64,000 nt of DNA, from positions 8,083 to 72,082 of the forward strand of contig DAIPBO010000009.1 of NCBI GenBank assembly GCA_036774405.1. The letters run 5' to 3'. Positions 1-64,000 of the stretch are shown piece by piece; positions within the stretch are counted from its first letter, which is position 1; every line of letters begins with the position of its first letter. The notes under the pieces are model-generated. The model was not told the DNA's origin. It worked only from the letters and a program-made list of their open reading frames with translations, and did no database searches. The translations under genes were made by a program, and so were the position numbers. This stretch comes from Chloroflexota bacterium (lineage in GTDB: Bacteria; Chloroflexota; Anaerolineae; UBA1429).

Positions 1-1
1 C

Positions 2-1018
2 GCGGCGCTGCGCGGAGAGCGCGCCGACCGCATCCCTGTGTCACCCTGGGGCCTGGCCAAGGTGCCACGTCAGAGTCCTGCGGGGCAGGCTCTACTCGAG
101 AAGGCCGATCCCTTCATCGACATCGGCCTCGGCTGCGATGCTGTTGGCGGCCTGGATTGGCGGCCTGAAGTGAGCGTCTCGGGGCCTGTGCGCACGCTAC
201 GAGTACGGCTGGCCGATCGTGATCTGACGGCAGCCTTCACTACGACAGCAGAGACTACGGCAGCCACCGAGTATCTCTGTAAAAACGGTGATGACTTGCG
301 GGCACTCCTCGAGGCGCCTTACCGTGAGCCGGTACCCGACGCCTCAGCCTACCGTGCGCTGCAGGAGGAGATCGGTGGGCGTGGGCTGGTGATCTTGGGT
401 TTTGGCAACGCGCTCAACTACCTGCACGATGCGATGGGGCCCGAGCTCTGTTGTCAACTCTGGGCAGAGCAGCCGGCGCTGCTCATGTGGGCCGCGAGCG
501 TGGCTGCCGAACGGATTCAGCGAGTGGTGGCCCGTGCCTGTGAAGCCGGCGTGGATTGTGTGCGCATCTATGGCGGCGAGTATGCCAGCGAACTGATGGG
601 GCCACGCGCCTGGAAACACCTGGTGATGCCCTTTGACAAGCCCCTGGTGGAGATGGCACATGCCGAAGGGGCGTTGGTGCACTATCACAATCACGGCCGC
701 ATGCAGCGTTGGCTGGAGTGTATTGCTGACCTGGGCGTGGACTCTCTGGACCCTATCGAGCAGCCGCCCTACGGCGATATGACCATGAGCGAGGCTCATC
801 GACGCATCGGCGACCGCGTCTGTCTGGTGGGAGGCCTCGATGATATGGAAGTGCTCGAAACGCGGCCCTGGACCGAGATCGAGCCACTGGCGCGCGAGCT
901 GCTGAACACCGTGGGCCCAAAGCGCTTTGTGTTGGGCGGCACTTCATCGAGCCTGTTTGGTGAGCGCGCAGCGCGGCACTTTATCAGGCTGGTTGATCTA
1001 GTGATCGAGTATAGCTAG
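2..1018 (+). CDS. Uroporphyrinogen decarboxylase (URO-D)-like family protein (MtaA/CmuA-type methyltransferase/decarboxylase fold). Probably 5'-partial, because the frame is open to the window edge and the first ATG is at 38.
   Basis: 326-aa ORF. The C-terminal half (VDCVRIYGGEY...HYHNHGRMQRW...DSLDPIEQPP...VLGGTSSSLF) resembles URO-D family proteins. There is no stop in frame upstream of the first Met. Confidence 0.5.
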   Translation, partial: AALRGERADRIPVSPWGLAKVPRQSPAGQALLEKADPFIDIGLGCDAVGGLDWRPEVSVSGPVRTLRVRLADRDLTAAFTTTAETTAATEYLCKNGDDLRALLEAPYREPVPDASAYRALQEEIGGRGLVILGFGNALNYLHDAMGPELCCQLWAEQPALLMWAASVAAERIQRVVARACEAGVDCVRIYGGEYASELMGPRAWKHLVMPFDKPLVEMAHAEGALVHYHNHGRMQRWLECIADLGVDSLDPIEQPPYGDMTMSEAHRRIGDRVCLVGGLDDMEVLETRPWTEIEPLARELLNTVGPKRFVLGGTSSSLFGERAARHFIRLVDLVIEYS

Positions 1019-1030
1019 AGGGAGATAGAC

Positions 1031-2104
1031 ATGACCGAGATGACCGAGCGCGGCGCTTTCTCATGGCATGAAATCGTCACTCAGGCGAGTAGCTGGCAGG
1101 GGGCGTTAATGGCCGCCAGCGCCAAGGGCCAGGCCGCCAAAGCTCTGCTGGCCCCCGTCAATCGAGTGCTCTTTATAGGCTGTGGCTCGACGCACTATCT
1201 GGCCCAGTTTGCAGCGCCTTTTTACCAGGTGGTAACGGGCTGTGCCAGCCAGGCCGTGCCCTCGTCCGAACTGCTGCTGCAGACCGAAACGGTGATCGCC
1301 CGTGGTGATCGGCCAGCGGTGGTGGCGCTGTCGCGCTCAGGTGAGACGAGCGAGACGATTATGGCCATGCAAAAGGCAGCTCAGCTTGGCTGCCCGACGC
1401 TCACCATCAGCTGCTACGAGGATGTTGGGCTGGCGCGTGTGTCAGATCTGACCATCGGCATCCCCGAAGGTCGTGAGGAGAGCTTTGCGCAAACGCGCTC
1501 GTTCGCTGGCATGTTGGTGGCAGCGCAGGTGGTGGCTGCGCTTGTGGCGGGGGATGCTGCCCTGTTGACCGAGCTGGGTCGGCTGCCTGGCCTGGCACAG
1601 GGCGTCATCTCGCGCGCGCAGCCGGTGGCACAGCGCTGGGGCGAAGATGAGACGATCAAGCGCATCACGTATCTCGGCTCGGGCTGGGTCTATGGTCTGG
1701 CAAGTGAGGCTACGGTCAAGATGAAGGAGATGTCCCTTTCAATGGCCGAGCCCTATCACTTTATGGAGTTCAGGCATGGGCCCATGTCGCTGGTCGACCA
1801 GGAGCATCTCATCGTGGCGCTGCTCTCAGACAGTGTGCGTGAATATGAGCTGGCTGTGCTCCGCGATCTGAAAGCGCGGGGGGCGCGCGTGCTGGCTGTG
1901 AGCAATAGAGTCGATGATTTGGCCGAGTTCGACGACGCCTATGCGCTACAGGCTACCGTTGGCGAGCGAGCTCGCCCTGTGCTCTACCTGCCGCTGGTGC
2001 AGCTCATGGCCTACTACCGGTCAATGCATCGAGGGCTGAACCCTGATCGCCCCCGCAACGTGGTGATGGCGATCAAACTCACTGGAACGGAGATGGGCGC
2101 ATGA
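1031..2104 (+). CDS. SIS-domain sugar-phosphate isomerase/aminotransferase-like protein (AgaS/FrlB/GlmS C-terminal-like).
   Basis: Two SIS-like halves are present. Motifs GCGSTHYLAQF and SRSGETSETI are typical of SIS phosphosugar-binding domains. The stop overlaps the start of the next gene (ATGA). Confidence 0.6.
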   Translation: MTEMTERGAFSWHEIVTQASSWQGALMAASAKGQAAKALLAPVNRVLFIGCGSTHYLAQFAAPFYQVVTGCASQAVPSSELLLQTETVIARGDRPAVVALSRSGETSETIMAMQKAAQLGCPTLTISCYEDVGLARVSDLTIGIPEGREESFAQTRSFAGMLVAAQVVAALVAGDAALLTELGRLPGLAQGVISRAQPVAQRWGEDETIKRITYLGSGWVYGLASEATVKMKEMSLSMAEPYHFMEFRHGPMSLVDQEHLIVALLSDSVREYELAVLRDLKARGARVLAVSNRVDDLAEFDDAYALQATVGERARPVLYLPLVQLMAYYRSMHRGLNPDRPRNVVMAIKLTGTEMGA

Positions 2105-3024
2105 GAGACTATGACTTGCTGGTCGTTGGCGAGCTCAACCCTGATCTGATCCTCAAGGGCAATGTTGACCCCGAGTTTGGTCAGGTTGAGAAGCTTGTCG
2201 ATGATTTCACAGTGGCGCCAGGCGGCTCGAGCTCGATCTTTGCGGCGAGCGCCGCCAAAATGGGCCTCAAGGTGCTCTACGCCAGCCGTGTGGGCGATGA
2301 TATCTTTGGCCATTACATGATCGATGCGTTGCAGGCGATCGGGATCGACACCCGCTATGTCAGAGTAGATCCCGAGATCAAGACCGGCGCCACGGTCATT
2401 CTGTCTCGCGGGCAGGACCGAGCGATGCTCACCTATCTGGGCTCGCTGAGCGTTATCTCGCGGCGAGACGTCGATCCCGCCTGGTTCTCGCGAGTGCGGC
2501 ACCTGCATGTTGCCAGTCCCTTTTTGCTGACGGGGCTGCGCCCGCACATGCCCACCCTGATGCGTGAGGCCAAGGCAGACGGGATGACGGTGTCGCTCGA
2601 CACCAACTGGGACCCTGAGGAGTCGTGGCATCTCGACGGCATGTTCGACCATCTCGACGTATTCCTGCCCAATGAGGGTGAGCTCATGGCCATCACGGGC
2701 AGGAGCGATCTGGATGCGGCCATCCAGATGATGGCTCCGCAGGTGCCTGTGCTGGCAGTCAAGCGAGGAGGTGACGGCGCCACCGGCGTGCAGCGTGGGC
2801 AGCGCATCGACGTGCCAGCCTTTCCTGTCGATGTCAAGGATACGACCGGTGCTGGAGATACCTTTGATGGTGGCTTCCTGGCGGCCTGGCTGGCTGGCAA
2901 GTCACTTGAGGAGTGCCTGCGCTTTGGCACGGCTTGTGGCAGTCTGACCACCACCATCCTGGGGGGGTTCAATGGGCAACCCACTTGGGACGAGGCCGAA
3001 GCCCATATTCGTGCGCATCTCTAG
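2101..3024 (+). CDS. PfkB-family carbohydrate kinase (ribokinase-like).
   Basis: C-terminal DTTGAGDTFDGGFLAAWL anion-hole/ATP motif of the PfkB family. N-terminal GG motif region is present. Size is 307 aa. Confidence 0.75.
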   Translation: MRDYDLLVVGELNPDLILKGNVDPEFGQVEKLVDDFTVAPGGSSSIFAASAAKMGLKVLYASRVGDDIFGHYMIDALQAIGIDTRYVRVDPEIKTGATVILSRGQDRAMLTYLGSLSVISRRDVDPAWFSRVRHLHVASPFLLTGLRPHMPTLMREAKADGMTVSLDTNWDPEESWHLDGMFDHLDVFLPNEGELMAITGRSDLDAAIQMMAPQVPVLAVKRGGDGATGVQRGQRIDVPAFPVDVKDTTGAGDTFDGGFLAAWLAGKSLEECLRFGTACGSLTTTILGGFNGQPTWDEAEAHIRAHL

Positions 3025-3040
3025 CCGATGTGCGTCCAGT

Positions 3041-3079
3041 GAACAAGAAGGGCGCCCCTTAGGGGCGCCCTTCTTGTTC
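3041..3079. terminator. Bidirectional intrinsic terminator hairpin between convergent pfkB-like and uxuA-like genes.
   Basis: Perfect 18-bp inverted repeat GAACAAGAAGGGCGCCCC / GGGGCGCCCTTCTTGTTC with a 3-nt loop. Confidence 0.6.
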
Positions 3080-4068
3080 TAGCGCGTCTTTTCGACTGCC
3101 TCGATCAGTCCCTTCATATAGCCGACAGCGAACAGCCGCCCCCACAGGCTGTATCCAGGGCGGGCGTTGGTGTCGCCTTCGATGGTGGGCACATGATCTG
3201 GGCGCATGGGCCCCTCGAAGCCAGCATCATAGTAGGCACGCATGGCCGCGAACATGTCGGTGTCGCCATCGTCGTGGAACATCTCGCAAAAGTCGGTTGC
3301 CAGGCCGTGCAGGTTGCGGAAATGCGCAAAGAACAGCCTGCCTTGACGACCAAACCTGGTGATGGTCGCTGGCACATCGATGCCCATCTCGGCAAAGCAC
3401 CCCTGGCAGAAAGTGAGCCCGTTCGCCGGGCTGGGCACCAGGTCGATCATCCGCTGGAATGCCTCGGGGCTGGTCATGATGCGGGCCATGCCGCGAATGG
3501 GCGACAGAGGTGGATCGTCGGGGTGCATGGCAAGTTTTACACCAGCCTCCTCGGCCACCGGCACCACCGCGCGCAAAAAGTAGCCAAGGGCATCCCAGAG
3601 CTGCTCCTCGTCGATCGGTCCGTAGGGGTTCATTGGCCCGCGCTGCATCAGCTCGTGGTTGTAGCTAGTGGCCAGCGCGTCGCCGCGTACGCGGGTGGTG
3701 AACGAAGTGCGCAGCCAGCCAAAGGCGGCCATCCAGTTGTAACAGATGATGGGGATGCCTACCGCACCCACATTGCGCAACGATTGCTGCCAGTTCTCGA
3801 TATCCTCATCGCGGCCATCAAGCCCGAGTTTGACGCGGTCGCTGATGGGCATGCTCTCGATGACAGACCAGCACAGCCCTGCATCCGATACCTTGCGCTG
3901 TTTGACCAAGAGCGACTGGAAATCCCAGACGCCGGTGCCACCCCCCTCATGGGCTCCCAACGACGTGACGACATCTGTCGCGCCGATCTGGCGCGCCAAC
4001 CTGAGCGTGCCTTCTTCGAGATCCGGAAGGACCAGTCCTATGCGCACTTTTCGCCTCCCTAACTCCAC
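3079..4068 (-). CDS. uxuA: Mannonate dehydratase (UxuA family, xylose-isomerase-like TIM barrel).
   Basis: The CYNWMAAFGWLRTS region matches the conserved UxuA motif (YNFMPVxDWTRT). Size 329 aa. Sits in a sugar-acid gene context. Confidence 0.55.
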   Translation of the reverse strand: MELGRRKVRIGLVLPDLEEGTLRLARQIGATDVVTSLGAHEGGGTGVWDFQSLLVKQRKVSDAGLCWSVIESMPISDRVKLGLDGRDEDIENWQQSLRNVGAVGIPIICYNWMAAFGWLRTSFTTRVRGDALATSYNHELMQRGPMNPYGPIDEEQLWDALGYFLRAVVPVAEEAGVKLAMHPDDPPLSPIRGMARIMTSPEAFQRMIDLVPSPANGLTFCQGCFAEMGIDVPATITRFGRQGRLFFAHFRNLHGLATDFCEMFHDDGDTDMFAAMRAYYDAGFEGPMRPDHVPTIEGDTNARPGYSLWGRLFAVGYMKGLIEAVEKTR

Positions 4069-5411
4069 AGTCTGTCATGAGCGTATTCGTCGTTCCAGGC
4101 GTCAGTGGGCGCCCAGAGCCCTGGATCATCCGAGCTGATATGGGCAGCGATGACCTCGTCATTGAGCGCCTCGATGCCAAGGCCAGGCGCATCGCTCACG
4201 GTCACATAGCCCTGGTCGACGATTGGCTTGTGTGGGCCGATCACGAGGTCGTCCCACCAGGGCAGGTCTACCGAGTGAACCTCGAGCGCGACAAAGTTCT
4301 CGGTGGCCGCTGCGGCATGGGCTGCAGCCATGCAGGCGATGGGCGTCTCGGCCATATGGATGGCCATGACGGCCGCGTGCTCTTGCGCCAGATCACCGAT
4401 CTTTTTGAGTTCATAGATGCCGCCACAGGTGAGCACGTCTGGATGCACCACCGTGACGCCCCCCGAAGTGAGTAATGGTACAAAGCCCTCTTTGAGGTAG
4501 ATGTCTTCACCGGTGCAGATGGGTGTATGACACGATTGCGCCAGCCGCGCATACTGCTCGGTGAGTCGCCAGGGCACCATGTCCTCATACCAGGCCAGAT
4601 TGTACTTGTCGAGGCGTTGAGCGATCTTGCAGCAGTCCTCGATGCCGATATGGCCAAAGTGATCGCTAGCCAAAGGCACATCGTAGCCGATGACGCTGCG
4701 TACATCGGCTACGTACTGCTCCATCTGGTCAAGCCCCTTTTCGGTAACACGTATGCCGGTGAATTGGTGGGGGATGTTATCCAGATCGTAGCGGCGATTA
4801 CGCACCTGGCGCTGCTCCTCGACCGAGGCCCCTGCCGGAGCGTGGCGTGGCGTGTGCCAAAAGGCCTCCAGGTGGCCGAGCGGCGCCGTCAGGGCACCGG
4901 GAACATCGCGTAGCATACCGATGCCAACGTCCATCTTGAGAAAGGTAAAGCCACGCTCCATGCGCTTCTTGAGCGCCTCGCCCATGGCCTGGCCGGTGTC
5001 CTTTCCCTGCACATCGGTATCGCAATAGCAGCGGATGCGATCGCGGAACTTGCCGCCGAGCATCTGATACACGGGCACGCCATAGGCCTTGCCAGCCAGG
5101 TCCCACAAGGCTACCTCAAGGCCCGACACGCCGCCGCCCTGCCGGGCATGATAGCCAAACTGTTTGATGCGGCGAAAGATGCGGTCTACATTACAGGGGT
5201 TCTCGCCCAAGAGGCGGCCCTTGAGCATGAGGGCATAGGTCTTGCTGGCGCCGTCGCGCACCTCACCATAGCCCACCAGGCCCTGGTTTGTGTAGACCTT
5301 GATCATGGGCCAGCGACCAACGGTGGCGATGCGGATGTCGGTGATCTTGAGCGCCGAGGGCGATGAATGGGTGTTGACGTGCGCGAGCGTGTGCTCATAG
5401 TTGTCAGTCAT
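4059..5411 (-). CDS. Enolase-superfamily dehydratase, D-mannonate/galactonate dehydratase (ManD)-like. Start re-assigned to the internal Met with a GGGAGG RBS.
   Basis: N-terminus LKITDIRIATVGRWPMIKVYTNQGLVGYGE aligns to the ManD N-terminal capping domain (MKIT..R....G.....LK.ETD.G..G.G). Mandelate racemase/muconate lactonizing fold features run throughout. The ORF-track start (5498) adds 29 non-conserved residues. Confidence 0.55.
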   Translation of the reverse strand: MTDNYEHTLAHVNTHSSPSALKITDIRIATVGRWPMIKVYTNQGLVGYGEVRDGASKTYALMLKGRLLGENPCNVDRIFRRIKQFGYHARQGGGVSGLEVALWDLAGKAYGVPVYQMLGGKFRDRIRCYCDTDVQGKDTGQAMGEALKKRMERGFTFLKMDVGIGMLRDVPGALTAPLGHLEAFWHTPRHAPAGASVEEQRQVRNRRYDLDNIPHQFTGIRVTEKGLDQMEQYVADVRSVIGYDVPLASDHFGHIGIEDCCKIAQRLDKYNLAWYEDMVPWRLTEQYARLAQSCHTPICTGEDIYLKEGFVPLLTSGGVTVVHPDVLTCGGIYELKKIGDLAQEHAAVMAIHMAETPIACMAAAHAAAATENFVALEVHSVDLPWWDDLVIGPHKPIVDQGYVTVSDAPGLGIEALNDEVIAAHISSDDPGLWAPTDAWNDEYAHDRLWS

Positions 5412-5491
5412 AGTGGGGCCTCCCGGAGCGATCTGTGCCCAGAGTCGAGCGCAGTCGAGGTTGGGCGTGAGCATAGAGAAAGGGAAGGGGC

Positions 5492-6538
5492 ATGTCAAGC
5501 GATCAAGACCGAATCGAGGCGGCGCGCACGTTGCTGCGCCAGCACCTGACGATCGATGGTCATAACGATGCCATCGTGGCGCATGTGCGCCACCACAACA
5601 GCAGTCTGGCCGGTCGCCGCGATGCGGCGCGCCGGCACTCTGGCACTATCTCGTTCGCCTGGGAGCATGAGAATCTGCAGCCGACCGGTAGCTTACAGCT
5701 CGATTTGCCCCGCATGCGCGAGGTCGGGTTGGATATGGGCTTTTTCGCGATCGACGTGACGCCTGCCTTTCCCAACAACCTGGCGTACGCCCTCGATGGG
5801 GTGGGCTACTTTCTGAACGATGTCGACGGGTGCAGTAATGTGCAGGTGATTCGTTGCGTGACCGACCTGTACGCTGCTCGCGAGCGCGGCGCCGTGGGTG
5901 TGTTGCTCGCTATCGAGCATGCCGATGCCACGGCGCGTAGCCTCAATGTCCTGCGGGCGCTCTATGAGCTGGGCGTGCGTTCCATCGGGCTGACGCACAA
6001 TGTCAGCAGTTGGGCGGCTGATGGTTGTCTACAGGCGCGCGAGGGCGTGGGCCTGACAACGTTCGGCGTTTCGTTGGTGCAAGAGATGAACCGACTGGGC
6101 ATGATCGTCGATCTGGCCCATGTCAGCCCTGGAGCCTTTGCTCACGCCATAGAAGTCAGTTCGCGGCCAGTGATCTTTTCGCATGGGAATGCTCGCGCCC
6201 TGCGCGACCATCCGCGCAACCTCAGTGACGATCAGTTGCGCGCTCTGGCGCGCAATGGCGGGGTGATCGGACTGAGCCTGGTGCGCTACTTTATCGATGA
6301 TGAGGACAAAGCCTCAGTAGAGCGCTGGGTCGATCACGCCGTGCACGTCACAGAGGTGGCTGGCATCGAGACGGTTGCGCTCGGAAGCGACTTTGATGGC
6401 GGCGGCACCCTGCTGAACGACGTCACCGAGCTGCCGCGGCTGGTCGATGCGCTGGCATGTCGTGGATATACTGAGGATGAACTCTTGGCGATACTGGGTG
6501 GCAACTGGTTGCGAGTCCTCAAGGCCACCATCGGGTGA
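5492..6538 (+). CDS. Membrane dipeptidase (peptidase family M19, renal dipeptidase-like).
   Basis: N-terminal IDGHNDAIVAH motif. Conserved His/Asp metal-ligand spacing (HVSPGAFAHAIEVS, FSHGNAR). Size 348 aa. Confidence 0.7.
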   Translation: MSSDQDRIEAARTLLRQHLTIDGHNDAIVAHVRHHNSSLAGRRDAARRHSGTISFAWEHENLQPTGSLQLDLPRMREVGLDMGFFAIDVTPAFPNNLAYALDGVGYFLNDVDGCSNVQVIRCVTDLYAARERGAVGVLLAIEHADATARSLNVLRALYELGVRSIGLTHNVSSWAADGCLQAREGVGLTTFGVSLVQEMNRLGMIVDLAHVSPGAFAHAIEVSSRPVIFSHGNARALRDHPRNLSDDQLRALARNGGVIGLSLVRYFIDDEDKASVERWVDHAVHVTEVAGIETVALGSDFDGGGTLLNDVTELPRLVDALACRGYTEDELLAILGGNWLRVLKATIG

Positions 6539-6547
6539 AACGATCAA

Positions 6548-6569
6548 GCGGGGCACCACAGTGCCCCGC
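6548..6569. terminator. Bidirectional terminator hairpin between convergent genes.
   Basis: GCGGGGCAC-caca-GTGCCCCGC, a 9-bp perfect stem with a 4-nt loop. Confidence 0.5.
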
Positions 6570-6586
6570 CTAGCTAACGCCGCTGA

Positions 6587-7489
6587 CTAGTTGTGCCGCG
6601 CGGGAATGCCGTATGACTTGGCATGTTCGGTGAGCTCGTCCATGAGGTCGGTTGTCGGACGCTTGAGGTCGCGCGCGCGATAGTCAATGTCCAGGCTGTC
6701 GTACTTGCTGGTGGCCATCGGGTGGAAGGGCAGCAGCTCATAGTACATCAGGTTGGGAAGCTTGCTGACGAACTCGGCGATTTTGCCAATCTCCTCTTTG
6801 TTATCGTTGATACCAGGGATGATCGGCGTGCGAATGAGCAATGGTTGCGGCTGCTGGCCCAGTCGGACAGCGTTGGCGAGGATGCGCTCGTTGGGCACGC
6901 TGGTGCACTCGCGGTGCTTGTCCGAGTCCATCACTTTGATGTCCATCATCACGATGTCTACCACTGGCAAGATGGCCTCGACCCGCTCCCAGGGAAAGTT
7001 TGCAGCGGTCTCGATGGCGGTCTGAATACCCTCGCGGCGGCACCCTTCGAGGATGTCATACGAGAACTCGAGCTGCAGCAGCGGCTCGCCACCAGACAGC
7101 GTGACCCCGCCCTCTGACGTCTCATAGAAGGCCTTGTCGCGCATGATCTCTTGGAGCACCTCTTCGTGGGTTTTTACCTCGCCCACGAGCACCAGCGCCT
7201 CGGAGAAGCAGTTGTCAGCGCACAGGCCGCAGCCAGTGCATAGCTCGCGCTTGAACACATGAACGTCATCAACCATGACGTGTGCACCTACAGGGCATAC
7301 CCGGAAGCATGCTCCGCAAGCGATGCAGCGCTCGGGAAAGAACTGGATCTCGGGCTTTGGCGCCAGAGTCTCGGGGTTATGGCACCAAAAGCAGCGCAGA
7401 TTGCACCCCTTGAGAAAGACGGTTGTCCGGATACCAGGACCGTCGTGAATGGAGAATCGCTGAATGTTGGTGATGACGCCTTCCGACAT
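6587..7489 (-). CDS. Glycyl-radical enzyme activating protein (radical SAM, PflA/YjjW-like, with an extra 2x[4Fe-4S] ferredoxin insert).
   Basis: CNLRCFWCHNPE radical-SAM CxxxCxxC motif. This is followed by CIACGACFRVCP and CTGCGLCADNC ferredoxin motifs. Start set at MSEGVITNIQRFSIHDGPGIRT, which is the typical activase N-terminus. Confidence 0.65.
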   Translation of the reverse strand: MSEGVITNIQRFSIHDGPGIRTTVFLKGCNLRCFWCHNPETLAPKPEIQFFPERCIACGACFRVCPVGAHVMVDDVHVFKRELCTGCGLCADNCFSEALVLVGEVKTHEEVLQEIMRDKAFYETSEGGVTLSGGEPLLQLEFSYDILEGCRREGIQTAIETAANFPWERVEAILPVVDIVMMDIKVMDSDKHRECTSVPNERILANAVRLGQQPQPLLIRTPIIPGINDNKEEIGKIAEFVSKLPNLMYYELLPFHPMATSKYDSLDIDYRARDLKRPTTDLMDELTEHAKSYGIPARHN

Positions 7490-7596
7490 GTTCGCCCCAC
7501 TTTGCTTGAGATGATGCGGGGACGTGCCCCCGCTGACCGAAAGCCTCGTCATGGTAAGGCCGCTGTAACAGACTGTCAAATAGCCGCCGGAGCTCA

Positions 7597-7624
7597 TTGT
7601 GAAAATGTCACTCTGCACTATAAT
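7597..7624 (+). promoter_or_regulatory. Candidate sigma-70 promoter (TTGTGA-N16-TATAAT) upstream of the ABC exporter gene.
   Basis: TTGTGA at 7597-7602 and TATAAT at 7619-7624, about 50 nt upstream of the start at 7673. Confidence 0.4.
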
Positions 7625-7672
7625 GAGGGTTGACGTCTGCTGGGAGGTGAGGTTCTGAAAACGCTACTTTTT

Positions 7673-9415
7673 GTGCTCGGTTACACGCGACGCTACATCA
7701 AGCCCATGTTGATCGCAATCGTCAGCATGGTGGTCCTGGTGGCTGTGCGCCTGATCTCTCCGCAGATCATCCGTACGCTCATCGCCCTGGTCTCTGAAGG
7801 CGCCGGAATGGAGGCGATGCCGCAAATCACGCGGCTGGCCGTCGGGCTGCTGGTCATCTATGTGATCCGCGGTCTGATGCAGTTTCTGAGTAGCTATATG
7901 TCGCACTGCGCCGGCTGGGGCGTGGTGGCAGATACGCGCCGTGCGGTGTACCAGCATCTACAGCGGCTATCGCTGCGCTTTTATGAGAATCAGCAGACCG
8001 GGCAGTTGATGTCGCGGGTTATCAACGACACCGAACTGTTCGAGCATCTGATCTCACACGCTGTGCCTGACCTGCTGGTAAACGCGCTGATGCTGGTTGG
8101 CGTGCTGGCTGTCATGTTCTCGATGAACCCGTTGCTGGCTGTGCTGACGATGTTGCCTGTGCCACTGCTGGCCGTAGCAATGCGCGGCTTTGGCAAGTAC
8201 GTGCGCCCCGCCTTTCGTCAGCGCCAGGCAGCGCTGTCTGACCTCAACGCCTCGCTAAACGATAGCCTGTCGGGCGTGCGCGAGATCATGGCGTTCACGC
8301 AGGAGGAAAAGCAGCAGCGCCACATCAGCCGACACATCGATCGCTATCGCGACTCGATGCTTAGGGCACTCAGGCTGATGGCCATGTTTGGTCCGCTGAT
8401 TGAGTTCGCCTCGTCTCTGGGCACCGTGGTGGTCATCTACTTTGGCGGGCGCTTGGCCTTTGGCAAGACGCTGCCCCTGGAAGACCTGGTGGCCTTTTTC
8501 CTTTACCTGGAGCTGTTCTATCAGCCGGTGCGCGTGCTGGGTGGTGTGTGGGAGCGTGTGCAAGAGAGTCTCGCGGGCGCAGATCGCATCAATGAGCTGC
8601 TCAGCGAGCAGCCAGACGTGGCCGACCGGCCTGGAGCCGATCCACTCGAGGCCCCCGTCACCGCTCGCATCGTGCTGGATGACGTCACCTTTGCCTACCA
8701 GGAGGGCGAAACCGTCCTCGAGCATATCGATCTAGCGATCGAATCGGGCCAGGTGGTGGCCCTGGTGGGGCCCACCGGTGTGGGCAAGACGACTCTGGCC
8801 AGCCTCATTCCTCGCTTTTACGATGTCACCGAGGGCGCGGTCTTGCTCGATGGTCGCGATCTGCGTGATCTACAGCTTGCCGGTCTGCGGCAGCAGGTGT
8901 CCATGGTATTGCAGGATGTCTTTTTGTTCACCGGCACCGTACGTGAGAATATCCTCTTCGGGCGTCCCGGGGCCACCGAAGAGGAGATGATCAACGCTGC
9001 CAAGGTGGCCAACGCCCATGATTTCATCATGCATATGCCCGAGGGCTATGACACACTCATCGGTGAGCGCGGCGTCAAACTGTCGGGCGGCCAGAAACAG
9101 CGCATCTCAATCGCTCGCGCCGTGCTGAAAGATGCTCCCATCCTGGTGCTGGACGAGGCTACCTCGTCGGTCGATACCGAGACCGAGGTGCTCATTCAGC
9201 AGGCACTGGAGCGGTTGATGGTTGGTCGTACCACGCTGGTGATCGCTCACCGGCTGTCGACCATTCGCAACGCCGATAAGATCGTTGTGCTTGAAGGCAA
9301 GGGCATCTCTCAGCAGGGCACTCACGATGAACTGATCGCCCAGGATGGTCTCTATCGTCATCTGTGGGAGGTGCAGGGACAGCTAGCCAGCTTCGGGGTG
9401 CCGACGCTCGGCTAG
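7673..9415 (+). CDS. ABC transporter, fused permease/ATP-binding subunit (MsbA/type I exporter family).
   Basis: Six-TM N-terminal domain. Walker A GPTGVGKTT, ABC signature LSGGQKQR and Walker B ILVLDEATS. Size 580 aa. Confidence 0.85.
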   Translation: MLGYTRRYIKPMLIAIVSMVVLVAVRLISPQIIRTLIALVSEGAGMEAMPQITRLAVGLLVIYVIRGLMQFLSSYMSHCAGWGVVADTRRAVYQHLQRLSLRFYENQQTGQLMSRVINDTELFEHLISHAVPDLLVNALMLVGVLAVMFSMNPLLAVLTMLPVPLLAVAMRGFGKYVRPAFRQRQAALSDLNASLNDSLSGVREIMAFTQEEKQQRHISRHIDRYRDSMLRALRLMAMFGPLIEFASSLGTVVVIYFGGRLAFGKTLPLEDLVAFFLYLELFYQPVRVLGGVWERVQESLAGADRINELLSEQPDVADRPGADPLEAPVTARIVLDDVTFAYQEGETVLEHIDLAIESGQVVALVGPTGVGKTTLASLIPRFYDVTEGAVLLDGRDLRDLQLAGLRQQVSMVLQDVFLFTGTVRENILFGRPGATEEEMINAAKVANAHDFIMHMPEGYDTLIGERGVKLSGGQKQRISIARAVLKDAPILVLDEATSSVDTETEVLIQQALERLMVGRTTLVIAHRLSTIRNADKIVVLEGKGISQQGTHDELIAQDGLYRHLWEVQGQLASFGVPTLG

Positions 9416-10893
9416 GCGTTCAGGGCACTCAATAGAGCCACAAGAGACTGGGCAGCATCACAAGCCCGACCTGCTGTGGTGGCATCGACGGTGCCGCCAT
9501 AGCGTGCTACCTCATAGGCGCTGGTGAGAACGGCGATGTCCGTGTCACCCAAGGGCAGCAGCTCCATAAGCCTGTTGCCCAGTAGCGCTGGCGTTTGTCC
9601 CGGTGCGCGTGACAGATGGCGCTGCTCGAGGGCGTGTAACACGCTCTGATAGGCACGACGTACGCTATCGGCGGGCGTGTTGCCCTCGATGGGCAGGTAG
9701 CGTGCACGTCGGGACTCTGGCCTGAGGCGGTCGAACAGGGAGCGCAACTGTGTGCCCAGCAGCGCTACACTAAAGATCGACTCGCGCTCTTCTTCAGCTG
9801 TAACCAGACCGGGGCGAGACTTGCGGGCGGCCAGGAGCAGGAGCCATGTAGCGATGGCTACTGTCGCAGCAACACCAAGAGCGGTTGTCAGCGACTGCAG
9901 CCACGCAGGGGCATTGCCACCTCTGGTTGACTCCTCGGCCAACTGCCTGATCTGATCGCCCATCTCGGCCGCCGCTGTGGGGTTGGGGCTCACGCTCGTC
10001 AGGCTCTGAAGCCAGCGGATCAGCGGCTCTAGCAGGGCGAAAACCCCATAGACGAGCCAGACCAGGCCGCCTGTCAGCAGCCGCCCTAACCAGCGCAGGC
10101 CTGCGGTCATGGCGCTGGCCACTGCCCGAACCAGGGCGGGGTCGGTCAGGCTGGCGATGCCCCAGCCGGCCAAGAGCAGCAGCAGAACGAGCGTCAGCAG
10201 GGCGCCCAGCCAGGACCGACTCAGCCTCAGGCGGCGGTTCAGGCGGGTCTCCTCGATGGCCACAGTGCCGCGCGCTGATAGAAGGGCCAGCAAGAGCAGG
10301 TTGCTGATCAGGAAAGCTACCATCGCCAGTGCTGTGGTGGTGTGGGTGTCTCGCGGGCCTGGCACAAGGGCGAGCAGCACCAGAGCGACGACGCCGATGG
10401 CTGTGCTGCGCCAGGCATCATCATAGCGCAGCCAACGAGCACGACTGCCATCGAGCCAGAGCAACAGCGCAATGGTTAACGCTGGCGCCGCAGCGGGCAG
10501 GTGTGTGAGTGCTTCCGAGGGCCCGAACAAGAGTAAAGTTTCGGCCAAAAGGCGCCCCGGCGACGCAGCCACAATGCCGCATGCCGCGGCAACTGCTCCC
10601 AGCAGGCCCGCCAACACCTGAACAGCTCGGGTGCCACGGCGCCCATCTAGCGCAACTCTGAGAAGCCCGGGCATCAACAGCAAGACGAGCACCATCCACA
10701 CCGGCAGGTGTGCTCCAGGTGCGACCAGCGGGCTGGCAAAGACACGTTCCGCCAGGAGCCAGTACCAGGCGGCACGAGCCGTTGCCCCCAGCAATGGGAG
10801 CCAGAGATGCTCATTCCACTGCCAGTGTCTGGAGTTGCTCCCAGGCATCGCTGCCTCCCATGTGGATGATCTCAAGTCCCTCGGCAGGCGCAA
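9412..10893 (-). CDS. Polytopic membrane protein with a C-terminal DUF4129-like domain, the third gene of a MoxR-DUF58 operon. Start is uncertain.
   Basis: Multiple hydrophobic helices. C-terminal ...SAYEVARYGG... motif as in DUF4129 proteins. Operon context with MoxR and DUF58. Confidence 0.4.
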   Translation of the reverse strand: MRLPRDLRSSTWEAAMPGSNSRHWQWNEHLWLPLLGATARAAWYWLLAERVFASPLVAPGAHLPVWMVLVLLLMPGLLRVALDGRRGTRAVQVLAGLLGAVAAACGIVAASPGRLLAETLLLFGPSEALTHLPAAAPALTIALLLWLDGSRARWLRYDDAWRSTAIGVVALVLLALVPGPRDTHTTTALAMVAFLISNLLLLALLSARGTVAIEETRLNRRLRLSRSWLGALLTLVLLLLLAGWGIASLTDPALVRAVASAMTAGLRWLGRLLTGGLVWLVYGVFALLEPLIRWLQSLTSVSPNPTAAAEMGDQIRQLAEESTRGGNAPAWLQSLTTALGVAATVAIATWLLLLAARKSRPGLVTAEEERESIFSVALLGTQLRSLFDRLRPESRRARYLPIEGNTPADSVRRAYQSVLHALEQRHLSRAPGQTPALLGNRLMELLPLGDTDIAVLTSAYEVARYGGTVDATTAGRACDAAQSLVALLSALNA

Positions 10894-12016
10894 CGTGGCT
10901 GTTGCCGATGGTATAGAGACAGACTGGATGATGTGCTCGTCGCAGCGCCAGCAACGTCTGCAGCAGCGGTGGTCGCACCCAGGAGCTGATGCACACTAGC
11001 GTCGCACCTGGCCTCAAGCGCGTCTGAATGGCGCCGAGCATCACCTCAAAGGGATCGCCCCGGTAGGGTGTTAGTCCGGCGAGAACGGTCAGCAATGCTG
11101 CCGCCTGCTGCGGGTGGCGCGAGGGCTCGACGTACTGCCAGGGCACCCCCGCTGGCGAAGGGCCATTCACCAGCAGGCCGGTCTGCCAGCGAGCCTCGAG
11201 CAGGGCCACCGCCAGGCTTGCTGCCATCGAGATGGCATACTCGAGGTGCGAGGGGATATGCTCGTACGAGCGCTCCATGGTCTGCACGTCGAGAGCAACA
11301 ATGGCCGCGGTGCTGGCCGAGGGTTCAAACTCGCGCATCTGCAGGGCACCGCTGCGGGCGCTGGCCCGCCAGTGAATGTGTCGTGGGTTGTCTCCCGGGC
11401 GATAGTCGCGCAACTGGCTAAAGCTGAGCGGATCGGGCCCCAGGCGCCGGTGGAAAGGGGCTTCGCCCTGAGGAACGCCGGCGTTGACAGTCAGTTGTGC
11501 AACGCTCCAAACACGTGGGTATACCACCAGGCGGATGGTGCCGGCCATGTCTCTGGTGACGCGACGATAGCCAAAAACATCGCCGGTGATGAGCTGGGCC
11601 GGCCCGATGGTGTACACGCCACGTGCAGTGCAGCGCAATGGCACGCGTCGCACAACACGCTCGTACCAGCGCAGCGACGCCAGCGAGTTCAGCCACTCGG
11701 GGGCCGACTCGGCGCCGTCGCTATCGATCAACGTCAGGCCCTTGGGCAGGCGATCACGTGCCAAGAGCCAGGCGAGCGGCAGCGGTTTGGCATTGACGAG
11801 GGCGATCTCCAGCATCGCCTGTTCACCGGCAGAGACACGCTCACGCTCGAGCCTGCGCTGATAGGTAAGGCCCTGAAAACACAGGCGCACCCACAGCTCA
11901 GATACAAGCATGGCCAGTGCCAGTACTGAGGCAAACACCGCCAGAGCCGTCTGGCCGCGTGTCACCGCCAGGGCAAAGACGATCAGGGCCGCCACCGGCC
12001 CCAGTAGGCGCCTCAC
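10811..12016 (-). CDS. DUF58-domain protein (vWA-like, MoxR-associated).
   Basis: DYRPGDNPRHIHWRASARSGALQ motif is characteristic of DUF58. Two N-terminal TM helices. Located downstream of the MoxR ATPase. Confidence 0.6.
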   Translation of the reverse strand: MRRLLGPVAALIVFALAVTRGQTALAVFASVLALAMLVSELWVRLCFQGLTYQRRLERERVSAGEQAMLEIALVNAKPLPLAWLLARDRLPKGLTLIDSDGAESAPEWLNSLASLRWYERVVRRVPLRCTARGVYTIGPAQLITGDVFGYRRVTRDMAGTIRLVVYPRVWSVAQLTVNAGVPQGEAPFHRRLGPDPLSFSQLRDYRPGDNPRHIHWRASARSGALQMREFEPSASTAAIVALDVQTMERSYEHIPSHLEYAISMAASLAVALLEARWQTGLLVNGPSPAGVPWQYVEPSRHPQQAAALLTVLAGLTPYRGDPFEVMLGAIQTRLRPGATLVCISSWVRPPLLQTLLALRRAHHPVCLYTIGNSHVAPAEGLEIIHMGGSDAWEQLQTLAVE

Positions 12017-13017
12017 GCTGTTCCCGTTGTCTCCGAACCTGCAGCGTCAGGCACAGACCAGCGTTCTTCCACCGGCACCGGCACCTCGCTCAGGATGGCG
12101 GCGAGAACCTCGTTGATGCGCATCCCCTGAAAGCGACGCTGCGCAGTAAGCATTACTCGGTGAGCCACCACCGGCTGCACCAGCTCTTGCACGTCGTCAG
12201 GCGTCACATAACCCCGCCCTCGACAGGCAGCCAGAGCCTGAGCGGCGCGATAGAGGGCCAGCGTGCCGCGCGGGCTCAGGCCAAGCGCCAGCTCTTCGCT
12301 GGCGCGGGTGGCGCGGGCCAGCGCTACGATATACGCCTCGATGTCGGCATGCACCATCACCTCGCGACAAGCACGCTCGAGCTCAAGCAACTCTGGCACC
12401 GTCAGCACGGGCTGCAGGCCAACGAGTGGATCGTCGTCGCGATAGCGGCGCAGAATCGCGCGCTCTTCTTCGGCCTCGGGATAGCCCACGCTGAGGCGCA
12501 TCAGGAAGCGGTCGAGCTGTGCCTCAGGCAATGGGAAGGTGCCCTCGAGGTCGATGGGATTTTGTGTCGCCAGCACCAGAAACGGCTCAGGGAGGGGGCG
12601 CGTGGCCCCCTCGGTAGATACCTGCCTCTCCTGCATGGCTTCGAGCAGGGCGCTTTGCGTGCGGGGCCCGGCGCGGTTGATCTCGTCGGCCAGGATCACC
12701 TGGTTAAAAACCGGCCCAGGCCTAAACACGAACGTCTGCTCGCGTTGGTTGTACACACCTACGCCGGTAACATCGCTGGGCAGCAGATCAGGCGTGAACT
12801 GAATGCGCCCAAAGGTGCAGTCGAGGCTGCTGGCAAGGGCTTTGGCCAGAGTGGTCTTGCCGGTGCCCGGGACATCCTCGAGGAGCACATGGCCGCGGCA
12901 CAGCAGGGCCACAAACAATAGCTCGATCGTCCGCTCCTGGCCGATGACGACAGTACTGACGTTAGCGATGACCCGTCTTGCGGCTGCACGAGTTTTGGCC
13001 GGTCCCACGGGCCTCAC
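12013..13017 (-). CDS. MoxR-family AAA+ ATPase.
   Basis: Walker A GTGKTTLAKALASS, Walker B ILADEINRA and a sensor region. Typical 330-aa MoxR. Confidence 0.8.
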   Translation of the reverse strand: MRPVGPAKTRAAARRVIANVSTVVIGQERTIELLFVALLCRGHVLLEDVPGTGKTTLAKALASSLDCTFGRIQFTPDLLPSDVTGVGVYNQREQTFVFRPGPVFNQVILADEINRAGPRTQSALLEAMQERQVSTEGATRPLPEPFLVLATQNPIDLEGTFPLPEAQLDRFLMRLSVGYPEAEEERAILRRYRDDDPLVGLQPVLTVPELLELERACREVMVHADIEAYIVALARATRASEELALGLSPRGTLALYRAAQALAACRGRGYVTPDDVQELVQPVVAHRVMLTAQRRFQGMRINEVLAAILSEVPVPVEERWSVPDAAGSETTGTA

Positions 13018-14135
13018 CAGTCCACCGCCGCGCCGTCATCTGGATGGAATGTCTGCGGGTTGGTCCAATCATGCCCGATCTTGTCGGCCAACGCCTCTTC
13101 ATCGAGCTCGATGCCCAGCCCGGGGGCGGTGGGCAGATTGATGTAGCCATCGCTGAACTCAAAGGGTTCTTTGAGGTACCCCTCTCCCAGACTGACCTGT
13201 TCTTGCGCCAGAAAGTTGGGTGTGGCCGCATCGAGCTGTACGCATGCCGCCAAAGCAACTGGCCCCAGTGGGCAGTGTGGGGCGATGGCGGCGTAGTAAG
13301 CCTCAGCCATGCCAGCGATGAGGCGCCCCTCGAAAATGCCGCCCACATGGGCGATGTCGGGCTGTAGGATCGAGGCGGCTCGCTTCTCTAGTACCTCGCG
13401 AAATGCCCATTTGGTAAAGAGGCGCTCGCCGGCAGCGATAGGAATATGAGTCTTGTGCGCCAGATCGGCGAGCACATCGACGTTCTGACACTGCACCGGC
13501 TCTTCGATAAACAGCGGGTGGTAGGGCTCGAGCGCCTTGATCAACAAGGCCGCTGTTTGCGGCGGCACCGCTCCGTGAAAGTCGATGGCGATGTCAACCT
13601 CTTTGCCGGCGCCCTCGCGCATGGCTGCGAAACGCTCGGCCACGCGCTCGACAAAGCCCATCGTTTCGACGATGCGCGCGGGCCGCTCGCCACTGATGCC
13701 TGTCTTGAGGGCCAAAAAGCCATCCTCGCGCCCCTTTGCCGCGCTCTCGCGGGCCTCTTCAGGGGTGCGTCCACCGCAGCGGCCGTATATCTTGATGCGG
13801 TCTCGCACCGGCCCGCCAAGCAGTTTGTAGACCGGCAGGCCCACGGCCTTGCCAGCTAGGTCCCACAGAGCATGCTCTACGCCCGAGAGCGCGCTCGTCA
13901 GGATGGGCCCACCTCTATAGAAGGCATGCTTGTACATCGCCTGCCAGTGGTGCACCACGCGAGTGGGGTCTTGGCCGATGAGATAAGGCTCGAGTTCTTT
14001 GACGGCCGTTGCCACGGTCAGGGCGCGCCCCTCCAGGATAGGCTCGCCAAGGCCCACCAGGCCTTCGTCGGTATGCATCTTGAGGAACAGCCAGCGTGGT
14101 TTGACTAGGAAGGTTTCGATTGCAGTGATGCGCAT
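13014..14135 (-). CDS. Enolase-superfamily dehydratase (D-galactonate dehydratase DgoD-like).
   Basis: N-terminus MRITAIETFLVKPRWLFLKMHTDEGLVGLGEP. Conserved KxK/Asp/Glu metal ligands of the MR/MLE fold. Size 373 aa. Confidence 0.65.
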   Translation of the reverse strand: MRITAIETFLVKPRWLFLKMHTDEGLVGLGEPILEGRALTVATAVKELEPYLIGQDPTRVVHHWQAMYKHAFYRGGPILTSALSGVEHALWDLAGKAVGLPVYKLLGGPVRDRIKIYGRCGGRTPEEARESAAKGREDGFLALKTGISGERPARIVETMGFVERVAERFAAMREGAGKEVDIAIDFHGAVPPQTAALLIKALEPYHPLFIEEPVQCQNVDVLADLAHKTHIPIAAGERLFTKWAFREVLEKRAASILQPDIAHVGGIFEGRLIAGMAEAYYAAIAPHCPLGPVALAACVQLDAATPNFLAQEQVSLGEGYLKEPFEFSDGYINLPTAPGLGIELDEEALADKIGHDWTNPQTFHPDDGAAVDW

Positions 14136-14163
14136 CTTGTCGCCCCTCGTTCGGTATGGCTAT

Positions 14164-15474
14164 CTAAAGTGGGATGTCGTCTGCCTCGGCGGCGAACAAC
14201 TCGTCGACCATGTCGCGAGCCTGATCCAGCGTAAGCAGCGAGGCGGTCAGTGGGTCGAGCTGGATCGCGCGGTAGATACACTCCCGATCGTGCTGCTCAT
14301 AGCCTTCGACGGCCAACGCCTGTACGGTGAGGTTGCTGCGGTTCAGGCCGGCCAGCGCCTCGGGCAGATCGCCCACATGGCAAGCGTGGAGGCCGCAGCC
14401 ATCGGCCAGAATCGGCACCTCGACGACGGCGCGTGGTGGCAGGTTGGTGATCAGGTGCGTGTTGGGCACGTTGCCGTTGAACACATACGGCTCGTTGGTC
14501 TCGATCGCATTGATGATACGTGTGCAGTACTCGTGCGAGCGCCCCATCTCGATGGGAGCGTCGCCATAGGCCATCTCGTGGAGATGAGCATCCTGCTCTG
14601 CACGGCGAGCGAGGGCGCGCTGCCAGCGCGCCTCGGGGCTGAGATCGCCATCGACAACGCCCCACATGCGTGGGTTGGTGTAGCGGGCGATCATCTCGGG
14701 GGTGCGCCTAAAGTAGGGCAAATACTCGGATAGATGGACTGACGACTCGGAGACAAAGGCGCCAAAGTGCTTGAGCGTCTCGAACTTGACGATGTCGCTC
14801 TCATAGACGTCGGGGTTCTGCATGGCCTCGTAGATTCTGGGATAGGCATCTTTGCCGCGGTGCCTGTACTCGAGGAACCAGGCCATGTGGTTGATGCCCG
14901 CCGCCCAATAGGATACCTCATTGAAGGGCACCCCGATATAGCCGGCCAACGTCTGTGCGGTGCCCTGTACCGAATGGCACAGGCCGACGTAGCGGATGTC
15001 GGTCAGGTCGGTGATGGTCCACGAAAGCATCACCATCGGGTTGGTGTAGTTAAGCATCAGCGCGTTCGGGCAGCAGATCTCCATGGCCTGGGCGATATCG
15101 ACCATTGCCTGCACGTTCTTGAGAAAGTAAAAGACGCCGCCCGGCCCGCTGGTGTCGCCGACAGCCTGGTTGATGCCATAGCGCTCAGGGATGGTGATGT
15201 GGTGCCGACTGTCTGAAGCGCGGACCGACACAGTGACATAATCGGCGCCCTGCAGCGCTGTCGTCAGGTCTGTAGTGGCGGTGATACGCGCGGGCTTGTT
15301 GCCCTGCAACACCATACGGTCGGCCAGCGCTTTCATAGTCCTGAGCCGGTCGGCGTCGAGATCCATAAGGGCGATCTCAGCGGCCTCGAGGGCGGGGAAG
15401 GAGAGGACATCGGCGATCAGACGGCGGGCAAACACGTGGCTGCCAGCGCCGATCATGGCGATCTTCATCTGCAC
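14164..15474 (-). CDS. Glycoside hydrolase family 4 enzyme (NAD+/Mn2+-dependent alpha-glucosidase/alpha-galactosidase type).
   Basis: N-terminal Rossmann fold MKIAMIGAGSHVF. GH4 catalytic region NYTNPM...GLCHS. Size 436 aa. Confidence 0.7.
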   Translation of the reverse strand: MQMKIAMIGAGSHVFARRLIADVLSFPALEAAEIALMDLDADRLRTMKALADRMVLQGNKPARITATTDLTTALQGADYVTVSVRASDSRHHITIPERYGINQAVGDTSGPGGVFYFLKNVQAMVDIAQAMEICCPNALMLNYTNPMVMLSWTITDLTDIRYVGLCHSVQGTAQTLAGYIGVPFNEVSYWAAGINHMAWFLEYRHRGKDAYPRIYEAMQNPDVYESDIVKFETLKHFGAFVSESSVHLSEYLPYFRRTPEMIARYTNPRMWGVVDGDLSPEARWQRALARRAEQDAHLHEMAYGDAPIEMGRSHEYCTRIINAIETNEPYVFNGNVPNTHLITNLPPRAVVEVPILADGCGLHACHVGDLPEALAGLNRSNLTVQALAVEGYEQHDRECIYRAIQLDPLTASLLTLDQARDMVDELFAAEADDIPL

Positions 15475-15527
15475 ACCTCCTGGGCGTCTCTATCGGCGAG
15501 TATAGACCCGCAGGCGATGGCCCGCAA

Positions 15528-15556
15528 TTGCCTCGAGCGCAGTAATGTCGTAGAAT
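15528..15556 (+). promoter_or_regulatory. Candidate promoter TTGCCT-N17-TAGAAT upstream of the ECF transporter operon.
   Basis: Hexamers at 15528-15533 and 15551-15556, about 150 nt upstream of ecfA1. Confidence 0.3.
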
Positions 15557-15704
15557 CCTATCGTACAGGTGACCCGCGCGCGGGCGCCCAGTGAGCGATG
15601 GCCATGGCCGGTCGGAGTATCCTTGAGCGATGACCGATACGGCCCATACAGTGGAGTTGAGCCCGCGCCTGTTGGCGTGGGTTCGTTTTGTTTGCAGAGG
15701 TGTC

Positions 15705-16550
15705 ATGTCGCTGTTGGTTTGTGAACAACTCGCCCTGAGCTATGGTTTAGACGGTGATACGCCGATTCAGGCTTTGCGTGGCATCGATCTGTCTATCGGC
15801 GCAGGCAGCTTTGTGGCGTTAGTGGGCCGCAATGGCTCCGGCAAGTCGAGCCTGGCGCGTTGCATGAATGGTCTACTGCAGCCAACCAGCGGTCGCGTGC
15901 TGGTAGACGGCCTGGATACACGATCGCGCAGTGACCGCATCGCCATCCGCTCAACGGTGGGCATGGTCTTTCAGAATCCAGACAACCAGTTCGTCATGTC
16001 CACCGTGCGTGAGGAGGTCGCTTTTGGCCCAGAGAACCTGGGCGTGCCTATGCCCGAGTTGGCGAATCGCGTAGAGCAGGCACTGCGGGCCACAGGCCTT
16101 GAAGACGTGGCTGATGCGGACCCGCAGCATCTTTCCGCGGGGGGTAAGGGGCGGCTGGCGATAGCCGCCATGTTGGCGCTCCAGCCTCGCTGTCTGGTGC
16201 TGGATGAGACGACGGCCCTGATGGACCCCCTGGCGCGACGCGAAACGCTGGCGATGGCGCGTCAGCTGCGCGATCGTGGCATCGCGGTGATCTGGGTTAC
16301 CCACCACATGGATGAGGTTGCCCACATGGAGCGTGTGGTGGCCCTCGACCACGGACGCATCGGCTTTGATGGCTCGCCAGCCGAGCTGTTTGCCGACATG
16401 GCGCTCTGTGAGGCGCTGGGGCTGGGGCTACCACCCTCGGTGCAGGTGGCCCAGGGGCTGGCGGCACGCGGGCTACCTGTGCGGCCGGTTGCGCTGCAGA
16501 CCGAAGCGCTCGTCGACGATCTGGTGACGGCGTGGAGTCAACGGGCATGA
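15705..16550 (+). CDS. ecfA1: ECF transporter energy-coupling ATPase subunit A1 (CbiO-like). Start re-assigned to the Met with a GAGGTG RBS.
   Basis: Walker A GRNGSGKSS, signature LSAGGKGR, Walker B LVLDETTA. C-terminal EcfA helical extension. Confidence 0.75.
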   Translation: MSLLVCEQLALSYGLDGDTPIQALRGIDLSIGAGSFVALVGRNGSGKSSLARCMNGLLQPTSGRVLVDGLDTRSRSDRIAIRSTVGMVFQNPDNQFVMSTVREEVAFGPENLGVPMPELANRVEQALRATGLEDVADADPQHLSAGGKGRLAIAAMLALQPRCLVLDETTALMDPLARRETLAMARQLRDRGIAVIWVTHHMDEVAHMERVVALDHGRIGFDGSPAELFADMALCEALGLGLPPSVQVAQGLAARGLPVRPVALQTEALVDDLVTAWSQRA

Positions 16551-17404
16551 CCCCCATCATCGAGATCTCACACCTGCAGCATACCTACCTGGCAGGAACG
16601 CTAGCCCACCGTGAGGCACTGTTCGATGCCAGCCTGCAGGTGCTGGCAGGGCAATCTGTAGCGCTGATCGGGCCCACAGGGGCGGGCAAGTCGACGCTTT
16701 TGCATTTCTGCAATGGCTTGCTGCGGCCCCGAGAGAGCGGACGCGTCATCGTCTTGGGGCATGATATGGGGCGCGATGTCGATCTGGCAGCCTTGCGGCG
16801 GCAAGTTGGCCTAGTCTTTCAAAACCCGCATCACCAGCTCTTTGAACGCTTTGTGGGTGACGATGTGGCCTATGGGCCTCGTCAGATGGGGCTCGATGAG
16901 GACGAAGTCGATCGGCGCGTGCAGTGGGCACTCGAGGCAGTGGCCCTCGATCCCGCCATCTTTGCCGATCGGCCGACACTCTCGCTGAGCGGTGGCGAAA
17001 TGCGTCGGGCGGCCATTGCTGGTGTGCTGGCTACACGCCCTGCAGTGCTGGTACTCGACGAGGTTACCACCGGGCTAGACCCTGAGGGCCGCCGGCAGTT
17101 GCATGCCCTGTTGCGGCGCCTCAAGTACGATGAGGGTGTTACGTTCTTGTTCGTGTCCAACGATCTCGATGAGGTGGCTGAACTGGCCGACGAGGTTATT
17201 GTCATTCACGCAGGCCGAACAGAGGTGCAAGGCCCTACGCGTGACGTGCTGGCCGACATCTCGCTGCTCGAGCGCTCCGGGCTAAGTGCACCCTTTGCCC
17301 CGGCGCTGTTCAGTTCGCTAAGGGCGCGCGGGTTATCACTTCGGGGGGCGCCGCTGACGCCAGCAGAGGCCGAGGAGGAGCTATGGCTGGCCTGGAAGGG
17401 CTGA
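16547..17404 (+). CDS. ecfA2: ECF transporter ATPase subunit A2.
   Basis: Walker A GPTGAGKST, signature LSGGEMRR, Walker B LVLDEVTTG. ATGA overlap with ecfA1. Confidence 0.75.
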   Translation: MTPIIEISHLQHTYLAGTLAHREALFDASLQVLAGQSVALIGPTGAGKSTLLHFCNGLLRPRESGRVIVLGHDMGRDVDLAALRRQVGLVFQNPHHQLFERFVGDDVAYGPRQMGLDEDEVDRRVQWALEAVALDPAIFADRPTLSLSGGEMRRAAIAGVLATRPAVLVLDEVTTGLDPEGRRQLHALLRRLKYDEGVTFLFVSNDLDEVAELADEVIVIHAGRTEVQGPTRDVLADISLLERSGLSAPFAPALFSSLRARGLSLRGAPLTPAEAEEELWLAWKG

Positions 17405-18216
17405 GGCATGTCTCTATCGGACGCTATGTGCCCCGAGACTCGCCGGTGCACCGGCTTGACCCGCGCGTCAAAGTTGGCGGCCTTGGAGTCCTGGTGATGC
17501 TGGTGGCCGTACTGAGTGGCATCAGTGGGCTGGCTATGCTCACGCTGGCTATGCTGGCCCTGACGCTGCTGGCGCGGATCGGCTTGGGCTACATGTGGAG
17601 CAGCATCAGACCGGCGTTGCCGATCATCATCGTGCTCTTGCTGCTGCAACTGCTGTATACACCGGCTCAGCCAGACGATCGCATCCTGCTCGCCTGGGGC
17701 GCTATTCGCCTCACATGGCCGGCGCTACGCCTTGTCATCGTGGCGTTGCTGCGCTTTGCTGCGTTGATGCTGGCCGTGGGTGTGCTGACGGGGAGCACGA
17801 CCTCGGGAGCACTGATTCGCGGCGTGGAGGGGCTATTGCGCCCACTTGTCCGGCTTGGGCTGCCGGCCCACGAGCTGGCATTGGTGGGCTCGGTAGCGCT
17901 GCGCTTTCTGCCGCTATTGGGCGAGCAGCTCGAGTCGATCGCCATGGCGCAAGCATCGCGCGGCCTGGCCGAGACACGGGGGCGCTGGCATCTCGTAGCT
18001 AACGCACGCCGCGTGGCGCAGACTATCGTGCCATTGTTCGTCGATGTCTATCGGCGCTCCGAAGAGCTGGCGCTGGCCATGCAAGCGCGCTGCTATAACG
18101 GCGGCAAGGGCCGCACCCATCTGATAGAGCAGCACCTGGTCGGCCAAGACTGGCTGGCGTTGGCCGCGTTGACGTTATTGGCTGCTTTGGCCATCTGGCT
18201 ACAAAGATTGCCGTGA
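17383..18216 (+). CDS. ecfT: ECF transporter transmembrane T component.
   Basis: N-terminal GRYVPRDSPVHRLDPRVK (typical EcfT start), a multi-TM body and the conserved Ala-Arg-Gly region ASRGLAETRGRW. Confidence 0.75.
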   Translation: MAGLEGLRHVSIGRYVPRDSPVHRLDPRVKVGGLGVLVMLVAVLSGISGLAMLTLAMLALTLLARIGLGYMWSSIRPALPIIIVLLLLQLLYTPAQPDDRILLAWGAIRLTWPALRLVIVALLRFAALMLAVGVLTGSTTSGALIRGVEGLLRPLVRLGLPAHELALVGSVALRFLPLLGEQLESIAMAQASRGLAETRGRWHLVANARRVAQTIVPLFVDVYRRSEELALAMQARCYNGGKGRTHLIEQHLVGQDWLALAALTLLAALAIWLQRLP

Positions 18217-18225
18217 AAGGGGGCT

Positions 18226-18960
18226 ATGATGGATGATCGGGGGATTCGCCGGGTGGTGCTCGCCGGGTTTTTGCTGGCCCTGACGCTGCTCCTCGTCTTT
18301 ACGCGTGTGGGAATGATCCCCATGCCAACACCCGCGGGCAATGCCACGGTGGCGCATATCCCTGCCATTGTGGGCGGCCTGCTCGAAGGGCCCCTGGTGG
18401 GCCTGATCGTTGGCCTGGGGCTCGGCTTTGCCTCGTTCGTGAACGCCACGGTGCCCATGTTCAAGGACCCAATGGTGGCTATCATGCCACGACTGTTCAT
18501 CGGCGTGGTGGCAGCGCTGGTCTATGCCGGTGTACGCAGGCTCGACAAGCGAGGCCTGCTCGCCATCGGCGTGGCGATGCTGCTGCTCTTGTTGGGTGCT
18601 AGCTGGCAGCTCGGGCGCGAGAGGCCCATCATGGGCGTGATCTGGGCTGCGGTGGCTCTGGCGGCGGCCGCGGCCCTGTGGTTCTGGCTGCAGCGCGAAG
18701 ACGTTGCGCTGGTGCGAGTGGGCATAGCGGCGGGGGCAGGCTCGTTGACCAACACGGTGCTGGTGTTGGGCATGGCCGTGGTGCGCGCCTATCTGACACT
18801 GCCGGTGGCAGCTGGCATTGGGTTGACCCATGGTCTGCCCGAGATGATCGTGTCGGCGCTGATCACCATCGGTGTTGTGGCGGCGGTGCGCAATCTGGGC
18901 GGGCGACGACGTCGGCAGGCCAAAAGGTCGTCGGCAATGAGTGGCCGTAAGGGGGGATGA
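18226..18960 (+). CDS. ECF transporter substrate-specific S component. By context possibly pantothenate-specific (PanT-like).
   Basis: About 240-aa polytopic membrane protein (6 TM), immediately after ecfA1A2T and before coaX/coaBC. Confidence 0.45.
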   Translation: MMDDRGIRRVVLAGFLLALTLLLVFTRVGMIPMPTPAGNATVAHIPAIVGGLLEGPLVGLIVGLGLGFASFVNATVPMFKDPMVAIMPRLFIGVVAALVYAGVRRLDKRGLLAIGVAMLLLLLGASWQLGRERPIMGVIWAAVALAAAAALWFWLQREDVALVRVGIAAGAGSLTNTVLVLGMAVVRAYLTLPVAAGIGLTHGLPEMIVSALITIGVVAAVRNLGGRRRRQAKRSSAMSGRKGG

Positions 18961-18961
18961 G

Positions 18962-19729
18962 ATGCTATTGTGCATCGATGTCGGCAACACCAATATCGTC
19001 TTTGGCGTGTATGCTGACCAGCAGTTGGTTGCTCACTGGCGGGTGGCCACCGACAGTCAAAAGATGCCCGATGAGTACGGACTGCAGACGCTGGGATTTC
19101 TACAGCGGGTGGGGGTCACGCCCCAAGATATCACCGGCATCTGCATGGCAAGTGTAGTTCCACCGGTAACCGATCTGATGTTGGAGATGCTCGCCGAATA
19201 CGTTGGGCAGCGCCCCCTTGTGGTCGGCGCCGGAGTGCGCACGGGCGTCGCCGTGCGCTACGATGCGCCGCGAGACGTGGGCGCCGACCGCATTGTCAAT
19301 GCCGCGGCGGCCTACCGACTGTATGGCGGCCCCGCCTGCATCGTCGATCTGGGCACGGCCACCACCTTTGATGCACTCTCAGAGCAGGGCGACTATCTGG
19401 GTGGTGCCATCGCACCTGGCATACGCCTGGGCGCCGAGGCGCTCTTTGCCCGCACAGCCAAGCTGCCCCGAATCGACCTGCGACGTCCGCCCAAAGCCAT
19501 CGGCGCGAACACCGTCGACGCCATGCGCTCGGGCATTCTGTTTGGATATGTGGGGTTGGTCGAGGGAATGGTGGGGCGCTTCCGGCAAGAGCTAGGGCCT
19601 GAGATGCGCGTTATCGCTACCGGTGGCCTGGCAGAGATCATCGCCGCCGAGACGTCGGTGATCGAGCATATCGAGCCCTGGCTTACCCTGAAGGGATTGC
19701 GCATTATCTACCAGCTCAACGAGGTGTAG
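18962..19729 (+). CDS. coaX: Type III pantothenate kinase.
   Basis: MLLCIDVGNTNIVFGV N-terminus, the hallmark of CoaX/Bvg accessory factor fold. Size 255 aa. Confidence 0.8.
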   Translation: MLLCIDVGNTNIVFGVYADQQLVAHWRVATDSQKMPDEYGLQTLGFLQRVGVTPQDITGICMASVVPPVTDLMLEMLAEYVGQRPLVVGAGVRTGVAVRYDAPRDVGADRIVNAAAAYRLYGGPACIVDLGTATTFDALSEQGDYLGGAIAPGIRLGAEALFARTAKLPRIDLRRPPKAIGANTVDAMRSGILFGYVGLVEGMVGRFRQELGPEMRVIATGGLAEIIAAETSVIEHIEPWLTLKGLRIIYQLNEV

Positions 19730-19731
19730 CC

Positions 19732-20949
19732 ATGATCTTGCAGGGCGCCGATATAGTGTTGGGCGTGACGGGTGGCATCGCCGCCTACAAGGCGGTTGAC
19801 CTGTGCAGCAAGCTGGTGCAAGCCGGTGCAGGCGTTGACGTCGTCATGACAGACGCTGCCACGCACTTTGTGACGCCGCTGCCCTTTCAGACCATCTCAA
19901 AGCGGCCAGTCTCGGTAGACCAGTTTCGGCTACTACGAGACATGGATATGGCCCACATCGAGCTCTCGAAGAAGGCCGATGTGCTGGTGATTGCGCCGGC
20001 GACGGCCAACACCATTGCCAAACTCGCTAACGGGGTGGCCGACAATCTGCTATCCAGCACGGCTCTGGCCTGCACAGCGCCGTTGGTGCTGGCGCCTGCG
20101 ATGGACGCTGATATGTGGGCTCACCCTGCTGTCCAACGAAATGTAGCAGTGCTGGTCGAACGAGGCGCCTGGGTGGTGGGGCCCGGCGAGGGACGGCTGG
20201 CATCGGGCCGCATGGGCCGGGGCCGGCTCGTCGACACGAGTCAGATCCTCGGGGCCATCCGGCAGGCCTTGGGCAGCCGAGGGGCCCTGGCTGGTCGTAG
20301 CGTGGTGGTTACGGCGGGCGGCACTCAGGAGCCGCTCGATCCCGTGCGCTATCTGGGCAATCGGTCATCGGGCAAGATGGGCTATGCCCTGGCCGAGGCC
20401 GCGCGCGATGCCGGTGCGCGAGTGGTGCTTGTGTCGGCCCCCACAGCCCTAGAGACGCCCTTTGGCGTTGAGCTGCGTCCCGTTCAGACAGCGGCGGAGA
20501 TGGCTGCAACGGTGCTGTCAGCCCTCGAACAGGCTGACGTGCTACTGATGGCCGCTGCAGTGGCCGACTATCGCCCCGCCGAGGTGTCGCAGCAAAAGAT
20601 CAAAAAGGGCTCCGGCGATCTGGCCTTATCGTTGGCTCGCACCACCGATATTCTGGCTGCGGTGGCTGAACGCCGTGCCCAGCCTGACGCTCGGCCTGGC
20701 GTGGTGGTGGGGTTCGCAGCCGAGACCGAGCATGTGCTCGCCAACGCCCGCGACAAGTTGGTGCGAAAGCGCCTCGATCTGATCGTCGCTAACGATGTCT
20801 CGGCCAGCGACAGCGGCTTTGCGGTGGACACCAACCGCGCCACCCTCATCGACCAAGAGACAGAAGAGAACCTGCCGCTGATGTCCAAAGCAGACTTGGC
20901 CGCGCGGATCATCCAGCGTGTGGCCAGTCTGTTCGAGGTGCGTCGATGA
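19732..20949 (+). CDS. coaBC: Bifunctional phosphopantothenoylcysteine decarboxylase / phosphopantothenate-cysteine ligase.
   Basis: N-terminal flavoprotein domain (GVTGGIAAYKA), C-terminal CoaB domain with GNRSSGKMG. Size 405 aa. Confidence 0.85.
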   Translation: MILQGADIVLGVTGGIAAYKAVDLCSKLVQAGAGVDVVMTDAATHFVTPLPFQTISKRPVSVDQFRLLRDMDMAHIELSKKADVLVIAPATANTIAKLANGVADNLLSSTALACTAPLVLAPAMDADMWAHPAVQRNVAVLVERGAWVVGPGEGRLASGRMGRGRLVDTSQILGAIRQALGSRGALAGRSVVVTAGGTQEPLDPVRYLGNRSSGKMGYALAEAARDAGARVVLVSAPTALETPFGVELRPVQTAAEMAATVLSALEQADVLLMAAAVADYRPAEVSQQKIKKGSGDLALSLARTTDILAAVAERRAQPDARPGVVVGFAAETEHVLANARDKLVRKRLDLIVANDVSASDSGFAVDTNRATLIDQETEENLPLMSKADLAARIIQRVASLFEVRR

Positions 20950-21911
20950 CACTCTATCCGGGCTCGCTGACGGATGTGCTTGGCTTGCGTGTTGGCCACG
21001 CCCACGACGCCGCGGCGCTGACGGGCTGCACAGTGGTGTTGTGCGATTGGTCAGCCACCGTCGGGGGCGAGGTGCGCGGCAGAGCGCCCGGCACCCGCGA
21101 GACGGCATTGCTCGAGCCAGGCGGACTGGTGCAGCAGGCGCATGCTGTGCTACTCGCAGGCGGAAGTGCCTTTGGCCTTGCGGCTGCCGACGGGGTGATG
21201 CGCTATCTGGAAGAGCGAGAGATCGGCTTTGATGCGGGTGCTGCGCGTGTGCCCATCGTGCCGGCAGCCGTGCTCTTTGACCTGGCGATCGGCTCGGCTC
21301 AGGTGCGACCAGACATGGCTATGGGATACGCTGCCTGCGTCCACGCCAGCGCGCCCGCCGTTGAACAGGGCAATGTGGGCGCAGGTATGGGAGCCACCGT
21401 AGGCAAGCTGGCGGGGTTGGGGCGCGCCACCAAGGGCGGGCTTGGCATGGCGAGCCTCACGGCTGGCTCACTGACGGTTGCCGCACTGATGGCAGTCAAC
21501 GCGCTGGGCGAAGTGCGCTCGCCTGCCAATGGGCGCATCTTGGCGGGCGTGCGAGCTGACGTCTCGCCTGGCTGGCTGCCAGCGGACACACTGCTAGCGG
21601 CCTCTGCAGGAGGCGCGGTGGGCAATACGGTCATCGGCGTAGTGGCCTGTAACGCCTGTCTCGACCAGGCCGAGGCCAATCGGCTGGCACAGGCTGGGCA
21701 AGACGGGCTTGCCAGAGTGATTCGGCCCGTGCACACGCTGTATGATGGCGATACGGTGTTTGCCCTGGCGCTGGGCGATGTGCGCCCCAACGCCGTGCTC
21801 CTTGGCGAGTTGGCCACCGAGGCCGTAGCGCGCGCCGTGGCGAATGCGGTGTGGGTCTGCGAGAGCGCTGGTGGCCTGCCCAGTGGCGCTGCTTGGAGTA
21901 GCGAAACGTAA
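20946..21911 (+). CDS. P1-family peptidase (S58, DmpA/L-aminopeptidase D-Ala-esterase/amidase-like).
   Basis: LTDVLGLRVGHAHD...TGCTVVLCD matches the conserved N-terminus of DmpA-type Ntn hydrolases. Size 321 aa. Confidence 0.55.
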   Translation: MTLYPGSLTDVLGLRVGHAHDAAALTGCTVVLCDWSATVGGEVRGRAPGTRETALLEPGGLVQQAHAVLLAGGSAFGLAAADGVMRYLEEREIGFDAGAARVPIVPAAVLFDLAIGSAQVRPDMAMGYAACVHASAPAVEQGNVGAGMGATVGKLAGLGRATKGGLGMASLTAGSLTVAALMAVNALGEVRSPANGRILAGVRADVSPGWLPADTLLAASAGGAVGNTVIGVVACNACLDQAEANRLAQAGQDGLARVIRPVHTLYDGDTVFALALGDVRPNAVLLGELATEAVARAVANAVWVCESAGGLPSGAAWSSET

Positions 21912-21930
21912 AGAAGCGCGACGATAGGGT

Positions 21931-21959
21931 TGACCTTGGCGGCGGGCTTGGGTATAATG
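21931..21959 (+). promoter_or_regulatory. Consensus sigma-70 promoter (TTGACC-N17-TATAAT) driving sigA through a roughly 290-nt leader.
   Basis: TTGACC at 21931-21936, 17-nt spacer, TATAAT at 21954-21959. Confidence 0.6.
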
Positions 21960-22248
21960 TGAAGGTGAACACATGCAGTCAGTGTAGGTCGCGCCAAACG
22001 TTGATGTTGCAAAGCCTCGTTGTCTGGCCCCGCTGAGGGTGCTGGTGGCGAGCGCTTTTTTATGCGCAGCGTGCCCGTCTTTTTGACGAGAGGAGGTGTA
22101 CTCGATTCATCGTGAGGCCCGGCCGGCCCGGGGTCGCCGGCCGTGGCGCCATCTTTGCCAGCAGTCATCCAAGACATCGATCTGCGCTTTTGGCCTCATT
22201 AACAGAATCCAATAGGGACGGCACTGAGTTAGGCAAAGGAGCAGAGAC

Positions 22249-23235
22249 TTGACTCGCACGGATGCTTACGACGATGGAGCTCTGGAACGACCGCGCCGCC
22301 GCATAGAAGCTGACCTGGACAGCATCTCTCCCGACGATACAGTCAGCCTGTACCTCAAGCAGATGGGCCAAGTGCCGCTGCTCACCGCAGAAGAAGAGGT
22401 CATGTTGGCTCAGCGTATCGAGCGGGGTGTTCAGGCTGTCGAGCGGTTGCGCTGCGAGCAAGACCTTGATCAGGACAGCATCGAGGACCTCAAGGATGTG
22501 GTTTACCGTGGTGAGTTGGCCCGCAACCGTCTAATCGAGGCCAACACGCGTCTGGTCGTTAGTGTGGCCAAAAAGTACATTGGCCAGGGGGTGCCCCTGC
22601 TAGACCTTGTGCAGGAAGGCAATATCGGGCTGATGAAGGCCGTCGAAAAGTTCGACTATCACCGTGGCTTCAAGTTCAGCACCTACGCCACATGGTGGAT
22701 TCGCCAGGGCATCACCCGTGCCCTAGCACAACAGAGCCGGCTGATTCGCTTGCCTGTTCACGCTGGTGATCAGATCAGGCGTATCTATCGTGTGGTGGAG
22801 CAGTTCGAGCAAGATGAGGGGCGTCGCCCGACGCCCGAGGAGATCGCCGAGCAGACGGGCATCCCTGAATCCAAAGTTGATCGCCTCATGCGGATCTCGC
22901 GCTATCCGGTATCGCTCGAGCGGCCGGTGGGCGATGAGGGCGATACCGAGTTCGGAGACTTTATCGAGGATGAGGACTCACCTGCGCCCAGCGACATGGC
23001 CTACCGACAGCTCTTGCGCGAGGCGCTGCAAGAGGTGATGTCGTCGCTATCGCAGCGCGAGTCTCGCATCTTGCGCATGCGCTTTGGCCTGCGAGATGGC
23101 AAGGCGCACACGCTCGAAGAGGTGGGCGAAAAGTTCGGCCTAACGCGTGAGCGCATTCGGCAGATCGAACACCAGGCTCTGGCTCGGCTTCGGCACCCCT
23201 ATCGCAGCAAGCAATTGCTCGATTATCTGCGCTGA
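22249..23235 (+). CDS. sigA: RNA polymerase sigma-70 factor, RpoD/SigA family (regions 1.2-4.2). TTG start with an AAAGGAG RBS.
   Basis: Region 2 DLVQEGNIGLMKAVEKFDYHRGFKFSTYATWWIRQGITRA and region 4 helix-turn-helix LTREREIRQIEHQALARLR... are present. Size 328 aa. Confidence 0.85.
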   Translation: MTRTDAYDDGALERPRRRIEADLDSISPDDTVSLYLKQMGQVPLLTAEEEVMLAQRIERGVQAVERLRCEQDLDQDSIEDLKDVVYRGELARNRLIEANTRLVVSVAKKYIGQGVPLLDLVQEGNIGLMKAVEKFDYHRGFKFSTYATWWIRQGITRALAQQSRLIRLPVHAGDQIRRIYRVVEQFEQDEGRRPTPEEIAEQTGIPESKVDRLMRISRYPVSLERPVGDEGDTEFGDFIEDEDSPAPSDMAYRQLLREALQEVMSSLSQRESRILRMRFGLRDGKAHTLEEVGEKFGLTRERIRQIEHQALARLRHPYRSKQLLDYLR

Positions 23236-23250
23236 CCTCAACGCGCAATC

Positions 23251-23284
23251 ATCGACGCCCCGCCCGACCCGGCGGGGCGTCGAT
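23251..23284. terminator. Bidirectional terminator hairpin between sigA and pdxA-like (convergent).
   Basis: 14-bp perfect stem ATCGACGCCCCGCC / GGCGGGGCGTCGAT with a 6-nt loop. Confidence 0.55.
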
Positions 23285-23286
23285 TG

Positions 23287-24303
23287 TCACTGGCCAGCAC
23301 TTTTACTGCGGGCCATGGTTGCGGCCAGCTCAAAGGCTTGTCGCAGGCTCGAAGGGTTGGCCACACCCTGACCAACGATGTCATAGGCGGTGCCGTGATC
23401 GACAGACGTTCTGATGATCGGCAAACCTAAGGTCACGTTGACGCCCTCGTCAAAGGCCAGCAGCTTGGTGGGGATGTGCCCTTGATCGTGGTACATGGCC
23501 ACCACAGCATCATAGCGGCCCTGGGCGTGCATTTGGTGAAAGACTGTGTCGGGCGGCTGTGGCCGCTGGGCGACATCGATGCCTGCAGCGCGTGCCGCGT
23601 CGATGGCCGGCTGAATCTCGAGTCGTTCTTCGTCGCCAAACAGGCCACCCTCTCCAGCGTGCGGATTCAGGCCGGCAACGGCAAGGCGGGGGCGAGCGAT
23701 ACCGAGTTGGTGCACCGTGCAATGCGTGAGCTCGATGACGGTTTGTATGCGGGCCACCTGCACCCGCTCGATGGCCTCGCGTAGTGAGCAGTGCGTGCTC
23801 ACGTGGGTGACGCGAAAGGCCCCCGCCACAAGCATCATCGTCACGTTGCGCACGCCGGCCCGTGCAGCCAGGATCTCGGTATGCCCCGGCTCCTGTATGC
23901 CGGCGAGGTGGAGTGCCTCTTTGTTGAGAGGCGCTGTGACGATGGCATCGATCTGCCCTGCCAGAGCGAGATCGGCAGCCATGATCAGCGCCTCGTGGGC
24001 GGCGTGGCCTGCGGCGGGCTGAACTGTGCCCATACGCTGAGCATGCTCATCGACATTCTTGAGGTCGAGCACATCGATGCACTCTGGCTCCTCAGGGGGA
24101 AGCTCAACGGCCGAAGCCAGCCGACGCACGGCACGCTGTATGCGCAGCTTTTGGAGAGAGCGCTCGATGCAGCCAGCGTCACCGATCACCAGAGCGCGTG
24201 CCTTTGGTTTGAACGCCGTATCGCCCAGGAGCTTGGCAATGATCTCGGGACCGATGCCGTTAGGGTCACCCATTGTAATGCCGAGCAATGGCTTTGTCGT
24301 CAT
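23287..24303 (-). CDS. pdxA: PdxA-family 4-hydroxythreonine-4-phosphate (4-phospho-threonate) dehydrogenase, PdxA2-type by context.
   Basis: ITMGDPNGIGPEI N-terminal motif. Conserved His/Asp metal sites. Immediately downstream of a DUF1537 kinase. Confidence 0.7.
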   Translation of the reverse strand: MTTKPLLGITMGDPNGIGPEIIAKLLGDTAFKPKARALVIGDAGCIERSLQKLRIQRAVRRLASAVELPPEEPECIDVLDLKNVDEHAQRMGTVQPAAGHAAHEALIMAADLALAGQIDAIVTAPLNKEALHLAGIQEPGHTEILAARAGVRNVTMMLVAGAFRVTHVSTHCSLREAIERVQVARIQTVIELTHCTVHQLGIARPRLAVAGLNPHAGEGGLFGDEERLEIQPAIDAARAAGIDVAQRPQPPDTVFHQMHAQGRYDAVVAMYHDQGHIPTKLLAFDEGVNVTLGLPIIRTSVDHGTAYDIVGQGVANPSSLRQAFELAATMARSKSAGQ

Positions 24304-24308
24304 GCTGC

Positions 24309-25625
24309 TCACCTCGTCGCTCCATGTCGAATCCACTCGCTGGCCGCCAGCAGGGCGCGTGGCGAACCAAAACCACCGGCCTTGGTGACCACAGCTAGGC
24401 CGGCCAGAGGGCCATCTGCTACCAGCGAGCCAGGGATGCCTGGCTCTATCGCCGCTATGATCTCCAGTGATGTGATGCCCAGCGCGCGCCCCACCTCGAG
24501 CGCCGTGTCGCCGCCCGTGAGCACCAGGCCCGCCAAACGCGGCCTGGCGGAAAGCGCAAGTTGGGCTGCTCGCCCCAGGTTGCCGGCTATGGTAGCCGAC
24601 CTTACGCCAGATACCGACGGCCCGAACGAGGTCGTCAGAGCAACATCATCACCGGCCAGTAGGGCGGCTGCCGCCATATGCCCGGCATCCTCCGCTGCCT
24701 GAGCGGAGGTCGGAGGGTCGAGCTCGCACCAGGTGATACGGGCGCTACGGAGGGTATCGAGTTGCGAGCGGGTTGCGGCATTGAGGCTTCCTGAAACCAG
24801 CAGCACAGGGCCGGCACTGCCGGTGTAGATGGGGTGGTATTCGCCCTCCAGACGCATTGCATCAGCCCAGGACGCCGCCAGGCCAGCCGAACCACAGGGC
24901 AGCATGGCACTGTCGCTCGCCGCAATGGCGTGTGCCAGCCGGTCTAGATCATCACGGTTCTGCGTCTCGACGACGGCCAGCCGAACCGCGTTCAGGGCAC
25001 GCATCAGCCACGGGCGTTCGCTGCGCACTGTGTCCACGCCGATGAGCGCCACAGGCTCGTCAATACCTCGTCGCACGATCGACACTAGGTCGGCGGTGTG
25101 TGCTGGCCACTGCGGGTCATTGGCCAGCCCCGTCTTGTGCACTGGCACGCCGTCCACCAACAGTCGCCCGTCCTCGACGGTGCGCCCGGTCTCGATGAAC
25201 GCCGGCGCGATCACGGCCACGTTGTACCCGAGCGCGTCTCGCAGGGCGACGCACTCTGGCCCTACGTGGCCTCGTAGCGTCGAGTCGAGCTTTTTGTAGA
25301 CGAGCCGCCCGGTGCACATGGTTGCAGCCTGTCTCACGCGGGTCAGCGCTACACCACGCTCTGCCGCGCGGGTTGCGGTGTTAAAGACCATCGCATCGGC
25401 GGCGGGCTGCGGCATCAGACCAAGCGAAACGCGCGTGTCCAGCCCGCAGGTGGCCAACTGCAGGCCAGCGTCGAGGGCGCCGGTCAGATCATCGGACACA
25501 ACTGCCACACGGCGCCGCGTGACGGCTCTATCGGCGACCACGCAACCTTCCTTGAGAGAAGCGTTGTTGCGACCTACAATAGCACTGCTCAGCAGGGCCT
25601 CTATCGTCAGCGACGCTGGGCACAA
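24309..25625 (-). CDS. Four-carbon acid-sugar kinase (DUF1537 family, OtnK/DtnK-like).
   Basis: N-terminal VVSDDLTGALDAG motif. Two-domain DUF1537/DUF1357 architecture of about 430 aa. Paired with a PdxA2-type gene. Confidence 0.6.
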   Translation of the reverse strand: MCPASLTIEALLSSAIVGRNNASLKEGCVVADRAVTRRRVAVVSDDLTGALDAGLQLATCGLDTRVSLGLMPQPAADAMVFNTATRAAERGVALTRVRQAATMCTGRLVYKKLDSTLRGHVGPECVALRDALGYNVAVIAPAFIETGRTVEDGRLLVDGVPVHKTGLANDPQWPAHTADLVSIVRRGIDEPVALIGVDTVRSERPWLMRALNAVRLAVVETQNRDDLDRLAHAIAASDSAMLPCGSAGLAASWADAMRLEGEYHPIYTGSAGPVLLVSGSLNAATRSQLDTLRSARITWCELDPPTSAQAAEDAGHMAAAALLAGDDVALTTSFGPSVSGVRSATIAGNLGRAAQLALSARPRLAGLVLTGGDTALEVGRALGITSLEIIAAIEPGIPGSLVADGPLAGLAVVTKAGGFGSPRALLAASEWIRHGATR

Positions 25626-25638
25626 AGGAGCGGAAGGG

Positions 25639-26025
25639 ATGCAGAAAAAGTACCGTGCACTGCGATTCGTGGTTGGGCTCTATCGCGTCTTGGCCTGGGT
25701 GGTGCTGGCTCTCGGCGTGCTGGCGTCCATCGGCATGATCATTGCCAGCATAACGGCCAGGGGCCAAGGCATGGGCTCTATGCTGGAGAACGTGCCCATG
25801 ATGCCGGTTGGCACTGGGATTGTGGGCGGCCTGGTGGCGGCGGTTGTGATGCTGCTCTACACCGCGCTGCTCTTTATCATCATGTGGGCCGGCAGCGAGT
25901 TTGTGATGCTCTTCTTGGATATTGAGCGCAATACCCGTGAGACGGCCCTCTATCTGAGGGGCGAGTTGCAGCAGACGCCGCCTCCCGAGGCCATCACCTG
26001 GCAGCAGCCAGGGCCCAACGTCTAG
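25639..26025 (+). CDS. Small hydrophobic membrane protein (3 TM), function unknown.
   Basis: ATG with an AAAGGAG RBS right after the convergent kinase gene. The ORF-track start (25312) is antisense to the kinase and was rejected. Confidence 0.35.
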   Translation: MQKKYRALRFVVGLYRVLAWVVLALGVLASIGMIIASITARGQGMGSMLENVPMMPVGTGIVGGLVAAVVMLLYTALLFIIMWAGSEFVMLFLDIERNTRETALYLRGELQQTPPPEAITWQQPGPNV

Positions 26026-26030
26026 GTTGC

Positions 26031-26624
26031 TCATTCCCAGCAGCGCGGTTTGCAGATCAGCTCTAGAACGCGCAGGTCGAACAGGTCCTGCGCGTTCGCT
26101 GCTCGTACCACCAGCGCGGCGTCAACGCCGCCACCCGTGCCGCCCAGTGAGACGATCTCTGGGCCCACGGGGATGGCGCCGCAATCTGCTGCCATGAGGG
26201 CGAGTTCGCAAGCAACTTTGACTCCTTGACACATGGTTCGTAGCGTAAAGGCGATGATCTCGTCGATCTGATAGCTGCCCAGTTTGCGGCGCACAGCTCG
26301 ACCGACGCCGCCCAGAGCATGCTGGCAGGTGATGACCTGAGCACCGGCTGCGATCAACTCTTGGCGCACATCAGCGGGCATCTCCTGCTGGTTGGGGCGC
26401 ACGAATCCGGCCGAGTGGGTCACCACCACCACCTGCTCGTCGCGGCGCAACTGCAGCGCCTTGCGGCCCGTGGCGCCAGTGGTCGAGGGCACCACGACGT
26501 GTCCGATGCCCAGTGCGCGCGCCCGCCCAAAGGCCAGCTCTAACGCGCGATCTGTGTTATCGGGACCGGCTTGAGCAAAATAGGTGCATGGCACGGTCTG
26601 TTCAGGCATCTGTCTGCTCCTCAT
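26031..26624 (-). CDS. Hypothetical protein with a pyruvate-kinase C-terminal (PK_C alpha/beta)-like domain.
   Basis: GHVVVPSTTGATGRKALQ...VVVVTHSAGF pattern resembles the PK_C fold. Size 197 aa. Assignment is weak. Confidence 0.3.
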   Translation of the reverse strand: MRSRQMPEQTVPCTYFAQAGPDNTDRALELAFGRARALGIGHVVVPSTTGATGRKALQLRRDEQVVVVTHSAGFVRPNQQEMPADVRQELIAAGAQVITCQHALGGVGRAVRRKLGSYQIDEIIAFTLRTMCQGVKVACELALMAADCGAIPVGPEIVSLGGTGGGVDAALVVRAANAQDLFDLRVLELICKPRCWE

Positions 26625-27405
26625 TCTGACGTGCGAGCGCTTCTCGCGCCCATCTAGCTCGGTTCATCTCGGTTTCGTAGCGATCGAGGGCGCGGAAGAT
26701 CGAGCGCTTGATGCGGTGTCGGCCTACCTCCAGTTCGCGCAGCATGCGCTTGATCTGGGCACGCTGCGAGTCGACACCTGCGGGGCAGGGCGATCCCTCG
26801 ATGGGGTAGCCGCTGGCCTGAGCGAAGTCCGCAAGGTCACGTTCTTCTGTCAGCAGCAGGGGGCGAATCAACTGTAGCTCTCCCTCAAAGAACGACGATC
26901 TGCCTGCCATGCCCTCGATACGTGAGGCGTACAGCAGATTGAGCAATACGGTCTCGGCGGCATCGTCGCCATGGTGCCCCAGGGCCACTTTGTTGCAGCC
27001 GAGCGAGTATGCCAGCTCAAACAGGGCCTTGCGCCGATGCCACGAGCAAACAAAACAGGCGCTCTTGTCCGTGGTATCGAGCTGAGCGGCGACTTCCATG
27101 GCGGCCATGGCTAGTGGTATGGCGCGTTCGTGGCACCATGCCTCGAGCCACGGCAACGCCACAGCTCGGCCGCAATGGGCATCACTACGCACATGCCCGG
27201 CCACCAGAGCGTAGTGGGCTCGTGACGACGTTTGACGGCGGTGTAGCAGATCGAGCAGCGAGAGGCTATCCTTACCGCCAGACACTGCCACAAGAATGCG
27301 GTCGCCATCCTCAAGCAGCCGAAAGCGCTTGTCAGCCTTGGTGATCGCCTTATTGAGATAGTGGGCGAGTTTATCGGTGCGCTCTGGCGCAGTAGGTCGC
27401 ATCAT
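26602..27405 (-). CDS. ttcA: PP-loop ATPase, tRNA 2-thiocytidine(32) synthetase TtcA-like. Start re-assigned to MMRPTAPER.
   Basis: ILVAVSGGKDS PP-loop. Cys motifs CFVCSWHRR and SPCPAG as in [4Fe-4S] TtcA. The ORF-track start would overlap the divergent Rrf2 gene. Confidence 0.55.
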   Translation of the reverse strand: MMRPTAPERTDKLAHYLNKAITKADKRFRLLEDGDRILVAVSGGKDSLSLLDLLHRRQTSSRAHYALVAGHVRSDAHCGRAVALPWLEAWCHERAIPLAMAAMEVAAQLDTTDKSACFVCSWHRRKALFELAYSLGCNKVALGHHGDDAAETVLLNLLYASRIEGMAGRSSFFEGELQLIRPLLLTEERDLADFAQASGYPIEGSPCPAGVDSQRAQIKRMLRELEVGRHRIKRSIFRALDRYETEMNRARWAREALARQNEEQTDA

Positions 27406-27452
27406 GGTAGAGGGGATGATACTAGCTCCTTGAGGCGCCGACAACTGGCCGA

Positions 27453-27480
27453 TTGACAGACACTCTGGTTGTGTTATAAT
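27453..27480 (+). promoter_or_regulatory. Near-consensus sigma-70 promoter (TTGACA-N16-TATAAT) for the Rrf2 regulator gene.
   Basis: TTGACA at 27453-27458 and TATAAT at 27475-27480, about 48 nt upstream of the start at 27528. Confidence 0.5.
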
Positions 27481-27527
27481 CGCAGTAAGTTGATGTAGAA
27501 TATGTACTAGAGGGCGGGCAGGGCGCG

Positions 27528-27974
27528 ATGAAGATATCGACAAAGGGCGAGTACGGCATCAGGGCGATGCTAGAGTTGACGGCACGCTACGGCCAGGGCT
27601 ATGTGCAGAGCACCGAGATCGCCGAGGCGCGCAACATCCCTGCCAACTACCTCTATCAGCTCCTGATCACCCTGCGCAAGGCAGGCGTGATTCGCAGTCG
27701 TCGAGGGCCGCAGGGTGGGCATATGCTGGCACGTCCGCCCGTCGACATCAGCCTGTCTGAGGTGGTGATCGCCCTCGAAGGGCCGCTGGCGCCCACTGGC
27801 TGCGTGCAACCTGATGTGGTGGACGATTGCCCCTTTGGCGAGCGCTGCGCTGTTCGCCACGTGTGGCAACGTGTTACCGATGCCACACGACGCATCCTCG
27901 ATGAAACTTCATTCGCTGACCTTGCCGCCGAAGAAGTCCATCTGGCTCAGAGCCAGCGGGCGCGCACTTCATAG
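27528..27974 (+). CDS. Rrf2-family transcriptional regulator (IscR/NsrR-like, three-Cys putative Fe-S ligand set).
   Basis: N-terminal wHTH MKISTKGEYGIRAMLELT. Cys cluster CVQPDVVDDCPFGERCA. Confidence 0.8.
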   Translation: MKISTKGEYGIRAMLELTARYGQGYVQSTEIAEARNIPANYLYQLLITLRKAGVIRSRRGPQGGHMLARPPVDISLSEVVIALEGPLAPTGCVQPDVVDDCPFGERCAVRHVWQRVTDATRRILDETSFADLAAEEVHLAQSQRARTS

Positions 27975-28607
27975 GTCGCCCTTGACCTCCCGCTCAAGTC
28001 GCTCAAAGTAGGCGCACATGAAGACGTGACGCTCCTCTGCCAACTGCCTGGCCGTGGGGGTCACCACGAGTTCGCGCAGGCGCTGCAACTTGAAGCGGAA
28101 CTCGTGCAGCGGCGTGTGAGTGTCGTTGGTCAAATCGTCGGCGCCGTCAACGGGCAGTCGCTCGGAGAGATTGTTCGCGACCTCGGCCCATAGTTGCTGA
28201 TGCATGGCCCCTGCGACGGCATAGGCGCGGGCCACACCCACAGCGCCGATGGCATCAAGCTTGTCGGCGTCAAACAGCACTTGCGACTCGAGTGTGGTTG
28301 GTCGTCGATCGCTGCGAAAGCGGTGTTCGCGTATCGCGCGGCAGACCGCCTCGCGGTGCATCGGCGTTGCGGTGCTCAGCAGGCTGTGCGCCAAGTCGGC
28401 GCTGATCGCCGCGTGGTCTTGGCCCGTGGCCAACTGCTGGGCTCGGCCAGCATCGTGCAGCAGGGCAGCGTCGTTGACCACTTGGAGATCTGCTCCCTCC
28501 TCTCGCGCGATGCGCATCGCAAGCCGCCAGACGCGTAACACATGCTCAAAGCCGTGGGCGCTGTCGTGGTCGGCATAGTGCGCTCGGGCTTGATCCAGCG
28601 AGATCAT
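27969..28607 (-). CDS. HD-domain phosphohydrolase.
   Basis: H...HD...D motifs (FEHVLRV, LLHDAGR, FDADKLD). Start set to MISLDQ, which forms an ATGA overlap with the upstream gene stop. Confidence 0.5.
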   Translation of the reverse strand: MISLDQARAHYADHDSAHGFEHVLRVWRLAMRIAREEGADLQVVNDAALLHDAGRAQQLATGQDHAAISADLAHSLLSTATPMHREAVCRAIREHRFRSDRRPTTLESQVLFDADKLDAIGAVGVARAYAVAGAMHQQLWAEVANNLSERLPVDGADDLTNDTHTPLHEFRFKLQRLRELVVTPTARQLAEERHVFMCAYFERLEREVKGDL

Positions 28608-29281
28608 ACGCGGCTCCTGCGCTTGATGAGCATCGTCAGCCCCCACAAGAGTGCCGCCATGAACAGCATCGTGATCACGTAGCCGACCACTGCATTCACC
28701 CAGAAAGGCAGGGGATAGAGCTGAATCAACGTGTCACGGTAGTCAAACACCCAGGTCCCGCTCTGGAAGAACAGGCCATGAAAGACCGTGAAAAAGCGCT
28801 CAAAGTCCAGGGCTACCGAGAGCAATATGACCCCAATGAGGGCCGCCGTCAGCAAAACGCCGTGACGCAGGCCGCGGACCAGCGCCTGCCAGCGGCCGGT
28901 TCGTAACAGCCAGGCAGCGATACTGATCGAGACTACGGCGGCCACGCCCTCTGCCCAAAAGAATCCATCCATCACGCGTTGTACGTCGGCCATGTGATTG
29001 AGCTCTGCAGCGTTCAGAGCGACGGCACCTGCGTCGGTGCGCAATGCCGCTAGCTCGTCGTCTGTCACGCGGTGGCGCAGATAGTCGATGAGGGCATTGG
29101 AGAGGCGTACACGCTCCGAATCAGCGAATCTTTCGGCCGCCGGAAAGCGAGACTGCCTGTACTGTAACGCGGCAAAGCCTGGCCGTACATAGATGAGTAG
29201 CGGTGTGGCCAGCAATACGACCAGCGTGAGCAACGCCAGAATGGACGCGGGCCAACGGACGTCAGCGCGATCTTGCATGGG
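28604..29281 (-). CDS. Integral membrane protein (TIGR01906/DUF1461-like).
   Basis: Four predicted TM helices. C-terminal YPLPFWVNAVVGYVITMLFMAALLWG. Start set at MQDRADVRWPASILALL. Confidence 0.35.
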   Translation of the reverse strand, partial: PMQDRADVRWPASILALLTLVVLLATPLLIYVRPGFAALQYRQSRFPAAERFADSERVRLSNALIDYLRHRVTDDELAALRTDAGAVALNAAELNHMADVQRVMDGFFWAEGVAAVVSISIAAWLLRTGRWQALVRGLRHGVLLTAALIGVILLSVALDFERFFTVFHGLFFQSGTWVFDYRDTLIQLYPLPFWVNAVVGYVITMLFMAALLWGLTMLIKRRSRV

Positions 29282-29412
29282 CGCTCCTCGCTTGAGCAGG
29301 CTGTCGGCTGCGAGTATAGCACGACAGTCTCCAGACGCAATCGCCCCTGTGGGAACCGACGGCGTACTGCTAACGTTGTACAGGCAAGAGGGCATTTCTG
29401 GGGGTAGAAGGA

Positions 29413-31548
29413 ATGAGGCGACGACTGTTGCTTTGCATAGCAGTACTGGCTCTGCTGGCAGGTGCACTGCCTGTCCAGGCGCAGAGGCTGTTGCCTCCTG
29501 TGCCCATCGAGCCGCCTGCTCAACCGGAGCGGAATCTCGTGACGGTGTCGGCGCACGACGTCAAGATCACTGTCGACGAGCAGGTGGCCGTCTTTGAGGT
29601 AACACTGGAGCTCTCTAACCGTGGTCGTCGCGACGCTGAGGCCGATCTGGTCATGCCTCTACCTGCTCAAGCCGCCGTAACCGACCTCGGCCTGTGGATC
29701 GATGGTCGGCGTCTTGAGGCTCGACTGCTCGACGCTGATGAAGCCCTGCAGGCCTATACCGATATAGTGAGGCAGAGGCTCGACCCTGCGCTGCTGGAAT
29801 ACGCTGGCGAGGGCGCCCTGCGAGCCAGGGTCTTTCCTGTGCCGGCCGATGGCTCTGTGCAGGTTGCCCTGCGGTATGCGCAGGTGCTTCCTCGCGAGGG
29901 AGACCTTATTCGGCTCGACTATGCCTTCCAAACGAGCCTTGTGGCTGACGAGGACTTGCAGAGGTCGTTCGCAGCAGCGCTGCGCTCCTCTGAAGGTATT
30001 GGTGTCGTCTACTCTCCCACGCATGACCTAGACATAGACCGTGACACGGAGCAGACGCTTGTTACTGTCCGTGGGGCATCGATAGCCACTGTGCCAGGTG
30101 TGCTACTCTACTATGGCCTCCAGGAAGAAGATGTGGCCGCTTCGGTGCTCTCTTACCGCGAGGGTGACGGCGATGGCCACTTTATGCTCCTGCTGATGCC
30201 GCCCGGGCCGGCCGCTGGGGCGCGCGTCGTGAGCCGTGATGTGACCATCGTGCTAGACACCTCAGGCAGCATGCGGGGCGAAAAGCTCGACCAGGCCAAG
30301 GCGGCAGCCATCTATGTGTTGCGCAACCTCAATCGCGGCGATCGTTTCGGGCTCGTGAGCTTTGGTAGCAGTGTGCGGCCTTTTGCGAGCGAGCTGCTGG
30401 GGCTCGAGCGAGTCGATGATGCTATACAGCATATCCAGGAGCTGCGCGCCGAAGGGGGAACAAACATCGGAGGCGCATTTAATGCAGCCATTGACCTGAC
30501 GGTGGCCAATCGCGCGCAGGTAATCCTCTTTCTGACCGATGGGCTGCCCACTGTGGGGCAGGTATCGGTGGACAGGCTTCTGGACGATCTGGACCGGGAC
30601 ATGCGCCCCAACGTTCGCCTTTTCGCCTTTGGCGTGGGTTATGATGTGAACACGTTGCTGCTTGACCGCGCCGCTCTCGGGCACCATGGTACGGGGACCT
30701 ATGTGCGCCCCGGAGAGAACATCGAGCAGCGTGTCTCGGCTCTGTATGACAAGATCAGCCAGCCCGCCCTTACCGATGTAACGCTGGATATCACTGGGGT
30801 GGGCGCCTACGACCTCTATCCGACGCCGTTGCCCGATCTCTTTGCTGGCGAGCAGTTGGTGTTGGTAGGGCGCTACAGCGAGCCCGGGGAGATGGTGATC
30901 AAGCTGAGCGGCACACGTGCAGAGGGCCGCGTGGTACAGACGATCACCGGCCTGACATTGGCCTCATCTGGCGGCGCTGACCATGTACCGGCCGTTTGGG
31001 CGGCGCGCAAGGTGGGTTACCTGCTGGCACAGATCCGACTACACGGGGCTCAAGAGGAGCTGGTTGACGAGGTGGTTGCGCTGGCCAAGCGCTATGGCAT
31101 TCTGACACCCTACACATCGTTCCTGGCTGATGAGGGAGAAGATGCCATCCCGCCCGTGGCCCCCATGCTGCGCGGTCCAGCTTCTCGCGAGGATGGCGTC
31201 GGCGCTGTGCAAGGCGCGAGCCAACTGGCGGAATATGGGCTGGGCGCCTCGGCCGTAACCGGTGAGAAGGCGGTCGAACATAGCATCGCTGAGCAGTCAC
31301 TCCGTGATAGCGATCGGCCCATCGGTTTGGACGTCGTCAAGACCATTGCTGGCAAGACCTTTGCGCTTCAGGGCGACACCTGGGTCGATGCGGCGTATGT
31401 AGAGGGCATGGCCGAAGAGCAGGTGGCACTGGGGTGCGCCCGTTACACAGAACTGCTGCAGATGCATCCGGAGTGGGGGCGCTGGCTGGCCCTGGGCCTG
31501 GACGTGGTGATCGTGCACCAGGGTAGCGCCTATCGGTTTGGGCGCTAG
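29413..31548 (+). CDS. Secreted VIT (vault protein inter-alpha-trypsin) + von Willebrand factor A domain protein.
   Basis: Signal peptide MRRRLLLCIAVLALLAGALPVQA. VIT-like N-domain. VWA with MIDAS DTSGSM...SFGS...TDG. Size 711 aa. Confidence 0.65.
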   Translation: MRRRLLLCIAVLALLAGALPVQAQRLLPPVPIEPPAQPERNLVTVSAHDVKITVDEQVAVFEVTLELSNRGRRDAEADLVMPLPAQAAVTDLGLWIDGRRLEARLLDADEALQAYTDIVRQRLDPALLEYAGEGALRARVFPVPADGSVQVALRYAQVLPREGDLIRLDYAFQTSLVADEDLQRSFAAALRSSEGIGVVYSPTHDLDIDRDTEQTLVTVRGASIATVPGVLLYYGLQEEDVAASVLSYREGDGDGHFMLLLMPPGPAAGARVVSRDVTIVLDTSGSMRGEKLDQAKAAAIYVLRNLNRGDRFGLVSFGSSVRPFASELLGLERVDDAIQHIQELRAEGGTNIGGAFNAAIDLTVANRAQVILFLTDGLPTVGQVSVDRLLDDLDRDMRPNVRLFAFGVGYDVNTLLLDRAALGHHGTGTYVRPGENIEQRVSALYDKISQPALTDVTLDITGVGAYDLYPTPLPDLFAGEQLVLVGRYSEPGEMVIKLSGTRAEGRVVQTITGLTLASSGGADHVPAVWAARKVGYLLAQIRLHGAQEELVDEVVALAKRYGILTPYTSFLADEGEDAIPPVAPMLRGPASREDGVGAVQGASQLAEYGLGASAVTGEKAVEHSIAEQSLRDSDRPIGLDVVKTIAGKTFALQGDTWVDAAYVEGMAEEQVALGCARYTELLQMHPEWGRWLALGLDVVIVHQGSAYRFGR

Positions 31549-31673
31549 AACGCCGCCAACCACTGCTCGATACAGAGCCTACGGCCTTCCTTGACCAACG
31601 CGGTGGCAGCGGCTAGCATGAAAACAACAGGGTTGAGTTGCTGACACAGCCGCCAAAGGAGGCCCAATAGACC

Positions 31674-32459
31674 ATGACGCTGCTGAAGCTTGCCACCTTT
31701 AACGCCAACTCGATCCGTGTGCGTCTCGAACAGATGCTCACATGGCTCGACCGCGAGAACATCGATATCCTGGCGGTGCAAGAGACCAAAGTTCAGGATG
31801 CAGACTTTCCGCAGAGTGAGATCAAGGCCGCAGGGTTCCACGTGGTGTTCCGCGGGCAAAAGTCTCATGCAGGGGTAGCGCTCCTGTCGCGCGCCGAGCC
31901 CGACGAGGTGATGTATGGCTTTGATGATGATGGCGATCGCGACGAGCCCAGGCTGATCCGCGCCCGGGTGGCCGGAATCAACATCATCAATACGTACGTG
32001 CCTCAAGGACGCTCGGTAGATGATCCCGTTTTCCAATACAAGCTCGCCTGGTATGGGAGGTTGCGGGCGCTGCTCAAGCGGCACTATGTCACTGACGATC
32101 TCTTGGCGTGGGTAGGCGATCTCAATGTTGCCCCTGAAGAACGCGACCTCCACGACCCCAAGGGGAACCGCAATCACGTTGATTTTCACCCCGAGGTGCG
32201 CGAAGCCCATGCCCAGGCCATGGCCTGGGGACTCGTCGACGTCTTTCGCATGCATCACCCCGACGAGGACGGACAATACACCTACTGGGATTACCGCGTG
32301 CGCAACGCCGTCGAGCGCAACGTGGGTTGGCGCATCGACCACATCATGGCGACGCCAGCTCTGGCCGAGCGCTCGCGCGATTGCTGGATTGATGTCGAGC
32401 CGCGTCGAGCAGAACGACCGTCAGACCACACTTTTCTGGTGGCCAGTTTTGAGCTCTAG
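31674..32459 (+). CDS. xth: Exodeoxyribonuclease III (AP endonuclease, EEP superfamily).
   Basis: MTLLKLATFNANSIRVR...LAVQETK N-terminus. Conserved His/Asp catalytic residues at the C-terminus (WRIDHIMAT). Confidence 0.85.
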   Translation: MTLLKLATFNANSIRVRLEQMLTWLDRENIDILAVQETKVQDADFPQSEIKAAGFHVVFRGQKSHAGVALLSRAEPDEVMYGFDDDGDRDEPRLIRARVAGINIINTYVPQGRSVDDPVFQYKLAWYGRLRALLKRHYVTDDLLAWVGDLNVAPEERDLHDPKGNRNHVDFHPEVREAHAQAMAWGLVDVFRMHHPDEDGQYTYWDYRVRNAVERNVGWRIDHIMATPALAERSRDCWIDVEPRRAERPSDHTFLVASFEL

Positions 32460-32557
32460 AGACCGAACATTCATTCTGGTTTACTTCTATGACGCTGGTG
32501 CTATAATGGTTGTACGCTCTTGTGCAGAGTCTTGTTGAGTGTGGTCAGTTGTTGTGA

Positions 32558-32580
32558 TCACCTCACCATTGGTGAGGTGA
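32558..32580 (+). promoter_or_regulatory. Perfect 10-bp hairpin in the 5' leader of the SH3b protein gene, downstream of a TTACTT-N15-TATAAT candidate promoter (32481-32507).
   Basis: TCACCTCACC-att-GGTGAGGTGA. Confidence 0.3.
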
Positions 32581-32629
32581 GTTCGCCTGGAGAAGTGTGC
32601 TGGTCTGTGTCGGATTTGGTAGAGCATAC

Positions 32630-33217
32630 ATGGAGGCAAGCATGAGAAGGCGCACAGTGTTGTTTGTGGTGGTGTTGGTTTTGCTGGGGATCCTGGCCGT
32701 CCCCATGATGGTGTCGGCTGAGGAGGCCAAGGTGAACGCCCCAGTGGGGCTCAAGCTGCGCCTCGAGCCAGGTCTCGATGGGTTTGAGATGTTCACGCTC
32801 AAGCACCGCGAGCTGGTCTGGGTAGACCCTAACGAGCCTTCAGTATGGCTAGACCACATCCTCTGGTCCAAAGTCGAGACCGAGCGTGGCACGGGCTGGT
32901 GTGCAGCGGCCCATCTGGACAACTACCCTGGCTTTTGGAACGTCGATACGCCTGTCATGCCAGACTTGCCCGAGGGCTTTTTCATGGTCAAGGCGCCTGC
33001 CGGGCTCAAGCTGCGCGAAGAGGCCGGGTACAGCGATGTCGCCTTCATCGTGCCCTATGGCACCGTGCTTGAGTCGCCTAACGGCAAAGTCGTGCCTGCC
33101 GATGGCATTTACTGGCGCGAGCTAAAGGTCGGGGGCGATCTGCTCTGGGGCTGGAACAAGTGGCTGGATGAGATTGGCCCTTCGAGCGCTGCGACTGAAG
33201 AGGCTGCGGTCGGCTGA
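32630..33217 (+). CDS. Secreted protein with two bacterial SH3 (SH3b)-like repeats.
   Basis: Signal peptide. Internal repeats APVGLKLRLEPG / APAGLKLREEAG, each followed by a roughly 60-aa SH3_3-like segment. Confidence 0.45.
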   Translation: MEASMRRRTVLFVVVLVLLGILAVPMMVSAEEAKVNAPVGLKLRLEPGLDGFEMFTLKHRELVWVDPNEPSVWLDHILWSKVETERGTGWCAAAHLDNYPGFWNVDTPVMPDLPEGFFMVKAPAGLKLREEAGYSDVAFIVPYGTVLESPNGKVVPADGIYWRELKVGGDLLWGWNKWLDEIGPSSAATEEAAVG

Positions 33218-33237
33218 TCGCTCCGGTGAATATCCAC

Positions 33238-33272
33238 AACGGGGCGGCCGTCAGGCCGCCCCGTTGCTTTTA
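33238..33272 (+). terminator. Intrinsic terminator.
   Basis: 12-bp stem AACGGGGCGGCC / GGCCGCCCCGTT with loop GTCA, followed by GCTTTTA. Confidence 0.55.
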
Positions 33273-33319
33273 CTGACGTCCACTCCATAGTCGCAGAATA
33301 CGTGAAGCGCGGAGGCAGC

Positions 33320-34084
33320 ATGGGCATACTCGATCGTTTTTCACTCAAGGGGCGCGTTGCACTGGTCACTGGCGGTGGCCAGGGCATTGGCCAGGCATAT
33401 GCCTTGGCTCTGGCTGAGGCAGGGGCAGATGTAGCCATTGTTGACCTGAACCCCGAGACAGCTGGGACAGTGGCTGGTGAGGTCCAGCGGTTTGGCCGAC
33501 GCTCGTTAGCCGTAGTGGCAGATGTGAGCGATGCCGCGCAGGTGAGCGAGATGGTGACTCGCGTGGTCGACGGGTTGGGCAGGCTCGATATCGGCGTTAA
33601 CAATGCCGGTGTGCGTTGCTGGGCGGCCGCTGAAGAGATGACGCCGACGGAGTGGGATGATCTGATGGCCGTCAATCTCAAGGCGGTCTTTCTCTGTTGT
33701 CAGGCCGAGGCCCGCGTCATGCTGGCACAGGGGTATGGCAAGATTATCAACACAGCGTCGATGTCGGCGCACATCGTCAATCGCCCACAGAAGCAGGTGG
33801 GCTACAACACGTCCAAGGCGGGCGTGGTGCACCTGACGCGCTCTCTCGCAGCAGAGTGGGCCGACCGCGGCGTGCGTGTCAACAGCATCAGCCCTGGCTA
33901 CACTGAAACGCCTCTTGTGGCCAGTGTCGCGCATCTGATCCCGGGGTGGCTCAAAGACGTGCCGTTGGGCCGTATGGGGCAGGTGAGTGATCTGCAGGGG
34001 GCGGTGGTCTATCTGGCCTCACAGGCATCGGACTATGTCACCGGGCATGACCTTGTCGTCGATGGCGGCTACACCTGCTGGTGA
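33320..34084 (+). CDS. SDR-family NAD(P)-dependent oxidoreductase.
   Basis: TGGGQGIG Rossmann motif, NNAG, catalytic S...YxxxK (YNTSKAG). Size 254 aa. Confidence 0.7.
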
Positions 34085-34103
34085 GGTTCGCCACCAAAGC
34101 GAA

Positions 34104-34127
34104 GGGCCCGCTCGATCGAGCGGGCCC
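34104..34127. terminator. Bidirectional terminator, 24-nt perfect palindrome between convergent genes.
   Basis: GGGCCCGCTCGATCGAGCGGGCCC. Confidence 0.5.
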
Positions 34128-34153
34128 CGTTGTTGTCTGCTATCAAGTGGTGT

Positions 34154-34933
34154 TCAGGCCGAGAACCAGGGGATGATGCCCAAATAGCGGACGATCAGGA
34201 CCACCAACATCACGCCAAGCACGACCTTGACGAGCTTTTCACCGCCCTTGACGGCGGCATGGCTGCCGATCCAGGCACCAGAGCCATTGCCAATGGCCAG
34301 GAAAAGCCCGTAAAGCCAGTTCACCTGGCCGCCGAGCGCGAATATGAGCAGCGCTACGGCCGTGGTAGCACCGATGATGAAAACCTTGTGCATGTTGGTC
34401 TTGACGAGATCCAGACCGGTGGTGAGAACAAGCGCTGCGATGATGTAAAAGCCCACACCAGCTTGGACGATTCCCGAGTAGAAGCCGATTGCCAACAGGG
34501 CCACAACAGCGATGGCGATGCGCGTTGGCGTCATCTCGATCTCACGCTTGTTCTTTAGCCAGCGCTGCGGGTTGACGACCAGCACCACCAGCATGGCCAC
34601 CATGGCGAATACGAGCAACTTGTTAAAGAAGCTAGGATCGAGCTGGACGCCTGCCAACGCCCCCGCCACCGAGCCGATCACAGCGGGCACAGATAGCATC
34701 AGACTCATCTTGACGTCGGACATGCCGCCTTTGCGAAAGCCTGCGACTGCCGAGACGTTCTGAACCAGGACCGCCACGCGATTGGTGCCGTTCGCCATAG
34801 AGATCGGCAGGCCAGCCAACTCGAGCGCAGCAAGGGTCAAGAACGAACCGCCGCCGGCCAACGTGTTGATAAATCCTGCCAGCGTTCCGGCTACAATGAT
34901 GATGGCCGCAGTGAGGACGTTGAGCTCGCCCAT
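34154..34933 (-). CDS. TauE/SafE-family sulfite/anion exporter membrane protein.
   Basis: Two-repeat 4+4 TM architecture with GxGGG-like motifs (LAGGGSFLTL, GVGFYII). Size 259 aa. Confidence 0.65.
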   Translation of the reverse strand: MGELNVLTAAIIIVAGTLAGFINTLAGGGSFLTLAALELAGLPISMANGTNRVAVLVQNVSAVAGFRKGGMSDVKMSLMLSVPAVIGSVAGALAGVQLDPSFFNKLLVFAMVAMLVVLVVNPQRWLKNKREIEMTPTRIAIAVVALLAIGFYSGIVQAGVGFYIIAALVLTTGLDLVKTNMHKVFIIGATTAVALLIFALGGQVNWLYGLFLAIGNGSGAWIGSHAAVKGGEKLVKVVLGVMLVVLIVRYLGIIPWFSA

Positions 34934-35046
34934 CGGTCAGTCTCCCCCTGTATCGTAATGCCAGACGAGCCTTCATTATAGTGCACCACTGCACAGCTGC
35001 AACCTGCCCCGACCGACTCATCGCCCTTCATGACGGTCGACATGTG

Positions 35047-35075
35047 TTGACAGTTAGCCTGGTAGATGATAGAAT
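35047..35075 (+). promoter_or_regulatory. Candidate promoter TTGACA-N17-TAGAAT for apt.
   Basis: Hexamers at 35047-35052 and 35070-35075. Confidence 0.45.
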
Positions 35076-35154
35076 CACTGAAAATGAGAGGGGCGGAGAC
35101 GCCCATTCATCTGGGCTGCACGGCAGCCTTTTGGCTTTGTGGAGGCCTCCAAGG

Positions 35155-35667
35155 ATGGATCTTGCCGCCATCATCAGAGATATCCCCGATTTTCCCGTCA
35201 AGGGAATCCTCTTTAAAGACATCACCCCGCTGCTGCGCGAGCCCGAAGCATTTGGACAGGCCGTCAGGCAGTTGGCAGAACGGTTCCGCGATGCGCATAT
35301 CGACCAGGTTCTGGCGATAGAGTCTCGTGGGTTCATCTTTGGCGCTCCCCTGGCGCTCGAGCTTGGCGCTGGGTTTGTGCCCGTTCGCAAGCCGGGCAAA
35401 CTGCCTGATGAAACGATTGCTGTCGAGTACACTCTCGAGTATGGCACCAACCGGCTCGAGATCCACACAGATGCCATCCATGCTGGCGAGCGCGTGCTGG
35501 TGGTGGACGACCTGCTAGCCACAGGCGGGTCGGCCAAGGCGGCCATACAGCTGGTAGAGAGGCTGGGGGGAGAGGTCGTTGCTGCGACCTTTGTCATCGA
35601 ACTAGAGTCACTGGGCGGTGCCGAGAGGCTCGCAGGCTACCCGGTGTACTCGCTCATCAAGTTCTGA
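35155..35667 (+). CDS. apt: Adenine phosphoribosyltransferase. Start re-assigned, giving a 170-aa protein.
   Basis: MDLAAIIRDIPDFPVKGILFKDITPLL N-terminus. PRPP-binding VLVVDDLLATGGS motif. GGAGG RBS. Confidence 0.8.
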   Translation: MDLAAIIRDIPDFPVKGILFKDITPLLREPEAFGQAVRQLAERFRDAHIDQVLAIESRGFIFGAPLALELGAGFVPVRKPGKLPDETIAVEYTLEYGTNRLEIHTDAIHAGERVLVVDDLLATGGSAKAAIQLVERLGGEVVAATFVIELESLGGAERLAGYPVYSLIKF

Positions 35668-35681
35668 TCGAGGACACTGAC

Positions 35682-36110
35682 ATGAACGCTGAACATCCGC
35701 ATGCTGAGCGTCTTCGTAATGAAAGAGAGAACGCGGTCCGCGAGATTGCGCGGCTTGAGGAGCAACTCAAGGAGGAGATCGAGCCGGCTTCGGCCACTGA
35801 TGACGATTCGGCCGATGCTGCCGCTGACATCTATGAGCGGGGCAAGATCATCTCTCTGATCGCGAACCTCGAGAACAAGATCCACTCGTTGGATCGTGCG
35901 CTCGAGCTGGTGGCCGACGGCAGCTATGGCATTTGCGAAAAATGCGGCGAAGCGATTCCACTCGAGCGGTTACAGATCATGCCTGAGACAACGCTGTGCG
36001 TGCGCTGTGCCAGCGAGCGCGAGCGAGGCCTACGGCGGTATGCCAGTTCTCGCCGCCGCCGTGATGCCGATCTCCCTGATGACGAGGAAGAAGACGAGGT
36101 CGACGACTGA
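35682..36110 (+). CDS. DksA/TraR-family C4 zinc-finger protein.
   Basis: Coiled-coil N-terminus, then CEKCGEAIPLERLQIMPETTLCVRC (CxxC-N17-CxxC). Confidence 0.6.
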   Translation: MNAEHPHAERLRNERENAVREIARLEEQLKEEIEPASATDDDSADAAADIYERGKIISLIANLENKIHSLDRALELVADGSYGICEKCGEAIPLERLQIMPETTLCVRCASERERGLRRYASSRRRRDADLPDDEEEDEVDD

Positions 36111-36145
36111 GCCTACGACACCGGCCCTGACGCCGCTCGCCGCCT

Positions 36146-36175
36146 TTGACAAACATTCAGCGTTCGGCCTATTAT
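36146..36175 (+). promoter_or_regulatory. Candidate promoter TTGACA-N18-TATTAT upstream of the por operon.
   Basis: Hexamers at 36146-36151 and 36170-36175. Confidence 0.3.
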
Positions 36176-36322
36176 ATGCCGGTTTGGCAAGTGATGGGTG
36201 CGAACGCTGTTGTTGTGTGTGCCTGTGGCCAACTGGCAGGGCCGCTGTGCGACACTGCGCTGTTGCCCAACTGGGGCGCCGCACGGGCCCTTGCTGACAA
36301 GACATACGAGGAGGTATCATCG

Positions 36323-36895
36323 ATGAGCCAGATGATGGAGATCCGCTGGCACGGACGCGCGGGTCAAGGGGTGGTGACAGCTGGCGAGCTCCTGGCCGAG
36401 GCTTCGCTAGAGCAGGGCAACTACTTTCAGGCCTTCCCCGAATATGGTTCAGAGCGTATGGGCGCTCCGATCAAGTCGTACAATCGCATCAGCGATGAGC
36501 CGGTAGAGGTGCACTCGCCGGTGCTCGAGCCAGATATGGTCATCATCGTGAACCCGAACTTGATCGGGGTGGTGGATCTGACCGAGGGGCTCAAGTCGGA
36601 TGGCTATATCCTCATGAACACGCCACAAACGCCGGCCGAGATTCGCCAAAGACTCGGCTATAGCACGGGCCAGGTCTGGTGTGTCGACGCTTCTCGGATC
36701 GCTATGGAAGAGTTCAAGCGGGATATCCCCAGCACGATGATGATCGGCGTCGTCTGTCGTGCCACAGGCATCGTCAACCTCGATACCGTAGTACATCTGA
36801 CCCGCGAGCGCCTGGGTGGCAAACTGCGTCCTGAGGTGGTCGAGGCCAACGTGCGTACTCTGCAACGCGCCTACGATGAGGCAGTGCAGGGCTAG
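36323..36895 (+). CDS. porG: Pyruvate/2-oxoacid:ferredoxin oxidoreductase, gamma subunit.
   Basis: MSQMMEIRWHGRAGQGVVTAGELLAEA is the classic PorG N-terminus. GAGGAGG RBS. Size 190 aa. Confidence 0.8.
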   Translation: MSQMMEIRWHGRAGQGVVTAGELLAEASLEQGNYFQAFPEYGSERMGAPIKSYNRISDEPVEVHSPVLEPDMVIIVNPNLIGVVDLTEGLKSDGYILMNTPQTPAEIRQRLGYSTGQVWCVDASRIAMEEFKRDIPSTMMIGVVCRATGIVNLDTVVHLTRERLGGKLRPEVVEANVRTLQRAYDEAVQG

Positions 36896-36973
36896 GTTTG
36901 ATCGGCTCGCTAAAGCCGCTGCGCGGCCTAGCGAGGTTCTCATATGGCTCTTAGTCCGATAGTGGAGGTTATC

Positions 36974-37318
36974 ATGGCCGAAAAGCAGGCTCCGCGCCTT
37001 GATCTGCCCTGGCGTGACGCGAGGCCGGGCGGCGTCGTCGTCGAGACCGGCAACTCTGAGACATACATCACCGGCACTTGGCGCACTATGCGCCCCGTAC
37101 GTGATATGGACCAGTGCACACAGTGCCTGATCTGCTGGATCATGTGCCCTGACTCGGCAATCACTGTCGAGGATGGCAAAGTGGCTGCGTTTGACTATGC
37201 ACACTGCAAGGGTTGCGGTATCTGCGCTGAACAGTGCCCTGTTAATATCAAGCAGCCTCACAGCGTCACCGGGAATCTGGGCAAAGTGATCCAGATGGTG
37301 CCCGAAGGCGACGAGTAG
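36974..37318 (+). CDS. porD: Pyruvate:ferredoxin oxidoreductase, delta subunit (2x[4Fe-4S] ferredoxin).
   Basis: CTQCLICWIMCP and CKGCGICAEQCP motifs. GGAGG RBS. Size 114 aa. Confidence 0.75.
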   Translation: MAEKQAPRLDLPWRDARPGGVVVETGNSETYITGTWRTMRPVRDMDQCTQCLICWIMCPDSAITVEDGKVAAFDYAHCKGCGICAEQCPVNIKQPHSVTGNLGKVIQMVPEGDE

Positions 37319-37345
37319 GCACGACGACTGAGGAGGTAATATCAC

Positions 37346-38539
37346 ATGGTTACCAGCAAATACATGCCGCTAGACGGCGCGAATGCTGTCTCGCAGGCAA
37401 TGCGCCAGATCAACCCCAATGTCGTCGCCGCCTATCCCATTACTCCCCAGACTGCCGTGGTGCAGAATTTCTCCGAGTACGTGGCTGACGGCATCGTCGA
37501 CACAGAATTTGTGCCCGTTGAGAGCGAGCACGCGGCTATGAGCGCCTGCATTGGCGCCTCGGCAGCTGGTGCGCGGGTGATGACGGCGACGGCCGCCAAC
37601 GGCCTTGCGCTGATGTGGGAGATGCTCTACATCGCAGCTGGCATGCGTCTGCCCATTGTGCTCACAGTGGTCAACCGCGCCCTGTCGAGCCCGCTGAACA
37701 TCCACTGCGATCACTCTGACAGCATGGGCGCTCGCGATGCCGGTTGGCTTCACTTTTATGCAGAGACTGGTCAAGAGGCCTACGACAACACCATCAAGGC
37801 CATCAAGATCGCCGAGCATGCCGATGTGTTGCTGCCCGTCATGAGCTGCCAGGATGGGTTCATCACCGGGCATGGCGTCGAACGCGTAGGGTTGCTGCCA
37901 GACGAGGCCGTCAAGGAATTCGTCGGTGGGTATGACCCCAAGTACGCTCTGCTAGACACAGATCATCCTGTTACGATGGGGGCCTGGGACTTTACAGACT
38001 ATTACTTTGAGCACAAGCGCCAGCAGAGTGAGGTCCTCAATAGCTGTCTGCCCATCGTCGAGGCAGTGAGCAAAGAGTATGAGCAGCTCTCGGGTCGCGA
38101 TCAGGCCATCTTGGACTGCTACGGCATGGATGATGCCGATGTGGCCATCGTGGTGCTCAGCTCACAGGCCGGCACCACTCGTTCGGTGGTGCGCGAGTTG
38201 CGGGCTAAGGGCGTCAAAGCTGGCGTGGTCAAGCCGCGCTTGTTCCGCCCCTTCCCCGCGACGCAGCTGGTGGATGCCATCAAGAACTGTAAGGCTGTGG
38301 CCGTGATGGATCGCGCAATCTCGTTTGGCGCCATGGGCGGGTGTGGCCCCTTGTTCCTCGACCTGACATCGGCGCTCTTCAACCTGGGCGTGCAGCTCCC
38401 GGTGGTCAACTATATCTATGGCCTCGGCGGGCGCGATACGATGCCCTCTGACATCGCATCGGCCTTTGCCGACTTGCAGGAGATTGCAGCGACAGGTACC
38501 CGCGGCGAGCTCGTCCGATACCTGGGTCTGCGTGACTAG
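37346..38539 (+). CDS. porA: Pyruvate:ferredoxin oxidoreductase, alpha subunit.
   Basis: PorA-type N-terminus MVTSKYMPLDGANAVSQAMRQINPNVVAAYPITPQT. Size 397 aa. Confidence 0.85.
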   Translation: MVTSKYMPLDGANAVSQAMRQINPNVVAAYPITPQTAVVQNFSEYVADGIVDTEFVPVESEHAAMSACIGASAAGARVMTATAANGLALMWEMLYIAAGMRLPIVLTVVNRALSSPLNIHCDHSDSMGARDAGWLHFYAETGQEAYDNTIKAIKIAEHADVLLPVMSCQDGFITGHGVERVGLLPDEAVKEFVGGYDPKYALLDTDHPVTMGAWDFTDYYFEHKRQQSEVLNSCLPIVEAVSKEYEQLSGRDQAILDCYGMDDADVAIVVLSSQAGTTRSVVRELRAKGVKAGVVKPRLFRPFPATQLVDAIKNCKAVAVMDRAISFGAMGGCGPLFLDLTSALFNLGVQLPVVNYIYGLGGRDTMPSDIASAFADLQEIAATGTRGELVRYLGLRD

Positions 38540-38581
38540 CTTGGCCAGGTCCTTGCTGGTTGCGCACCCTATTGCTAAGGA

Positions 38582-39538
38582 GTGACCGACATGGCAGAAC
38601 GCATCCGCATCAACTTGCGTGAGATCATCAAGCCGGAAGAACGGCTGGCTCCGGGTCACCGCCTGTGCGCCGGCTGTGCAGAACCGACGGTCGTGCGCCA
38701 GATCATGCACGCCATCGATGAGCCGGTGGTCGTGGCCACTGCGACCGGCTGTCTTGAGGTATCAACCACAGTATATCCTTACACGTCTTGGAACGTGCCC
38801 TGGATACACAGTGCCTTTGAGAACGCGTCAACCACCATTGCCGGCGTGGAGGCTGCCTACAAGGCGCTCAAGCGCACGGGCAAGATCCCAGCCGATCAGG
38901 ACATCAAGTTCCTGGCCTTTGGGGGCGATGGTGCCAGCTATGACATCGGCTTTCAGTTTATCTCTGGCGTTCTAGAGCGTGGGCACAAGGTTGTTTACAT
39001 CTGCCTCAACAACGAGGCATATATGAACACAGGTATTCAGCGCTCGAGCGCCACGCCGCTGGGAGCCCACACCACCACATCGCCCGCCGGCGAGGTGATT
39101 CAGGGCAAGACTCAGTGGCGCAAGCCCTTTACGCGCATCATGGCCGCTCACGATATCCCTTACGTGGCTCAGGCCTCGCCCCACAACTATCGCGATCTGA
39201 TGACCAAGGTAAAAAAGGCCGTCGCGGCCGATGGCCCAGCGGTACTGAACGTTCTTGCGCCGTGCCCGCGCGGCTGGCGCCACGAGAGCGACCAAACCAT
39301 GGCCATCGCCAAGTTGGCCGCCGATACCTGCTATTGGCCGCTGTACGAGATCGAAGATGGCTACAAGGTGACTGTCAACTACAAGCCGCGCGAAAAGCGC
39401 CCGGTAGCAGACTGGCTGCGTGCTCAGGGCCGCTTCCGTCACCTGTTCCGCCCCGCTAATGCCGGCTTGCTCGAAGAGATTCAGAGCCGTGTCGACTTTG
39501 AGTGGGAGCGCCTGCTCAAAGACGAGGCCAACTCGTAG
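38582..39538 (+). CDS. porB: Pyruvate:ferredoxin oxidoreductase, beta subunit (TPP-binding).
   Basis: CAGCAEP...GCLE Cys ligand set. TPP motif GGDGASYDIG...NNEAYMNTG. Size 318 aa. Confidence 0.85.
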   Translation: MTDMAERIRINLREIIKPEERLAPGHRLCAGCAEPTVVRQIMHAIDEPVVVATATGCLEVSTTVYPYTSWNVPWIHSAFENASTTIAGVEAAYKALKRTGKIPADQDIKFLAFGGDGASYDIGFQFISGVLERGHKVVYICLNNEAYMNTGIQRSSATPLGAHTTTSPAGEVIQGKTQWRKPFTRIMAAHDIPYVAQASPHNYRDLMTKVKKAVAADGPAVLNVLAPCPRGWRHESDQTMAIAKLAADTCYWPLYEIEDGYKVTVNYKPREKRPVADWLRAQGRFRHLFRPANAGLLEEIQSRVDFEWERLLKDEANS

Positions 39539-39545
39539 GCAGGAG

Positions 39546-39583
39546 TGCACAGACAAGAGGGTAGCCCTAGAGAGCAAGGCTAC
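39546..39583 (+). terminator. Rho-independent terminator after porB.
   Basis: 11-bp stem AGAGGGTAGCC / GGCTACCCTCT followed by TTTTTGT. Confidence 0.65.
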
Positions 39584-39615
39584 CCTCTTTTTGTAACAGA
39601 GGAGCGCACCAGAGT

Positions 39616-40278
39616 ATGGTCATTCCACCTAATGTTCACATATCGCAGCATCCTTTGGTGCTGCACAAACTCACGCTGATGCGGAGCGTAACCACCGAAC
39701 CGAAAAAGTTCCGCGAGCTGATCCGCGAGGTGTCTACGCTGCTGGGCTATGAGGCCACGCTTGACCTGCGCCTGTGTGATGCCGATGTGCAAACCCCTCT
39801 TGCGCGCATGACGGGCTGGCAGCTGCAGGACAAGATCGGCCTGGTGCCCATCTTGAGGTCGGGGCTAGGGATGGTGGATGGCATCTGGGAGATGATGCCT
39901 GGCGCCGAGGTTTGGCATATCGGGCTCTATCGTGATCACGAGACGCTGCAGCCGGTGCAGTACTATAACAAGTTGCCAGTGATCCCCACGGTGCAGGTGT
40001 GCCTGTTGCTTGACCCGATGTTGGCCACCGGCGGTTCTGCGGTGGCTACCTGTCAGATACTCAAAGACTGGGGCGCCAAGCGCATCAAGTTCGTGGGCAT
40101 CATCGCCGCGCCCGAGGGCATCCTGCGTCTCTCTGAGGCGCACCCCGATGTGGATATCCACGTTGCTGCCATCGACGATCACCTGACGCCCGTCCCCAGC
40201 AAGCCCGGAGACCCGCCAGAGGGCTATATCGTGCCGGGACTGGGCGACGCAGGTGATCGTCAGTTCGGCACTGCCTGA
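39616..40278 (+). CDS. upp: Uracil phosphoribosyltransferase.
   Basis: [13 protein letters not shown]-terminus. PRPP motif [12 protein letters not shown]. Size 220 aa. Confidence 0.85.
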
Positions 40279-40292
40279 TGTGAGGTGACGCA

Positions 40293-41333
40293 ATGACGAT
40301 CTGGCCGTTTGTAGCCGTGTTCGCGGTGGCGCTGGGGCTCACGCTGGCGTTGACGCCGGTGAGCATCTGGCTGGGGAAACGGCTGGATATCGTTGACCGG
40401 CCCGGCGGACGACGACGCCACACGGGCGTCGTCGTCCGCATCGGTGGTTTGGCGCTCTTCCCCGCTTTTGCCGTTGCGGCGCTGCTGCCAGTAACCCTCA
40501 GACTGCCCAGGCAGGATCCCCTCGAGCTGATTCGGTTGGTGGGCGTGGTAGTGGGCGTGGGCATCATCTGGGTCATGGGCCTGCTCGACGACCGCTTCAA
40601 GCTGCGCCCTGGTCTGCAGTTCCTGGGCATGGCATTGGCAGCCGTGGCTGCAATCCTCTGCAAGGTGTTCATCGAGGTCTTTAACAGCCCCTTCAGCGGC
40701 CGCCAGGTCTTTATAGACTGGTACCTGATGGTACCGCTTACTTTTGGCTGGCTGGTGGGCATGACCGAGACGGTCAACATGCTCGATGGTGTCGATGGAC
40801 TGGCCACCGGTGTGACCGCCATTGCGTCATTGGTGCTGTTCATCCACATGGTGCGGTTGGGGCAACTGACTGTGGCGCTTCTGCCGCTGGCGCTATTGGG
40901 CGTTTGCCTGGGATTCCTGGTGTTTAACTTTTATCCCGCCAAGGTGTTCCTCGGTGGAGGCGCCTATGTGCTGGGATATGCCCTCGGCGCGCTAGCGATT
41001 GTGGCGGGGGCCAAAGTGGCCACAGCGCTGCTGGTGCTATGGGTGCCCATCGTCGACATCGCCTGGCAGGTCTATTCGCGGTGGAAACGCGGGCAGCCCA
41101 TCAGTCTGGGAGACCGCGGCCACCTGCAGTTCCGTCTGCAAGACTCGGGCTGGAGCGCGCCGCAGATATCACTGTTGTACTATGCTATCACGGCGGGGCT
41201 GGGCGCCCTGGCGCTCTTTAGCCCGTCGCGCATCCTCAAGCTGGTAGTGCTGCTCGTGTTGGCGGGGTTGGTCCTGCTAGGGCTTTGGGTGCTGACCCGC
41301 AAGATGGGCGATCGTACCCCTACGGGGACCTAA
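40293..41333 (+). CDS. Glycosyltransferase family 4 (MraY/WecA-like UDP-HexNAc:polyprenyl-phosphate HexNAc-1-phosphate transferase).
   Basis: 10-11 TM helices. DRPGGRRRHTGVVVRIGG and NMLDGVDGLA motifs. Size 346 aa. Confidence 0.7.
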   Translation: MTIWPFVAVFAVALGLTLALTPVSIWLGKRLDIVDRPGGRRRHTGVVVRIGGLALFPAFAVAALLPVTLRLPRQDPLELIRLVGVVVGVGIIWVMGLLDDRFKLRPGLQFLGMALAAVAAILCKVFIEVFNSPFSGRQVFIDWYLMVPLTFGWLVGMTETVNMLDGVDGLATGVTAIASLVLFIHMVRLGQLTVALLPLALLGVCLGFLVFNFYPAKVFLGGGAYVLGYALGALAIVAGAKVATALLVLWVPIVDIAWQVYSRWKRGQPISLGDRGHLQFRLQDSGWSAPQISLLYYAITAGLGALALFSPSRILKLVVLLVLAGLVLLGLWVLTRKMGDRTPTGT

Positions 41334-41854
41334 TCGCTAGCAGCGTCCTCTCGCAGAGACAGGTGCATGACGACAAGATCGGCCAATGCGTCGACCTCAT
41401 CGAGGCCGAACAGCGGCGCGTCGTCGGCCGCGTTTGGATCGGAGCTGACCACTGCCAGCAGCTCGCCAGGGCTCTGGATGCGCCCATGCCCATAGCCAGG
41501 GCGAATCACTTCGATTTTCGGCGTAGGCTCTCGCTTGTAGCCTTCGGTGATCACGAGATCTATATAGTGTGGCAAGCGCCTGACGACATCGCTCAGCGGC
41601 ACCTCGACTGCAGGCTGCTCGAGCAGCGCGAGACGCCCCTGGGAGGAGATCGCCACCAGATCGGCGCCTGCCTGCGCCAGCAACCAGGTGTCTGTGCCCG
41701 GCTGGTCGAGATCGACGTCTTCTCGCGAGTGCTTGATGACCGCCACGTGCAGTCCACGCTGTTTGAGGCAACGCACCAATGCGGTGGCAATGGTGGTTTT
41801 GCCGCTGTTGTGCCACCCGATGATCGAGACGATGGGGGGTGGGGCCTGCGTCAT
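41330..41854 (-). CDS. mobB: Molybdopterin-guanine dinucleotide biosynthesis adapter protein MobB.
   Basis: P-loop IIGWHNSGKTT. IKHSRED, TEGYK. Start set to the Met overlapping the dapA-like stop. Confidence 0.6.
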   Translation of the reverse strand: MTQAPPPIVSIIGWHNSGKTTIATALVRCLKQRGLHVAVIKHSREDVDLDQPGTDTWLLAQAGADLVAISSQGRLALLEQPAVEVPLSDVVRRLPHYIDLVITEGYKREPTPKIEVIRPGYGHGRIQSPGELLAVVSSDPNAADDAPLFGLDEVDALADLVVMHLSLREDAASD

Positions 41855-41855
41855 A

Positions 41856-42815
41856 CTAGGCCAGCCTGCCGCGTGCCGCATCGCCTGCCTGGGGGGACAG
41901 GGCAGGGCGATCGCGCAGCTCAAAGAGCCCAGCTGTACGCATGTCTCGCTCAAAGGCGTGCAGCGTCTCGCCTGTGATAGGTGGCATAGGAGGCACCCCC
42001 TGGCCCACATCGATGCCGAGCACGCGCAAAGCCGCTTTGATGCCTGGAATGACGCCGTACTTGTGTAGCACCTGGATGATGCGGTTGGCGCGCCAGTGTA
42101 ACTCGCGGGCAGCCACGACCTTGCCCGCCAGAGTGGCGGCGCGGATATCGCTGAACAGGCGCGGCGCTATGTTGTAGGTGGTGCCGATGGCGCCATCGGC
42201 ACCGAGCATCTGGCAGAGCATGCACAGCTCATCGGGCCCTGAGAGCACGTTTACGCGCGTCACATCGCGCTGAGCCATCACCTCGGAGAAAAAGAGCATA
42301 TCCTGCGAGGTGTACTTGAAGCCTGCTACGCCGTCCAGGCCGCAGATCTCCAGCAGCTGTGCTACCGTCATGGGGTTGCCGGTGGCACCAGGGATGTAGT
42401 AGACGTAGAGGGGGAGCGCAGTAGCCGTTGCCAGCGCACGATAATGCGATTTGATCGCCTCGAACGTGTAGGCATAGTAGAACGGTGGCACCGCACTGAT
42501 GGCGTCTGCGCCCACGGCCACAGCGTCTTGAGCCAGGGCCACGGCCTCGCGCGTCGTCAGGGCGCCTATATGCACCATGACCGGCACCTGACCACCAACC
42601 ACGCCCACCACCGTCTCGGCGATCTGCCGACGCTGCTCGCGGCTCAGAAGCACACCCTCGCCGGTGCCGCCGCAAACGTACAGCCCCCCAATATCGGCCT
42701 GAAGCAATAGTTCCACCAATCGTTCGGTCGCTCGTACGTCCACATTGCCGGCGACGTCTAGCGGTGACACCAGTGCCGGCCAGATCCCCGTAAAGCTCAT
42801 GGCAACCACCTCCAA
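41856..42815 (-). CDS. DapA-family class I aldolase (dihydrodipicolinate synthase / N-acetylneuraminate lyase-like).
   Basis: GIWPALVSPLD...GLYVCGGTGEG...YYIPG. The Schiff-base Lys region is conserved. Confidence 0.6.
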   Translation of the reverse strand: MEVVAMSFTGIWPALVSPLDVAGNVDVRATERLVELLLQADIGGLYVCGGTGEGVLLSREQRRQIAETVVGVVGGQVPVMVHIGALTTREAVALAQDAVAVGADAISAVPPFYYAYTFEAIKSHYRALATATALPLYVYYIPGATGNPMTVAQLLEICGLDGVAGFKYTSQDMLFFSEVMAQRDVTRVNVLSGPDELCMLCQMLGADGAIGTTYNIAPRLFSDIRAATLAGKVVAARELHWRANRIIQVLHKYGVIPGIKAALRVLGIDVGQGVPPMPPITGETLHAFERDMRTAGLFELRDRPALSPQAGDAARGRLA

Positions 42816-42906
42816 GCACTAGTCTACCCAGGAGTGTCTGAGCTGCAAGCGACGACATTCGTTGTGTTGCTGCTTATCTATACACATGTATCGTCTTGTA
42901 TGGCCA

Positions 42907-42935
42907 TTGACACTCGAAAATCGTAGACCTATAAT
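42907..42935 (+). promoter_or_regulatory. Perfect consensus sigma-70 promoter (TTGACA-N17-TATAAT) upstream of the contractile injection system gene block.
   Basis: TTGACA at 42907-42912, 17-nt spacer, TATAAT at 42930-42935. Sits 53 nt upstream of the ATPase start. Confidence 0.6.
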
Positions 42936-42988
42936 CGAGGTAGGGTAAGGACGTCTTACTGAAGGGTCCCGTCAGGCGGTAAAGGGCC

Positions 42989-45100
42989 ATGAGCCAAGCT
43001 GGACTGCAGTGCGACTCTGGGCTCGAGCTGCTACCGCTGCTTGAGCGTGTTGGGCGCGAGTTGCGAGAGCGGTCTCGTGCACTTGCCGCGCAACTGACCG
43101 AGCCCAACCTGCGCGGGCTGGTCATCGCAGATGACGAGTTCGACCAACTGCTCGGCCAGTCACTGGGCGCATCTCCCTTTGCCTGTCTGCAACCCTTGGA
43201 TAATGCCCTCCACGGGGGAGCCTGGGAGCAACTGCTGGTACGGGTTGGGCTCTCGCATCTCGAAGGTCTGATCATCCTCATCGCGCTGTTGCCCGAGATA
43301 GATCGTGCTTTCGAGCGCATCTTTGGCTACCTGCAAGATGACGTCACTGCGCGGCGCCCGACGGTCGATCTCATGCTACGCCTGCTGTGGGATGCGCCCA
43401 GAGACCGCCTGGCCGCCCGAAGCCTCTTCTGGCCGCAGTCGCCTCTGCGACGGCTGGGCCTCGTGATGCTCCGCTCTGAGGGAGAGCGTGATTGCGGCCT
43501 GCTTGCCCAACAAGTCCTGGTACATCCTATTGCCACCGAGCATCTGCTGCGGCAGGGCGACGCCCCTGAGCCCGTGCAGCACGCCGTACGCGTGCTGGCG
43601 GTCGGCTCGCTGCTCGTGGACGCAGCCAGCCAGCAGGCACACGGCATGCTGGCTTGGCTGAATGATCAGTCGCCCACACGTCTCTGGGTGCAGGCACAGG
43701 CCCCCTACACCGAACTTGTGCGCAACCTGGCTCAGGCAGCTTGCGATAGCTGGCAACTCTCACTCGTCGAGCTGGACCTGTCGCAGACTGGCGATATCGA
43801 AGACGCCACGCGGGCGGCTGCGCTTGAGGCGCTGCTGCGAGACGCCGCTCTGTTCATCAGTGGTCTTGGCGACGAACAGGCTCCCTCTGAGCAACGTCTG
43901 ATGGTCGAGCGCGCCGCTGCCCTATTGTGCGCCTTTCCGCGTCCCGTGTTCTGGCACTGTTCGCTGCTAGTGCCCCTGGCTGCGCCCCCTCATACACGCA
44001 GTGCGACCTGTGAGTTGCCCGCCCCTGATTATGCCCAACGTTTGGCGCTATGGCAGGCCGCCATAGCCCCGGGCACATGCTGTGAGGCTGCTGCGCTCGA
44101 GAAAGTGGCGGGGCGCTACCGTCTGGCGCCAGAGCGTATCGCCTGGTCAGCCCGTGTGGCAGTAGAGACGGCGGCCAGGCTCGCGCCGCAGGCGGCGGTG
44201 CGATTTGCGGACCTGGCCGATGGTGCCCTGCGTGCAAGCAGTCGGGATATCGGGCAGCTAGCGCACCGCATCGCGCCACGGCATGGTTGGCAAGACCTGG
44301 TGCTCCCGGCCGATCGACTGGCGCAGCTCAGGGAGATGTGCGATCAGCTTGCCTACCGGCACGTCGTGATGGAGCAGTGGGGCTATGGTCGACGTAGTGC
44401 CGCGCCCGGCCTGTCGGCGCTGTTCGCTGGTCCATCGGGGACGGGCAAATCGATGGCCGCTGAAGTGATCGCAGGCGAGTTAGGGCTCGATCTCTATCGC
44501 ATCGACCTTTCTGGCGTCGTGAGCAAGTACATTGGAGAGACCGAAAAGAACCTGGCGCGCATCTTTTCGCTGGCGCGAGACGCTAACGCGATCCTGCTAT
44601 TCGATGAGGCCGACGCCCTCTTTGGCAAGCGCTCTGAGACGCGTGATGCCCACGACCGTTACGCCAATATTGAGGTCAGTTATCTGCTCCAGAAGATCGA
44701 AGAGTACGATGGTCTGGTGATCCTCACCAGCAATCTACGGCAGAACCTCGACGAGGCCTTTATGCGGCGGCTGCAGCTCTCGGTCGATTTCCCGTTTCCT
44801 GATGAGCAGACGCGCTTGCAGATATGGCGCAGGCTCATCACGCCGCAGACGCCCGTAGGGGAGCTCGACCTGGAGCATCTCGCCCGACGCTTTCGGCTGT
44901 CGGGTGGCAGCATTCGTAATGTGGTGCTCACGGCGGCATTCCTGGCGGCCCGTGATGGCCAGCCGCTCAACACCGACTATGTGACCTGGGCTGTCCGCCG
45001 CGAGTATCAAAAGCTCGGTCGTTTGGTTGAGGCTGGGCAGTTCGCGACCGGAGAGCGTTTGGGCGCTCGTATCGAGATGCAAGGGTGGGGTGATGCCTGA
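42989..45100 (+). CDS. eCIS-associated AAA+ ATPase (Afp15/Pvc15-like), with a large non-ATPase N-region and a C-terminal AAA+ domain.
   Basis: Walker A GPSGTGKSMAAE, Walker B ILLFDEADALF, sensor/arginine finger ...TSNLRQNLDEAFMRR. This is the first gene of the tail-like cluster. Confidence 0.75.
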   Translation: MSQAGLQCDSGLELLPLLERVGRELRERSRALAAQLTEPNLRGLVIADDEFDQLLGQSLGASPFACLQPLDNALHGGAWEQLLVRVGLSHLEGLIILIALLPEIDRAFERIFGYLQDDVTARRPTVDLMLRLLWDAPRDRLAARSLFWPQSPLRRLGLVMLRSEGERDCGLLAQQVLVHPIATEHLLRQGDAPEPVQHAVRVLAVGSLLVDAASQQAHGMLAWLNDQSPTRLWVQAQAPYTELVRNLAQAACDSWQLSLVELDLSQTGDIEDATRAAALEALLRDAALFISGLGDEQAPSEQRLMVERAAALLCAFPRPVFWHCSLLVPLAAPPHTRSATCELPAPDYAQRLALWQAAIAPGTCCEAAALEKVAGRYRLAPERIAWSARVAVETAARLAPQAAVRFADLADGALRASSRDIGQLAHRIAPRHGWQDLVLPADRLAQLREMCDQLAYRHVVMEQWGYGRRSAAPGLSALFAGPSGTGKSMAAEVIAGELGLDLYRIDLSGVVSKYIGETEKNLARIFSLARDANAILLFDEADALFGKRSETRDAHDRYANIEVSYLLQKIEEYDGLVILTSNLRQNLDEAFMRRLQLSVDFPFPDEQTRLQIWRRLITPQTPVGELDLEHLARRFRLSGGSIRNVVLTAAFLAARDGQPLNTDYVTWAVRREYQKLGRLVEAGQFATGERLGARIEMQGWGDA

Positions 45101-46925
45101 GAAACGCTTTGATCGCGTGAGAGTGACTCCTCGCACAGAGACAGCGCGAAGGGGCGAGTCGCCCCGGCCAGATTCGCTGCGCGCGGACTCTCAGCGGGCA
45201 GGGAATAGGTGTCTGCGCGCCCTGCTGGCGAGCGGAATGCCCAGCGGCATCCTGCGATCGGGGCGTGGCGGAGCTTTTTCCGCGTCGCACAACGTAGAGA
45301 TGGCCCTTGAGCGACGCCGCGGTCTTGGCCAGCCCCTGCCGGAACCAACTCGCACCAAGATGGAGATGGCTTTTGGGGCTTCGTTCGAGGGCGTTACCGT
45401 TCACACCGGCGGCGAGGCGGATGGCCTCGCGCAGCAGGTGGCCGCGGTGGCGTTCACCCATGGCAAAGATCTGTACTTTTCTGCTGGGGCTTTCGCACCC
45501 GACACGCCACACGGTCAGCGTCTGTTGGCTCACGAGTTGACTCATGTGATACAGCAGCGCCCTGGTCGCAAGGTCATGGTTGGCGCGGCCAATGACCCTG
45601 CCGAGTTGGAGGCCGATGCGTTGGCAGACGCCGTCGTGCAGCGTCTGACCTTTGATAGAGCCAGGGGGCAGAACGAGGTTCAGCCCATTCAGCGGCAAGT
45701 AGAACTTGAGGAAGAGGAGCCCATCCAGGCACTGCGGCGCCAGGTTGAGCCCGAGGAAGAAGAGCCCATTCAGACGCTGCGCCGCCAGAGCGAGGATGAC
45801 GAGTTGGCGCAGCCGCTGCGCCGTTCGTCACCGGTCGAGCCTGTGTCGAGCGCGCCTGCCGTCACATCGCAAGGGCCCACGACGGCCGGCGAGGCCTCAA
45901 CCTATGCCCGAGCTATGCAAGCCTATCGGGCCGGCGAGTTGCGCAGCGCTCAGGACCTCTTTCAGCAGGTGCGCGACGATCCTCAGGTGAGCGACCGTGA
46001 ACGAGCCAGCGCTACCTGGAACGTTGGTCGCATTCATGAGGAGCTGGGCGACGAGGCCGCCGCGCTGGCATGTTATCGCGAGTATCTATCCATGCCCGGG
46101 GCCTCTGCTGACCGTCGTCCGGTGGCCGAACGCATTGTGGAGCGAATGGAGAGCGAGCAGCGGGAGGGCGCAGAGCCGGCCGCTGGCATGGGATCGACGG
46201 CAACGGCCGCTGCAGAGCCCGAGGCCGCCACTGCCGAGACGTCGGCGCCTCACCGTCCTCGCCCCGAGGCCGCCCCCGACCCAGCCTCACGAGCCAGGGC
46301 CGTCTATCGCGAGGGCGTTCGCGCCTATCGCGCGGGCGAGTTGCGTGGCGCTCTGGACCGATTCCAGCAGGTGCTCGAGATCGATCAGGCGCCTGCGAGC
46401 CACCGCGCTAGTGCCATCTGGAACATAGGCCGCATCTATCAGGGGATGGGCAATAGCAGGGCCGCTCTGGCCATGTACCGCGCCTATATCGCTCAGCCCG
46501 CCGTGCCCCCCGAGCGTCTCGAGGTGGCGCAGGGCATCATCGCAGACCTGGAGCGTGAAAGCAAAGCCGGCACTGCGGAACCTGAGGCTGGAGTAGGGGC
46601 TGGCCCCGACGACAAGGCGACGGCGCCCGAACGTCTGCCCACCGTTCCCGAGCAGCGAGCTCAGGCGCTCTATGGCCTGGCATCGCAGGCCTATCAGAAC
46701 GGCGACTATGCCACAGCACTCGAGCACCTGCAACAGCTCATGCGTACCGATGGGCTCGAGCAGCGGTTGTATACCGAGACGCTCTACAACATGGCGCAAT
46801 GTTATCGACGGCTTGGCAACAATGGCGCCGCCATAGACATGTATCGTGGTTTTATGGAGCAGCCCGATGCCGCACCCGAAGAGCGCGAGCGCGCACAGCA
46901 ACTGATCGCGACGCTGCGCCGCTAG
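45093..46925 (+). CDS. DUF4157 (HExxH metallopeptidase-like, eCIS-associated) domain protein with an acidic tandem repeat and three roughly 95-aa TPR-like repeats. Candidate effector/cargo or adaptor.
   Basis: AFGASFEGVTVHTGGEADGLAQQVAAVAFTHGKDLYFSAGAF...LLAHELTHVIQQR matches the DUF4157 core. Start ATG overlaps the ATPase stop (ATGCCTGA). Confidence 0.6.
   Translation: MPEKRFDRVRVTPRTETARRGESPRPDSLRADSQRAGNRCLRALLASGMPSGILRSGRGGAFSASHNVEMALERRRGLGQPLPEPTRTKMEMAFGASFEGVTVHTGGEADGLAQQVAAVAFTHGKDLYFSAGAFAPDTPHGQRLLAHELTHVIQQRPGRKVMVGAANDPAELEADALADAVVQRLTFDRARGQNEVQPIQRQVELEEEEPIQALRRQVEPEEEEPIQTLRRQSEDDELAQPLRRSSPVEPVSSAPAVTSQGPTTAGEASTYARAMQAYRAGELRSAQDLFQQVRDDPQVSDRERASATWNVGRIHEELGDEAAALACYREYLSMPGASADRRPVAERIVERMESEQREGAEPAAGMGSTATAAAEPEAATAETSAPHRPRPEAAPDPASRARAVYREGVRAYRAGELRGALDRFQQVLEIDQAPASHRASAIWNIGRIYQGMGNSRAALAMYRAYIAQPAVPPERLEVAQGIIADLERESKAGTAEPEAGVGAGPDDKATAPERLPTVPEQRAQALYGLASQAYQNGDYATALEHLQQLMRTDGLEQRLYTETLYNMAQCYRRLGNNGAAIDMYRGFMEQPDAAPEERERAQQLIATLRR
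45681..45824 (+). repeat. Imperfect 45-nt tandem repeat encoding (V)E(P)EEEEPIQxLRRQ acidic repeats inside the DUF4157 gene.
   Basis: ...QPIQRQ / VELEEEEPIQALRRQ / VEPEEEEPIQTLRRQ / SEDDELAQPLRR. Confidence 0.5.
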
Positions 46926-46931
46926 GGAGCC

Positions 46932-47777
46932 GTGATGATTCACTTGCTTGATGATGCCATCCGTAAACTGATCCAGACTGAGACGGGCTATGCCGCGCCC
47001 GATGTTGAGGTCAGCTTCAGCCAGCCTACGGGCGATTGGGCAGCTGGCCTGACGCATCCGGTGATCAACTGTTATCTATATGATGTTCGTGAGAATAACG
47101 AACTGCGCTCGGCCGAGTGGACCGTCGACCGCGGCCCCAACGGGTATGCGGCCAAGCGAATGGCTCCGCTGCGCTTTGACGTCAGCTATCTCATCACAGT
47201 GTGGACGCAAGACCATATCGACGACGAGCATGCCATGCTCTGGCGCGTGCTCGAGTCCTTGGCGACGCACGAGACGCTCCCAGACCAGTACTGTGATGAG
47301 GCCCTGAAAAGCCAGCCCTATCCACTGCGCTGCAAGACGGCGCAGGCGACGCGTGCCATCGATGATCTACCCGATTTGTGGAGTGTGATGGACAACCCTT
47401 TGCGTCCATCGATCAACTATGTGGTCACCATGGCAATGGAGCGCATGGAGCCGATCCACAGTCGTCAGGTGGTTACCAAACAGATCGACGTGGTGCAACG
47501 TGGGGTGATCGAAACTCAGGCCGAGACGATCCTGCAGATCGGAGGCATCGTCCACAACGGTGGGCGAACGCCTGCCCCAGTTGCGGGCGCCAGCGTCACT
47601 CTGGTCGAAACGGCCCAGCAGACCTTGACTGATCGGCTGGGGCGCTATCGCTTTCGCAACGTGCCGCGCGGTCGCTATCGGCTGGTGGCAGCCCACGAGG
47701 GCATGCATGGTGAGCGCGAGATCATCGTACCTCTACGTTCGGGCGATACCGACCTGTATGACATCGGTGTGCACTGA
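46932..47777 (+). CDS. eCIS cap/tail-terminator protein (Afp16/Pvc16-like, DUF4255) with a C-terminal carboxypeptidase-regulatory-like beta-sandwich.
   Basis: N-terminus MIHLLDDAIRKLIQTETGY...PVINCYLYDVRENNELRS is the typical DUF4255 start. C-terminal GASVTLVE...GRYRFRNVPRGRYRLVA. Confidence 0.65.
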   Translation: MMIHLLDDAIRKLIQTETGYAAPDVEVSFSQPTGDWAAGLTHPVINCYLYDVRENNELRSAEWTVDRGPNGYAAKRMAPLRFDVSYLITVWTQDHIDDEHAMLWRVLESLATHETLPDQYCDEALKSQPYPLRCKTAQATRAIDDLPDLWSVMDNPLRPSINYVVTMAMERMEPIHSRQVVTKQIDVVQRGVIETQAETILQIGGIVHNGGRTPAPVAGASVTLVETAQQTLTDRLGRYRFRNVPRGRYRLVAAHEGMHGEREIIVPLRSGDTDLYDIGVH

Positions 47778-47855
47778 TGCCGAAAGGAGGCACAGCTTTA
47801 TTCTGACATTGTGGCAGGCACCCTGGCTCTGAGGTTGTGAAAAGGACGAGCGAAC

Positions 47856-49418
47856 ATGCCAATCTATCAGTCTCCGGGCGTTTACATCGAAGAGGTCGAC
47901 CGTGGCACACGGCCCATTGAGGCGGTGGGCACCGCAGTTGCGGCCTTTGTCGGCTTTAGCGCCAAGGCCGAGATGCCAGGCGGCGTCAATGAACCGGTGT
48001 CGCTTTTGGGCAAAGCTGTTGCGGTGACCAACTGGTCGCAGTATGTAGAGAGGTATGGCGGCTTTCTCGATGGGGCATACCTGCCCTATGCCGTGTACGG
48101 CTACTTTTTGAACGGTGGCAGTCGCTGCTATGTCGTCAGCGTCAAGACATTGGGAGCTTCGACAGATCCGAGCCTGGCCAGCCCCGCCATGGTGGCGCTG
48201 CCAAGCGGCGGTGAAAAGCCGGCCGATACCCTACAGATCACGTCACGCTCGGGTGGCCCCGCCGGCAATGATATTCAGGTGGCAGTGCGTCCGCTCGAGG
48301 AGGATCGCTTTACGCTGGTCATCAGCGGGCCCGATGGCGCCAGCGAGACCTTCGAGGGCCTGACTCTCGCCAAAGACGAGCGTAACGTCGAGGTGGTGGT
48401 CAACGCCCAGTCTCGACTGGTCAAAGTGGCGGTGCTTAAGGCGGCTGGCAGTTTGGTCGAGCGCAAGCCCCAAGAGGGCACCTACACGCTGACCGGCGGC
48501 GCTATGCAGACCAAGGCCGTTACTGCGGCCGACTATCGCGGGCAGGTGGCGGAGCGCACGGGGATCGGCGGCCTCGAGGCGGTGGAAGAGATCACCATGC
48601 TGGCTGCACCAGATCTCATGGCCAGCTATCAGGCCGGTGAGATGTCGTTGGGCGACGTGCAGGCGGTGCAGCAGGCAATGTACGAGCACTGCGAACGTGT
48701 CAAGTACGCTTTTGCCATCCTCGATTGCCCACCCGATCTGGGGCCTCAGGCCATGCGCGATTGGCGCCTCACAGCCAACTACGACACCAAGTACGCCGCG
48801 CTCTACTATCCCTGGATCGAGACGGGCGACATGGTACGTGGCAAGGGCGTTGTGCGCGTTCCGCCTTCGGGCCACATCGCTGGCGTCTATGCGCGTAGCG
48901 ACGCCGAGCGGGGCGTACACAAGGCTCCAGCCAACGAGGTGGTGCGCGGTGCTACGGGGCTGCCCATCCAGATCACTCGCGCCGAACAGGATAGCCTCAA
49001 CCCGATCGGCATCAACTGCATCCGATCCTTCCCAGGGCGTGGCCTGCGCGTTTGGGGCGCTCGCACCCTCAGCAGTGATCCTGCCTGGCGCTACATCAAC
49101 GTGCGCCGGCTGTTCAACATGGTTGAAGAGTCGATCGAGCGGGGGACACAGTGGGTCGTGTTTGAGCCGAACGACGCCGACCTGTGGGCACGGGTGCGCC
49201 GCGATGTGCGCGCCTTTCTCAAGACCGTGTGGTCGTCGGGGGCGCTGTTCGGGGCTTCGCCCGACGAAGCCTTTTACGTCAAGTGTGATGAGGAACTCAA
49301 CCCACCCGAAGTGCGCGATCTGGGCCAGCTGATCATCGAGATCGGCATTGCGCCAGTCAAGCCGGCTGAGTTTGTCATCTTCCGTATCAGCCAGTGGGCC
49401 GGGCCATCGGCCGAGTAG
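47856..49418 (+). CDS. Contractile tail sheath protein (Afp2/3/4, phage sheath family).
   Basis: MPIYQSPGVYIEEVDRGTRPIEAVGTAVAAFVG N-terminus. Conserved C-terminal sheath domain (AALYYPW...GHIAGVYARSD...APANE). Size 520 aa. Confidence 0.85.
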   Translation: MPIYQSPGVYIEEVDRGTRPIEAVGTAVAAFVGFSAKAEMPGGVNEPVSLLGKAVAVTNWSQYVERYGGFLDGAYLPYAVYGYFLNGGSRCYVVSVKTLGASTDPSLASPAMVALPSGGEKPADTLQITSRSGGPAGNDIQVAVRPLEEDRFTLVISGPDGASETFEGLTLAKDERNVEVVVNAQSRLVKVAVLKAAGSLVERKPQEGTYTLTGGAMQTKAVTAADYRGQVAERTGIGGLEAVEEITMLAAPDLMASYQAGEMSLGDVQAVQQAMYEHCERVKYAFAILDCPPDLGPQAMRDWRLTANYDTKYAALYYPWIETGDMVRGKGVVRVPPSGHIAGVYARSDAERGVHKAPANEVVRGATGLPIQITRAEQDSLNPIGINCIRSFPGRGLRVWGARTLSSDPAWRYINVRRLFNMVEESIERGTQWVVFEPNDADLWARVRRDVRAFLKTVWSSGALFGASPDEAFYVKCDEELNPPEVRDLGQLIIEIGIAPVKPAEFVIFRISQWAGPSAE

Positions 49419-49461
49419 CTGACTCGTGGCGCATGAGCGCGGCGATTGAGGAGGAACACAG

Positions 49462-49905
49462 ATGGGTGAGCGTCAGGACCCATTGGTTGGTTTTCACTAT
49501 GCCATTGACGTGCAAGGCAAGATCCGCGGTTACTTTACCGAGTGTAGCGGCATCGGCTCAGAGCACGAAGTCATCGAACACAAAGTCGTCGACGAAAAGG
49601 GCCGCGAGGTCATCATGAAGCTCCCTGGACGCCTCAAGTGGGAGAACATCACTCTCAAGCGGGGCATCACCAACAATATGGACATCTGGGATTGGCGCGA
49701 CGAGGTTGTCCGCGGCAAGGTGGATGATGCGCGACGCAACGGCTCGATTATCATGTTCGATCAATCGCTCAAAGAGGTCGCGCGCTGGAACTTTGAGCGA
49801 GCGTGGCCGGTCAAGGTTAGCGGACCGGCGGTCAAGGCTGACAGCAACGAGTTTGCGATCGAGGAACTGGTGATCACGCACGAGTATCTGTATCGCGCGC
49901 CTTAA
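49462..49905 (+). CDS. Inner tube protein (Afp1/Pvc1-like, T4 gp19 fold).
   Basis: PLVGFHYAIDVQG...GYFTECSGIGSE...KWENITLKRGIT pattern of eCIS/T6SS Hcp-like tube proteins. Size 147 aa. Confidence 0.8.
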   Translation: MGERQDPLVGFHYAIDVQGKIRGYFTECSGIGSEHEVIEHKVVDEKGREVIMKLPGRLKWENITLKRGITNNMDIWDWRDEVVRGKVDDARRNGSIIMFDQSLKEVARWNFERAWPVKVSGPAVKADSNEFAIEELVITHEYLYRAP

Positions 49906-49921
49906 GGCTGGCGGCTGAACC

Positions 49922-50281
49922 ATGCAGACCGAATTCACGTTCCGCCTGCCCTTGGGCTATCAGGACGGCGCTGGCCAGGTGCACCGAGAGGGCTCGATGC
50001 GCCTGGCGACGGCCATAGATGAGATCGCGCCGCTTGGCGACGCGCGCGTGCGCGCAAACGAAGCCTATCTCTCCGTGCTGTTGCTCGCGCGGGTGGTCAC
50101 ACGGCTGGGATCTCTTCCGACGGTGACCACCGAGGTCATCGAGGGGTTGTTCTCGGCCGACGTGGCCTTTTTGCAGGCGCTCTATCGGCAGATCAACCTG
50201 ACCGGCGGTTCCGTGGTCGAGGCCGTTTGCCCGCACTGCGGCCAGACGTTTGAGGCGCTGCTCGCCTCGTCCGAACCATGA
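49922..50281 (+). CDS. Small conserved hypothetical protein between the two tube genes (possible assembly chaperone). C-terminal CxxC.
   Basis: 119-aa ORF with an ATG 16 nt after the tube stop. No recognisable family. VCPHCGQTFEAL at the C-terminus. Confidence 0.4.
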   Translation: MQTEFTFRLPLGYQDGAGQVHREGSMRLATAIDEIAPLGDARVRANEAYLSVLLLARVVTRLGSLPTVTTEVIEGLFSADVAFLQALYRQINLTGGSVVEAVCPHCGQTFEALLASSEP

Positions 50282-50322
50282 TCAGGTGACATGAGATCAT
50301 GTGCTGTGAGTAGGATGGGCTG

Positions 50323-50751
50323 ATGGAAGTCGAGGCGTATCCGGCCTTTCGGTTTGCCGTGCAGATCGAGGGCGTCACTGAGGCCATGTTCACCGAATGC
50401 ACCTTGCCGTCCCTCGAGGTAGACGTGCGCGAGCAACTCGAGGGCGGCTATAACGATGGCACGCATCTCTTGCCAGGGCGGGTCAAGCGCGGCACCGTGG
50501 CTCTCAAGCGTGGCGTGGCCCGGCAGAGCGCGCTGCTGCGCTGGTACAACGAAGTGATGCAGGGGCAGATCGCCAAGAGCCGTCGGCAGGTATCGGTGCT
50601 CTTGCTCGACTCGCTTGGCGAGACGGTGCTGCGATGGGATTTCGTCGGAGCCTATCCAACCAAGTGGTCGGGTCCTACACTCAACAGTGGCAGCAAAGAG
50701 CTGGCCGTCGAGACGCTCGAACTGGGCTTTGAGAATGTGACGGTGGGGTGA
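50323..50751 (+). CDS. Second tube paralog (Afp5/Pvc5-like).
   Basis: FRFAVQIEG...FTECTLPSLEVDV...GRVKRGTVALKRGV. Size 142 aa. Confidence 0.8.
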   Translation: MEVEAYPAFRFAVQIEGVTEAMFTECTLPSLEVDVREQLEGGYNDGTHLLPGRVKRGTVALKRGVARQSALLRWYNEVMQGQIAKSRRQVSVLLLDSLGETVLRWDFVGAYPTKWSGPTLNSGSKELAVETLELGFENVTVG

Positions 50752-52793
50752 CTGTGACCGAGCGAACGGCAAAGGTAGACGTGGTAAGCGACCTGGCTCA
50801 CGAGGTGGCCGGTCGGTATGCGCCAGCGAGGCTGCTTGTGGGGCTGGGCTCGACGGGCCCAGTGCGCCTACGGCCGCAGGTGACGCTGCGCCTGAGCGAG
50901 CCGGCACCTCCGGCGATTCCTGGCGAGGCGCAAGAGTCGCCCGTAGCCACAGAGTCCCTGACGACACCAGATAGGTCGGCGGTCGCTCCACCCGAGGTAT
51001 CTACAGCCAGCCAAGGGCGTGCCTGGTATGAGCGGCCGTGGCCGTTCACGGTGGAGCAGGTACAGGCCGCCCTCGAGCAGCCGAAAGTATCCTCACCTGA
51101 GGCCATCGCGGCGTCGCAGATTGTGGCTGAGCCGACGCAATCGGCCGCTGAACAACCATCGCATTCAGGCCCAGCGCCAGATCGCGAGCTGCTGCCTGGC
51201 GCCGCAGAGTCGGCCCCACAACAGGGGGTACCCCCTCGCCGTCGACGCGCACAGGTCGACGAATTGTCTGCGACAGTCACCGCAGTTGCCGAGGATACCC
51301 CGTCTCATAGAGCGCCTCGCGCTGAGTCAGGCCGTATAGACGATGAGATGGTTGCCCCTGCCAGTACGGCCGAGCGGGGGCCGGTCGCCGACGCACACAG
51401 ACCAGCCACTGAGGCCACGCGGCCCGCAGCAGCAATCGCGCGTCGCCAGCGAGTCGATAGCGCGCGACCAGATGCACCTGCTGATGTGATGCCGCCGCGA
51501 GCAGCAGCGCCCGCGCCAGCCAGCCAGGCCCCGAACAAAGACGCGATCGACGCGACTGAAGACAGTGCCATGCAAGTACCCGAACCTCTCGCCCGGCCGG
51601 CGAGAGCCTCGGAGCCAGTCGCGCCGCCGATTGTCTCCAACGCATCCTCTGCTGATGCTGTGGTCGCGCAGAACATGCCCCTCATCGACCTATCCATCGC
51701 CCCCCCGCGTGTCGGGGGTGAATATGATGCTGGGCCGCGCCCAACTGGTGGCGACATAGAGACACGGCCAGCCGCGGAGTCACTGTCCGAGCCCGGTCGC
51801 GCTCTAGCCTCGCCGCAGCCCACAACCATGGTCCGCCCAAGGGCGCCGCTGCTACCATCAACGACAGCTGAACCGCGCAGCAGCGAGGTGGCCCTGACCT
51901 TAGCGGCCGTGCCGCCCGTCGGCGAGCCGCCAACCTCCTTTCTGCCTCCCACAGCGGCGGCAGACGCTACCAGTAGATCGGTGCCCGCGGCTGTGAACGG
52001 TCCATTGCCCCTGCAGCGCAGGGCCGTGCAGCGTAGCGATGTCGCACAGCCTCTGGATCAAGCCGAAAGCCTGCCGGAGCGTCATTCTCAGGCTGAAAGG
52101 CCCACAGAACCTCTGGACAGACCACCCGCAGGGCCACCTGTGTACGACCTCAGCGCGCGGTACGAGGCGGCCCTGGACGCCTATCGTGCTGTGCGCTCAG
52201 GCCAGACAGAGCCGTCCATCGAGGCCGCCTCAGCGTCGCCGGCCATAGCCTCTGAGAACTCAGGTGGCTCGATGGTGCAGCGAGTGTCTCTCCGGTCAGA
52301 GGATGCCGCTTCCGCCTCGCTGCTCGAGCCCTCGGCTCATACCGAGCCGGAGACTCTGGGTACCGCCATCCCGACCTTGTCTCTGGTGCGACCTCTCGCG
52401 CGGGCTGGCGCTGCGGTTGAGCAGGCCCCATCGCCGCAGATGGCGCCAGCAGAAGGCGACCGCAGCGTGCAGCTACAGCGTGTGCAGCAGCCTGTCGCGC
52501 TCGAGCAGGCGCATGTTGGGGCCAGAGTGATCTCGACGCCGCCGATGGTCAGCGAACCGTCGAGGAGCAAGCACGCCGCACCTGAGGCATCTGCCGGTGG
52601 CGATGTGGTTCTGCAGCGCGCAACGGTCACGGCCCCAGAGGGACAGGGCGAAGCGAACACGTCTGGCGCGCAGGCTGGGCCTCCTCCAGCGGCCGAGGTC
52701 AATATCGACCGCCTTGCAGAGGAGGTTATGCAGCGTCTGCGCCGTCGTCTACAGATCGAGGCCGATCGCCTCGGCCGGCCAGGTTGGCGCTAG
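50748..52793 (+). CDS. Large Pro/Ala/Ser-rich low-complexity protein in the tape-measure position (candidate tail-length determinator analog, or a disordered substrate/scaffold). GTG start.
   Basis: 681 aa with extreme P/A/S/E bias and a short helical C-terminus (EVNIDRLAEEVMQRLRRRLQIEADRL). Lies between the tube and the LysM/tube-initiator gene. Confidence 0.35.
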   Translation: MTVTERTAKVDVVSDLAHEVAGRYAPARLLVGLGSTGPVRLRPQVTLRLSEPAPPAIPGEAQESPVATESLTTPDRSAVAPPEVSTASQGRAWYERPWPFTVEQVQAALEQPKVSSPEAIAASQIVAEPTQSAAEQPSHSGPAPDRELLPGAAESAPQQGVPPRRRRAQVDELSATVTAVAEDTPSHRAPRAESGRIDDEMVAPASTAERGPVADAHRPATEATRPAAAIARRQRVDSARPDAPADVMPPRAAAPAPASQAPNKDAIDATEDSAMQVPEPLARPARASEPVAPPIVSNASSADAVVAQNMPLIDLSIAPPRVGGEYDAGPRPTGGDIETRPAAESLSEPGRALASPQPTTMVRPRAPLLPSTTAEPRSSEVALTLAAVPPVGEPPTSFLPPTAAADATSRSVPAAVNGPLPLQRRAVQRSDVAQPLDQAESLPERHSQAERPTEPLDRPPAGPPVYDLSARYEAALDAYRAVRSGQTEPSIEAASASPAIASENSGGSMVQRVSLRSEDAASASLLEPSAHTEPETLGTAIPTLSLVRPLARAGAAVEQAPSPQMAPAEGDRSVQLQRVQQPVALEQAHVGARVISTPPMVSEPSRSKHAAPEASAGGDVVLQRATVTAPEGQGEANTSGAQAGPPPAAEVNIDRLAEEVMQRLRRRLQIEADRLGRPGWR

Positions 52794-52806
52794 GAGGGAT
52801 GCAGAG

Positions 52807-53466
52807 ATGCCTACCACTCGCGGCGGCCTCGAGCCCGCTACCATTACCAACAAGACCACGGGCGAAATCACGGCGTGCATGTTCAATCCGTTTGAGTACA
52901 CGATCAGCAAGCAGAATCAGTACGAGAACGCCGAGACCAAAGGGCGGAACATTCCTCGTGTACGCTTTCGGCAGGGTGGCGCCCAGACGCTGGGGCTCAG
53001 GCTGCTGTTCGACACCTATGCCGAGGCCAGCGATGTGCGGGCCGTCACGGGTACGCTATGGCGCATGATGATGATCGATGAGGATCAGGCTGATAGCCGT
53101 ACCGGCAAAGGAGAGCCGCCACACTGTGTCTTTCGGTGGGGCAGGTTCGAATTCGAGGCCGTGATCACCCGCGTGACAGAGAAGATGACTCTCTTCTTGC
53201 GTGACGGTACGCCGGTGCGCAGCGAGGTTGACATTGCCCTGCAGCAAGTGATCGATGAGGAAGAGCATGCCGCAACCAACCCCACATCGGGTGGTGGTGC
53301 CGCCTATAGGACACGCCTGGTACTGGCCGGCGATCGCCTCGACCTGATCGCCTTTGACGTGTATGGCGATGCCACCCGCTGGCGTCTGTTGGCCGAGGCC
53401 AACGCCATCACCGATCCGCTACGCCTGCGGCCTGGGCAGGTTCTCCTAATCCCACCGTTGGTGTGA
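52807..53466 (+). CDS. LysM-domain tail protein (Afp7/P2 gpX-like tube initiator/baseplate hub component).
   Basis: C-terminal LysM YRTRLVLAGDRLDLIAFDVYGDATRWRLLAEANAITDP...LRPGQVLLIP. GGAGGG RBS. The ORF-track start (52597) lies inside the previous gene. Confidence 0.6.
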   Translation: MPTTRGGLEPATITNKTTGEITACMFNPFEYTISKQNQYENAETKGRNIPRVRFRQGGAQTLGLRLLFDTYAEASDVRAVTGTLWRMMMIDEDQADSRTGKGEPPHCVFRWGRFEFEAVITRVTEKMTLFLRDGTPVRSEVDIALQQVIDEEEHAATNPTSGGGAAYRTRLVLAGDRLDLIAFDVYGDATRWRLLAEANAITDPLRLRPGQVLLIPPLV

Positions 53467-53470
53467 GACG

Positions 53471-55174
53471 ATGACAGCCAATCAGGAAGCACTGATCAGA
53501 CAGATTCATGTGAGCGTGGGGGGCCAAGAGCTCGACGCACGGCTGATGACCGACCTGTTCCGCGTCGAAGTCGATACCAGCCTCACCCTGCCCGACATGT
53601 GTGTGCTGCACCTACACGATCGCAACGCCGAACTTGTTGATGAAGGTCCCTTTGAGCTGGGGGCCGAAGTGAGTGTGGGGGTGGGCGACGAGCAGGGCCG
53701 CGGTGACAACGCTCTGTTTGTTGGCGAGATCACTGGCATCGAGCCCGAGTATCGCCGCGGGACAGTGGTCGATCTGCTGGTGCGAGCCTACGACCGCACC
53801 CATCGGTTGCAGCGAGGTACGCGGACGCGCACCTTTCAGAATGTCACCGATAGCGACATCGCCACGGAGGTGGCTCAAGTGGCGGGGCTGCGTGCCGACG
53901 TGGACACGACCACCACGCAACACGAGCACGTATTCCAGGATGGCACCAGCGACTATGCCTTCTTACAACAGCGTGCCGATGCGATCGGCTACTATCTCTG
54001 GGTGCGCGAGCAGACGCTCTACTTTAAGCGCGAGTCTGCCACGGGCAATGCTGTGGACCTCGAGTGGGGCCGCGGGTTGCTCGAGTTTCATCCGGTGCTG
54101 GCGCTAACACAACAGGTCAACGAAGTGGCCGTGCGCGGCTGGAATCCCGAGGCCAAGCGTGAGGTTCTGGGGAGTGCCACCACCGGCAGCGCAGCGCCCG
54201 CAATCGGCCAGTCTGGCAGCGGGGCCAGTCTGGCAGAAGACTCCTTTGGGGCGGCCAGCGCACTGGTGGTGGCAACGGGGCTTGCAGCGCAAGAGGAGGC
54301 CGACCGGCTGGCACGCGCCACATTCGATCACTATGACGGCCGTTTTGTCGAGGCGCAAGGTGTCTGCGTGGGCAATGATGCTATCCAGGCTGGAACCATT
54401 GTGAACATCAGCGCCGTGGGCCAGCGCTTTAGTGGACACTATACGGTTACCAAGGCTACCCATATCTGGGATACTCAAGATGACTATCTGACCCACTTTG
54501 CTGTGACGGGCAGAGGTGGAGACACGCTTCGTGAGCTGATTACTGGCAGACCACGAGAGGATCGCACGTGGCCCATCATGGTGGGCATTGTCACCAACAA
54601 CGATGATCCGCAGGGGCAGGGCAGAGTGCGCGTCAGGTTGCCATGGCTGGGAGACGAGGCCGAAGCCCAATGGGCACGTGTGGCCAGCCCAGGAGCCGGC
54701 AACCGGCGAGGGCTTTTGGTGCTGCCCGAGGTGAACGATGAGGTGCTGGTCGGCTTTGAGCAGGGTGATATCGGACAGCCGATCGTGCTCGGGGGTCTAT
54801 GGAATGGGCAGGACGCCTTGCCAGCTGACTCGTCTGATGTGGTGGTGAATGGCGAGGTCAACCAGCGTGCATGGGTGACGCGACGAGGGCACAAGATCGT
54901 GCTCTCTGAACAGAACCCGGCGTTGGTGCGCATTGAGAGTGTGGCGGGCAACACGCTGGTTATCGATGATGACAACGCACGGATTGAGATAAGAACTGCA
55001 GGGGGCAACACACTAACGCTCGACGACAACGGACAGTCACTCAAGATCGGGGGCAATGGACAGATCGAGATCGAGTCGAGCACCAACCTCAGTATCAAAG
55101 CGGGCGGCAATCTTGATCTCGAGGCCAGTGGCGTCACCACGATCCGTGGCGCCACTGTACAGCTCAACCCATAG
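53471..55174 (+). CDS. Baseplate hub/spike protein (Afp8-like, phage late control gene D + gp5/VgrG-like C-terminal beta-helix).
   Basis: gpD-type N-domain. C-terminal repeats ...LVIDDDNARIEIRTAGGNTLTLDDNGQSLKIGGNGQIEIESSTNLSIKAGGNLDLEASG. Confidence 0.75.
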   Translation: MTANQEALIRQIHVSVGGQELDARLMTDLFRVEVDTSLTLPDMCVLHLHDRNAELVDEGPFELGAEVSVGVGDEQGRGDNALFVGEITGIEPEYRRGTVVDLLVRAYDRTHRLQRGTRTRTFQNVTDSDIATEVAQVAGLRADVDTTTTQHEHVFQDGTSDYAFLQQRADAIGYYLWVREQTLYFKRESATGNAVDLEWGRGLLEFHPVLALTQQVNEVAVRGWNPEAKREVLGSATTGSAAPAIGQSGSGASLAEDSFGAASALVVATGLAAQEEADRLARATFDHYDGRFVEAQGVCVGNDAIQAGTIVNISAVGQRFSGHYTVTKATHIWDTQDDYLTHFAVTGRGGDTLRELITGRPREDRTWPIMVGIVTNNDDPQGQGRVRVRLPWLGDEAEAQWARVASPGAGNRRGLLVLPEVNDEVLVGFEQGDIGQPIVLGGLWNGQDALPADSSDVVVNGEVNQRAWVTRRGHKIVLSEQNPALVRIESVAGNTLVIDDDNARIEIRTAGGNTLTLDDNGQSLKIGGNGQIEIESSTNLSIKAGGNLDLEASGVTTIRGATVQLNP

Positions 55175-55177
55175 GAG

Positions 55178-55585
55178 TTGATGATGGCGGCGGTGCCGGC
55201 GGCCAAGCAGGGCGATTTGGTGCAGGCGATGGACACCCACATCGTGATGGTGCCCACGCCCGGTGGATCTGTACCCACGCCCATGCCCGGGCACCCTTTC
55301 GCGGGCACCATCGATGGTGGGTTGAGCAGTAATGTCACCATCATGGGGCGACCCGCTGCCACCATGAACAGTACTGCTACCAACCAGCCCCCACATATAC
55401 CCATCGGCGGGCCATCTTTTCAGGTGCCGCCCAGTAATCGTGCCACCATTGTGCAAGGAAGCGCCACAGTCTTGATCAACGGACTGCCAGCGGCGCGTAA
55501 CGGTGATATGGCGCTCACTTGCGATGACGCCGCACCAGCTCCGCACGGTCAGGTGATTGCCACAGGTACCGTCTTGATTGGCTGA
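55178..55585 (+). CDS. PAAR-domain spike tip protein (Afp10-like).
   Basis: Three PAAR-like beta-strand repeats. Ends GDMALTCDDAAPAPHGQVIATGTVLIG. Size 135 aa. Confidence 0.65.
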   Translation: MMMAAVPAAKQGDLVQAMDTHIVMVPTPGGSVPTPMPGHPFAGTIDGGLSSNVTIMGRPAATMNSTATNQPPHIPIGGPSFQVPPSNRATIVQGSATVLINGLPAARNGDMALTCDDAAPAPHGQVIATGTVLIG

Positions 55586-55599
55586 AAGGCAGGAGACCA

Positions 55600-55995
55600 T
55601 TGGCGGGCGATATCATTGGACGTGGTTGGACATTTCCGCCTCGACTCGATGAGCGTGGTCAGGTCGCCATGGTCGGTGGCGAGGTCGAGATCGAACAGGC
55701 AGTAAGGATCATTCTAGGCACCTCACCGGGCCAGCGGGTCATGCGACCCGAGTTCGGCTGTCGGCTTCAAGAACTCGTTTTTGCGCCCAACAACAGCCGC
55801 ACCGCTGGCCTCGCCGAGCGCTATGTACGCGAGGCGCTAGGGCGCTGGGAGCCGCGCATTCGAGTGACCGCGGTGAGCGTGAGCACTGACAATCAGCATG
55901 AGGGGCAGTTGTCTATCGGCGTCGAGTATCTCATCAAGGCAACTCACTCGAGCCGTTCCTTGGTCTACCCATTCTACCTGATTCCAGAGGAGTAA
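55600..55995 (+). CDS. Baseplate wedge protein gp25/GPW-like (Afp9).
   Basis: GDIIGRGWTFP...EQAVRIILGTSPGQRVMRPEFGCRLQELVF is the conserved GPW_gp25 motif. Size 131 aa. Confidence 0.8.
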   Translation: MAGDIIGRGWTFPPRLDERGQVAMVGGEVEIEQAVRIILGTSPGQRVMRPEFGCRLQELVFAPNNSRTAGLAERYVREALGRWEPRIRVTAVSVSTDNQHEGQLSIGVEYLIKATHSSRSLVYPFYLIPEE

Positions 55996-56001
55996 AGCAG
56001 C

Positions 56002-57987
56002 ATGCCGCTGCCCAGCCAGCCCCTAGATGATCGCTCGTTTCAGGACCTGGTTGACGAGGCCAAGAAGCGCATCCCGCTCTATTGCCCCGAGTGGACTGAT
56101 CACAATGTGAGTGACCCCGGGGTGACACTGATTGAGCTGTTTGCCTGGATGATGGACATGCTCCTATTTCGCCTCAATCAGGTGCCACGCAAGCACTATG
56201 TCAAGCTGCTCGAGTTGCTTGGCATCCAGCTTCAGCCACCAAGGGCCGCTATGGCACCGTTGGTATTCTATCTATCGACGCCACAGGCACAACCGGTGCA
56301 GGTGGCTCGTGGCACCGCGGCGAGCACGAAGCGTTCAGGCGGTGAGGAGGCGATCGTCTTTACCACCGAGAAGGACCTTACGATCCAGCCGGCCCAGCTA
56401 GAGCATCTAGTGGCACGCCGACGTCTCGGCGATCAGGGCATGGTATTCCAGGATATCGGCCTGCAAAGGCTCGAGCGCGACTTTCGTCCGTTCTCTGCCA
56501 CCGATCCGCATCAGGGCGAGGCACTCTACTTTGGTTTGGGCGGCGAGTTGCATCGACACGTGCTCGGGCTCGAGCTCGACTGTGTGCGCGCAGGTGGGCT
56601 GAACATCATCCCAGAAAACCCACCTCTGGTGTGGCAGGCTTGGAGCGAGGGGGGCTGGAGCGATGTTGATGTGGAGCAGGATACCACCGGCGGCCTAAGC
56701 TGGACTGGGCAGGTGCGGATTCATCTGCCCCAGATGGCCCGCAGCGACGTCAACGGTGTTGAGGCGTACTGGGTGCGCTGCCAGGTGATCGCCGCAGAGC
56801 AGGGGCGGCGTGCCTATGCGACCTCGCCGATCATCCGCAATGTGCGGGCTCTGACCTGGGGTGCCACTGTCGATGCCATGCATGCCACCGAGGTACAGGC
56901 CGAGCCGTTGGGGCGCAGTGATGGGTCGCCCGGGCAGGTGTTCAGTCTCGAACACGCGCCAGTTCTGCCGCGCATGAAAGAGGAGTGCGTCGTGATCTGG
57001 CAACCCGGGCTCGACAGCGGGGAGGAATGGCACGAGGTGGAGAGTTTCGCCGAGACCTCGGCCGAGGATCGGTGCTACACACTCGACAGCGCCACCGGTG
57101 AAGTAACCTTTGGCCCTGCCATCCGCCAGCGCGATGGGTCGGTGCGTAGCTACGGGGCCATACCCCCGCGCGGCGCCGAGCTGCGCATGACGCGCTATCG
57201 CTATGGCGGTGGCACTCGTGGCAATGTCCGTGCAGGGGCGGTCACCGAGCTGCGCACTGCCATACCCTACGTCGCACGCGTGACGAATCGCCTGCCGGCC
57301 AGCGGCGGGTGGGACCCCGAGGATCTAGAGGCAGCGATGTTCCGTGCCCGCCATGAGTTGCGGACACGCTATCGGGCGGTAGCTCCTGACGATTTCGAGT
57401 TCTTGGTGCTGCAGGGCTTTCAGGGCCGCATCGCCCGTGCGCGCTGTCTGCAGGCAGCCCAGATGGGGCGTGGCGCACCCTCGCCAGGGCAGGTCTATGT
57501 GGTGGTCGTTCCCCAGCTGTCACCTGACGAGGCTCGGCGCTACATCCCCCCCTCGCGGCTCGCCCTGACGCCCGAGTTGCAGCAAGAGGTCACAGCTTTC
57601 CTGGATGAGCGCCGTCTCTTGACGACGCAGCTGGCCGTGCGTGAGGCGGGCTACAAGCGCATTGCTGTACAGGTGGCGGTCGTAGCCAGGCCAGGCACCG
57701 ACGCCCACCGGTTAAGGACTGATGTGCACCAAGCGCTCGACCTTTTCCTGAATCCTCTCGTGGGGGGATTGGATGGCACCGGCTGGCCCTTTGGGCGTGA
57801 GGTCTATCTGTCTGACCTGTACACGTGTATTCAGCAGGTCGACGGGTTGCTCAACGTACAGACACTGCAGATGGCCTGGCTTGATGAGACCGACCAGCCG
57901 CACCTGGGCGAGCGCAAAATCGACTTGTTGGCGCATGAGGTGGCGATCTCAGACATCCACGTCGTCACTGTTGAGGCGGGAGAGTGA
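56002..57987 (+). CDS. Baseplate J-like protein (Afp11, T4 gp6-like).
   Basis: 661 aa. N-terminal FQDLVDEAKKRIPLYCPEWTDHNVSDPGVTLIELFAWM is typical of baseplate J. Confidence 0.8.
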   Translation: MPLPSQPLDDRSFQDLVDEAKKRIPLYCPEWTDHNVSDPGVTLIELFAWMMDMLLFRLNQVPRKHYVKLLELLGIQLQPPRAAMAPLVFYLSTPQAQPVQVARGTAASTKRSGGEEAIVFTTEKDLTIQPAQLEHLVARRRLGDQGMVFQDIGLQRLERDFRPFSATDPHQGEALYFGLGGELHRHVLGLELDCVRAGGLNIIPENPPLVWQAWSEGGWSDVDVEQDTTGGLSWTGQVRIHLPQMARSDVNGVEAYWVRCQVIAAEQGRRAYATSPIIRNVRALTWGATVDAMHATEVQAEPLGRSDGSPGQVFSLEHAPVLPRMKEECVVIWQPGLDSGEEWHEVESFAETSAEDRCYTLDSATGEVTFGPAIRQRDGSVRSYGAIPPRGAELRMTRYRYGGGTRGNVRAGAVTELRTAIPYVARVTNRLPASGGWDPEDLEAAMFRARHELRTRYRAVAPDDFEFLVLQGFQGRIARARCLQAAQMGRGAPSPGQVYVVVVPQLSPDEARRYIPPSRLALTPELQQEVTAFLDERRLLTTQLAVREAGYKRIAVQVAVVARPGTDAHRLRTDVHQALDLFLNPLVGGLDGTGWPFGREVYLSDLYTCIQQVDGLLNVQTLQMAWLDETDQPHLGERKIDLLAHEVAISDIHVVTVEAGE

Positions 57988-57990
57988 GCG

Positions 57991-58941
57991 ATGGCTGATG
58001 CCCTGGGCGCACGATTGATCATCCGTATGCCCGATGGCCCCGACGTAGTTTTTGCACTTGCTCAGCCGGTGGTGCGCATCGGCCGTAACCCTGCGCCACA
58101 GAACGACCTGGTGCTACCACATAGCGCTGTGTCGCGCTATCACGCTCGCATCTACTGCGATCGCTTGCCCTATCGCGTGCAAGATGTGGGCAGCAGCAAC
58201 GGCACCGCCCTGAACGACGCGCCGGTGGCCCCTAATGAGATGTGGCCCCTGACTGACGGCGATATCATTGGCATCGGGCCCTTTCGGCTGACCTATGTGG
58301 CACCCCGCGAGTCGGATCAGGCTTTGGCCATCGAGCCTCCTGTGGCGAGGGCTGAGGCAGAGATCGCCGCAGGTGGGCAGGCAATGCCCGGCACACCAGG
58401 TGGCGCAGAGCCGCCCATCCCCCCCTCTCAAGGGCAGCGTGTATTGTCAGAGCCGCCGCCATGGTTAGGCATGCCCACCGACGCCAGTCGGTGGTTGCAG
58501 CACCTGCCGCCACTCTACGCCGAGGAAGGATTCCTGGGGCGGTATCTCCTGCTGTTCGAAGATTTGCTGGGGCCAGCCGAACAGGCGATTGCGCATTTCG
58601 ACCTGTTCCTTGACCCCGAGACCTGCCCCGATGATATGGTGCCGTTGTTGGCGCAGTGGCTTGGCGTTGAGGTTGCCGAGCGCTGGCCACTGGCCGTCAA
58701 GCGGCAGCTCGTAAAGCATGGCGCCTGGCTGCATCGAGCCCGTGGTACGCTGCCTGGCCTAAAGCGTCACCTCGAGATCTGCACGGGCGGTGCGGCCGAG
58801 ATCAGCGAGAACGACGAGCGCCCTCACACCATCGTCGTTCGCATCGCTGCCCCTCAAGAGACGATCGATCGGCCGCTGCTCTCTGAGGTGATCCGCTATC
58901 ACTGCCCTGCTCACGTGGGCTTTGCCTTACGGATAGACTGA
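57991..58941 (+). CDS. FHA domain fused to a P2 gpI-like baseplate protein (Afp12-like).
   Basis: N-terminal FHA (VVRIGRNPAPQNDLVLPHSAVSRYHARIY...VQDVGSSNGTALND). C-terminal LDPETCPDDMVPLLAQWLGVEV...KRQLVKHGAWLHRARGT matches the tail protein I family. Confidence 0.7.
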   Translation: MADALGARLIIRMPDGPDVVFALAQPVVRIGRNPAPQNDLVLPHSAVSRYHARIYCDRLPYRVQDVGSSNGTALNDAPVAPNEMWPLTDGDIIGIGPFRLTYVAPRESDQALAIEPPVARAEAEIAAGGQAMPGTPGGAEPPIPPSQGQRVLSEPPPWLGMPTDASRWLQHLPPLYAEEGFLGRYLLLFEDLLGPAEQAIAHFDLFLDPETCPDDMVPLLAQWLGVEVAERWPLAVKRQLVKHGAWLHRARGTLPGLKRHLEICTGGAAEISENDERPHTIVVRIAAPQETIDRPLLSEVIRYHCPAHVGFALRID

Positions 58942-58951
58942 CGACGGCCCT

Positions 58952-61900
58952 GTGCCGAGAAAGGCGACTGACATGGAGAGACTCGTTGGCACGGTGCTCA
59001 ATAGCTCCTATCGCGTTGACAAGCTGCTTGGCCAGGGGGGCATGGGCGCCGTCTTTCGCGCTCGAGACGTCGCACTGGACAGAGACGTGGCCATCAAGCT
59101 GATGCATAGCCACATCTCGACGCAGCAAGGCTTTCGCGAGCGCTTTTTGCAGGAAGCACGGGCCATCGCCGCTCTGTCGCATCCTGGCATCGTGCCGATC
59201 CACGCCTTCAGTAGTGATCCCCAGCAGCTCTATATCGTGATGGCGTTCATCGAGGGGCAGAACCTAGCCGACTGGCTTCATCTGCTCAATCAGCGCCAGC
59301 AGACGGCCTCGCTTTCCGAAACGCTGGGCATCGCCGAGATGGTGGCCGACGCTTTGGCCTATGCGCATCGTCGGGGCGTGTATCATCGCGACATCAAGCC
59401 CGGCAATATAATCCTTAGACCGCTGGAGGCGGGACAGGTCAACGAGGCGGGGCTGACCTTTCACCCCATCGTGACCGACTTTGGCCTGGCCAAACTGGCT
59501 GAGGGCGGCGTGCAGTCGATGGCAGGGCTCTCGATGGGCACGCCGGCCTACATGGCGCCCGAGCAGTGTGAAGCCAGGCCCATCGACGGTCGCGCTGACC
59601 TCTACTCGCTGGGCATCGTGCTCTACGAGTTGGTCGCAGGGCGCGTGCCCTTTGCAGTCAGCACCCTCACCGAGGCGCTGAAGGCTCACACACAACAGAC
59701 GCCGCCTCCACCACGTACACTGGCGCCCGATCTGCCCACGTCTGTCGAGAGGGTCATCCTCAAGGCACTGGCCAAGCGGCCCGAGGAGCGCTTTCAGAAT
59801 GGCGCCGAGATGGCCGAAGCGCTGCGCCTGGCGCGGCAGGGTCTGTCGGCTGACCAGGGGGCCTCCACAGCAGCGCCCACGCAGGCGGGCTATGCCAGCC
59901 TGGCAACGTTGATGTCACAGCAGACGCCACCGCCAGCGCCCAAAGAGGCGGCCTGGCCTACGCCGCCCTCTGATCTCGAAGCTGGTGCTCAGGTTATGGT
60001 GATGGCCCCCGATGGCACGAGTAGCGCGGTGGCCTTTGGGACGCGAAGCGCCCTCACCATCGGCCGTGACCCCGGCAACAGCATCGCGCTGGACGATCCG
60101 CAAGTCTCGCGCCAGCACTGCCAGGTGAGCACCGACAACGGGCGGTTTTTTGTGACCGACCTCAATTCGACCAACGGTACCTTTCTGGGCGACAACAAGC
60201 TGCTGCCGGGCGTGGCCGAGCCCTGGCGGCCAGGGCAGCCTGTACGCGTAGGGGGGCATTGGCTGCGTCTGCGGTTGGCCGAGGGCGGCTCACGACCGGT
60301 GGCTCAAGAGGCATTGTCTGCCGCTGTGGGCCCACGCCTGACCGCAAGGCCTGTCACCCTGACGCTCGAGCCTGAGCGCGTGATTGTAGAGCCTGGCAAG
60401 GCCGTGAACATGACGCTTCATGTGCTCAATCAGCAGCAGCAGGTCGATCATTTTGTCGCGGTGGTAGAGCAGCTGCCACAGCAGTGGGTTACAGCCCCTG
60501 CCCAGCCATTGCGCCTTGCCCCCGGCGATGCCGGCATCTTGGCTCTGCGCCTAGCGCCGCCTCGTGACGCGACCAGCGTGAGTGGCGAGCATGTCTTTGA
60601 TGTTCGCGTGGTATCACGGGCCGACCCGAGCATCAGCGCTCAGGCCACCGGCACTTGCCAGATCACGCCGTTTCGCGCCATGAGCCTCGACCTGCAGCCC
60701 AGCACCTTTGTCAACGCGGGCACGGCGTTCCTCGGTGTAGCGAACCAAGGCAATAGCCTGGAGACCATAGAGTTGGCCGTGGTCGACCCAGCAGGGGTGT
60801 TGGCCACACCCCCTTCGAGCCAGCGCCTTGTGTTGCAGGCAGGGCAGCGCCAGCAGGTAGAACTGCCTCTTGTCGCCAAGCGGAGGCGCCCCTTGATCGG
60901 CAATCCGAGTACCAGCGCTTTTCAGGTGCAGGCGCGCGCCCAGGAGCAACAGCTCGCCGCGGTACAGGGCTCGTTCACGGTGAGACCGATCGTGCCCACG
61001 TGGGCCATCCCCATTCTCACGACGCTGGTGTTGCTGCTCTGCGCGGGGGTGGCGCTCGCCTACAACAACGCCCAAAAGGGCAGGACAGCCGAACGCACCG
61101 CCATCGCGATGGGCATCAACCAGGCGACGGTAACCGCTGAAGCGGTCATGGCCATCAATGCGACGCAAACGGCAGAAGCATTGGCCGCAGTGGCGACGTC
61201 ACAGGCTCAGGCAGAGGCTACTGCCAACATGCAGACGGCCACCGTTGTAGCGGCCAAGAGCACCGCAGACTGGCTCGCTGCCGATACCGATGGAGATGGG
61301 CTGACCAATGCACAAGAGCAGGCCTATGGCACAGACCCTCATAACATCGACACCGATGGGGATACCCTACCAGACGGCCACGAAGTGGCGACCGGAACGA
61401 GCCCCGTCAATCGAGACACCGATGGCGATGGCCAGCAGGACAACGTTGACCCCAGCCCCGGCGAGCTGCCCACCGCCACACCCTCGCCCACCTCTACGGC
61501 CACGCCGACGCTGACGCCGAGCCCGTCGCCAACGCCAGAGCACGTTTTTGCAGCCGACCAGATCCGCTCGTTTGCAGTGGTAGCCACCGATGTTGGCACT
61601 GTGACGGGGGTCTGCATCAGGCACGATAATGCGGGGCCAGAACCCGATTGGTTCGTATCAGAGGTGCGCGTCGACGGTGGGGCAGGGTTTGTCTCGTTTA
61701 CGTTCAATCGTTGGTTGGCCACTGACAAGGCCGATGGGATGATCGAGGCGTGTCGTGGCACCGCAACCAGTCTTCTCATCGAAGGGCGTCTACCGCCGGC
61801 ACGACCGGACTTGATTGAGGATAGCGCGTTCCATCTGCTTGCTCTGACGCCCACGCCCACGATCGATTTCGGCGTCATCCGCGAGTTCTACCAGGTGCAG

Positions 61901-62050
61901 CCCAGGCCCTTCTTGCCCATGCTGCCTCTCGGCAAGGCCTACACCATCGAGATTACGACGGGCAACGCCAACGGTGCGGGCACCAGCGCCAAGGTGTCGG
62001 CCAAGATAGCGGGAAGTAGCGGGCAGACCGACTGGATCGCTGTAGAGTAG
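58952..62050 (+). CDS. Transmembrane Ser/Thr protein kinase. Architecture is kinase - FHA - tandem beta-sandwich repeats - TM - thrombospondin type-3 repeats - PLAT/LH2 domain.
   Basis: Hanks motifs GQGGMGAVF, AIK, HRDIKPGNIIL, DFG and APE. Internal FHA (ALTIGRDPGNSIALDDPQVSRQHCQV...NSTNGTF). TM WAIPILTTLVLLLCAGVALAY. TSP3 DTDGDGLTNAQE / DTDGDTLPDGHE / DTDGDGQQDNVD. C-terminal PLAT-like beta-sandwich. Confidence 0.8.
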   Translation: MPRKATDMERLVGTVLNSSYRVDKLLGQGGMGAVFRARDVALDRDVAIKLMHSHISTQQGFRERFLQEARAIAALSHPGIVPIHAFSSDPQQLYIVMAFIEGQNLADWLHLLNQRQQTASLSETLGIAEMVADALAYAHRRGVYHRDIKPGNIILRPLEAGQVNEAGLTFHPIVTDFGLAKLAEGGVQSMAGLSMGTPAYMAPEQCEARPIDGRADLYSLGIVLYELVAGRVPFAVSTLTEALKAHTQQTPPPPRTLAPDLPTSVERVILKALAKRPEERFQNGAEMAEALRLARQGLSADQGASTAAPTQAGYASLATLMSQQTPPPAPKEAAWPTPPSDLEAGAQVMVMAPDGTSSAVAFGTRSALTIGRDPGNSIALDDPQVSRQHCQVSTDNGRFFVTDLNSTNGTFLGDNKLLPGVAEPWRPGQPVRVGGHWLRLRLAEGGSRPVAQEALSAAVGPRLTARPVTLTLEPERVIVEPGKAVNMTLHVLNQQQQVDHFVAVVEQLPQQWVTAPAQPLRLAPGDAGILALRLAPPRDATSVSGEHVFDVRVVSRADPSISAQATGTCQITPFRAMSLDLQPSTFVNAGTAFLGVANQGNSLETIELAVVDPAGVLATPPSSQRLVLQAGQRQQVELPLVAKRRRPLIGNPSTSAFQVQARAQEQQLAAVQGSFTVRPIVPTWAIPILTTLVLLLCAGVALAYNNAQKGRTAERTAIAMGINQATVTAEAVMAINATQTAEALAAVATSQAQAEATANMQTATVVAAKSTADWLAADTDGDGLTNAQEQAYGTDPHNIDTDGDTLPDGHEVATGTSPVNRDTDGDGQQDNVDPSPGELPTATPSPTSTATPTLTPSPSPTPEHVFAADQIRSFAVVATDVGTVTGVCIRHDNAGPEPDWFVSEVRVDGGAGFVSFTFNRWLATDKADGMIEACRGTATSLLIEGRLPPARPDLIEDSAFHLLALTPTPTIDFGVIREFYQVQPRPFLPMLPLGKAYTIEITTGNANGAGTSAKVSAKIAGSSGQTDWIAVE
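61280..61455 (+). repeat. Three tandem thrombospondin type-3 (DxDxDG) calcium-binding repeat units inside the kinase gene.
   Basis: Repeated gacaccgatggnga-type units encoding DTDGDG. Confidence 0.5.
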
Positions 62051-62053
62051 GAG

Positions 62054-62088
62054 GCTCAGGCCATCGTCTCCGAGACGATGGCCTGAGC
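62054..62088. terminator. Bidirectional terminator palindrome between the kinase gene and convergent larC-like gene.
   Basis: GCTCAGGCCATCGTCTC-c-GAGACGATGGCCTGAGC near-perfect inverted repeat. Confidence 0.5.
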
Positions 62089-62094
62089 GCCAGT

Positions 62095-62547
62095 TCAGCG
62101 GGAGAGGGCCAGCCGCTCGGCTTCGCGGGCGACCTGACGTAGCGGCACACCATGGGCCTCTGCCACGCTGGCGCAGTCATCGTACTCGGCCTTGGCGGCC
62201 ACCACACGCCCCTTGATCAGTTTAAGCTTGCAGTGCACTTCGCCCCAGGGTGTTGAGACGGTGACGGTTTGCCGCTGACAGACGATGCGCTGCCACGTCT
62301 GCCAGCGCACACCCAACGTCGACGTATGCAGCAAGAGGCGGTCGCGCAGGCTTGCTGCATCTTCTGGGCGGGCCAGCACGCTGAACACCACGGCTGGACG
62401 GCTCTTTTTCATCACGATGGGCGTGTGCCAGGCATCAAGCGCTCCCTCGCGCAGCATCGCCTCCAGCACATGCCCCAGTTCTTCGCCGGTCATATCGTCG
62501 ATGTTGCAGGTCAGCAGAACGACATCCTCACATTGCGGCGTAGACAT
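62095..62547 (-). CDS. larC: LarC C-terminal domain only (DUF111 C-terminal half, LarC2-like CTP-binding domain).
   Basis: NIDDMTGEELGHVLEAML...TPIVMKKSRPAVVFSVL and ...AKAEYDDCASVA... match the middle and C-terminal conserved blocks of DUF111/LarC. Only 150 aa. No N-terminal half is adjacent. Confidence 0.5.
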   Translation of the reverse strand: MSTPQCEDVVLLTCNIDDMTGEELGHVLEAMLREGALDAWHTPIVMKKSRPAVVFSVLARPEDAASLRDRLLLHTSTLGVRWQTWQRIVCQRQTVTVSTPWGEVHCKLKLIKGRVVAAKAEYDDCASVAEAHGVPLRQVAREAERLALSR

Positions 62548-62551
62548 GGAG

Positions 62552-63280
62552 CTATTCCTTTACGGTGGCCTTGCGACATCTGGCGGCGCGGTTGGCCACC
62601 AGCGCCGCCGTCACCCCGGCCCCCACGCCGTTGTCGATATTGACCACAGCCAGGCCTGGCGCGCAGGTCTGCAGCATGGTCAACAGAGCAGCCTCGCCCT
62701 GGCCGCCCATGCCATAGCCGACGGCCGTGGGCAGGCCGATCACAGGGATGTCGACCAGTCCAGAGACTACTGACGGCAGCGCGCCGTCCATGCCTGCCGC
62801 CACGATGATCACATCTACGTCATGCTGGTTCAACAGGGCTTCGAGCGGCCCAAAGAGGCGGTGCAGCCCTGCAACGCCCACGTCGTAAAAAGGGTACACT
62901 TCACAGCCCATCTCTTGACACACGATGGCGGCCTCTTCGGCCCGTGGCTGATCGGATGTGCCCGCGGTGAGCAGGCCTACCCGCCCGCCTGTGGCAGGCA
63001 CCCGATGACCGCCGCGGATGATGGCCGTACGCGAAGCGTCGTACCACTCATAGGCCGCGTCGCCGAACTCGGCATCGAGCGCTGTCTGCAGCTCGGGAGA
63101 CACTCGGCTGAGTATGGCGCGACCGGTGTGCTGTAAGAACTGGCGTGCAATCTCGATGCATTGCGGAACGGTCTTGTTCGCCGTCCAGACGATCTCTGGC
63201 GCGCCCTTGCGGTGCTCGCGGAGCAGATCGAGTTCGGCGAAAGGGACGCGGTTCAGGTTCATCGATTCAGACATCGGCAT
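62552..63280 (-). CDS. larB: Nickel-pincer cofactor biosynthesis protein LarB (PurE/AIR-carboxylase-like pyridinium-3,5-biscarboxylic acid mononucleotide synthase).
   Basis: PurE-like fold GLLTAGTSD...IIVAAGMDGALPSVVSGL. N-terminal LarB extension. Adjacent to larE and larC. Confidence 0.7.
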   Translation of the reverse strand: MPMSESMNLNRVPFAELDLLREHRKGAPEIVWTANKTVPQCIEIARQFLQHTGRAILSRVSPELQTALDAEFGDAAYEWYDASRTAIIRGGHRVPATGGRVGLLTAGTSDQPRAEEAAIVCQEMGCEVYPFYDVGVAGLHRLFGPLEALLNQHDVDVIIVAAGMDGALPSVVSGLVDIPVIGLPTAVGYGMGGQGEAALLTMLQTCAPGLAVVNIDNGVGAGVTAALVANRAARCRKATVKE

Positions 63281-64000
63281 TCATGCTCCCCATTCGATAG
63301 CCTTCCAGGTCTAGGCTGATATAACGGTATCCCAGCGCCTGCAGTGCCGTCACCACCTCTTGACGTAGCGGTTCTGAGGCCGCGGCGACGATGCGCTCTG
63401 CCGGAAGCTCGATGCGCGCTAGCGGAAAGTGATCGCGCACGCGCAGGTGCTGCTCGCCGAGCAACGTTTGCAGGGCGGCCTCAGCGCGCTCGATGCGGCC
63501 GAGCGCTTCGGGCTCGAGCGCAGTGCCCGTGGGCACCCGCGTCGCTAGACACGAAGCGGCGGGGTGATTCCACGTTGGCAAACCACGACGCCGCGAAAGC
63601 TCGCGGATCTCGGCCTTGGTGAGTCCTGCCTCGGCCAGTGGCGCCCGCACGCCCAACTCGCGTGCGGCCCGCGAACCCGGACGATAGTCGTTGATGTCAT
63701 CGGCGTTCTCACCGTGGATGAGCACAGCGCCCGGCAACACCCGCTCTGCGTGCGCCTGGAGCGCCTCAAAACGCGCTCGCTTGCAGTGATAGCAGCGCAT
63801 CGGCCCGTTTGCGCGCACGCCCTCGATTATGAGCTCGTCGAACGGCACTACCACCAGCCTGGCCTTGAGCCGCGAGGCCACCTGCTCAGCTGTAGCATAC
63901 TCGTGACGCGGCAGCAGGGGCGAATCGGCCGTTAGGGCGACGACACGATCACTACCGAGCGCCTCGACAGAGAGAGCCAACAGCAGGCTGCTGTCGACGC
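63267..64000 (-). CDS. larE: LarE-like ATP-dependent sulfur transferase (PP-loop), 5'-partial. The N-terminal PP-loop lies beyond the window edge.
   Basis: C-terminal two-thirds with the conserved ...RCYHCKRARF... cysteine region and substrate-binding residues. The frame is open to the window end. Confidence 0.6.
   Translation of the reverse strand, partial: VDSSLLLALSVEALGSDRVVALTADSPLLPRHEYATAEQVASRLKARLVVVPFDELIIEGVRANGPMRCYHCKRARFEALQAHAERVLPGAVLIHGENADDINDYRPGSRAARELGVRAPLAEAGLTKAEIRELSRRRGLPTWNHPAASCLATRVPTGTALEPEALGRIERAEAALQTLLGEQHLRVRDHFPLARIELPAERIVAAASEPLRQEVVTALQALGYRYISLDLEGYRMGSMNADV

What the first reader, a model, noticed from the sequence alone, without database searches (positions are those of the whole stretch)
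50748..52793. 681-aa intrinsically disordered Pro/Ala/Ser-rich protein in the tape-measure slot
Canonical eCIS/phage tape-measure proteins are long alpha-helical rulers. This ORF sits at the syntenic position (after the tube, before the LysM initiator and hub). It is almost entirely low complexity, with a short helical C-terminus. Its codon usage and GC3 are consistent with real coding sequence, and it overlaps its neighbours by 4 nt. It could be an unconventional length determinator, a phospho-acceptor scaffold for the kinase/FHA pair, or loaded cargo.
Basis: inference. Interest (0 to 1): 0.55.

Follow-up and report, generated by a model that had tools for sequence, protein, structure and literature searches.

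The report
Disordered tape-measure candidate of injection system
A real, fast-evolving and mostly unstructured protein sits where phage-tail-like injection machines keep their length-setting tape measure, and it belongs to a widespread unnamed family that may explain how machines reported to lack a tape measure still reach a fixed length.

Summary
The ORF (50748-52793, +, 681 aa) is real. It lies in a complete eCIS cluster (42989-62050), after a tail-assembly-chaperone homologue and the second tube gene and directly before the LysM tube initiator and VgrG. It has no Pfam, NCBIfam, PHROG or PDB match. A single open frame fills this slot in 58 of 63 related Chloroflexota loci. The sequence is hypervariable (about 51% nucleotide identity to a relative whose neighbouring proteins are 91-93% identical). 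Three things are conserved: a C-terminal amphipathic helix, short islands, and a dispersed (P/A)(V/I)QR motif that is 10-23-fold enriched. The same helix ends slot proteins in Streptomyces, Nostoc, Paenibacillus, Rhodococcus, Burkholderia, Ralstonia and a haloarchaeon. A profile of it finds 2005 cluster representatives. Sixty-eight Streptomycetaceae members measure 1015 ± 64 aa although only about 8% of the sequence aligns. That predicts 219-232 nm at published eCIS coefficients, against 230-268 nm measured for the S. coelicolor CIS, whose papers say the tape measure gene is absent. Most likely it is a disordered tape-measure/initiator protein (confidence 0.55). The kinase-scaffold and cargo readings gain no specific support. 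Two details of the finding are wrong or weak: there is no 4-nt overlap at the 3' end, and GC3 is not diagnostic.

The parts
50748..52793 (+). Slot ORF: 681-aa Ala/Pro/Arg/Ser-rich, mostly disordered protein and candidate tape-measure/initiator of the eCIS. GTG start; GTG 50754 is an alternative start.
50793..50849 (+). N-terminal conserved island LAHEVAGRYAPARLLVGLG (residues 16-34), shared with the closest relatives L001 and L002
51033..51083 (+). Conserved island RPWPFTVEQVQAALEQP (residues 96-112), with a predicted short helix at 102-109
51243..51266 (+). Conserved island RRAQVDEL (residues 166-173)
52146..52193 (+). Conserved island DLSARYEAALDAYRAV (residues 467-482), with a predicted helix at 468-483
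52008..52037 (+). Two adjacent hQR motifs (PLQRRAVQRS, residues 421-430)
52272..52289 (+). hQR motif (MVQRVS, residues 509-514)
52467..52487 (+). hQR motif (VQLQRVQ, residues 574-580)
52605..52625 (+). hQR motif (VVLQRAT, residues 620-626). An hQR motif 47-106 residues from the C-terminal end (the last one before the helix) recurs in most family members.
52683..52790 (+). C-terminal module PPAAEVNIDRLAEEVMQRLRRRLQIEADRLGRPGWR (residues 646-681). It is an amphipathic helix and the family signature, always found at the extreme C-terminus.
52792..52798 (+). AGGAGGG Shine-Dalgarno for the LysM gene, overlapping the slot ORF's stop codon (a translational-coupling type junction)
49922..50281 (+). 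119-aa tail-assembly-chaperone homologue with a C-terminal CxxC zinc-ribbon-like motif. PHROG 508 match at E 6e-8. It is 53-56% identical to proteins that PGAP names 'phage tail assembly protein' in Nostoc and Rhodococcus and 'zinc-ribbon domain-containing protein' in Streptomyces.
49462..49905 (+). Tube protein 1 (Phage_T4_gp19)
50323..50751 (+). Tube protein 2 (Phage_T4_gp19; Cis5/Cis1b position). Its stop overlaps the slot ORF's start by 4 nt.
52807..53466 (+). Tube initiator (CIS_tube + LysM; Cis7/Afp7)
53471..55174 (+). VgrG-like spike/hub (Phage_GPD + Phage_base_V; Cis8). Proposed docking partner of the C-terminal helix (inference).
45093..46925 (+). DUF4157 (eCIS_core, HExxH) + TPR protein, a putative cargo or processing factor. 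It carries PIQRQ and related motifs after the domain. The likely start is ATG 45093.
42989..45100 (+). AAA+ ATPase (Cis15/Afp15-like)
46932..47777 (+). Cap/terminator (Pvc16_N + CarboxypepD_reg)
47856..49418 (+). Sheath

Best explanation
The ORF encodes the lineage-II eCIS counterpart of a tape-measure/initiator protein, built as an intrinsically disordered chain rather than a helical rod. Shown: it is a conserved gene in the tape-measure slot. It has a hypervariable, low-complexity body of about 640 residues, a conserved C-terminal amphipathic helix, short conserved islands and dispersed (P/A)(V/I)QR motifs. It is always paired with a strongly conserved tail-assembly-chaperone homologue. Inferred mechanism: the C-terminal helix trimerises and docks in the tube-facing cavity of the VgrG spike and LysM tube-initiator complex. 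This is where the Cis6/Alg6 plug helix sits, and where phage and pyocin tape-measure C-termini sit. Docking there nucleates the baseplate hub. The disordered chain, kept soluble by the chaperone (possibly through the hQR motifs), runs up the lumen while tube subunits polymerise around it. Tube growth stops and the Pvc16-like cap binds when the chain's N-terminal end is reached. At published eCIS coefficients (0.216-0.229 nm per residue), 681 residues predict a particle of about 147-156 nm. The chain may then be removed or expelled, which would free the lumen for DUF4157-type cargo.
For: Position: it lies between a tail-assembly-chaperone homologue plus tube genes and the tube initiator and hub. 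The cluster (42989-62050) is bounded by housekeeping genes and has no other tape-measure candidate. Reality of the gene: the open frame is kept in 58 of 63 related loci. A C-terminal profile finds 2005 representatives, and the module lies within about 6 residues of the C-terminus in all 150 listed. Architecture expected of a ruler: the termini are conserved and the middle is hypervariable. Length changes by tandem repeats, with 17 copies of a 32-aa unit in L047 and a repeat-built P0183. Composition tracks genome GC: Pro/Ala-rich here, Ser/Thr/Asn/Lys-rich in Nostoc. Cross-phylum family: the same C-terminal helix ends slot ORFs in Nostoc (E 9.5e-6), Paenibacillus (5e-4), Halogeometricum and Rhodococcus (hhalign about 1e-4), and by eye plus weak HMM scores in Burkholderia, Streptomyces and Ralstonia. 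Length versus particle size: 68 Streptomycetaceae members measure 1015 ± 64 aa (CV 6%) with a median of 8% of the query alignable. This predicts 219-232 nm, against about 230 nm for the extended CIS-Sc sheath-tube and 268 nm for the whole particle. One hit was verified to sit in a complete eCIS locus. The H. borinquense member is an open frame of about 2192 aa. It predicts about 470 nm extended, which is compatible with contracted sheaths of 220 nm on average and 274 nm at most. Structural precedent: a C-terminal helix of the protein encoded in this same slot (Alg6/Cis6) trimerises in the spike cavity and is essential for assembly, and in Anabaena part of it reaches into the tube lumen. Gap in the literature: lineage II systems are reported to lack a tape measure yet have uniform length.
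Against: No sequence or profile similarity to any tape-measure family or solved structure was found. Characterised eCIS tape measures have helical middles, whereas this one is predicted to be disordered (single sequence only). Some family members are only 227-321 aa (Ralstonia, Embleya, Rhodococcus, Burkholderia). These would give particles of only 50-70 nm, shorter than any eCIS length found in the papers read here. H. borinquense sheaths are heterogeneous in length and its tube lumen looked empty in subtomogram averages. The Streptomyces counterpart is absent from the published mass-spectrometry tables and from the nine proteins modelled in CIS-Sc. The S. coelicolor orthologue itself could not be retrieved, so the length comparison uses other Streptomycetaceae. 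The candidate list was capped at 8000 word-sharing proteins, which may narrow the length distribution. Within-species length polymorphism (S. murinus, 1016-1087 aa) shows that a 6% spread need not reflect strong stabilising selection. No tail length is known for this organism.
Confidence: 0.55

Rival explanations
1. It is a plug/assembly nucleator only. The C-terminal helix works like Cis6/Alg6, sealing the spike cavity and nucleating hub assembly. The long disordered region does not measure length and instead acts as a lumen filler, an entropic spacer or a tether.
For: The gene position is the same as Cis6/Alg6, and the protein ends in an amphipathic helix, as Alg6 does. Anabaena Cis6 is only partly ordered and reaches into the lumen. 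Short family members of 227-321 aa fit a plug better than a ruler. Two-sheath loci (Cereibacter, S. clavuligerus) have only a 59-70-aa helical protein in this slot.
Against: No significant similarity to the small slot proteins was found (hhalign E 0.08-0.25 over 7-9 columns), and no PDB hit to Alg6 or Cis6 chains. This reading does not explain why hundreds of disordered residues are kept, why length grows by repeat expansion, or why lengths match the published nm-per-residue slope in Streptomycetaceae. It also leaves lineage II without a length determinant.
Confidence: 0.22
2. It is a cargo, a cargo-loading adaptor or an ejected protein. The disordered chain is loaded into the tube lumen and expelled on firing, or it recruits DUF4157 cargo through the shared hQR motif.
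For: eCIS cargo carries disordered N-terminal loading sequences and is loaded unfolded by the AAA+ ATPase. The [V/I/L]QR motif is enriched both in slot proteins (375 observed vs 37 expected; 667 vs 29) and in the DUF4157 proteins of the same loci (156 vs 16.5), where it flanks the domain. The S. davawensis effector Tme occupies this slot, is about 70% disordered, and binds the spike and tube initiator.
Against: No effector domain, DUF4157 domain or transmembrane segment was found (hydrophobic fraction 0.20). The conserved element is C-terminal and invariantly terminal, whereas cargo signals are N-terminal. The gene is a fixed core component in a fixed position across phyla, whereas cargo genes are variable and usually peripheral.
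Confidence: 0.12
3. It is a phospho-acceptor scaffold. The Ser/Thr-rich disordered chain is phosphorylated by the locus kinase and read by the FHA domains to regulate assembly or firing.
For: A kinase-FHA protein and an FHA-Tail_P2_I fusion are encoded downstream and are conserved in most Chloroflexota loci. The protein contains 61 Ser and 38 Thr.
Against: Slot proteins occur in loci where no kinase or FHA was detected, both in Chloroflexota (L060, L062, L073) and in the available flank of the Streptomyces locus. No conserved Thr-containing motif emerged, and the conserved motif is (V/I)QR. This role could exist alongside a ruler function but does not explain the family's conserved features.
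Confidence: 0.05
4. It is a spurious ORF: a chance open frame in GC-rich DNA, or the shadow of other genes.
For: GC3 is not elevated and GC2 is high. Shuffles of this GC-rich stretch give open frames of about 220 codons on average. There are no database family hits.
Against: The frame is 681 codons against a shuffle maximum of 528. It stays open in 58 of 63 diverged loci, where it is about 3 times longer than the next frame. The termini and motifs are conserved at the amino-acid level across phyla, and the profile finds 2005 family representatives.
Confidence: 0.01

Closest known systems
eCIS tape measure proteins Afp14 / Pvc14 / Alg14 (Cis14)
   Same: It is the proposed length determinant of a contractile injection particle. 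Its N- and C-terminal regions are more conserved than the middle. The residue count scales with particle length at about 0.22 nm per residue in the systems that could be compared.
   Different: No detectable sequence similarity. The middle is predicted to be disordered and Pro/Ala-rich rather than alpha-helical. It is encoded between the tube genes and the LysM initiator (phage-like order), not after the fibre gene. Afp14 homologues are reported only for lineage I.
Cis6 / Afp6 / Alg6 spike plug
   Same: It is encoded in the same slot immediately upstream of cis7. It ends in an amphipathic alpha-helix. Alg6's helix trimerises in the spike cavity, contacts Cis7 and Cis8, and is needed for assembly.
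   Different: Cis6 proteins are about 60 aa, whereas this protein is 681 aa (family range 227 to about 2200). Sequence and profile comparison with small slot proteins is not significant, and there are no PDB hits.
Tme, the tape-measure-related effector of the Streptomyces davawensis CIS (Nagakubo 2024, PMC11126660)
   Same: It is a large ORF immediately upstream of the baseplate genes and about 70% disordered. It is reported to interact with the spike and the tube initiator and was proposed to derive from tape measures.
   Different: Tme has an N-terminal DUF4157 domain, predicted transmembrane helices, coiled coils and a C-terminal endonuclease. The window protein has none of these. Here DUF4157 is a separate gene, and the C-terminus is a short helix.
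Phage tape measure plus tail assembly chaperone module (lambda gpH with gpG/gpGT; P2 gpT with gpE/E')
   Same: The gene order is tube, chaperone, tape measure, then hub. A chaperone homologue is present (PHROG 508). The tape-measure C-terminus binds the hub and initiates tube polymerisation (established phage knowledge, summarised).
   Different: Phage tape measures are largely helical and often carry enzymatic or transmembrane segments. There is no Pfam or PHROG tape-measure match here. No programmed frameshift partner was examined. The DUF6760 gene that follows the chaperone in other loci is missing here.
FliK / YscP molecular rulers of flagellar hooks and injectisome needles (own knowledge)
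   Same: These are largely unstructured, extended polypeptides whose residue number sets the length of a tubular assembly. Insertions and deletions change that length proportionally.
   Different: They belong to an unrelated system (type III secretion). They are secreted through the growing structure and act by switching export specificity, not by templating tube polymerisation from a baseplate.

Membership tests
Tape measure protein (phage TMP / eCIS Cis14-Afp14) | Sequence or profile similarity to a known tape-measure family | tested here: not met
   No Pfam hit even at E 10. No NCBIfam or PHROG hit at E 1. No PDB sequence hit at E 10.
Tape measure protein (phage TMP / eCIS Cis14-Afp14) | Encoded between the tube/tail-assembly-chaperone genes and the baseplate hub genes | tested here: met
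   Chaperone homologue 49922-50281, tube 50323-50751, the ORF, LysM initiator 52807-53466, VgrG 53471-55174. The arrangement is conserved in 58 or more loci and across phyla.
Tape measure protein (phage TMP / eCIS Cis14-Afp14) | Long, predominantly alpha-helical central region | tested here: not met
   AlphaFold2 gives four short helices and 597 of 681 residues below pLDDT 50 (single-sequence prediction, so of moderate weight). The protein is 31% Ala+Pro with a low hydrophobic fraction.
Tape measure protein (phage TMP / eCIS Cis14-Afp14) | Protein length proportional to tail or particle length | tested here: inconclusive
   The evidence is indirect. Streptomycetaceae members of 1015 ± 64 aa compare with 230-268 nm for CIS-Sc. 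The H. borinquense member of about 2192 aa compares with contracted sheaths of 220 nm. No particle length is known for this organism, and short members of 227-321 aa are unexplained.
Tape measure protein (phage TMP / eCIS Cis14-Afp14) | C-terminus bound in the hub/spike and chain located in the tube lumen | not testable with these tools
   This needs cryo-EM or complex prediction. Only a confident C-terminal helix is predicted.
Cis6 / Afp6 / Alg6 spike plug | Gene immediately upstream of cis7 (LysM tube initiator) | tested here: met
   The stop codon at 52793 is 13 nt before the cis7 start at 52807.
Cis6 / Afp6 / Alg6 spike plug | Small protein (about 60 aa) made of an N-terminal strand, a loop and a C-terminal helix | tested here: not met
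   The protein is 681 aa. Only the C-terminal helix feature is shared.
Cis6 / Afp6 / Alg6 spike plug | Sequence similarity to Cis6-position proteins or to solved Cis6/Alg6 chains | tested here: not met
   hhalign of the C-terminal profile against the Cereibacter (59 aa) and S. clavuligerus (70 aa) slot proteins gives E 0.08 and 0.25 over 7-9 columns. PDB searches return no CIS chain.
Tme-like tape-measure-related effectors (S. davawensis) | N-terminal DUF4157 domain, transmembrane helices and a C-terminal effector (endonuclease) domain | tested here: not met
   There are no Pfam domains. DUF4157 is in a separate gene, 45093-46925. The hydrophobic fraction is 0.20.
Tme-like tape-measure-related effectors (S. 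davawensis) | Large, mostly disordered ORF directly upstream of the baseplate genes | tested here: met
eCIS cargo with an N-terminal disordered loading sequence | Disordered N-terminal signal followed by a folded effector domain, in a variable, often peripheral gene | tested here: not met
   There is no folded domain. The conserved element is C-terminal. The gene is a fixed core component in a fixed position.
Unnamed family defined here (slot protein with hQR motifs and a terminal LAxxVYxxhKRRLxhExER helix) | The C-terminal module lies within about 6 residues of the protein end | tested here: met
   Residues 646-681 in the window. The same holds in all 150 listed representatives and in 58 Chloroflexota loci.
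Unnamed family defined here (slot protein with hQR motifs and a terminal LAxxVYxxhKRRLxhExER helix) | Dispersed (P/A)(V/I/L)QR motifs well above the compositional expectation | tested here: met
   The window has 5 [V/I/L]QR motifs against 0.5 expected. Chloroflexota slot proteins have 375 [LIVMFYW]QR motifs against 37 expected. Streptomycetaceae members have 667 [V/I/L]QR motifs against 29 expected.

The most novel reading that the evidence does not exclude
Lineage II contractile injection systems measure their length with an intrinsically disordered ruler. These include the Streptomyces and haloarchaeal systems described as having no tape measure. The ruler's only fixed parts are a hub-docking C-terminal helix and repeated (V/I)QR docking motifs. 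The same motif flanks DUF4157 metallopeptidase-like domains. This suggests that one partner handles both ruler and cargo: the conserved chaperone, the tube lumen, or the DUF4157 protease. If the protease is that partner, it could cut the ruler at these sites to clear the lumen for cargo.
Probability: 0.25. Interest if true: 0.85.

Novelty: new variant of a known kind. Interest (0 to 1): 0.68.

Why it matters
Papers from 2019 to 2025 state that lineage II contractile injection systems lack a tape measure, yet S. coelicolor particles are all the same length. The papers are a dbeCIS survey, two S. coelicolor CIS studies and a study of the haloarchaeal T6SS-like CIS. This work identifies a specific, conserved and so far unnamed gene family as the candidate. 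In Streptomyces it is the gene between DUF6760 and the second tube gene. In H. borinquense it is an apparently unannotated frame of about 2190 aa upstream of cis7. That makes the question directly testable by deletion and length engineering. If confirmed, the protein would be a disordered ruler for a phage-tail-like machine. It would also offer a simple handle, repeat number, for tuning the length and cargo capacity of engineered injection systems. The shared hQR motif would point to how ruler and DUF4157 cargo are recognised.

Tried and rejected
1. Direct homology search with the full protein found only itself. A 60-aa C-terminal profile in the word-indexed database returned only short fragments.
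2. Pfam, NCBIfam, PHROG and PDB sequence searches of the ORF, its termini and its distant homologues found nothing meaningful. The only matches were chance ones to designed helical proteins.
3. Homology between the C-terminal module and small Cis6-position proteins is not significant, so it is kept only as an architectural analogy.
4. I first took the Halogeometricum giant frame to be the published 'interspacing region'. I rejected this: no DUF4157-like HExxH motif lies there, and the sheath gene numbering places that region on the other side of the baseplate genes.
5. Electrostatic attraction to a negatively charged tube lumen is not supported. Chloroflexota members are mildly acidic (pI about 5), while other phyla have basic members (pI 10-12).
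6. The idea of one hQR motif per tube ring is rejected. Motif spacing is broad, with a median of 70-80 residues and no sharp period, apart from local tandem arrays.
7. There are no internal tandem repeats in the window's own ORF, only a 13-nt, 2.7-copy hit.
8. A fold search for the chaperone-like protein was abandoned because the single-sequence model had a mean pLDDT of 55.
9. The S. coelicolor orthologue's length could not be obtained. SCO4249 and SCO4250 are not listed in the published tables, and no S. coelicolor entry appeared among the hits or cluster members.
10. A formal test of stabilising selection on length was not attempted. Within-species indel polymorphism is already about 7% of length, so a 6% spread across the family is only suggestive.


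Full report
**Observation.** The window carries an ORF from GTG 50748 to TAG 52793 on the + strand, encoding 681 aa. The protein is 17.9% Ala, 13.4% Pro, 9% Arg and 9% Ser, with only 20% hydrophobic residues, against 30-36% in the folded neighbours. AlphaFold2 run on the single sequence puts 597 of 681 residues below pLDDT 50. It predicts only four short helices, at residues 16-20, 102-109, 468-483 and 653-674, the last with pLDDT about 90.

The 5' end overlaps the stop of the upstream tube gene by 4 nt (GTGA). The 3' end does not overlap anything. The stop TAG (52791-52793) is embedded in an AGGAGGG Shine-Dalgarno, and the LysM gene starts at ATG 52807.

Codon-position GC is not convincing on its own. 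The ORF has GC1/2/3 of 0.76/0.60/0.66, against roughly 0.68/0.46/0.72 for the neighbours. The frame is longer than any found in 300 dinucleotide shuffles: 681 codons against a mean of 220 and a maximum of 528.

**Context.** Pfam places the ORF in a complete extracellular contractile injection system. The genes, in order, are:
- AAA+ ATPase (42989-45100)
- DUF4157/eCIS_core + TPR protein (to 46925)
- Pvc16_N cap (46932-47777)
- sheath (47856-49418)
- tube (49462-49905)
- a 119-aa protein (49922-50281)
- second tube (50323-50751)
- the ORF
- CIS_tube + LysM initiator (52807-53466)
- VgrG (53471-55174)
- PAAR, gp25 and baseplate J
- an FHA-Tail_P2_I fusion
- a Ser/Thr kinase-FHA-TSP3-PLAT protein (to 62050)

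The flanks are housekeeping genes, so there is no conventional tape measure elsewhere in the cluster. The 119-aa protein matches PHROG 508, 'tail assembly chaperone', at E 6e-8. It is 53-56% identical to proteins that PGAP names 'phage tail assembly protein' in the Nostoc and Rhodococcus loci and 'zinc-ribbon domain-containing protein' in the Streptomyces locus. In tailed phages that gene precedes the tape measure.

**Is it a gene, and is it conserved?** Sequence searches with the protein find only itself. It matches no Pfam, NCBIfam or PHROG family and no PDB chain. Synteny is more informative.

The conserved LysM protein retrieved 80 Chloroflexota loci. All those with enough flank keep the order sheath, tube, chaperone, tube, a 1.7-4.0 kb gap, LysM, VgrG. 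In 58 of 63 evaluable loci one + strand frame stays open over more than 85% of the gap. That frame is about three times longer than the next longest of the six frames. It encodes 556-1310-aa proteins rich in Pro, Ala, Glu, Ser and Thr.

The sequence is hypervariable. Against L001, whose LysM and tube proteins are 91-93% identical to the window's, the ORF shares only about 51% nucleotide identity. The neighbouring genes differ at only 3-8% of first and second codon positions.

The conserved parts are these:
- A C-terminal module, hDhDELARxVYxxhKRRLxhExERxR, at the very end of every protein.
- Short islands within the window's own clade: PFTVEQVRAALQR, RAQVDEL, DLSxRYxAALDAYRA and PLEEALFG. Two of these (PFTVEQV..., residues 96-112, and DLSARYEAALDAYRAV, 467-482) coincide with AlphaFold helices, and a third helix lies in the N-terminal island.
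- In more distant Chloroflexota, an N-terminal NPLhRRVQRHxxhSTLFR motif.
- A dispersed motif with consensus (P/A)(P/A)(V/I)QR(Q/A)x(A/E). It occurs 375 times against 37 expected from composition.

The longest homologue (L047, 1310 aa) contains about 17 tandem 32-residue repeats, each with one motif. An exhaustive profile search with the C-terminal module finds 2005 cluster representatives at E ≤ 0.001. The module lies within about 6 residues of the C-terminus in all 150 listed.

**Reach beyond Chloroflexota.** Plasmid-borne eCIS loci from other phyla show the same slot protein. The members seen are:
- Streptomyces: 1020, 1235 and 906 aa. These are P/A/G/R-rich, carry 5-9 VQR motifs and end in DELARRLhxPVxRLLRTELRRGRER.
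- Nostoc: 524 aa, Ser/Thr/Asn/Lys-rich, ending in IDVTRLADQVYQVIERKIKVERQRRGMF.
- Paenibacillus: 532 aa.
- Burkholderia: 321 aa.
- Rhodococcus: 309 aa.
- Embleya: 255 aa.
- Ralstonia: 227 aa.
- Halogeometricum borinquense.

A profile built from Chloroflexota alone picks out the C-terminus of exactly these slot ORFs. The scores are Nostoc 9.5e-6, Paenibacillus 5e-4, and hhalign about 1e-4 for Halogeometricum and Rhodococcus. Burkholderia and Streptomyces score only E 0.27 and 0.48, and Ralstonia and Embleya were matched by eye.

A profile of three Streptomyces proteins retrieved 71 Streptomycetaceae 'hypothetical proteins', a few mislabelled 'Syndecan 1'. One was verified to lie between DUF6760 and the second tube gene of a complete eCIS locus. 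In that set [V/I/L]QR occurs 667 times against 29 expected.

**What the literature says.** Chen et al. [quoted passage not shown] Casu et al. [quoted passage not shown] The 2025 eLife structure reports identical 268-nm particles and notes that the tape measure gene is absent (PMC12237407). The haloarchaeal study found no cis6 or cis14 homologue (PMC11566945).

For the lineage I AlgoCIS, a 2026 preprint shows that the helical Alg14 is a ruler at 0.229 nm per residue. Across eCIS the slope is 0.2156 nm per residue (R² 0.84). Alg14 was not detected in mature particles (10.64898/2026.05.27.728243).

Alg6/Cis6 is encoded in this same slot. It has a C-terminal helix that trimerises in the spike cavity, contacts Cis7 and Cis8, and is essential for assembly (PMC8894135). 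In Anabaena it is only partly ordered, and a loop reaches into the tube lumen (PMC8894136).

Tme of S. davawensis is the closest published relative in concept. It is a roughly 70% disordered protein in the slot, but it carries DUF4157, transmembrane helices and a nuclease domain (PMC11126660).

**Length test.** No particle length is known for this organism, so the test has to be indirect.

Sixty-eight full-length Streptomycetaceae members measure 1015 ± 64 aa (range 874-1184, CV 6%), although a median of only 8% of the query aligns by BLASTP. The published coefficients then predict 219-232 nm. That is close to the roughly 230 nm extended sheath-tube and the 268-nm whole particle of CIS-Sc.

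In H. borinquense the annotated 182-aa gene upstream of cis7 is the 3' end of a frame open for 2203 codons, against a shuffle maximum of 509. An ATG at L083:2416 gives about 2192 aa. The frame carries seven VQR-type motifs (1.6 expected, P = 0.002), an N-terminal FAQRIIRKRGAATLIFRS motif like the Chloroflexota one, and the C-terminal module. At 0.216 nm per residue this predicts about 470 nm extended. That is compatible with contracted sheaths averaging 220 nm with a maximum of 274 nm.

For the window, 681 aa predicts about 147-156 nm. The window's own clade keeps 617-730 aa, a CV of 4.6%.

There are caveats:
- The S. coelicolor orthologue itself was not recovered.
- The candidate list was capped.
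- Length is polymorphic within species (S. murinus 1016-1087 aa), so the spread across the family is only suggestive of constraint.
- H. borinquense sheaths are heterogeneous in length.
- Members of 227-321 aa would give unusually short particles.

**Interpretation.** The best-supported reading is a disordered tape-measure/initiator protein. Its C-terminal helix docks in the spike and tube-initiator cavity. Its chain occupies the lumen during tube polymerisation with the help of the conserved chaperone, and its length sets tube length.

The steps that are shown are the gene's reality, its position, its architecture, the family's breadth, the chaperone partner and the compatibility of lengths. 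The steps that are inferred are docking, lumen location and the ruler function itself.

The main rival is a Cis6-like plug whose disordered region does something else. A cargo or adaptor role is kept alive by one unexpected result. The [V/I/L]QR motif is also about 9-fold enriched in the DUF4157 proteins of the same loci (156 observed against 16.5 expected). There it sits at stereotyped positions 30-48 residues before the domain and just after it, and it forms arrays with a 16-20-residue period. In the window only the slot ORF had three or more such motifs. A shared partner is therefore likely. It could be the chaperone, the AAA+ loader, the lumen, or the DUF4157 HExxH domain acting as a protease on these sites. 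This was not tested.

The kinase/FHA scaffold idea has no specific support. The kinase and FHA genes are common in Chloroflexota loci. They were not detected in some loci that keep the slot protein (L060, L062, L073), nor in the flank available for the Streptomyces locus L081.

**Novelty and verdict.** The protein is not a member of any described tape-measure, plug or effector family by sequence or domain tests. By position and architecture it is a new variant of the tape-measure/plug theme. Nothing in the searchable literature assigns this slot protein a role in lineage II systems, although most subscription-journal papers were not searchable. The finding is worth following up because it makes an explicitly noted gap, how 'tape-measure-less' CIS set their length, directly testable in Streptomyces.

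Noticed in passing
L083:2416-8994 (+), Halogeometricum borinquense pHBOR03, NC_014736.1 about 65704-72282: A roughly 2192-aa open frame, S/T/R/A/G/Q-rich with 7 VQR-type motifs and the family's N- and C-terminal motifs, ends directly at cis7. The gene table lists only its last 182 aa plus short minus-strand ORFs. The published cluster description reports no cis6 or cis14 homologue.
   Followed up: partly
L093:4672-8379 (Streptomyces sp. NBC_01426 plasmid); L085:8059-8988 (Rhodococcus sp. WB1 pWB1): Slot proteins appear under-annotated. One is a 1235-aa frame of which only 255 aa is listed, and the other a 309-aa frame of which only 85 aa is listed. The PLSDB gene table is incomplete, so the original records may differ.
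   Followed up: partly
DUF4157 ORFs of L001-L080; window 45093-46925: [V/I/L]QR motifs flank the DUF4157 (HExxH) domain at stereotyped distances (about -30 to -48 and +100 to +120 from the domain start). They also form arrays with a 16-20-residue period. Counts are 156 observed against 16.5 expected. This may be a recognition or processing site shared with the slot protein.
   Followed up: partly
window 57991-58941 and 58952-62050: An FHA domain is fused to the Tail_P2_I baseplate protein, followed by a Ser/Thr kinase-FHA-TSP3-PLAT protein. Both are conserved in most Chloroflexota eCIS loci. The arrangement is reminiscent of threonine-phosphorylation control of T6SS assembly (PpkA/Fha1; own knowledge).
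   Followed up: partly
window 50281-50323; L003:7396-7554, L019:6697-6840, L070:7094-7231: The small DUF6760 gene follows the chaperone homologue in Streptomyces, Nostoc, Burkholderia, Rhodococcus and some Chloroflexota loci. It is absent from the window, L001 and L002, where only 41 nt separate the chaperone gene from the second tube gene.
   Followed up: partly
L047:1378-5310: The slot protein of 1310 aa contains about 17 near-identical 32-residue tandem repeats (PVEKTATAVPQTESSPLQPAVQRAIAAAETAE). Streptomyces protein P0183 (1184 aa) is likewise built of repeated PVVQRQAEP and PPLGTPLTELPSTATPS units.
   Followed up: partly
window 46932-47777: The cap protein is a fusion of Pvc16_N with a CarboxypepD_reg domain. 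In the Nostoc and S. clavuligerus loci these are two adjacent genes.
   Followed up: no
L084 (Treponema succinifaciens pTRESU01): This CIS-like locus runs sheath, tube, LysM with no chaperone homologue and no slot gene, and it has FHA and VWA genes upstream. It could serve as a natural 'no ruler' comparison.
   Followed up: no
L088:8684-8896 (S. clavuligerus), L089:8788-8967 (Cereibacter azotoformans): Two-sheath loci of lineage I type have only a 59-70-aa helical protein in the slot (the Afp6/Cis6 position). One example contains FIARIVRLVKEELARDDLEKGRRERDR, which looks like the module by eye but is not significant by hhalign.
   Followed up: yes
L036 (DASRZI010000103.1): A bin labelled Candidatus Zixiibacteriota carries a Chloroflexota-type eCIS locus with a 1084-aa slot protein. 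This may reflect a binning error or horizontal transfer.
   Followed up: no
Streptomyces murinus and S. griseus cluster members (P0191-P0267): Slot-protein length is polymorphic within species (S. murinus 1016-1087 aa, S. griseus 1035-1058 aa). Several sources name the protein 'Syndecan 1', apparently a low-complexity artefact.
   Followed up: no

Follow-up and report, generated by a model that had tools for sequence, protein, structure and literature searches.

The locus raises the question of why a baseplate gene of a contractile injection system (CIS) should carry a predicted phosphothreonine (pThr) reader, and what this reader would bind. The window (the whole stretch of DNA analysed, 64 kb) contained a CIS locus of 15 genes at 42989-62050, with a kinase as its last gene; a divergent DHDPS gene was located at 41856-42815, beyond its upstream end. 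The features of the locus were as follows:

42989..47777, + strand: AAA+ ATPase with winged-helix domain, eCIS_core (DUF4157)+TPR protein and Pvc16-like cap, at the upstream end of the locus
47856..53466, + strand: sheath, tube 1, chaperone-like 119-aa ORF, tube 2, 681-aa ORF and CIS_tube-LysM tube initiator
53471-55174, + strand: VgrG-like spike (Phage_base_V 1.6e-29; VgrG_rel NF033848 3e-114)
55178-55585, + strand: PAAR tip (PAAR 1.7e-17)
55600..55995, + strand: gp25-like baseplate protein (PF04965, E=6.3e-27)
56002..57987, + strand: baseplate J / Cis11 wedge protein (TIGR02243, E=1e-138), directly upstream of the fusion gene
57991..58941, + strand: FHA-Cis12 fusion gene, 316 aa, a single ORF with PF00498 and Tail_P2_I/TIGR02242
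58012..58302, + strand: FHA domain, predicted phosphothreonine reader (aa 8-104; PF00498, fold model, residue conservation)
58303..58476, + strand: disordered Pro/Ala/Glu-rich tether (aa 105-162; low pLDDT, family composition)
58477..58938, + strand: gpI/Cis12 baseplate-wedge domain (aa 163-316; TIGR02242, 9gtp, Foldseek)
58952..62050, + strand: membrane Ser/Thr kinase with GTG start at 58952 (Pkinase, FHA, TM, TSP3, PLAT)

The fusion gene was the sole ORF listed at its coordinates. Its ATG lies 4 nt after the baseplate-J stop and is preceded, at 9-15 nt, by the Shine-Dalgarno-like motif GGGAGAG. A promoter and terminator scan of 55.5-62.6 kb gave nothing exceeding chance, and a tRNA scan of the window found none. 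The encoded protein consists of an FHA domain (8-104), a disordered linker (~105-162) and a P2 gpI/Cis12 baseplate-wedge domain (163-316). Both domains were read in one uninterrupted ORF, which confirmed the central claim of the initial annotation, that a phospho-reader is physically joined to a baseplate protein.

The class of the system was established from its other genes. Scans of the locus ORFs against Pfam and NCBIfam gave eCIS-type families (Pvc16_N, eCIS_core, CIS_tube) and no T6SS family (TssJLM membrane complex, TssK, ClpV) above threshold on any ORF, the only one seen being a sub-threshold TssF match on baseplate J. The TagH/Fha equivalog TIGR03354 scored 31.2 bits against a cutoff of 120.25, with the FHA domain alone aligning. 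T6SS membership was rejected on this score and on the absence of the Tss core genes. The contrast originally drawn with the T6SS, where Fha/TagH is a separate protein, was correct (PMC13584744): the T6SS protein is a scaffold and not a baseplate subunit, whereas the genes of the window locus are of eCIS type (Pvc16 cap, eCIS_core, AAA+ with winged helix). The sheath matched that of the S. coelicolor CIS (8bky/9gtp) with E=4e-161, compared with 1e-55 or weaker for Anabaena, AlgoCIS, PVC and AFP, and Cis11 matched S. coelicolor Cis11 (9gtp) over its full length with E=2.5e-146. By nearest sheath and Cis11 match, the locus appears closest to the type IId, Streptomyces-like CIS. The system, known here from its genes, is probably cytoplasmic by analogy. 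No tail-fibre gene could be recognised, since 14 of the 15 ORFs had a family assignment and none was fibre-like; the tail-fibre/CisA position was occupied by the single-pass membrane kinase. The 681-aa ORF had no match in Pfam, NCBIfam, PHROGs or PDB sequences and may be the tape measure, judging by its position.

The N-terminal FHA domain proposed at the outset was recovered by PF00498, which aligned over its whole length (profile positions 1-67 of 67) to aa 28-96 with E=3.7e-18 and 66.1 bits (cutoff 20.7); the GR, SRxH and SNGT residues were present. Conservation of the pThr site was counted over 99 aligned homologues (31-73% identical): G31 was kept in 97/99, R32 in 96/99, S48 in 93/99, R49 in 96/99, H51 in 98/99, S68 in 99/99, N70 in 94/99, G71 in 99/99 and T72 in 96/99. 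The AlphaFold (AF2) model was an all-beta sandwich with pLDDT 96-98 over residues 11-100, and together with Foldseek it gave the eleven-stranded beta-sandwich of the FHA fold, superposing on the pThr-binding domains of OdhI, GarA and Rv0020c/FhaA at rmsd 1.6-2.4 A and target TM-scores of 0.8-0.9. The Arg/Ser/Asn set whose loss would have told against a pThr reader was thus present and conserved. From sequence and model, the domain is a canonical FHA and a predicted pThr reader. In sequence (35-37% identity) as in fold, its nearest relatives were GarA/OdhI and FhaA (Rv0020c). These genuine pThr readers are partners of membrane Hanks kinases, a likeness that lies in FHA sequence and fold, but they differ in being stand-alone metabolic or cell-wall regulators with no fusion to a phage-tail baseplate protein. 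The fusion gene and the adjacent kinase gene contained the only FHA domains, and the latter the only Hanks kinase, of the 64-kb window. A recent copying of the kinase FHA onto Cis12 was unsupported, the two FHAs being 32% identical and no closer to each other than either is to OdhI.

The C-terminal domain was assigned to the wedge family by PF09684 Tail_P2_I (aa 197-301; E=8.8e-16; 58.5 bits, cutoff 20.6), TIGR02242 (aa 170-277; E=4.3e-22; 78.6 against 51.85) and TIGR01634 tail_P2_I (35.5 against 30.05). These matches, like that of PF00498, exceed chance by a wide margin. A profile search also picked out two wedge subunits of known structure, S. coelicolor Cis12 from the CIS baseplate (9gtp_E, E=3.9e-24) and Tri2 of the R-pyocin (PA0619; 6u5b, E=1.4e-5), and Foldseek matched the domain to 9gtp_A (E=4e-9, target TM-score 0.67). 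The family named in the initial annotation, P2 tail protein I, therefore stood, but the domain measures ~150 aa (163-316) and not ~200. Similarly, its wording "gpI/Afp12-like" held for the gpI family and not for a detailed likeness to Afp/PVC, the system being Streptomyces-type (IId) with a minimal Cis12. The CIS12_fam model (NF053768) gave 57 bits against a cutoff of 860, over profile positions 472-572 of 715 only, and membership of the long Afp12/CIS12_fam equivalog was rejected because the core domain alone matches. Long Afp12/Cis12 proteins of eCIS have ~470 residues N-terminal to the core that they share with the window protein. P2 gpI, R-pyocin Tri2 and Afp12-Pvc12-Cis12 belong to the same wedge family, encoded directly after baseplate J, but carry no signalling domain, and their systems work with tail fibres. 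The Cis12 gene lay directly 3' of baseplate J in 45 of 61 fused loci as detected, and the remaining locus order was conserved.

Between the two domains, residues 114-152 were modelled with pLDDT <50. Across the family the linker spans 42-128 aa (median 63) and is composed of 26% P, 15% A and 14% E; in one relative (L052) the linker is a PEPEPE stretch of ~200 aa. The Cis12 linker showed no conserved phospho-acceptor Thr; neither T134 nor T163 is kept in the homologue consensus.

The neighbouring kinase, in GTG numbering, comprises a Hanks kinase domain (aa 20-282), a Thr-bearing linker, an FHA domain (aa 369-432), a stretch at aa ~465-680 that shares homology with the paired Ig-like module found in partner proteins, a TM helix at ~680-700 and, C-terminal to it, an outside part with a TSP3 repeat and a PLAT domain. 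Its start may instead be the ATG at 58973, where metagenome gene calls (1025 aa) place it. The domain matches were strong (Pkinase E=3.8e-44, FHA 1.2e-17, PLAT 5.6e-10, TSP3 8e-8), the VAIK, HRD, DFG and APE motifs were intact as read from the sequence, and a hydropathy scan gave a single TM helix. Residues 465-705 were homologous to a partner gene in nearly all of the 80 related loci. Within the otherwise variable kinase linker, the Thr motifs S-L-[AV]-T-[LM] and W-P-T-P-P-S were conserved.

The search for the same fusion suggested by the initial annotation found it to be widespread in Chloroflexota metagenome genomes, with several hundred protein clusters, and it was present in 105 of the 150 nearest Cis12 representatives. 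Databases label the family merely "FHA domain-containing protein" or "phage tail protein I". No cultured carrier was found: every named match was an uncultured metagenome-assembled genome (MAG), one of them a long-read MAG with a 6.25-Mb contig. Cis12 fused to a cyclic-nucleotide-binding domain also exists. Thirty-six fused loci had 6 kb or more of sequence downstream; a membrane partner with FHA, two Ig-like domains and a TM helix was encoded in 34 of them and in all 15 unfused loci. The kinase domain on this partner was seen in 29/36 fused against 0/15 unfused loci (Fisher p=5e-8, uncorrected for phylogeny). Fused and unfused loci fall largely into separate clades. A kinase encoded in cis is not obligatory, because the partner lacked the kinase domain in 5/36 fused loci and 7/36 had no kinase at all. 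The unfused Cis12 proteins have M-T-T-P-T-like N-terminal tails and their partner retains the FHA, which suggests, as a pattern in sequence, the same contact with its polarity reversed.

These results suggest that phosphorylation may control where or when the intracellular machine docks or fires; the phosphorylation, the pThr ligand and the controlled step are what we infer. The initial idea of phospho-dependent control gains support because the fusion co-occurs with a kinase on the adjacent membrane protein. The reading that we favour, tentatively and with somewhat less than even confidence, is that six tethered FHAs couple the baseplate to a phosphorylated membrane kinase and so gate docking and firing. 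A Cis12 (P2 gpI-type) wedge subunit would have acquired an N-terminal pThr-binding FHA, joined to it by a flexible tether ~60 residues long. If S. coelicolor is taken as the model, with one Cis12 per wedge and six wedges (9gtp contains 6 Cis12 chains per particle against 12 of Cis11), each baseplate would display six such domains. The kinase would place its Hanks domain, Thr-bearing linker, FHA and two Ig-like domains inside the cell and a variable sensor region outside. An envelope or extracellular cue would activate it, the activated kinase would autophosphorylate Thr residues of its own cytoplasmic linker, and the baseplate FHAs would bind these pThr sites multivalently, pulling the free-floating CIS to the membrane and licensing or triggering firing. 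In function, such an FHA-pThr contact would stand in for the binding of tail fibres to receptors in phages and eCIS, and for the role in which Streptomyces needs CisA. A parallel would be the PpkA-Fha step of the T6SS, but with the reader as part of the baseplate.

Several points count against this docking explanation. The kinase-linker Thr motifs misfit the common pT+3 hydrophobic/Asp preference of many FHA domains, the kinase's own FHA could occupy the same pThr sites, and in Roseiflexus, a related lineage, CIS particles were unanchored in intact cells. The optional nature of a cis-encoded kinase, the lack of a phosphatase in the window, a co-occurrence statistic taken across largely separate clades and the restriction of the carriers found to uncultured MAGs weigh in the same direction.

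Among the alternatives, the one that survives best, although unlikely, is a T6SS-like assembly checkpoint in which the FHA recruits the kinase to the nascent baseplate, Cis12 or other CIS parts are phosphorylated, and assembly or competence is controlled rather than docking or firing. TagH/Fha of the T6SS both binds pThr on PpkA and is a PpkA substrate, in a pathway that controls assembly (PMC13584744), and GarA and OdhI, the nearest FHA relatives, are themselves kinase substrates. PP2C phosphatase genes downstream in 6 related loci indicate reversible signalling, whereas a PP2C seed search of the 64-kb window gave no match. However, the Cis12 linker offers no conserved Thr to phosphorylate, the membrane protein of the nearest characterised system is dispensable for assembly and needed for contraction (PMC12237407), and a membrane-bound kinase in the tail-fibre position fits docking better.

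A less probable alternative is that the FHA recognises some other phosphoprotein, targeting the CIS to a division or cell-wall protein of housekeeping kinases, as with FhaA/FipA of actinobacteria, or to phosphorylated cargo or effector. FHA domains are generic pThr readers, the fusion protein showed weak NCBIfam similarity to FhaB/FipA, and where no kinase was present in the examined flank (the 7/36 loci) another kinase or ligand must serve. Against this, the FHA-Ig2-TM partner is linked almost universally, its kinase domain correlates strongly with the fusion, and the loci conserve no further candidate gene.

A phospho-independent structural role is improbable. The FHA would then be an oligomerisation or scaffold module at the baseplate periphery, like the FHA-like cytoplasmic domain of T3SS YscD/PrgH, and PF16697 (Yop-YscD_cpl) did match the same region (E=4e-12); unfused lineages, furthermore, retain the FHA partner with no kinase in the locus. 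Nevertheless, PF00498 outscored PF16697 (66 against 47 bits), the phosphate-contacting Arg/Ser/Asn were at least 93% conserved among these divergent sequences, as would not be expected for an unused pocket, and the long disordered tether parts the FHA from the baseplate domain, unlike a fixed scaffold. Finally, a mis-assembly, or the frameshift envisaged at the start, joining two separate genes is of negligible probability, and nothing was found in its favour. It was excluded because the frame is continuous, 12 metagenome contigs assembled independently of one another carry the identical protein, and 61 of 80 related genome loci, as well as the hundreds of clusters, show the single-ORF architecture down to ~31% identity.

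The favoured reading, kinase-gated docking and firing, was compared with known systems. Cis12 of CIS-Sc (S. coelicolor, type IId; PDB 9gtp) is homologous to the C-terminal domain, and Cis11 and the sheath are near full-length homologues. Both systems have a minimal Cis12 (~150-190 aa) and no recognisable tail-fibre gene, and in both the baseplate genes are followed directly by a gene for a bitopic membrane protein with its N-terminus inside, a likeness of position and topology. CIS-Sc Cis12, however, has no FHA domain, and in CisA the tail in the cytoplasm is disordered and the outer domain is substrate-binding-like, with no kinase, FHA or Ig-like module in the protein. CisA, the bitopic membrane protein encoded in this position in CIS-Sc, is required for firing (PMC12237407), and neither FHA nor kinase is mentioned in that paper. 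Close cisA homologues are missing from Chloroflexota CIS, and for this reason the 2026 Roseiflexus study considered that the Chloroflexota mechanism may differ (PMC12998442). In the T6SS, Fha binds pThr on PpkA or TssL and promotes activity (PMC13584744). The T6SS threonine phosphorylation pathway (TagE/PpkA, TagH/Fha1, TagG/PppA) likewise combines a membrane Hanks kinase with an FHA reader in a contractile-injection locus; it includes a PP2C phosphatase, which is found in some related CIS loci and is absent from this window. No published description of an FHA-Cis12 fusion was found in the full-text literature on CIS/eCIS, FHA and kinases, and the terms "FHA" and "kinase" were absent from the most relevant CIS papers.

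More broadly, and with less assurance than the reading for this locus, Chloroflexota type IId CIS might use a pThr contact in place of tail fibres, with a transmembrane kinase/FHA receptor sensing the envelope, a polarity that varies by lineage and the Cis12 terminus as a plug-in sensor site. Judging from the proteins encoded, in Anaerolineae and Chloroflexia it appears to be Cis12 that bears the FHA and the membrane protein that bears the kinase; in Dehalococcoidia the FHA appears to belong to the membrane protein, and Cis12 to have a Thr-rich tail, MTTPT, at its N-terminus. If so, and considered together with the cyclic-nucleotide-binding Cis12, it would be a general principle of cytoplasmic CIS that sensors of second messengers or of phosphorylation are plugged in at the Cis12 terminus and set the time at which an intracellular CIS fires. 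The stated question of what replaces CisA in Chloroflexota would then also be answered.

Filamentous Chloroflexota are abundant in digesters, sediments and mats. Membrane recruitment and triggering of a cytoplasmic CIS depend on CisA in Streptomyces, and intracellular firing within the producer followed by cell death is known there (PMC12237407) and proposed for Roseiflexus (PMC12998442). The present locus offers a concrete, testable candidate, in which the CisA/tail-fibre position is taken by a signalling kinase and the baseplate itself includes a phospho-reader. If the explanation is true, a phage-tail-like baseplate would here be seen for the first time to include a post-translational signalling domain. 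Hanks-kinase signalling would then be tied to regulated cell death or secretion among the filamentous members of the phylum, and a trigger of this type, switchable and programmable, would suggest itself for engineered injection systems.

FHA-Cis12 is the penultimate of 15 genes in a contractile injection locus (42989-62050), all on one strand and ordered as follows:

Gene 1: AAA+ ATPase with a winged-helix domain
Gene 2: 45027-46925, eCIS_core (DUF4157) plus TPR protein
Gene 3: Pvc16-like cap
Gene 4: sheath
Gene 5: tube
Gene 6: chaperone-like ORF, 119 aa
Gene 7: second tube
Gene 8: 50748-52793, + strand, orphan ORF of 681 aa in the tape-measure position
Gene 9: CIS_tube-LysM
Gene 10: VgrG-like spike
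Gene 11: PAAR
Gene 12: gp25
Gene 13: baseplate J/Cis11
Gene 14: 57991-58941, + strand, FHA-Cis12 (ATG start, 316 aa in the ORF listing)
Gene 15: 58952-62050, + strand, Ser/Thr kinase of 1025-1032 aa (GTG start at 58952 in the ORF list or ATG at 58973 in metagenome gene calls)

The 681-aa ORF matched nothing in Pfam, NCBIfam, PHROGs or PDB sequences and is presumed, from its position, to be the tape measure; as listed it overlaps the next ORF, and in the metagenome gene calls it is 651 aa long and the next gene encodes a CIS_tube protein of 219 aa. Housekeeping genes flank the locus: DHDPS upstream and, directly downstream (62095-63980, - strand), LarC-like (Ni_insertion), LarB-like (AIRC) and LarE-like (NAD_synthase) genes. 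The Lar-like genes, identified by Pfam labels on the identical metagenome contig, are a nickel-pincer cofactor biosynthesis set and appear unrelated to the injection system.

Among solved structures, CIS-Sc, the cytoplasmic system of Streptomyces coelicolor (9gtp/8bky), was the best match for the sheath (E=4e-161), for Cis11 over its full length (E=2.5e-146) and for the Cis12 domain (E=3.9e-24, with Foldseek giving E=4e-9); the AFP, PVC, AlgoCIS and Anabaena systems were much more distant. A T6SS identity was rejected by Pfam/NCBIfam scans of the locus ORFs. CIS-Sc is of type IId, lacks tail fibres, and has a wedge of two Cis11 and one small Cis12 (PMC12237407); the 9gtp structure contains 12 Cis11 and 6 Cis12 chains. 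It cannot fire without CisA, a bitopic membrane protein whose gene follows the baseplate genes in the usual fibre position (PMC12237407), which is where the window locus has its kinase. Neither FHA domains nor kinases are mentioned in the papers cited on CIS-Sc-type systems.

The ATG of FHA-Cis12 lies 4 nt past the stop of the baseplate-J gene, with a Shine-Dalgarno-like GGGAGAG 9-15 nt 5' of it. Pfam placed an FHA domain (PF00498, E=3.7e-18) at residues 28-96 and Tail_P2_I (PF09684, E=8.8e-16) at 197-301; in NCBIfam, TIGR02242 'phage tail protein domain' matched residues 170-277 (E=4.3e-22) and TIGR01634 tail_P2_I scored above its cutoff. An AlphaFold2 model built on 99 homologues (mean pLDDT 85) displayed an all-beta FHA domain (residues 8-103, pLDDT 96-98), a disordered stretch (114-152, pLDDT <50) and an alpha/beta C-terminal domain (167-315, pLDDT about 88-97). 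On these results the protein is divided into an FHA domain (~100 aa), a tether (~60 aa) and a gpI/Cis12 domain (~150 aa). The initial annotation had correctly recognised an N-terminal FHA domain of about 100 aa; the gpI-like C-terminus that it described is present, but the roughly 200 aa given to it counted the linker. Every tested feature of the FHA and gpI/TIGR02242/Cis12-core families was found, and the protein is a member of both. Membership of the long CIS12_fam equivalog (partial NCBIfam match only) and of T6SS TagH (score far below cutoff) was rejected.

The same protein, identical, was found on 12 independently assembled metagenome contigs, and the FHA plus Tail_P2_I architecture was common to about 100 clusters at the 90% identity level, down to about 31% identity, which makes an artefactual fusion hardly conceivable. 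The suspicion that two ORFs were separated by an unseen frameshift was likewise dispelled, the gene being a single ORF. The proposed database check for the same fusion was also borne out, since a profile search returned 203 clusters at E<=1e-20 and a search seeded with a Chloroflexia-class member 258 more at E<=1e-10. When the Cis12 domain alone was used as an exhaustive phmmer query against 1.84 billion representatives, 711 matches were obtained at E<=1e-10, and an N-terminal FHA domain was present in 105 of the best 150; judging from these sequences, the fusion is the rule within this Cis12 branch. All carriers found were uncultured, among them a closed MAG of 6.25 Mb in which the layout is the same. 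Three carriers (L026, L039, P0336) lie on contigs labelled as Rhodothermaceae, Bacteroidetes and Burkholderiales MAGs; these are probably mis-binned Chloroflexota contigs, with horizontal transfer a less likely reading. One 417-aa Cis12 homologue (P0217) ends in a cyclic-nucleotide-binding domain (PF00027, E=1.4e-20), so that this baseplate subunit is known with two kinds of fused signalling domain. Some 17 further close relatives are extended at the N-terminus by 140-200 aa that match nothing in Pfam.

The residues that canonically contact phosphate and peptide were nearly invariant in the alignment of 99 sequences: G31 (97), R32 (96), S48 (93), R49 (96), H51 (98), S68 (99), N70 (94), G71 (99) and T72 (96). 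The Arg/Ser/Asn triad expected by the initial annotation is in place. The modelled domain superposed on FHA domains that bind pThr, namely those of OdhI, GarA and Rv0020c/FhaA (Foldseek; rmsd 1.6-2.4 A, target TM-scores 0.8-0.9, 32-37% identity). The tether is 42-128 aa long in the family (median 63) and Pro/Ala/Glu-rich; in an uncultured Chloroflexia genome (L052, 9890-11296) the linker reaches ~200 residues, nearly all PEPEPE repeats, which implies that a long tether, flexible or extended, is selected for. Taken together, these features point to selection acting on a flexible spacer rather than on the tether sequence.

The kinase begins 10 nt (GTG start) or 31 nt (ATG start) after FHA-Cis12. 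Its Hanks domain (E=3.8e-44) has intact VAIK, HRD, DFG and APE motifs and is followed by a variable linker, a second FHA domain (E=1.2e-17), a ~220-aa region, one TM helix (about aa 680-700) and an outside portion that carries a TSP3 repeat and a PLAT domain, the latter unusual on the exterior of a bacterial kinase. The ATP requirement of the kinase domain dictates an N-in, C-out topology, the same as in CisA. The linker, otherwise variable in this subfamily, contains two conserved Thr motifs, S-L-[AV]-T-[LM] and W-P-T-P-P-S, which are candidate FHA ligands. Outside FHA-Cis12 and the adjacent kinase gene, the 64-kb window contains no FHA domain and no Hanks kinase. PP2C phosphatase genes, absent from the window, were found downstream on the same strand in six related loci (L025, L046, L047, L056, L057, L072).

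Eighty related loci were fetched from species-representative genomes and annotated with HMMs built from the family; all but three, probably mis-binned, were Chloroflexota MAGs by title. A module homologous to kinase residues ~465-705 adjoined Cis12 in nearly every locus, and Pfam matches identified it as Ig-like beta-sandwiches of NPCBM_assoc/FixG_C type followed by a TM helix; the conserved partner can therefore be described as an FHA(x1-4)-Ig2-TM membrane protein with a variable ectodomain. Among the 61 loci with fused Cis12, 36 had at least 6 kb downstream; the partner was present in 34 of these and bore a kinase domain in 29. Unfused Cis12 occurred in 19 loci, mostly Dehalococcoidia, of which 15 had at least 3 kb downstream; all 15 had the partner (13 with FHA, usually convergent and 3-66 nt from Cis12) and none a kinase domain. 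This co-occurrence (Fisher p=5e-8) is supportive, not decisive, because the test takes no account of phylogeny and the fused and unfused loci fall largely into separate clades.

In seven loci from Aggregatilineales and Anaerolineae (L036, L037, L042, L045, L047, L049, L057) the partner kinase reaches ~2100 aa with four FHA domains, and a ~700-aa TM protein with a C-terminal FHA domain follows. In many related loci FHA-Cis12 and the kinase are separated by a second eCIS_core gene encoding 240-300 aa (L036 10942-12042; L052 11365-12177; L075 3461-4348; L085 11159-12067), replaced in L031 and L050 by an N_BRCA1_IG-domain protein; gene 2 is the only eCIS_core gene of the window.

Thr-rich N-terminal phospho-acceptor tails of GarA and OdhI are bound by FHA domains, and unfused Cis12 proteins resemble them. 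Fourteen of the 19 (loci L059-L084; for instance L060 9569-10564, L077 9629-10510 and L078 9926-10576) begin with M-T-T-P-T (10), M-T-T-E-E (2) or M-A-M-T-P-T-S (2), the start codon directly preceding the motif in the 12 TTPT/TTEE cases. Next come a spacer that varies between 40 and 65 residues and the gpI domain, and the convergent neighbour is an FHA-Ig2-TM protein without kinase that keeps its FHA domain. This suggests that these lineages may make the same baseplate-to-membrane contact with reversed FHA-pThr polarity.

The wedge subunit of this CIS-Sc-like machine carries, on a tether, an FHA domain that looks competent to read pThr, and a membrane kinase with conserved Thr motifs stands in the tail-fibre/CisA position and co-occurs with the fusion. 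We tentatively favour, short of calling it probable, a mechanism in which the activated kinase would autophosphorylate, as many as six FHA domains on the baseplate (from one Cis12 in each wedge, as in 9gtp) would bind it multivalently, and this binding would dock the particle at the membrane and license contraction. The closest working likeness is the T6SS PpkA-Fha pathway (PMC13584744), here predicted on a Streptomyces-type cytoplasmic system with the FHA domain fused to the baseplate; T6SS-like control of assembly through phosphorylation of injection-system parts is a rather unlikely reading. Targeting to some other phosphoprotein is more doubtful still, and a phospho-independent scaffold role of the FHA domain is improbable.

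The full-text literature, in which subscription papers are thinly covered and an earlier mention is possible, gave no account of an FHA domain or kinase with a non-T6SS contractile injection baseplate, and databases give these proteins generic names. FHA-Cis12 is real and widespread and marks an apparently undescribed variant within a known kind of system, and the mechanism proposed for it is specific and testable.

Follow-up and report, generated by a model that had tools for sequence, protein, structure and literature searches.

To our knowledge, CisA is the only membrane protein known to be needed for the triggering of the cytoplasmic contractile injection systems (CIS) of Streptomyces. CisA of Streptomyces coelicolor (clade IId) is bitopic, with a cytoplasmic N-terminus and a C-terminal domain outside; it is needed for the firing of CIS-Sc and is predicted to contact the baseplate (PMC12237407). 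The T6SS offers a precedent for the control of a contractile machine by a kinase and an FHA protein, PpkA and Fha1 (PMC13584744). In this pathway (PpkA/TagE, Fha1/TagH, and PppA/TagG, in the H1-T6SS of P. aeruginosa and its relatives), the injection cluster encodes a bitopic Hanks kinase whose sensor domain lies outside the cytoplasm, together with an FHA protein that reads phosphothreonine and controls the machine.

Here we consider a kinase gene that shares these features. It lies in a CIS cluster within a 64,000-nucleotide stretch of Chloroflexota DNA (the window). On balance, we think that this kinase works like PpkA-Fha1 and like CisA without belonging to either family (in the case of CisA, judging by its description). 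The CisA gene accompanies the CIS that, among solved ones, is most closely related to that of the window. By its description (PMC12237407), however, the cytoplasmic part of CisA is mostly unstructured and lacks kinase, FHA, and Ig domains, and its ectodomain resembles substrate-binding proteins; the window kinase has TSP3 repeats and a permuted PLAT domain.

The T6SS pathway differs from the locus in other ways. The window's machine is of the Afp/CIS-Sc type (eCIS_core, Pvc16_N cap, gp19 tubes, Baseplate_J, and Tail_P2_I). There are no TssJLM/TssBC-type genes in the cluster, and a match to TssF was below threshold (21.4 bits vs. a cut-off of 25). The FHA reader is fused to the baseplate wedge Cis12, whereas TagH is a separate protein, and TIGR03354 (VI_FHA) matched only the kinase's own FHA domain (47.6 vs. 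a cut-off of 120.25). That FHA domain and a pair of Ig-like domains also set the window kinase apart, as does its ectodomain, which is vWA in the T6SS kinase and TSP3 plus permuted PLAT here. Finally, the T6SS pathway has a phosphatase (PppA/TagG), whereas a Pfam search of 50 ORFs of the window, those of the cluster included, found no PP2C phosphatase (small ORFs were covered in part).

The closest solved kinase domains are those of PknA and PknB (E = 1e-46 to 1e-52). In these mycobacterial kinases, autophosphorylated threonines in the activation loop and in the juxtamembrane linker recruit FHA proteins. The logic of recruiting FHA proteins to a kinase (FhaA, GarA, or Rv1747 in mycobacteria) is what the window kinase appears to share. 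On the other hand, PknA/PknB have PASTA or other ectodomains, their targets are in cell division and metabolism, and they are not known to be tied to any injection system. The window kinase scored 275 on NF033483 (cut-off 450).

In a literature search that covered few subscription papers, we found no paper that connects a Hanks kinase or an FHA domain with any CIS other than the T6SS. The locus suggests a phosphorylation switch, undescribed so far, between the injection machine and the cell surface, and it addresses the question of how clade IId CIS are triggered.

The CIS cluster and its FHA-bearing wedge

The kinase gene is the terminal gene of the cluster. An earlier note on this DNA had placed it last in an injection-system operon, and the CIS context is borne out, both here and in other classes of Chloroflexota (see below). 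The remaining cluster (42989..57987, + strand; Pfam and PDB profile matches) encodes an AAA ATPase, a protein with eCIS_core and TPR, a Pvc16 cap, the sheath, two gp19-type tube proteins, an Ala/Pro-rich protein of 681 aa, a CIS_tube protein with LysM, a VgrG-like spike, PAAR, gp25, and Baseplate_J (Cis11).

The earlier note took the system for an eCIS. It is a CIS, but probably not one of the eCIS class: among solved systems, its nearest relative is the clade IId CIS of Streptomyces, which is cytoplasmic. Full-length matches pair the sheath with 8bky (E = 4e-161) and Cis11 with 9gtp (E = 2.5e-146), and these matches to CIS-Sc are far ahead of those to Afp, PVC, AlgoCIS, or Anabaena. By best matches, and considering the genes alone, this is probably a Streptomyces-like CIS of clade IId, that is, of the cytoplasmic type. 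For Roseiflexus, a cytoplasmic mode of action without release has been reported, and its CIS particles were observed unanchored in the cytoplasm (PMC12998442), which would fit with transient docking and not with permanent anchoring.

The gene just before the kinase (57991..58941, + strand) encodes an FHA domain (residues 28-96), a Pro-rich linker, and a Tail_P2_I / Cis12 baseplate wedge. Streptomyces Cis12 (190 aa; 9gtp_E) aligns only to residues 171-299 of this 316-aa protein. Judging from this alignment, the N-terminal FHA domain is an addition; the solved Streptomyces Cis12 does not have one. This FHA domain, too, has a Pfam FHA match and the phosphothreonine-binding residues, which are conserved in 37 homologues. 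The homologue alignment has no conserved Thr in the linker.

Could the kinase act on assembly instead of on docking? It might phosphorylate structural or accessory proteins of the CIS, and the FHA domains might then promote or block the assembly of the baseplate or the sheath, in the manner of Fha1/TagH in the T6SS, with no tether to the membrane. The candidates would be Cis12, the Ala/Pro-rich protein (which is in the tape-measure position), the AAA ATPase, or the sheath. In the T6SS, phosphorylation of TagH by TagE promotes assembly, and the free Roseiflexus particles and the co-occurrence of the kinase with the FHA domain of Cis12 are also compatible with such a role. But the Cis12 linker lacks a conserved Thr, the Ala/Pro-rich protein is poorly conserved and not rich in Ser or Thr, and this explanation does not account for the Ig-Ig-TM protein that is encoded at the same position in systems without FHA domains. 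We consider regulation of assembly to be doubtful.

The Ala/Pro-rich protein (50748-52793) was described in the earlier note as Thr/Ser-rich and was proposed as a substrate. Its composition is 18% Ala and 13% Pro, with only 14.6% Ser and Thr combined. It is also poorly conserved: where another genome's kinase shows 85% identity, the counterpart of this protein is 35% identical over part of its length, and counterparts range from 320 to 760 aa. Its composition, poor conservation, variable length, and tape-measure position all argue against it being the substrate.

The kinase gene and its cytoplasmic domains

If read from GTG 58952, the kinase ORF (58952..62050, + strand) encodes 1032 aa, exactly as in the earlier note. 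However, the true start is probably ATG 58973, which would give 1025 aa, because every homologue starts at the equivalent of Met8 and because there is an AAAGG motif 9 nt 5' of this ATG. The gap between cis12 and the kinase gene is 10-31 bp, on the same strand. Immediately 3' of the kinase's stop codon, between convergent genes, is a 16-bp GC-rich hairpin (62054..62088, + strand; dG -34.9 kcal/mol, z -7.3) without a T-tract. The hairpin is present only downstream of the kinase gene. (We rejected a weak terminator-like site at 58906-58919, as such sites occur at chance level: 2 were found vs. 2.2 expected.)

From the ORF call, Pfam, and the homologues' starts, the whole ORF reads kinase-FHA-Ig-Ig-TM-stalk-TSP3-permuted PLAT. 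The domain order given in the earlier note is right: the Pfam matches are above their cut-offs and there is one TM segment. We lean towards the view that this is a bitopic receptor Ser/Thr kinase that is dedicated to the CIS, with the kinase, the FHA domain, and the two Ig-like domains in the cytoplasm.

The Hanks-type Ser/Thr kinase domain (residues 20-282; 59009..59797, + strand; Pfam Pkinase E = 4e-44) scores 151.5 bits on PF00069 (cut-off 31.7). From the sequence and an alignment to M. tuberculosis PknA, it has the Gly-rich loop (G27-x-G29-G30-x-G32) and the catalytic set of K49 (VAIK), E68, H145-R146-D147, N152, D176-F-G, and A202-P-E204. This includes the catalytic Lys and Asp residues (K49, D147, and D176) that the earlier note had pointed out. 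Alignments of the homologues show strict conservation of the catalytic and phosphothreonine-binding residues throughout the family. The kinase seems capable of catalysis, and we rejected the idea that it is a pseudokinase because all of the catalytic residues are present. We also rejected an anti-phage defence kinase: the matches to MADS6 and PglW involve the kinase domain only, with scores that are far below the family cut-offs.

As for potential sites of phosphorylation, all homologues (100%) have Ser or Thr at the position of S189 in the activation loop. The linker between the kinase and FHA domains is variable except for the motif S316-L-A-T319 (59897..59908, + strand; homologue alignment), in which S316 is conserved in 99% of 69 homologues and T319 in 96%. 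This motif is a candidate site for autophosphorylation and for the docking of FHA domains. The kinase's own FHA domain (residues 369-432; 60056..60247, + strand; Pfam FHA E = 1e-17) scores 64.5 bits on PF00498 (cut-off 20.7), and its phosphothreonine-binding residues are intact (G371-R372, S386-R387, H389, and N408-G-T410).

The next part of the protein is a pair of Ig-like beta-sandwiches (about residues 466-573 and 575-679; 60347..60988, + strand; Pfam and profile comparison). They are of the FixG_C / PapD-ASH type, cytoplasmic, and close to the membrane, and they contain the invariant motifs N-x4-V-D-H and N-x-G-N. PF22067 (Cep192_D3) was rejected as an alternative ectodomain since it maps to this cytoplasmic pair. 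The single transmembrane helix, W684-Y704 (61001..61063, + strand), is the sole strongly hydrophobic segment of the protein in a Kyte-Doolittle window. The earlier note was correct that there is just one such segment, but it had put it at residues 672-694.

Linkage across loci and a possible docking switch

In 12 of 14 loci that we fetched individually (L001-L014), the kinase adjoins FHA-Cis12. L003 and L009 are not near a CIS, and L013 has FHA-Cis12 without the kinase. These loci include Thermomicrobia and Thermogemmatispora, their flanking genes differ, and the link between kinase and CIS is kept across classes of Chloroflexota even where kinase identity falls to 34%. In a further sample of 80 metagenome loci (the sampled loci are not phylogenetically independent), the kinase is nearby in 35 of the 47 informative loci with an FHA domain on Cis12 (directly downstream in 32) vs. 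0 of 5 loci without it. So homologous architectures do recur in CIS neighbourhoods, as the earlier note had proposed to check. The other 12 informative loci have no adjacent kinase domain; in about half of these (L050, L052, L053, L067, L070, and L073), there is an FHA membrane protein without a kinase instead.

It seems very improbable that this is a general-purpose receptor kinase that adjoins the CIS cluster with no functional tie. Chloroflexota commonly have Hanks kinases with FHA domains, and the homologues at L003 and L009 are away from any CIS. But the adjacency persists across classes, amid unrelated flanks and at kinase identities down to 34%; the short same-strand gap and the placement of the hairpin only past the kinase gene also tie the kinase to the cluster, and Cis12 has gained a matching FHA domain.

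When we compared loci, the protein encoded after cis12 varied with Cis12 itself. FHA-less Cis12 is followed by an Ig-Ig-TM-CARDB protein, and FHA-bearing Cis12 is followed by either FHA-Ig-Ig-TM-SH3 or kinase-FHA-Ig-Ig-TM. Also, L010 and L011 have tandem paralogues with differing ectodomains. By these comparisons, the ectodomain is a swappable module of a bitopic Ig-Ig-TM protein. We slightly favour the idea that the Ig-Ig-TM core is the ancestral membrane partner of the CIS and that the FHA and kinase domains were added later, so that coupling became phospho-dependent. The series from Ig-Ig-TM to FHA-Ig-Ig-TM to kinase-FHA-Ig-Ig-TM, which parallels the acquisition of FHA by Cis12, would then be a regulatory layer bolted onto a phage-tail machine, independently of PpkA-Fha1 of the T6SS.

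The conservation of the Ig-Ig-TM core even without kinase or FHA could also mean that the protein is a structural membrane anchor or a surrogate for a fibre (in the position of Afp13). In that case the Ig pair would hold the baseplate at the cytoplasmic membrane, much as fibre-like proteins with a TM segment do in the IId systems of Anabaena and Streptomyces, and the kinase activity would be accessory or for fine-tuning. The gene does come right behind cis12, at the place of fibre or anchor genes, and the C-terminal ectodomains vary as do the receptor-binding domains of fibres. Nevertheless, the strict conservation of catalytic and phosphothreonine-binding residues argues for selection on signalling, and the Chloroflexota CIS that have been imaged so far are unanchored. 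We think that a mainly structural role is unlikely.

Our preferred explanation, which we hold with modest confidence, is that a surface-sensing receptor kinase couples the baseplate to the membrane via phosphothreonine, through candidate sites and in response to a putative signal. The ectodomain would report on the state of the membrane, the envelope, or the surroundings. The kinase would then be activated and would autophosphorylate, perhaps at S189 or at S316/T319. The phosphothreonines would be read by the FHA domains of the six Cis12 wedges, by the kinase's own FHA domain, or by both, and a CIS assembled beforehand in the cytoplasm would have its baseplate docked at the membrane or cleared for firing at that site. 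We infer every one of these steps. The earlier note had suggested that the kinase may act on itself and so recruit the FHA-baseplate protein, and we favour such recruitment as well, given that the FHA domain of Cis12 is an addition and co-occurs with a kinase or FHA membrane protein. In the kinase-less FHA-Ig-Ig-TM variants, the FHA domain is at the very start and there is no S-L-x-T linker, which means that docking at T319 cannot be universal.

A bolder version, which we offer tentatively and would not bet on, is that the protein is a tail fibre turned inside-out: a swappable surface domain that binds a ligand or a membrane (here the permuted PLAT) would signal through the membrane to the kinase, and the resulting phosphothreonine, read by the FHA domains of the six wedges, would lead to docking and firing in response to an event in the envelope or outside the cell. 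If the coupling is real, then it would mark the first contractile injection system outside the T6SS with a trigger gated by phosphorylation, and it would explain in molecular terms how cytoplasmic CIS "know" when to fire. The locus amounts to a testable wiring diagram, with a sensor ectodomain, a kinase whose catalytic residues can be identified, and a reader that is fused to a baseplate subunit.

The ectodomain and its permuted PLAT domain

Past the transmembrane helix, the ectodomain consists of a low-complexity stalk that is rich in Ala, Thr, and Gln (residues 705-775; 61064..61276, + strand; from composition), three putative calcium-binding repeats of the bacterial TSP3 type (61277..61456, + strand; Pfam and motif reading), and a circularly permuted PLAT domain, a predicted beta-sandwich. 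That this module is swappable had escaped the earlier note. The TSP3 motifs are DTDGDG at residue 778, DTDGDT at 800, and DTDGDG at 822, and PF18884 (TSP3_bac) matches two stretches (32.4 bits vs. a cut-off of 25). A calcium cue had been proposed, but three close homologues that keep the PLAT domain (P0018, P0023, and P0027) lack the TSP3 repeats. Because of this absence, the repeats are more likely to be structural calcium sites than a sensor.

Modules of the PLAT type bind lipids and membranes. The PLAT assignment stands (Pfam 40.4 bits vs. a cut-off of 23), but the earlier note did not recognize the permutation. The C-terminal half of the domain comes first in the chain (residues 853-937; 61508..61762, + strand; profile positions about 45-109) and is modelled with pLDDT >90. 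Then there is a variable linker (residues 938-991; 61763..61924, + strand; homologue comparison and model), which is 37-67 aa among homologues, rich in I, L, V, P, and T, and predicted to be disordered. The N-terminal half (residues 992-1032; 61925..62047, + strand; profile positions 1-31) is last and ends the protein. The canonical N-to-C order is absent. The swapped order is conserved in 23 homologues and is common to all of the homologues that have PLAT, so, by this comparison, the domain is a circular permutant.

If the two halves are re-joined in the canonical order, the score rises to 55.1 bits over profile positions 1-109. The re-joined domain or family profile matches the complete PLAT domain of 2fnq (E = 1.9e-16) as well as 6a70 and 3o8y; complete PLAT/LH2 domains occur in lipoxygenases, polycystin-1, and LOXHD1-type arrays. 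Beyond its own family, the closest relatives of the kinase's PLAT domain are eukaryotic tandem-PLAT proteins. A circular permutation that is conserved, in a domain otherwise closest to eukaryotic tandem-PLAT arrays, makes a neat example of domain evolution.

A complete kinase at the end of an injection-system cluster

The kinase gene (58952-62050, + strand) encodes 1032 amino acids if it is read from its GTG codon. The product probably begins at ATG 58973 instead and has 1025 amino acids, as the equivalent of Met8 is the first residue in all homologues and an AAAGG motif lies 9 nt 5' of this ATG. (We number residues from the GTG.) Pfam finds a Pkinase domain at residues 20-282 (E 4e-44) and an FHA domain at residues 369-432 (E 1e-17), as the earlier note had claimed, as well as sub-threshold hints of Ig-like domains (FixG_C and NPCBM_assoc) at residues 479-563. 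The earlier note also expected a single transmembrane (TM) segment at residues 672-694; there is just one strongly hydrophobic segment, and it runs from W684 to Y704. Because the kinase needs ATP, the N-terminus should be cytoplasmic.

The catalytic set is complete (G27/G29/G30/G32, K49, E68, H145-R146-D147, N152, D176-F-G, and A-P-E204), so we reject the idea of a pseudokinase. The nearest solved structures are PknA and PknB of M. tuberculosis (E 1e-46 to 1e-52). Nevertheless, the NCBIfam models for PknB, PknD, and other families match only the kinase domain, all below threshold, which places the protein outside every curated equivalog family. We also rejected a defence-system kinase, as the matches to MADS6 and PglW cover only the kinase domain and are far below the family cut-offs. 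The FHA domain retains its phosphothreonine-binding residues (R372, S386, R387, H389, and N408). Judging from conservation across 69 homologues, candidate phospho-sites are S189 in the activation loop, which is Ser or Thr in 100% of them, and the motif S316-L-x-T319 (S316 99%, T319 96%), which stands out in a linker that is variable elsewhere.

A complete contractile injection system (CIS) lies directly upstream on the same strand (42989-58941), which confirms that the kinase is the last gene of the cluster. The order is AAA ATPase, eCIS_core+TPR, Pvc16-type cap, sheath, gp19-type tube, a 119-aa ORF, a second gp19-type tube, a 681-aa Ala/Pro-rich protein, CIS_tube+LysM, VgrG-like spike, PAAR, gp25, Baseplate_J, and a 316-aa protein that joins an FHA domain to Tail_P2_I (FHA-Cis12, a baseplate wedge protein). 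A gap of 10-31 bp separates this last gene from the kinase. A GC-rich 16-bp hairpin (62054-62088; dG -34.9 kcal/mol, z -7.3) follows directly 3' of the kinase's stop codon, with convergent genes beyond it; it has no T-tract, so a simple terminator scan misses it. On both sides, the genes that flank the cluster are housekeeping genes.

Among solved structures, the sheath is closest to 8bky (E 4e-161) and Baseplate_J, or Cis11, to 9gtp (E 2.5e-146), both from the cytoplasmic CIS of Streptomyces coelicolor and both matching over the full length; Afp, PVC, AlgoCIS, and the Anabaena system score far behind. Chloroflexota CIS from Roseiflexus and Thermogemmatispora have been placed in clade IId beside Streptomyces, in a paper that says nothing of a kinase or FHA (PMC12998442, 2026). 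Streptomyces Cis12 (9gtp_E, 190 aa) aligns to residues 171-299 only of the window's FHA-Cis12, so the N-terminal FHA domain and the Pro-rich linker are an addition. There are about 100 clusters of such fusions, and every named one is from Chloroflexota. Their phosphothreonine-binding residues are conserved, and their linkers contain no conserved Thr.

Several other features of the cluster were also seen. The 119-aa ORF (49922-50281) has no Pfam match, and its size and position are kept in three related loci (L001, L002, and L004). The 681-aa protein (50748-52793) is in the tape-measure position and is probably disordered; its conservation is limited to the C-terminal part, the versions in different loci have 320 to 760 aa, and in L001 its counterpart is split over two genes. 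The ORF at 45027-46925 joins the eCIS_core (DUF4157) domain to an extended TPR array; its listed 5' part overlies the last part of the AAA ATPase gene, so translation probably starts at a later codon.

Linkage of the kinase to FHA-Cis12

The kinase-FHA-Ig-Ig-TM core is kept in all 120 relatives listed, except for a few probable fragments, and all of the named members among these are Chloroflexota. The earlier note suggested looking for homologous architectures near eCIS. Among 14 loci that we fetched individually, 11 via the kinase (L001-L011) and three via FHA-Cis12 (L012-L014), the kinase adjoins FHA-Cis12 in 12, including MAGs labelled Thermomicrobia and Thermogemmatispora. In a separate sample of 80 metagenome loci that were found with Cis12, and considering those with enough flanking sequence to be informative, the kinase is present in 35 of 47 loci with FHA on Cis12 (directly downstream in 32) and in none of the five without it (one-sided hypergeometric p 0.0024, for loci that are not phylogenetically independent). 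The kinase's architecture and its genomic association with CIS are solid. In L003 and L009, the kinase stands alone with no CIS found nearby, as might be expected of a coincidental neighbour; adjacency elsewhere holds down to 34% kinase identity and with unrelated flanking genes, and we consider coincidence very improbable.

What is conserved right after cis12 is a membrane protein with an Ig pair, and the other domains vary. First, FHA-less Cis12 may be followed by an Ig-Ig-TM-CARDB protein (L089, 1263-3344) or an Ig-TM-Ig protein (L091, 3182-5641), neither of which has FHA or kinase domains. Second, Cis12 with FHA may be followed by an FHA-Ig-Ig-TM-SH3 protein (L070 and L073) or by an FHA-FHA-...-TM protein (L050, L052, L053, and L067). 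Third, L079 encodes a 1517-aa kinase-FHAx3-kinase-FHA-Ig-Ig-TM fusion (8312-12862) about 1.4 kb downstream of FHA-Cis12. The kinase-less variants imply that the conserved core is a bitopic protein with a cytoplasmic, membrane-proximal Ig pair and a swappable ectodomain. From these comparisons, the FHA and kinase domains appear to be additions that arrive together with the FHA on Cis12, and the Ig-Ig-TM proteins behind FHA-less Cis12 are probably the ancestral membrane partner of the CIS. Proteins without a kinase might also suggest that the window's protein is mainly a structural anchor or a surrogate for fibres; the catalytic and phosphothreonine-binding residues are strictly conserved across the family, and we think that this is unlikely.

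Other arrangements were seen as well. In L010 (6971-13120) and L011 (5256-11460), FHA-Cis12 is followed by a tandem pair of kinase-FHA-Ig-Ig-TM paralogues whose ectodomains differ: one is weakly SBP_bac_5-like, and another has TSP3 and a 3-keto-disaccharide-hydrolase/LamG-like domain. After FHA-Cis12, L013 encodes a 609-aa protein in place of the kinase (7014-8843) and L033 encodes a 756-aa protein without a TM segment (3120-5387); neither has a Pfam match or similarity to the kinase. In L014 the gene order differs, with a two-FHA kinase (2459-5881) between Cis11 and FHA-Cis12 and a convergent gene for a 965-aa Peptidase_C39_2 protein downstream (7024-9921).

The ectodomain and its permuted PLAT domain

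The TM helix is followed by an Ala/Thr/Gln-rich stalk of 70 residues, a TSP3 array, and a Pro/Thr linker, after which the PLAT domain begins. The earlier note was right about TSP3 (TSP3_bac, 32.4 bits versus a cut-off of 25, with three DTDGD[GT] motifs). It also identified the PLAT domain correctly (40.4 bits versus 23) and missed its circular permutation. The Pfam match at residues 868-926 covers only profile positions 46-108, plus a second stretch, and the N-terminal strand motif is in the final 40 residues of the chain (KAYTIEITTGNANGAGTSAKVSAKIAGSSGQTDWIAVE). Scanned apart, the two halves score 28.5 bits (profile positions 44-109) and 23.2 bits (1-31), while artificially joining the tail to the front gives one stretch over positions 1-109 with 55.1 bits. 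A profile of the re-joined domain, built from 17 homologues, matches the complete PLAT domain of coral 8R-lipoxygenase (2fnq residues 7-115, E 1.9e-16), as well as those of 11R-LOX, polycystin-1 (3e-9), 5-LOX (2e-8), and Rab6IP1. In the AlphaFold2 model of residues 838-1032, both halves have pLDDT above 90 and the linker of about 45 residues is disordered. The permuted order, with the N-half motif at the chain's end, recurs in 23 of 23 PLAT-bearing homologues. We conclude from the sequences that the PLAT domain (61508-62047) is circularly permuted. The linker within it (61763-61924 in the window) is highly variable in homologues (37-67 aa), strikingly rich in I/L/V/P/T in many of them, and predicted to be disordered (pLDDT about 40). 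It might act as a loop that inserts into the membrane, or it may be a remnant of an inter-repeat linker.

We searched 1.8 billion representative proteins exhaustively with the PLAT query and obtained 819 matches. Beyond the family itself, the best ones are tandem-PLAT proteins of the LOXHD1-like type from eukaryotes (Mastigamoeba, Mesostigma, and the cestode Mesocestoides), and in some of these the entire query aligns contiguously over a repeat boundary. This suggests that the permuted domain was excised out of register from a tandem array, and possibly that an inter-domain transfer took place.

PLAT domains bind membranes and lipids, as in lipoxygenases and alpha-toxin, and the Streptomyces CIS fires upon membrane stress. 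For these reasons, it is attractive to speculate that the ectodomain senses the state of the membrane. The earlier note suggested an envelope or calcium cue, but the close PLAT-bearing homologues P0018, P0023, and P0027 lack TSP3 repeats, which makes calcium an improbable primary signal.

How the kinase might act on the injection system

We favour a receptor kinase that couples the baseplate to the membrane via phosphothreonine, a mechanism that is entirely inferred. The ectodomain would sense a membrane, envelope, or external cue; the kinase would autophosphorylate; the phosphothreonines would be read by the FHA domain that each of the six Cis12 wedges carries, by the kinase's own FHA, or by both; and a cytoplasmic CIS, assembled beforehand, would dock at the membrane with its baseplate or be licensed to fire there. 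T319 cannot be a universal docking site, as the kinase-less FHA variants lack the S316-L-x-T319 linker. Also, several observations do not fit with this model: no phosphatase was found among the 50 ORFs of the window scanned with Pfam, the Cis12 linkers have no conserved Thr, there are stand-alone paralogues (L003 and L009), and there are exceptions such as L013, L033, and L040. Chloroflexota CIS particles have been described as cytoplasmic and unanchored (PMC12998442). Another view is that the kinase regulates the assembly of the CIS rather than its docking; it does not account for the Ig-Ig-TM membrane protein that systems with FHA-less Cis12 keep at the same gene position, and we find it somewhat unlikely.

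Phospho-regulated contractile injection is already known from the threonine phosphorylation of T6SS, and the logic of PpkA-Fha1 appears to parallel that of the kinase and FHA-Cis12 (PMC13584744). The logic of mycobacterial PknB-FHA signalling seems to be parallel as well. The window's cluster does not belong to the T6SS pathway: it has no T6SS core genes, no TagH-family protein (47.6 bits versus a cut-off of 120), and no PP2C phosphatase among the ORFs scanned. CisA, a bitopic membrane protein that the Streptomyces CIS needs in order to fire and whose predicted contact is Cis11 (PMC12237407), occupies the same functional niche, but its domain composition as described is different. In the part of the full-text literature that was covered, we did not find a Hanks kinase or FHA described with a non-T6SS CIS. 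What would be new here is phospho-regulation of contractile injection for a CIS of the clade IId-like type, in which a baseplate protein itself carries the reader and the sensor is a permuted PLAT domain. The architecture and the genomic association make the trigger of a cytoplasmic CIS directly testable.

Elsewhere in the window are a trio of genes for a MoxR-type AAA_3 ATPase, a DUF58 protein, and a DUF4129 protein (9412-13017, - strand) and a gene for a 711-aa VIT+VWA protein (29413-31548, + strand); we saw no connection of these to the CIS. Downstream of the kinase, three convergent genes (62095-63980, - strand) encode a Ni_insertion protein (150 aa, covering LarC profile positions 241-374 only), an AIRC (LarB-like) protein, and a PP-loop/NAD-synthase-like protein. 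The three resemble a lar (nickel-pincer cofactor) gene set, and the kinase has the same genes beside it in L001, L002, and L012.
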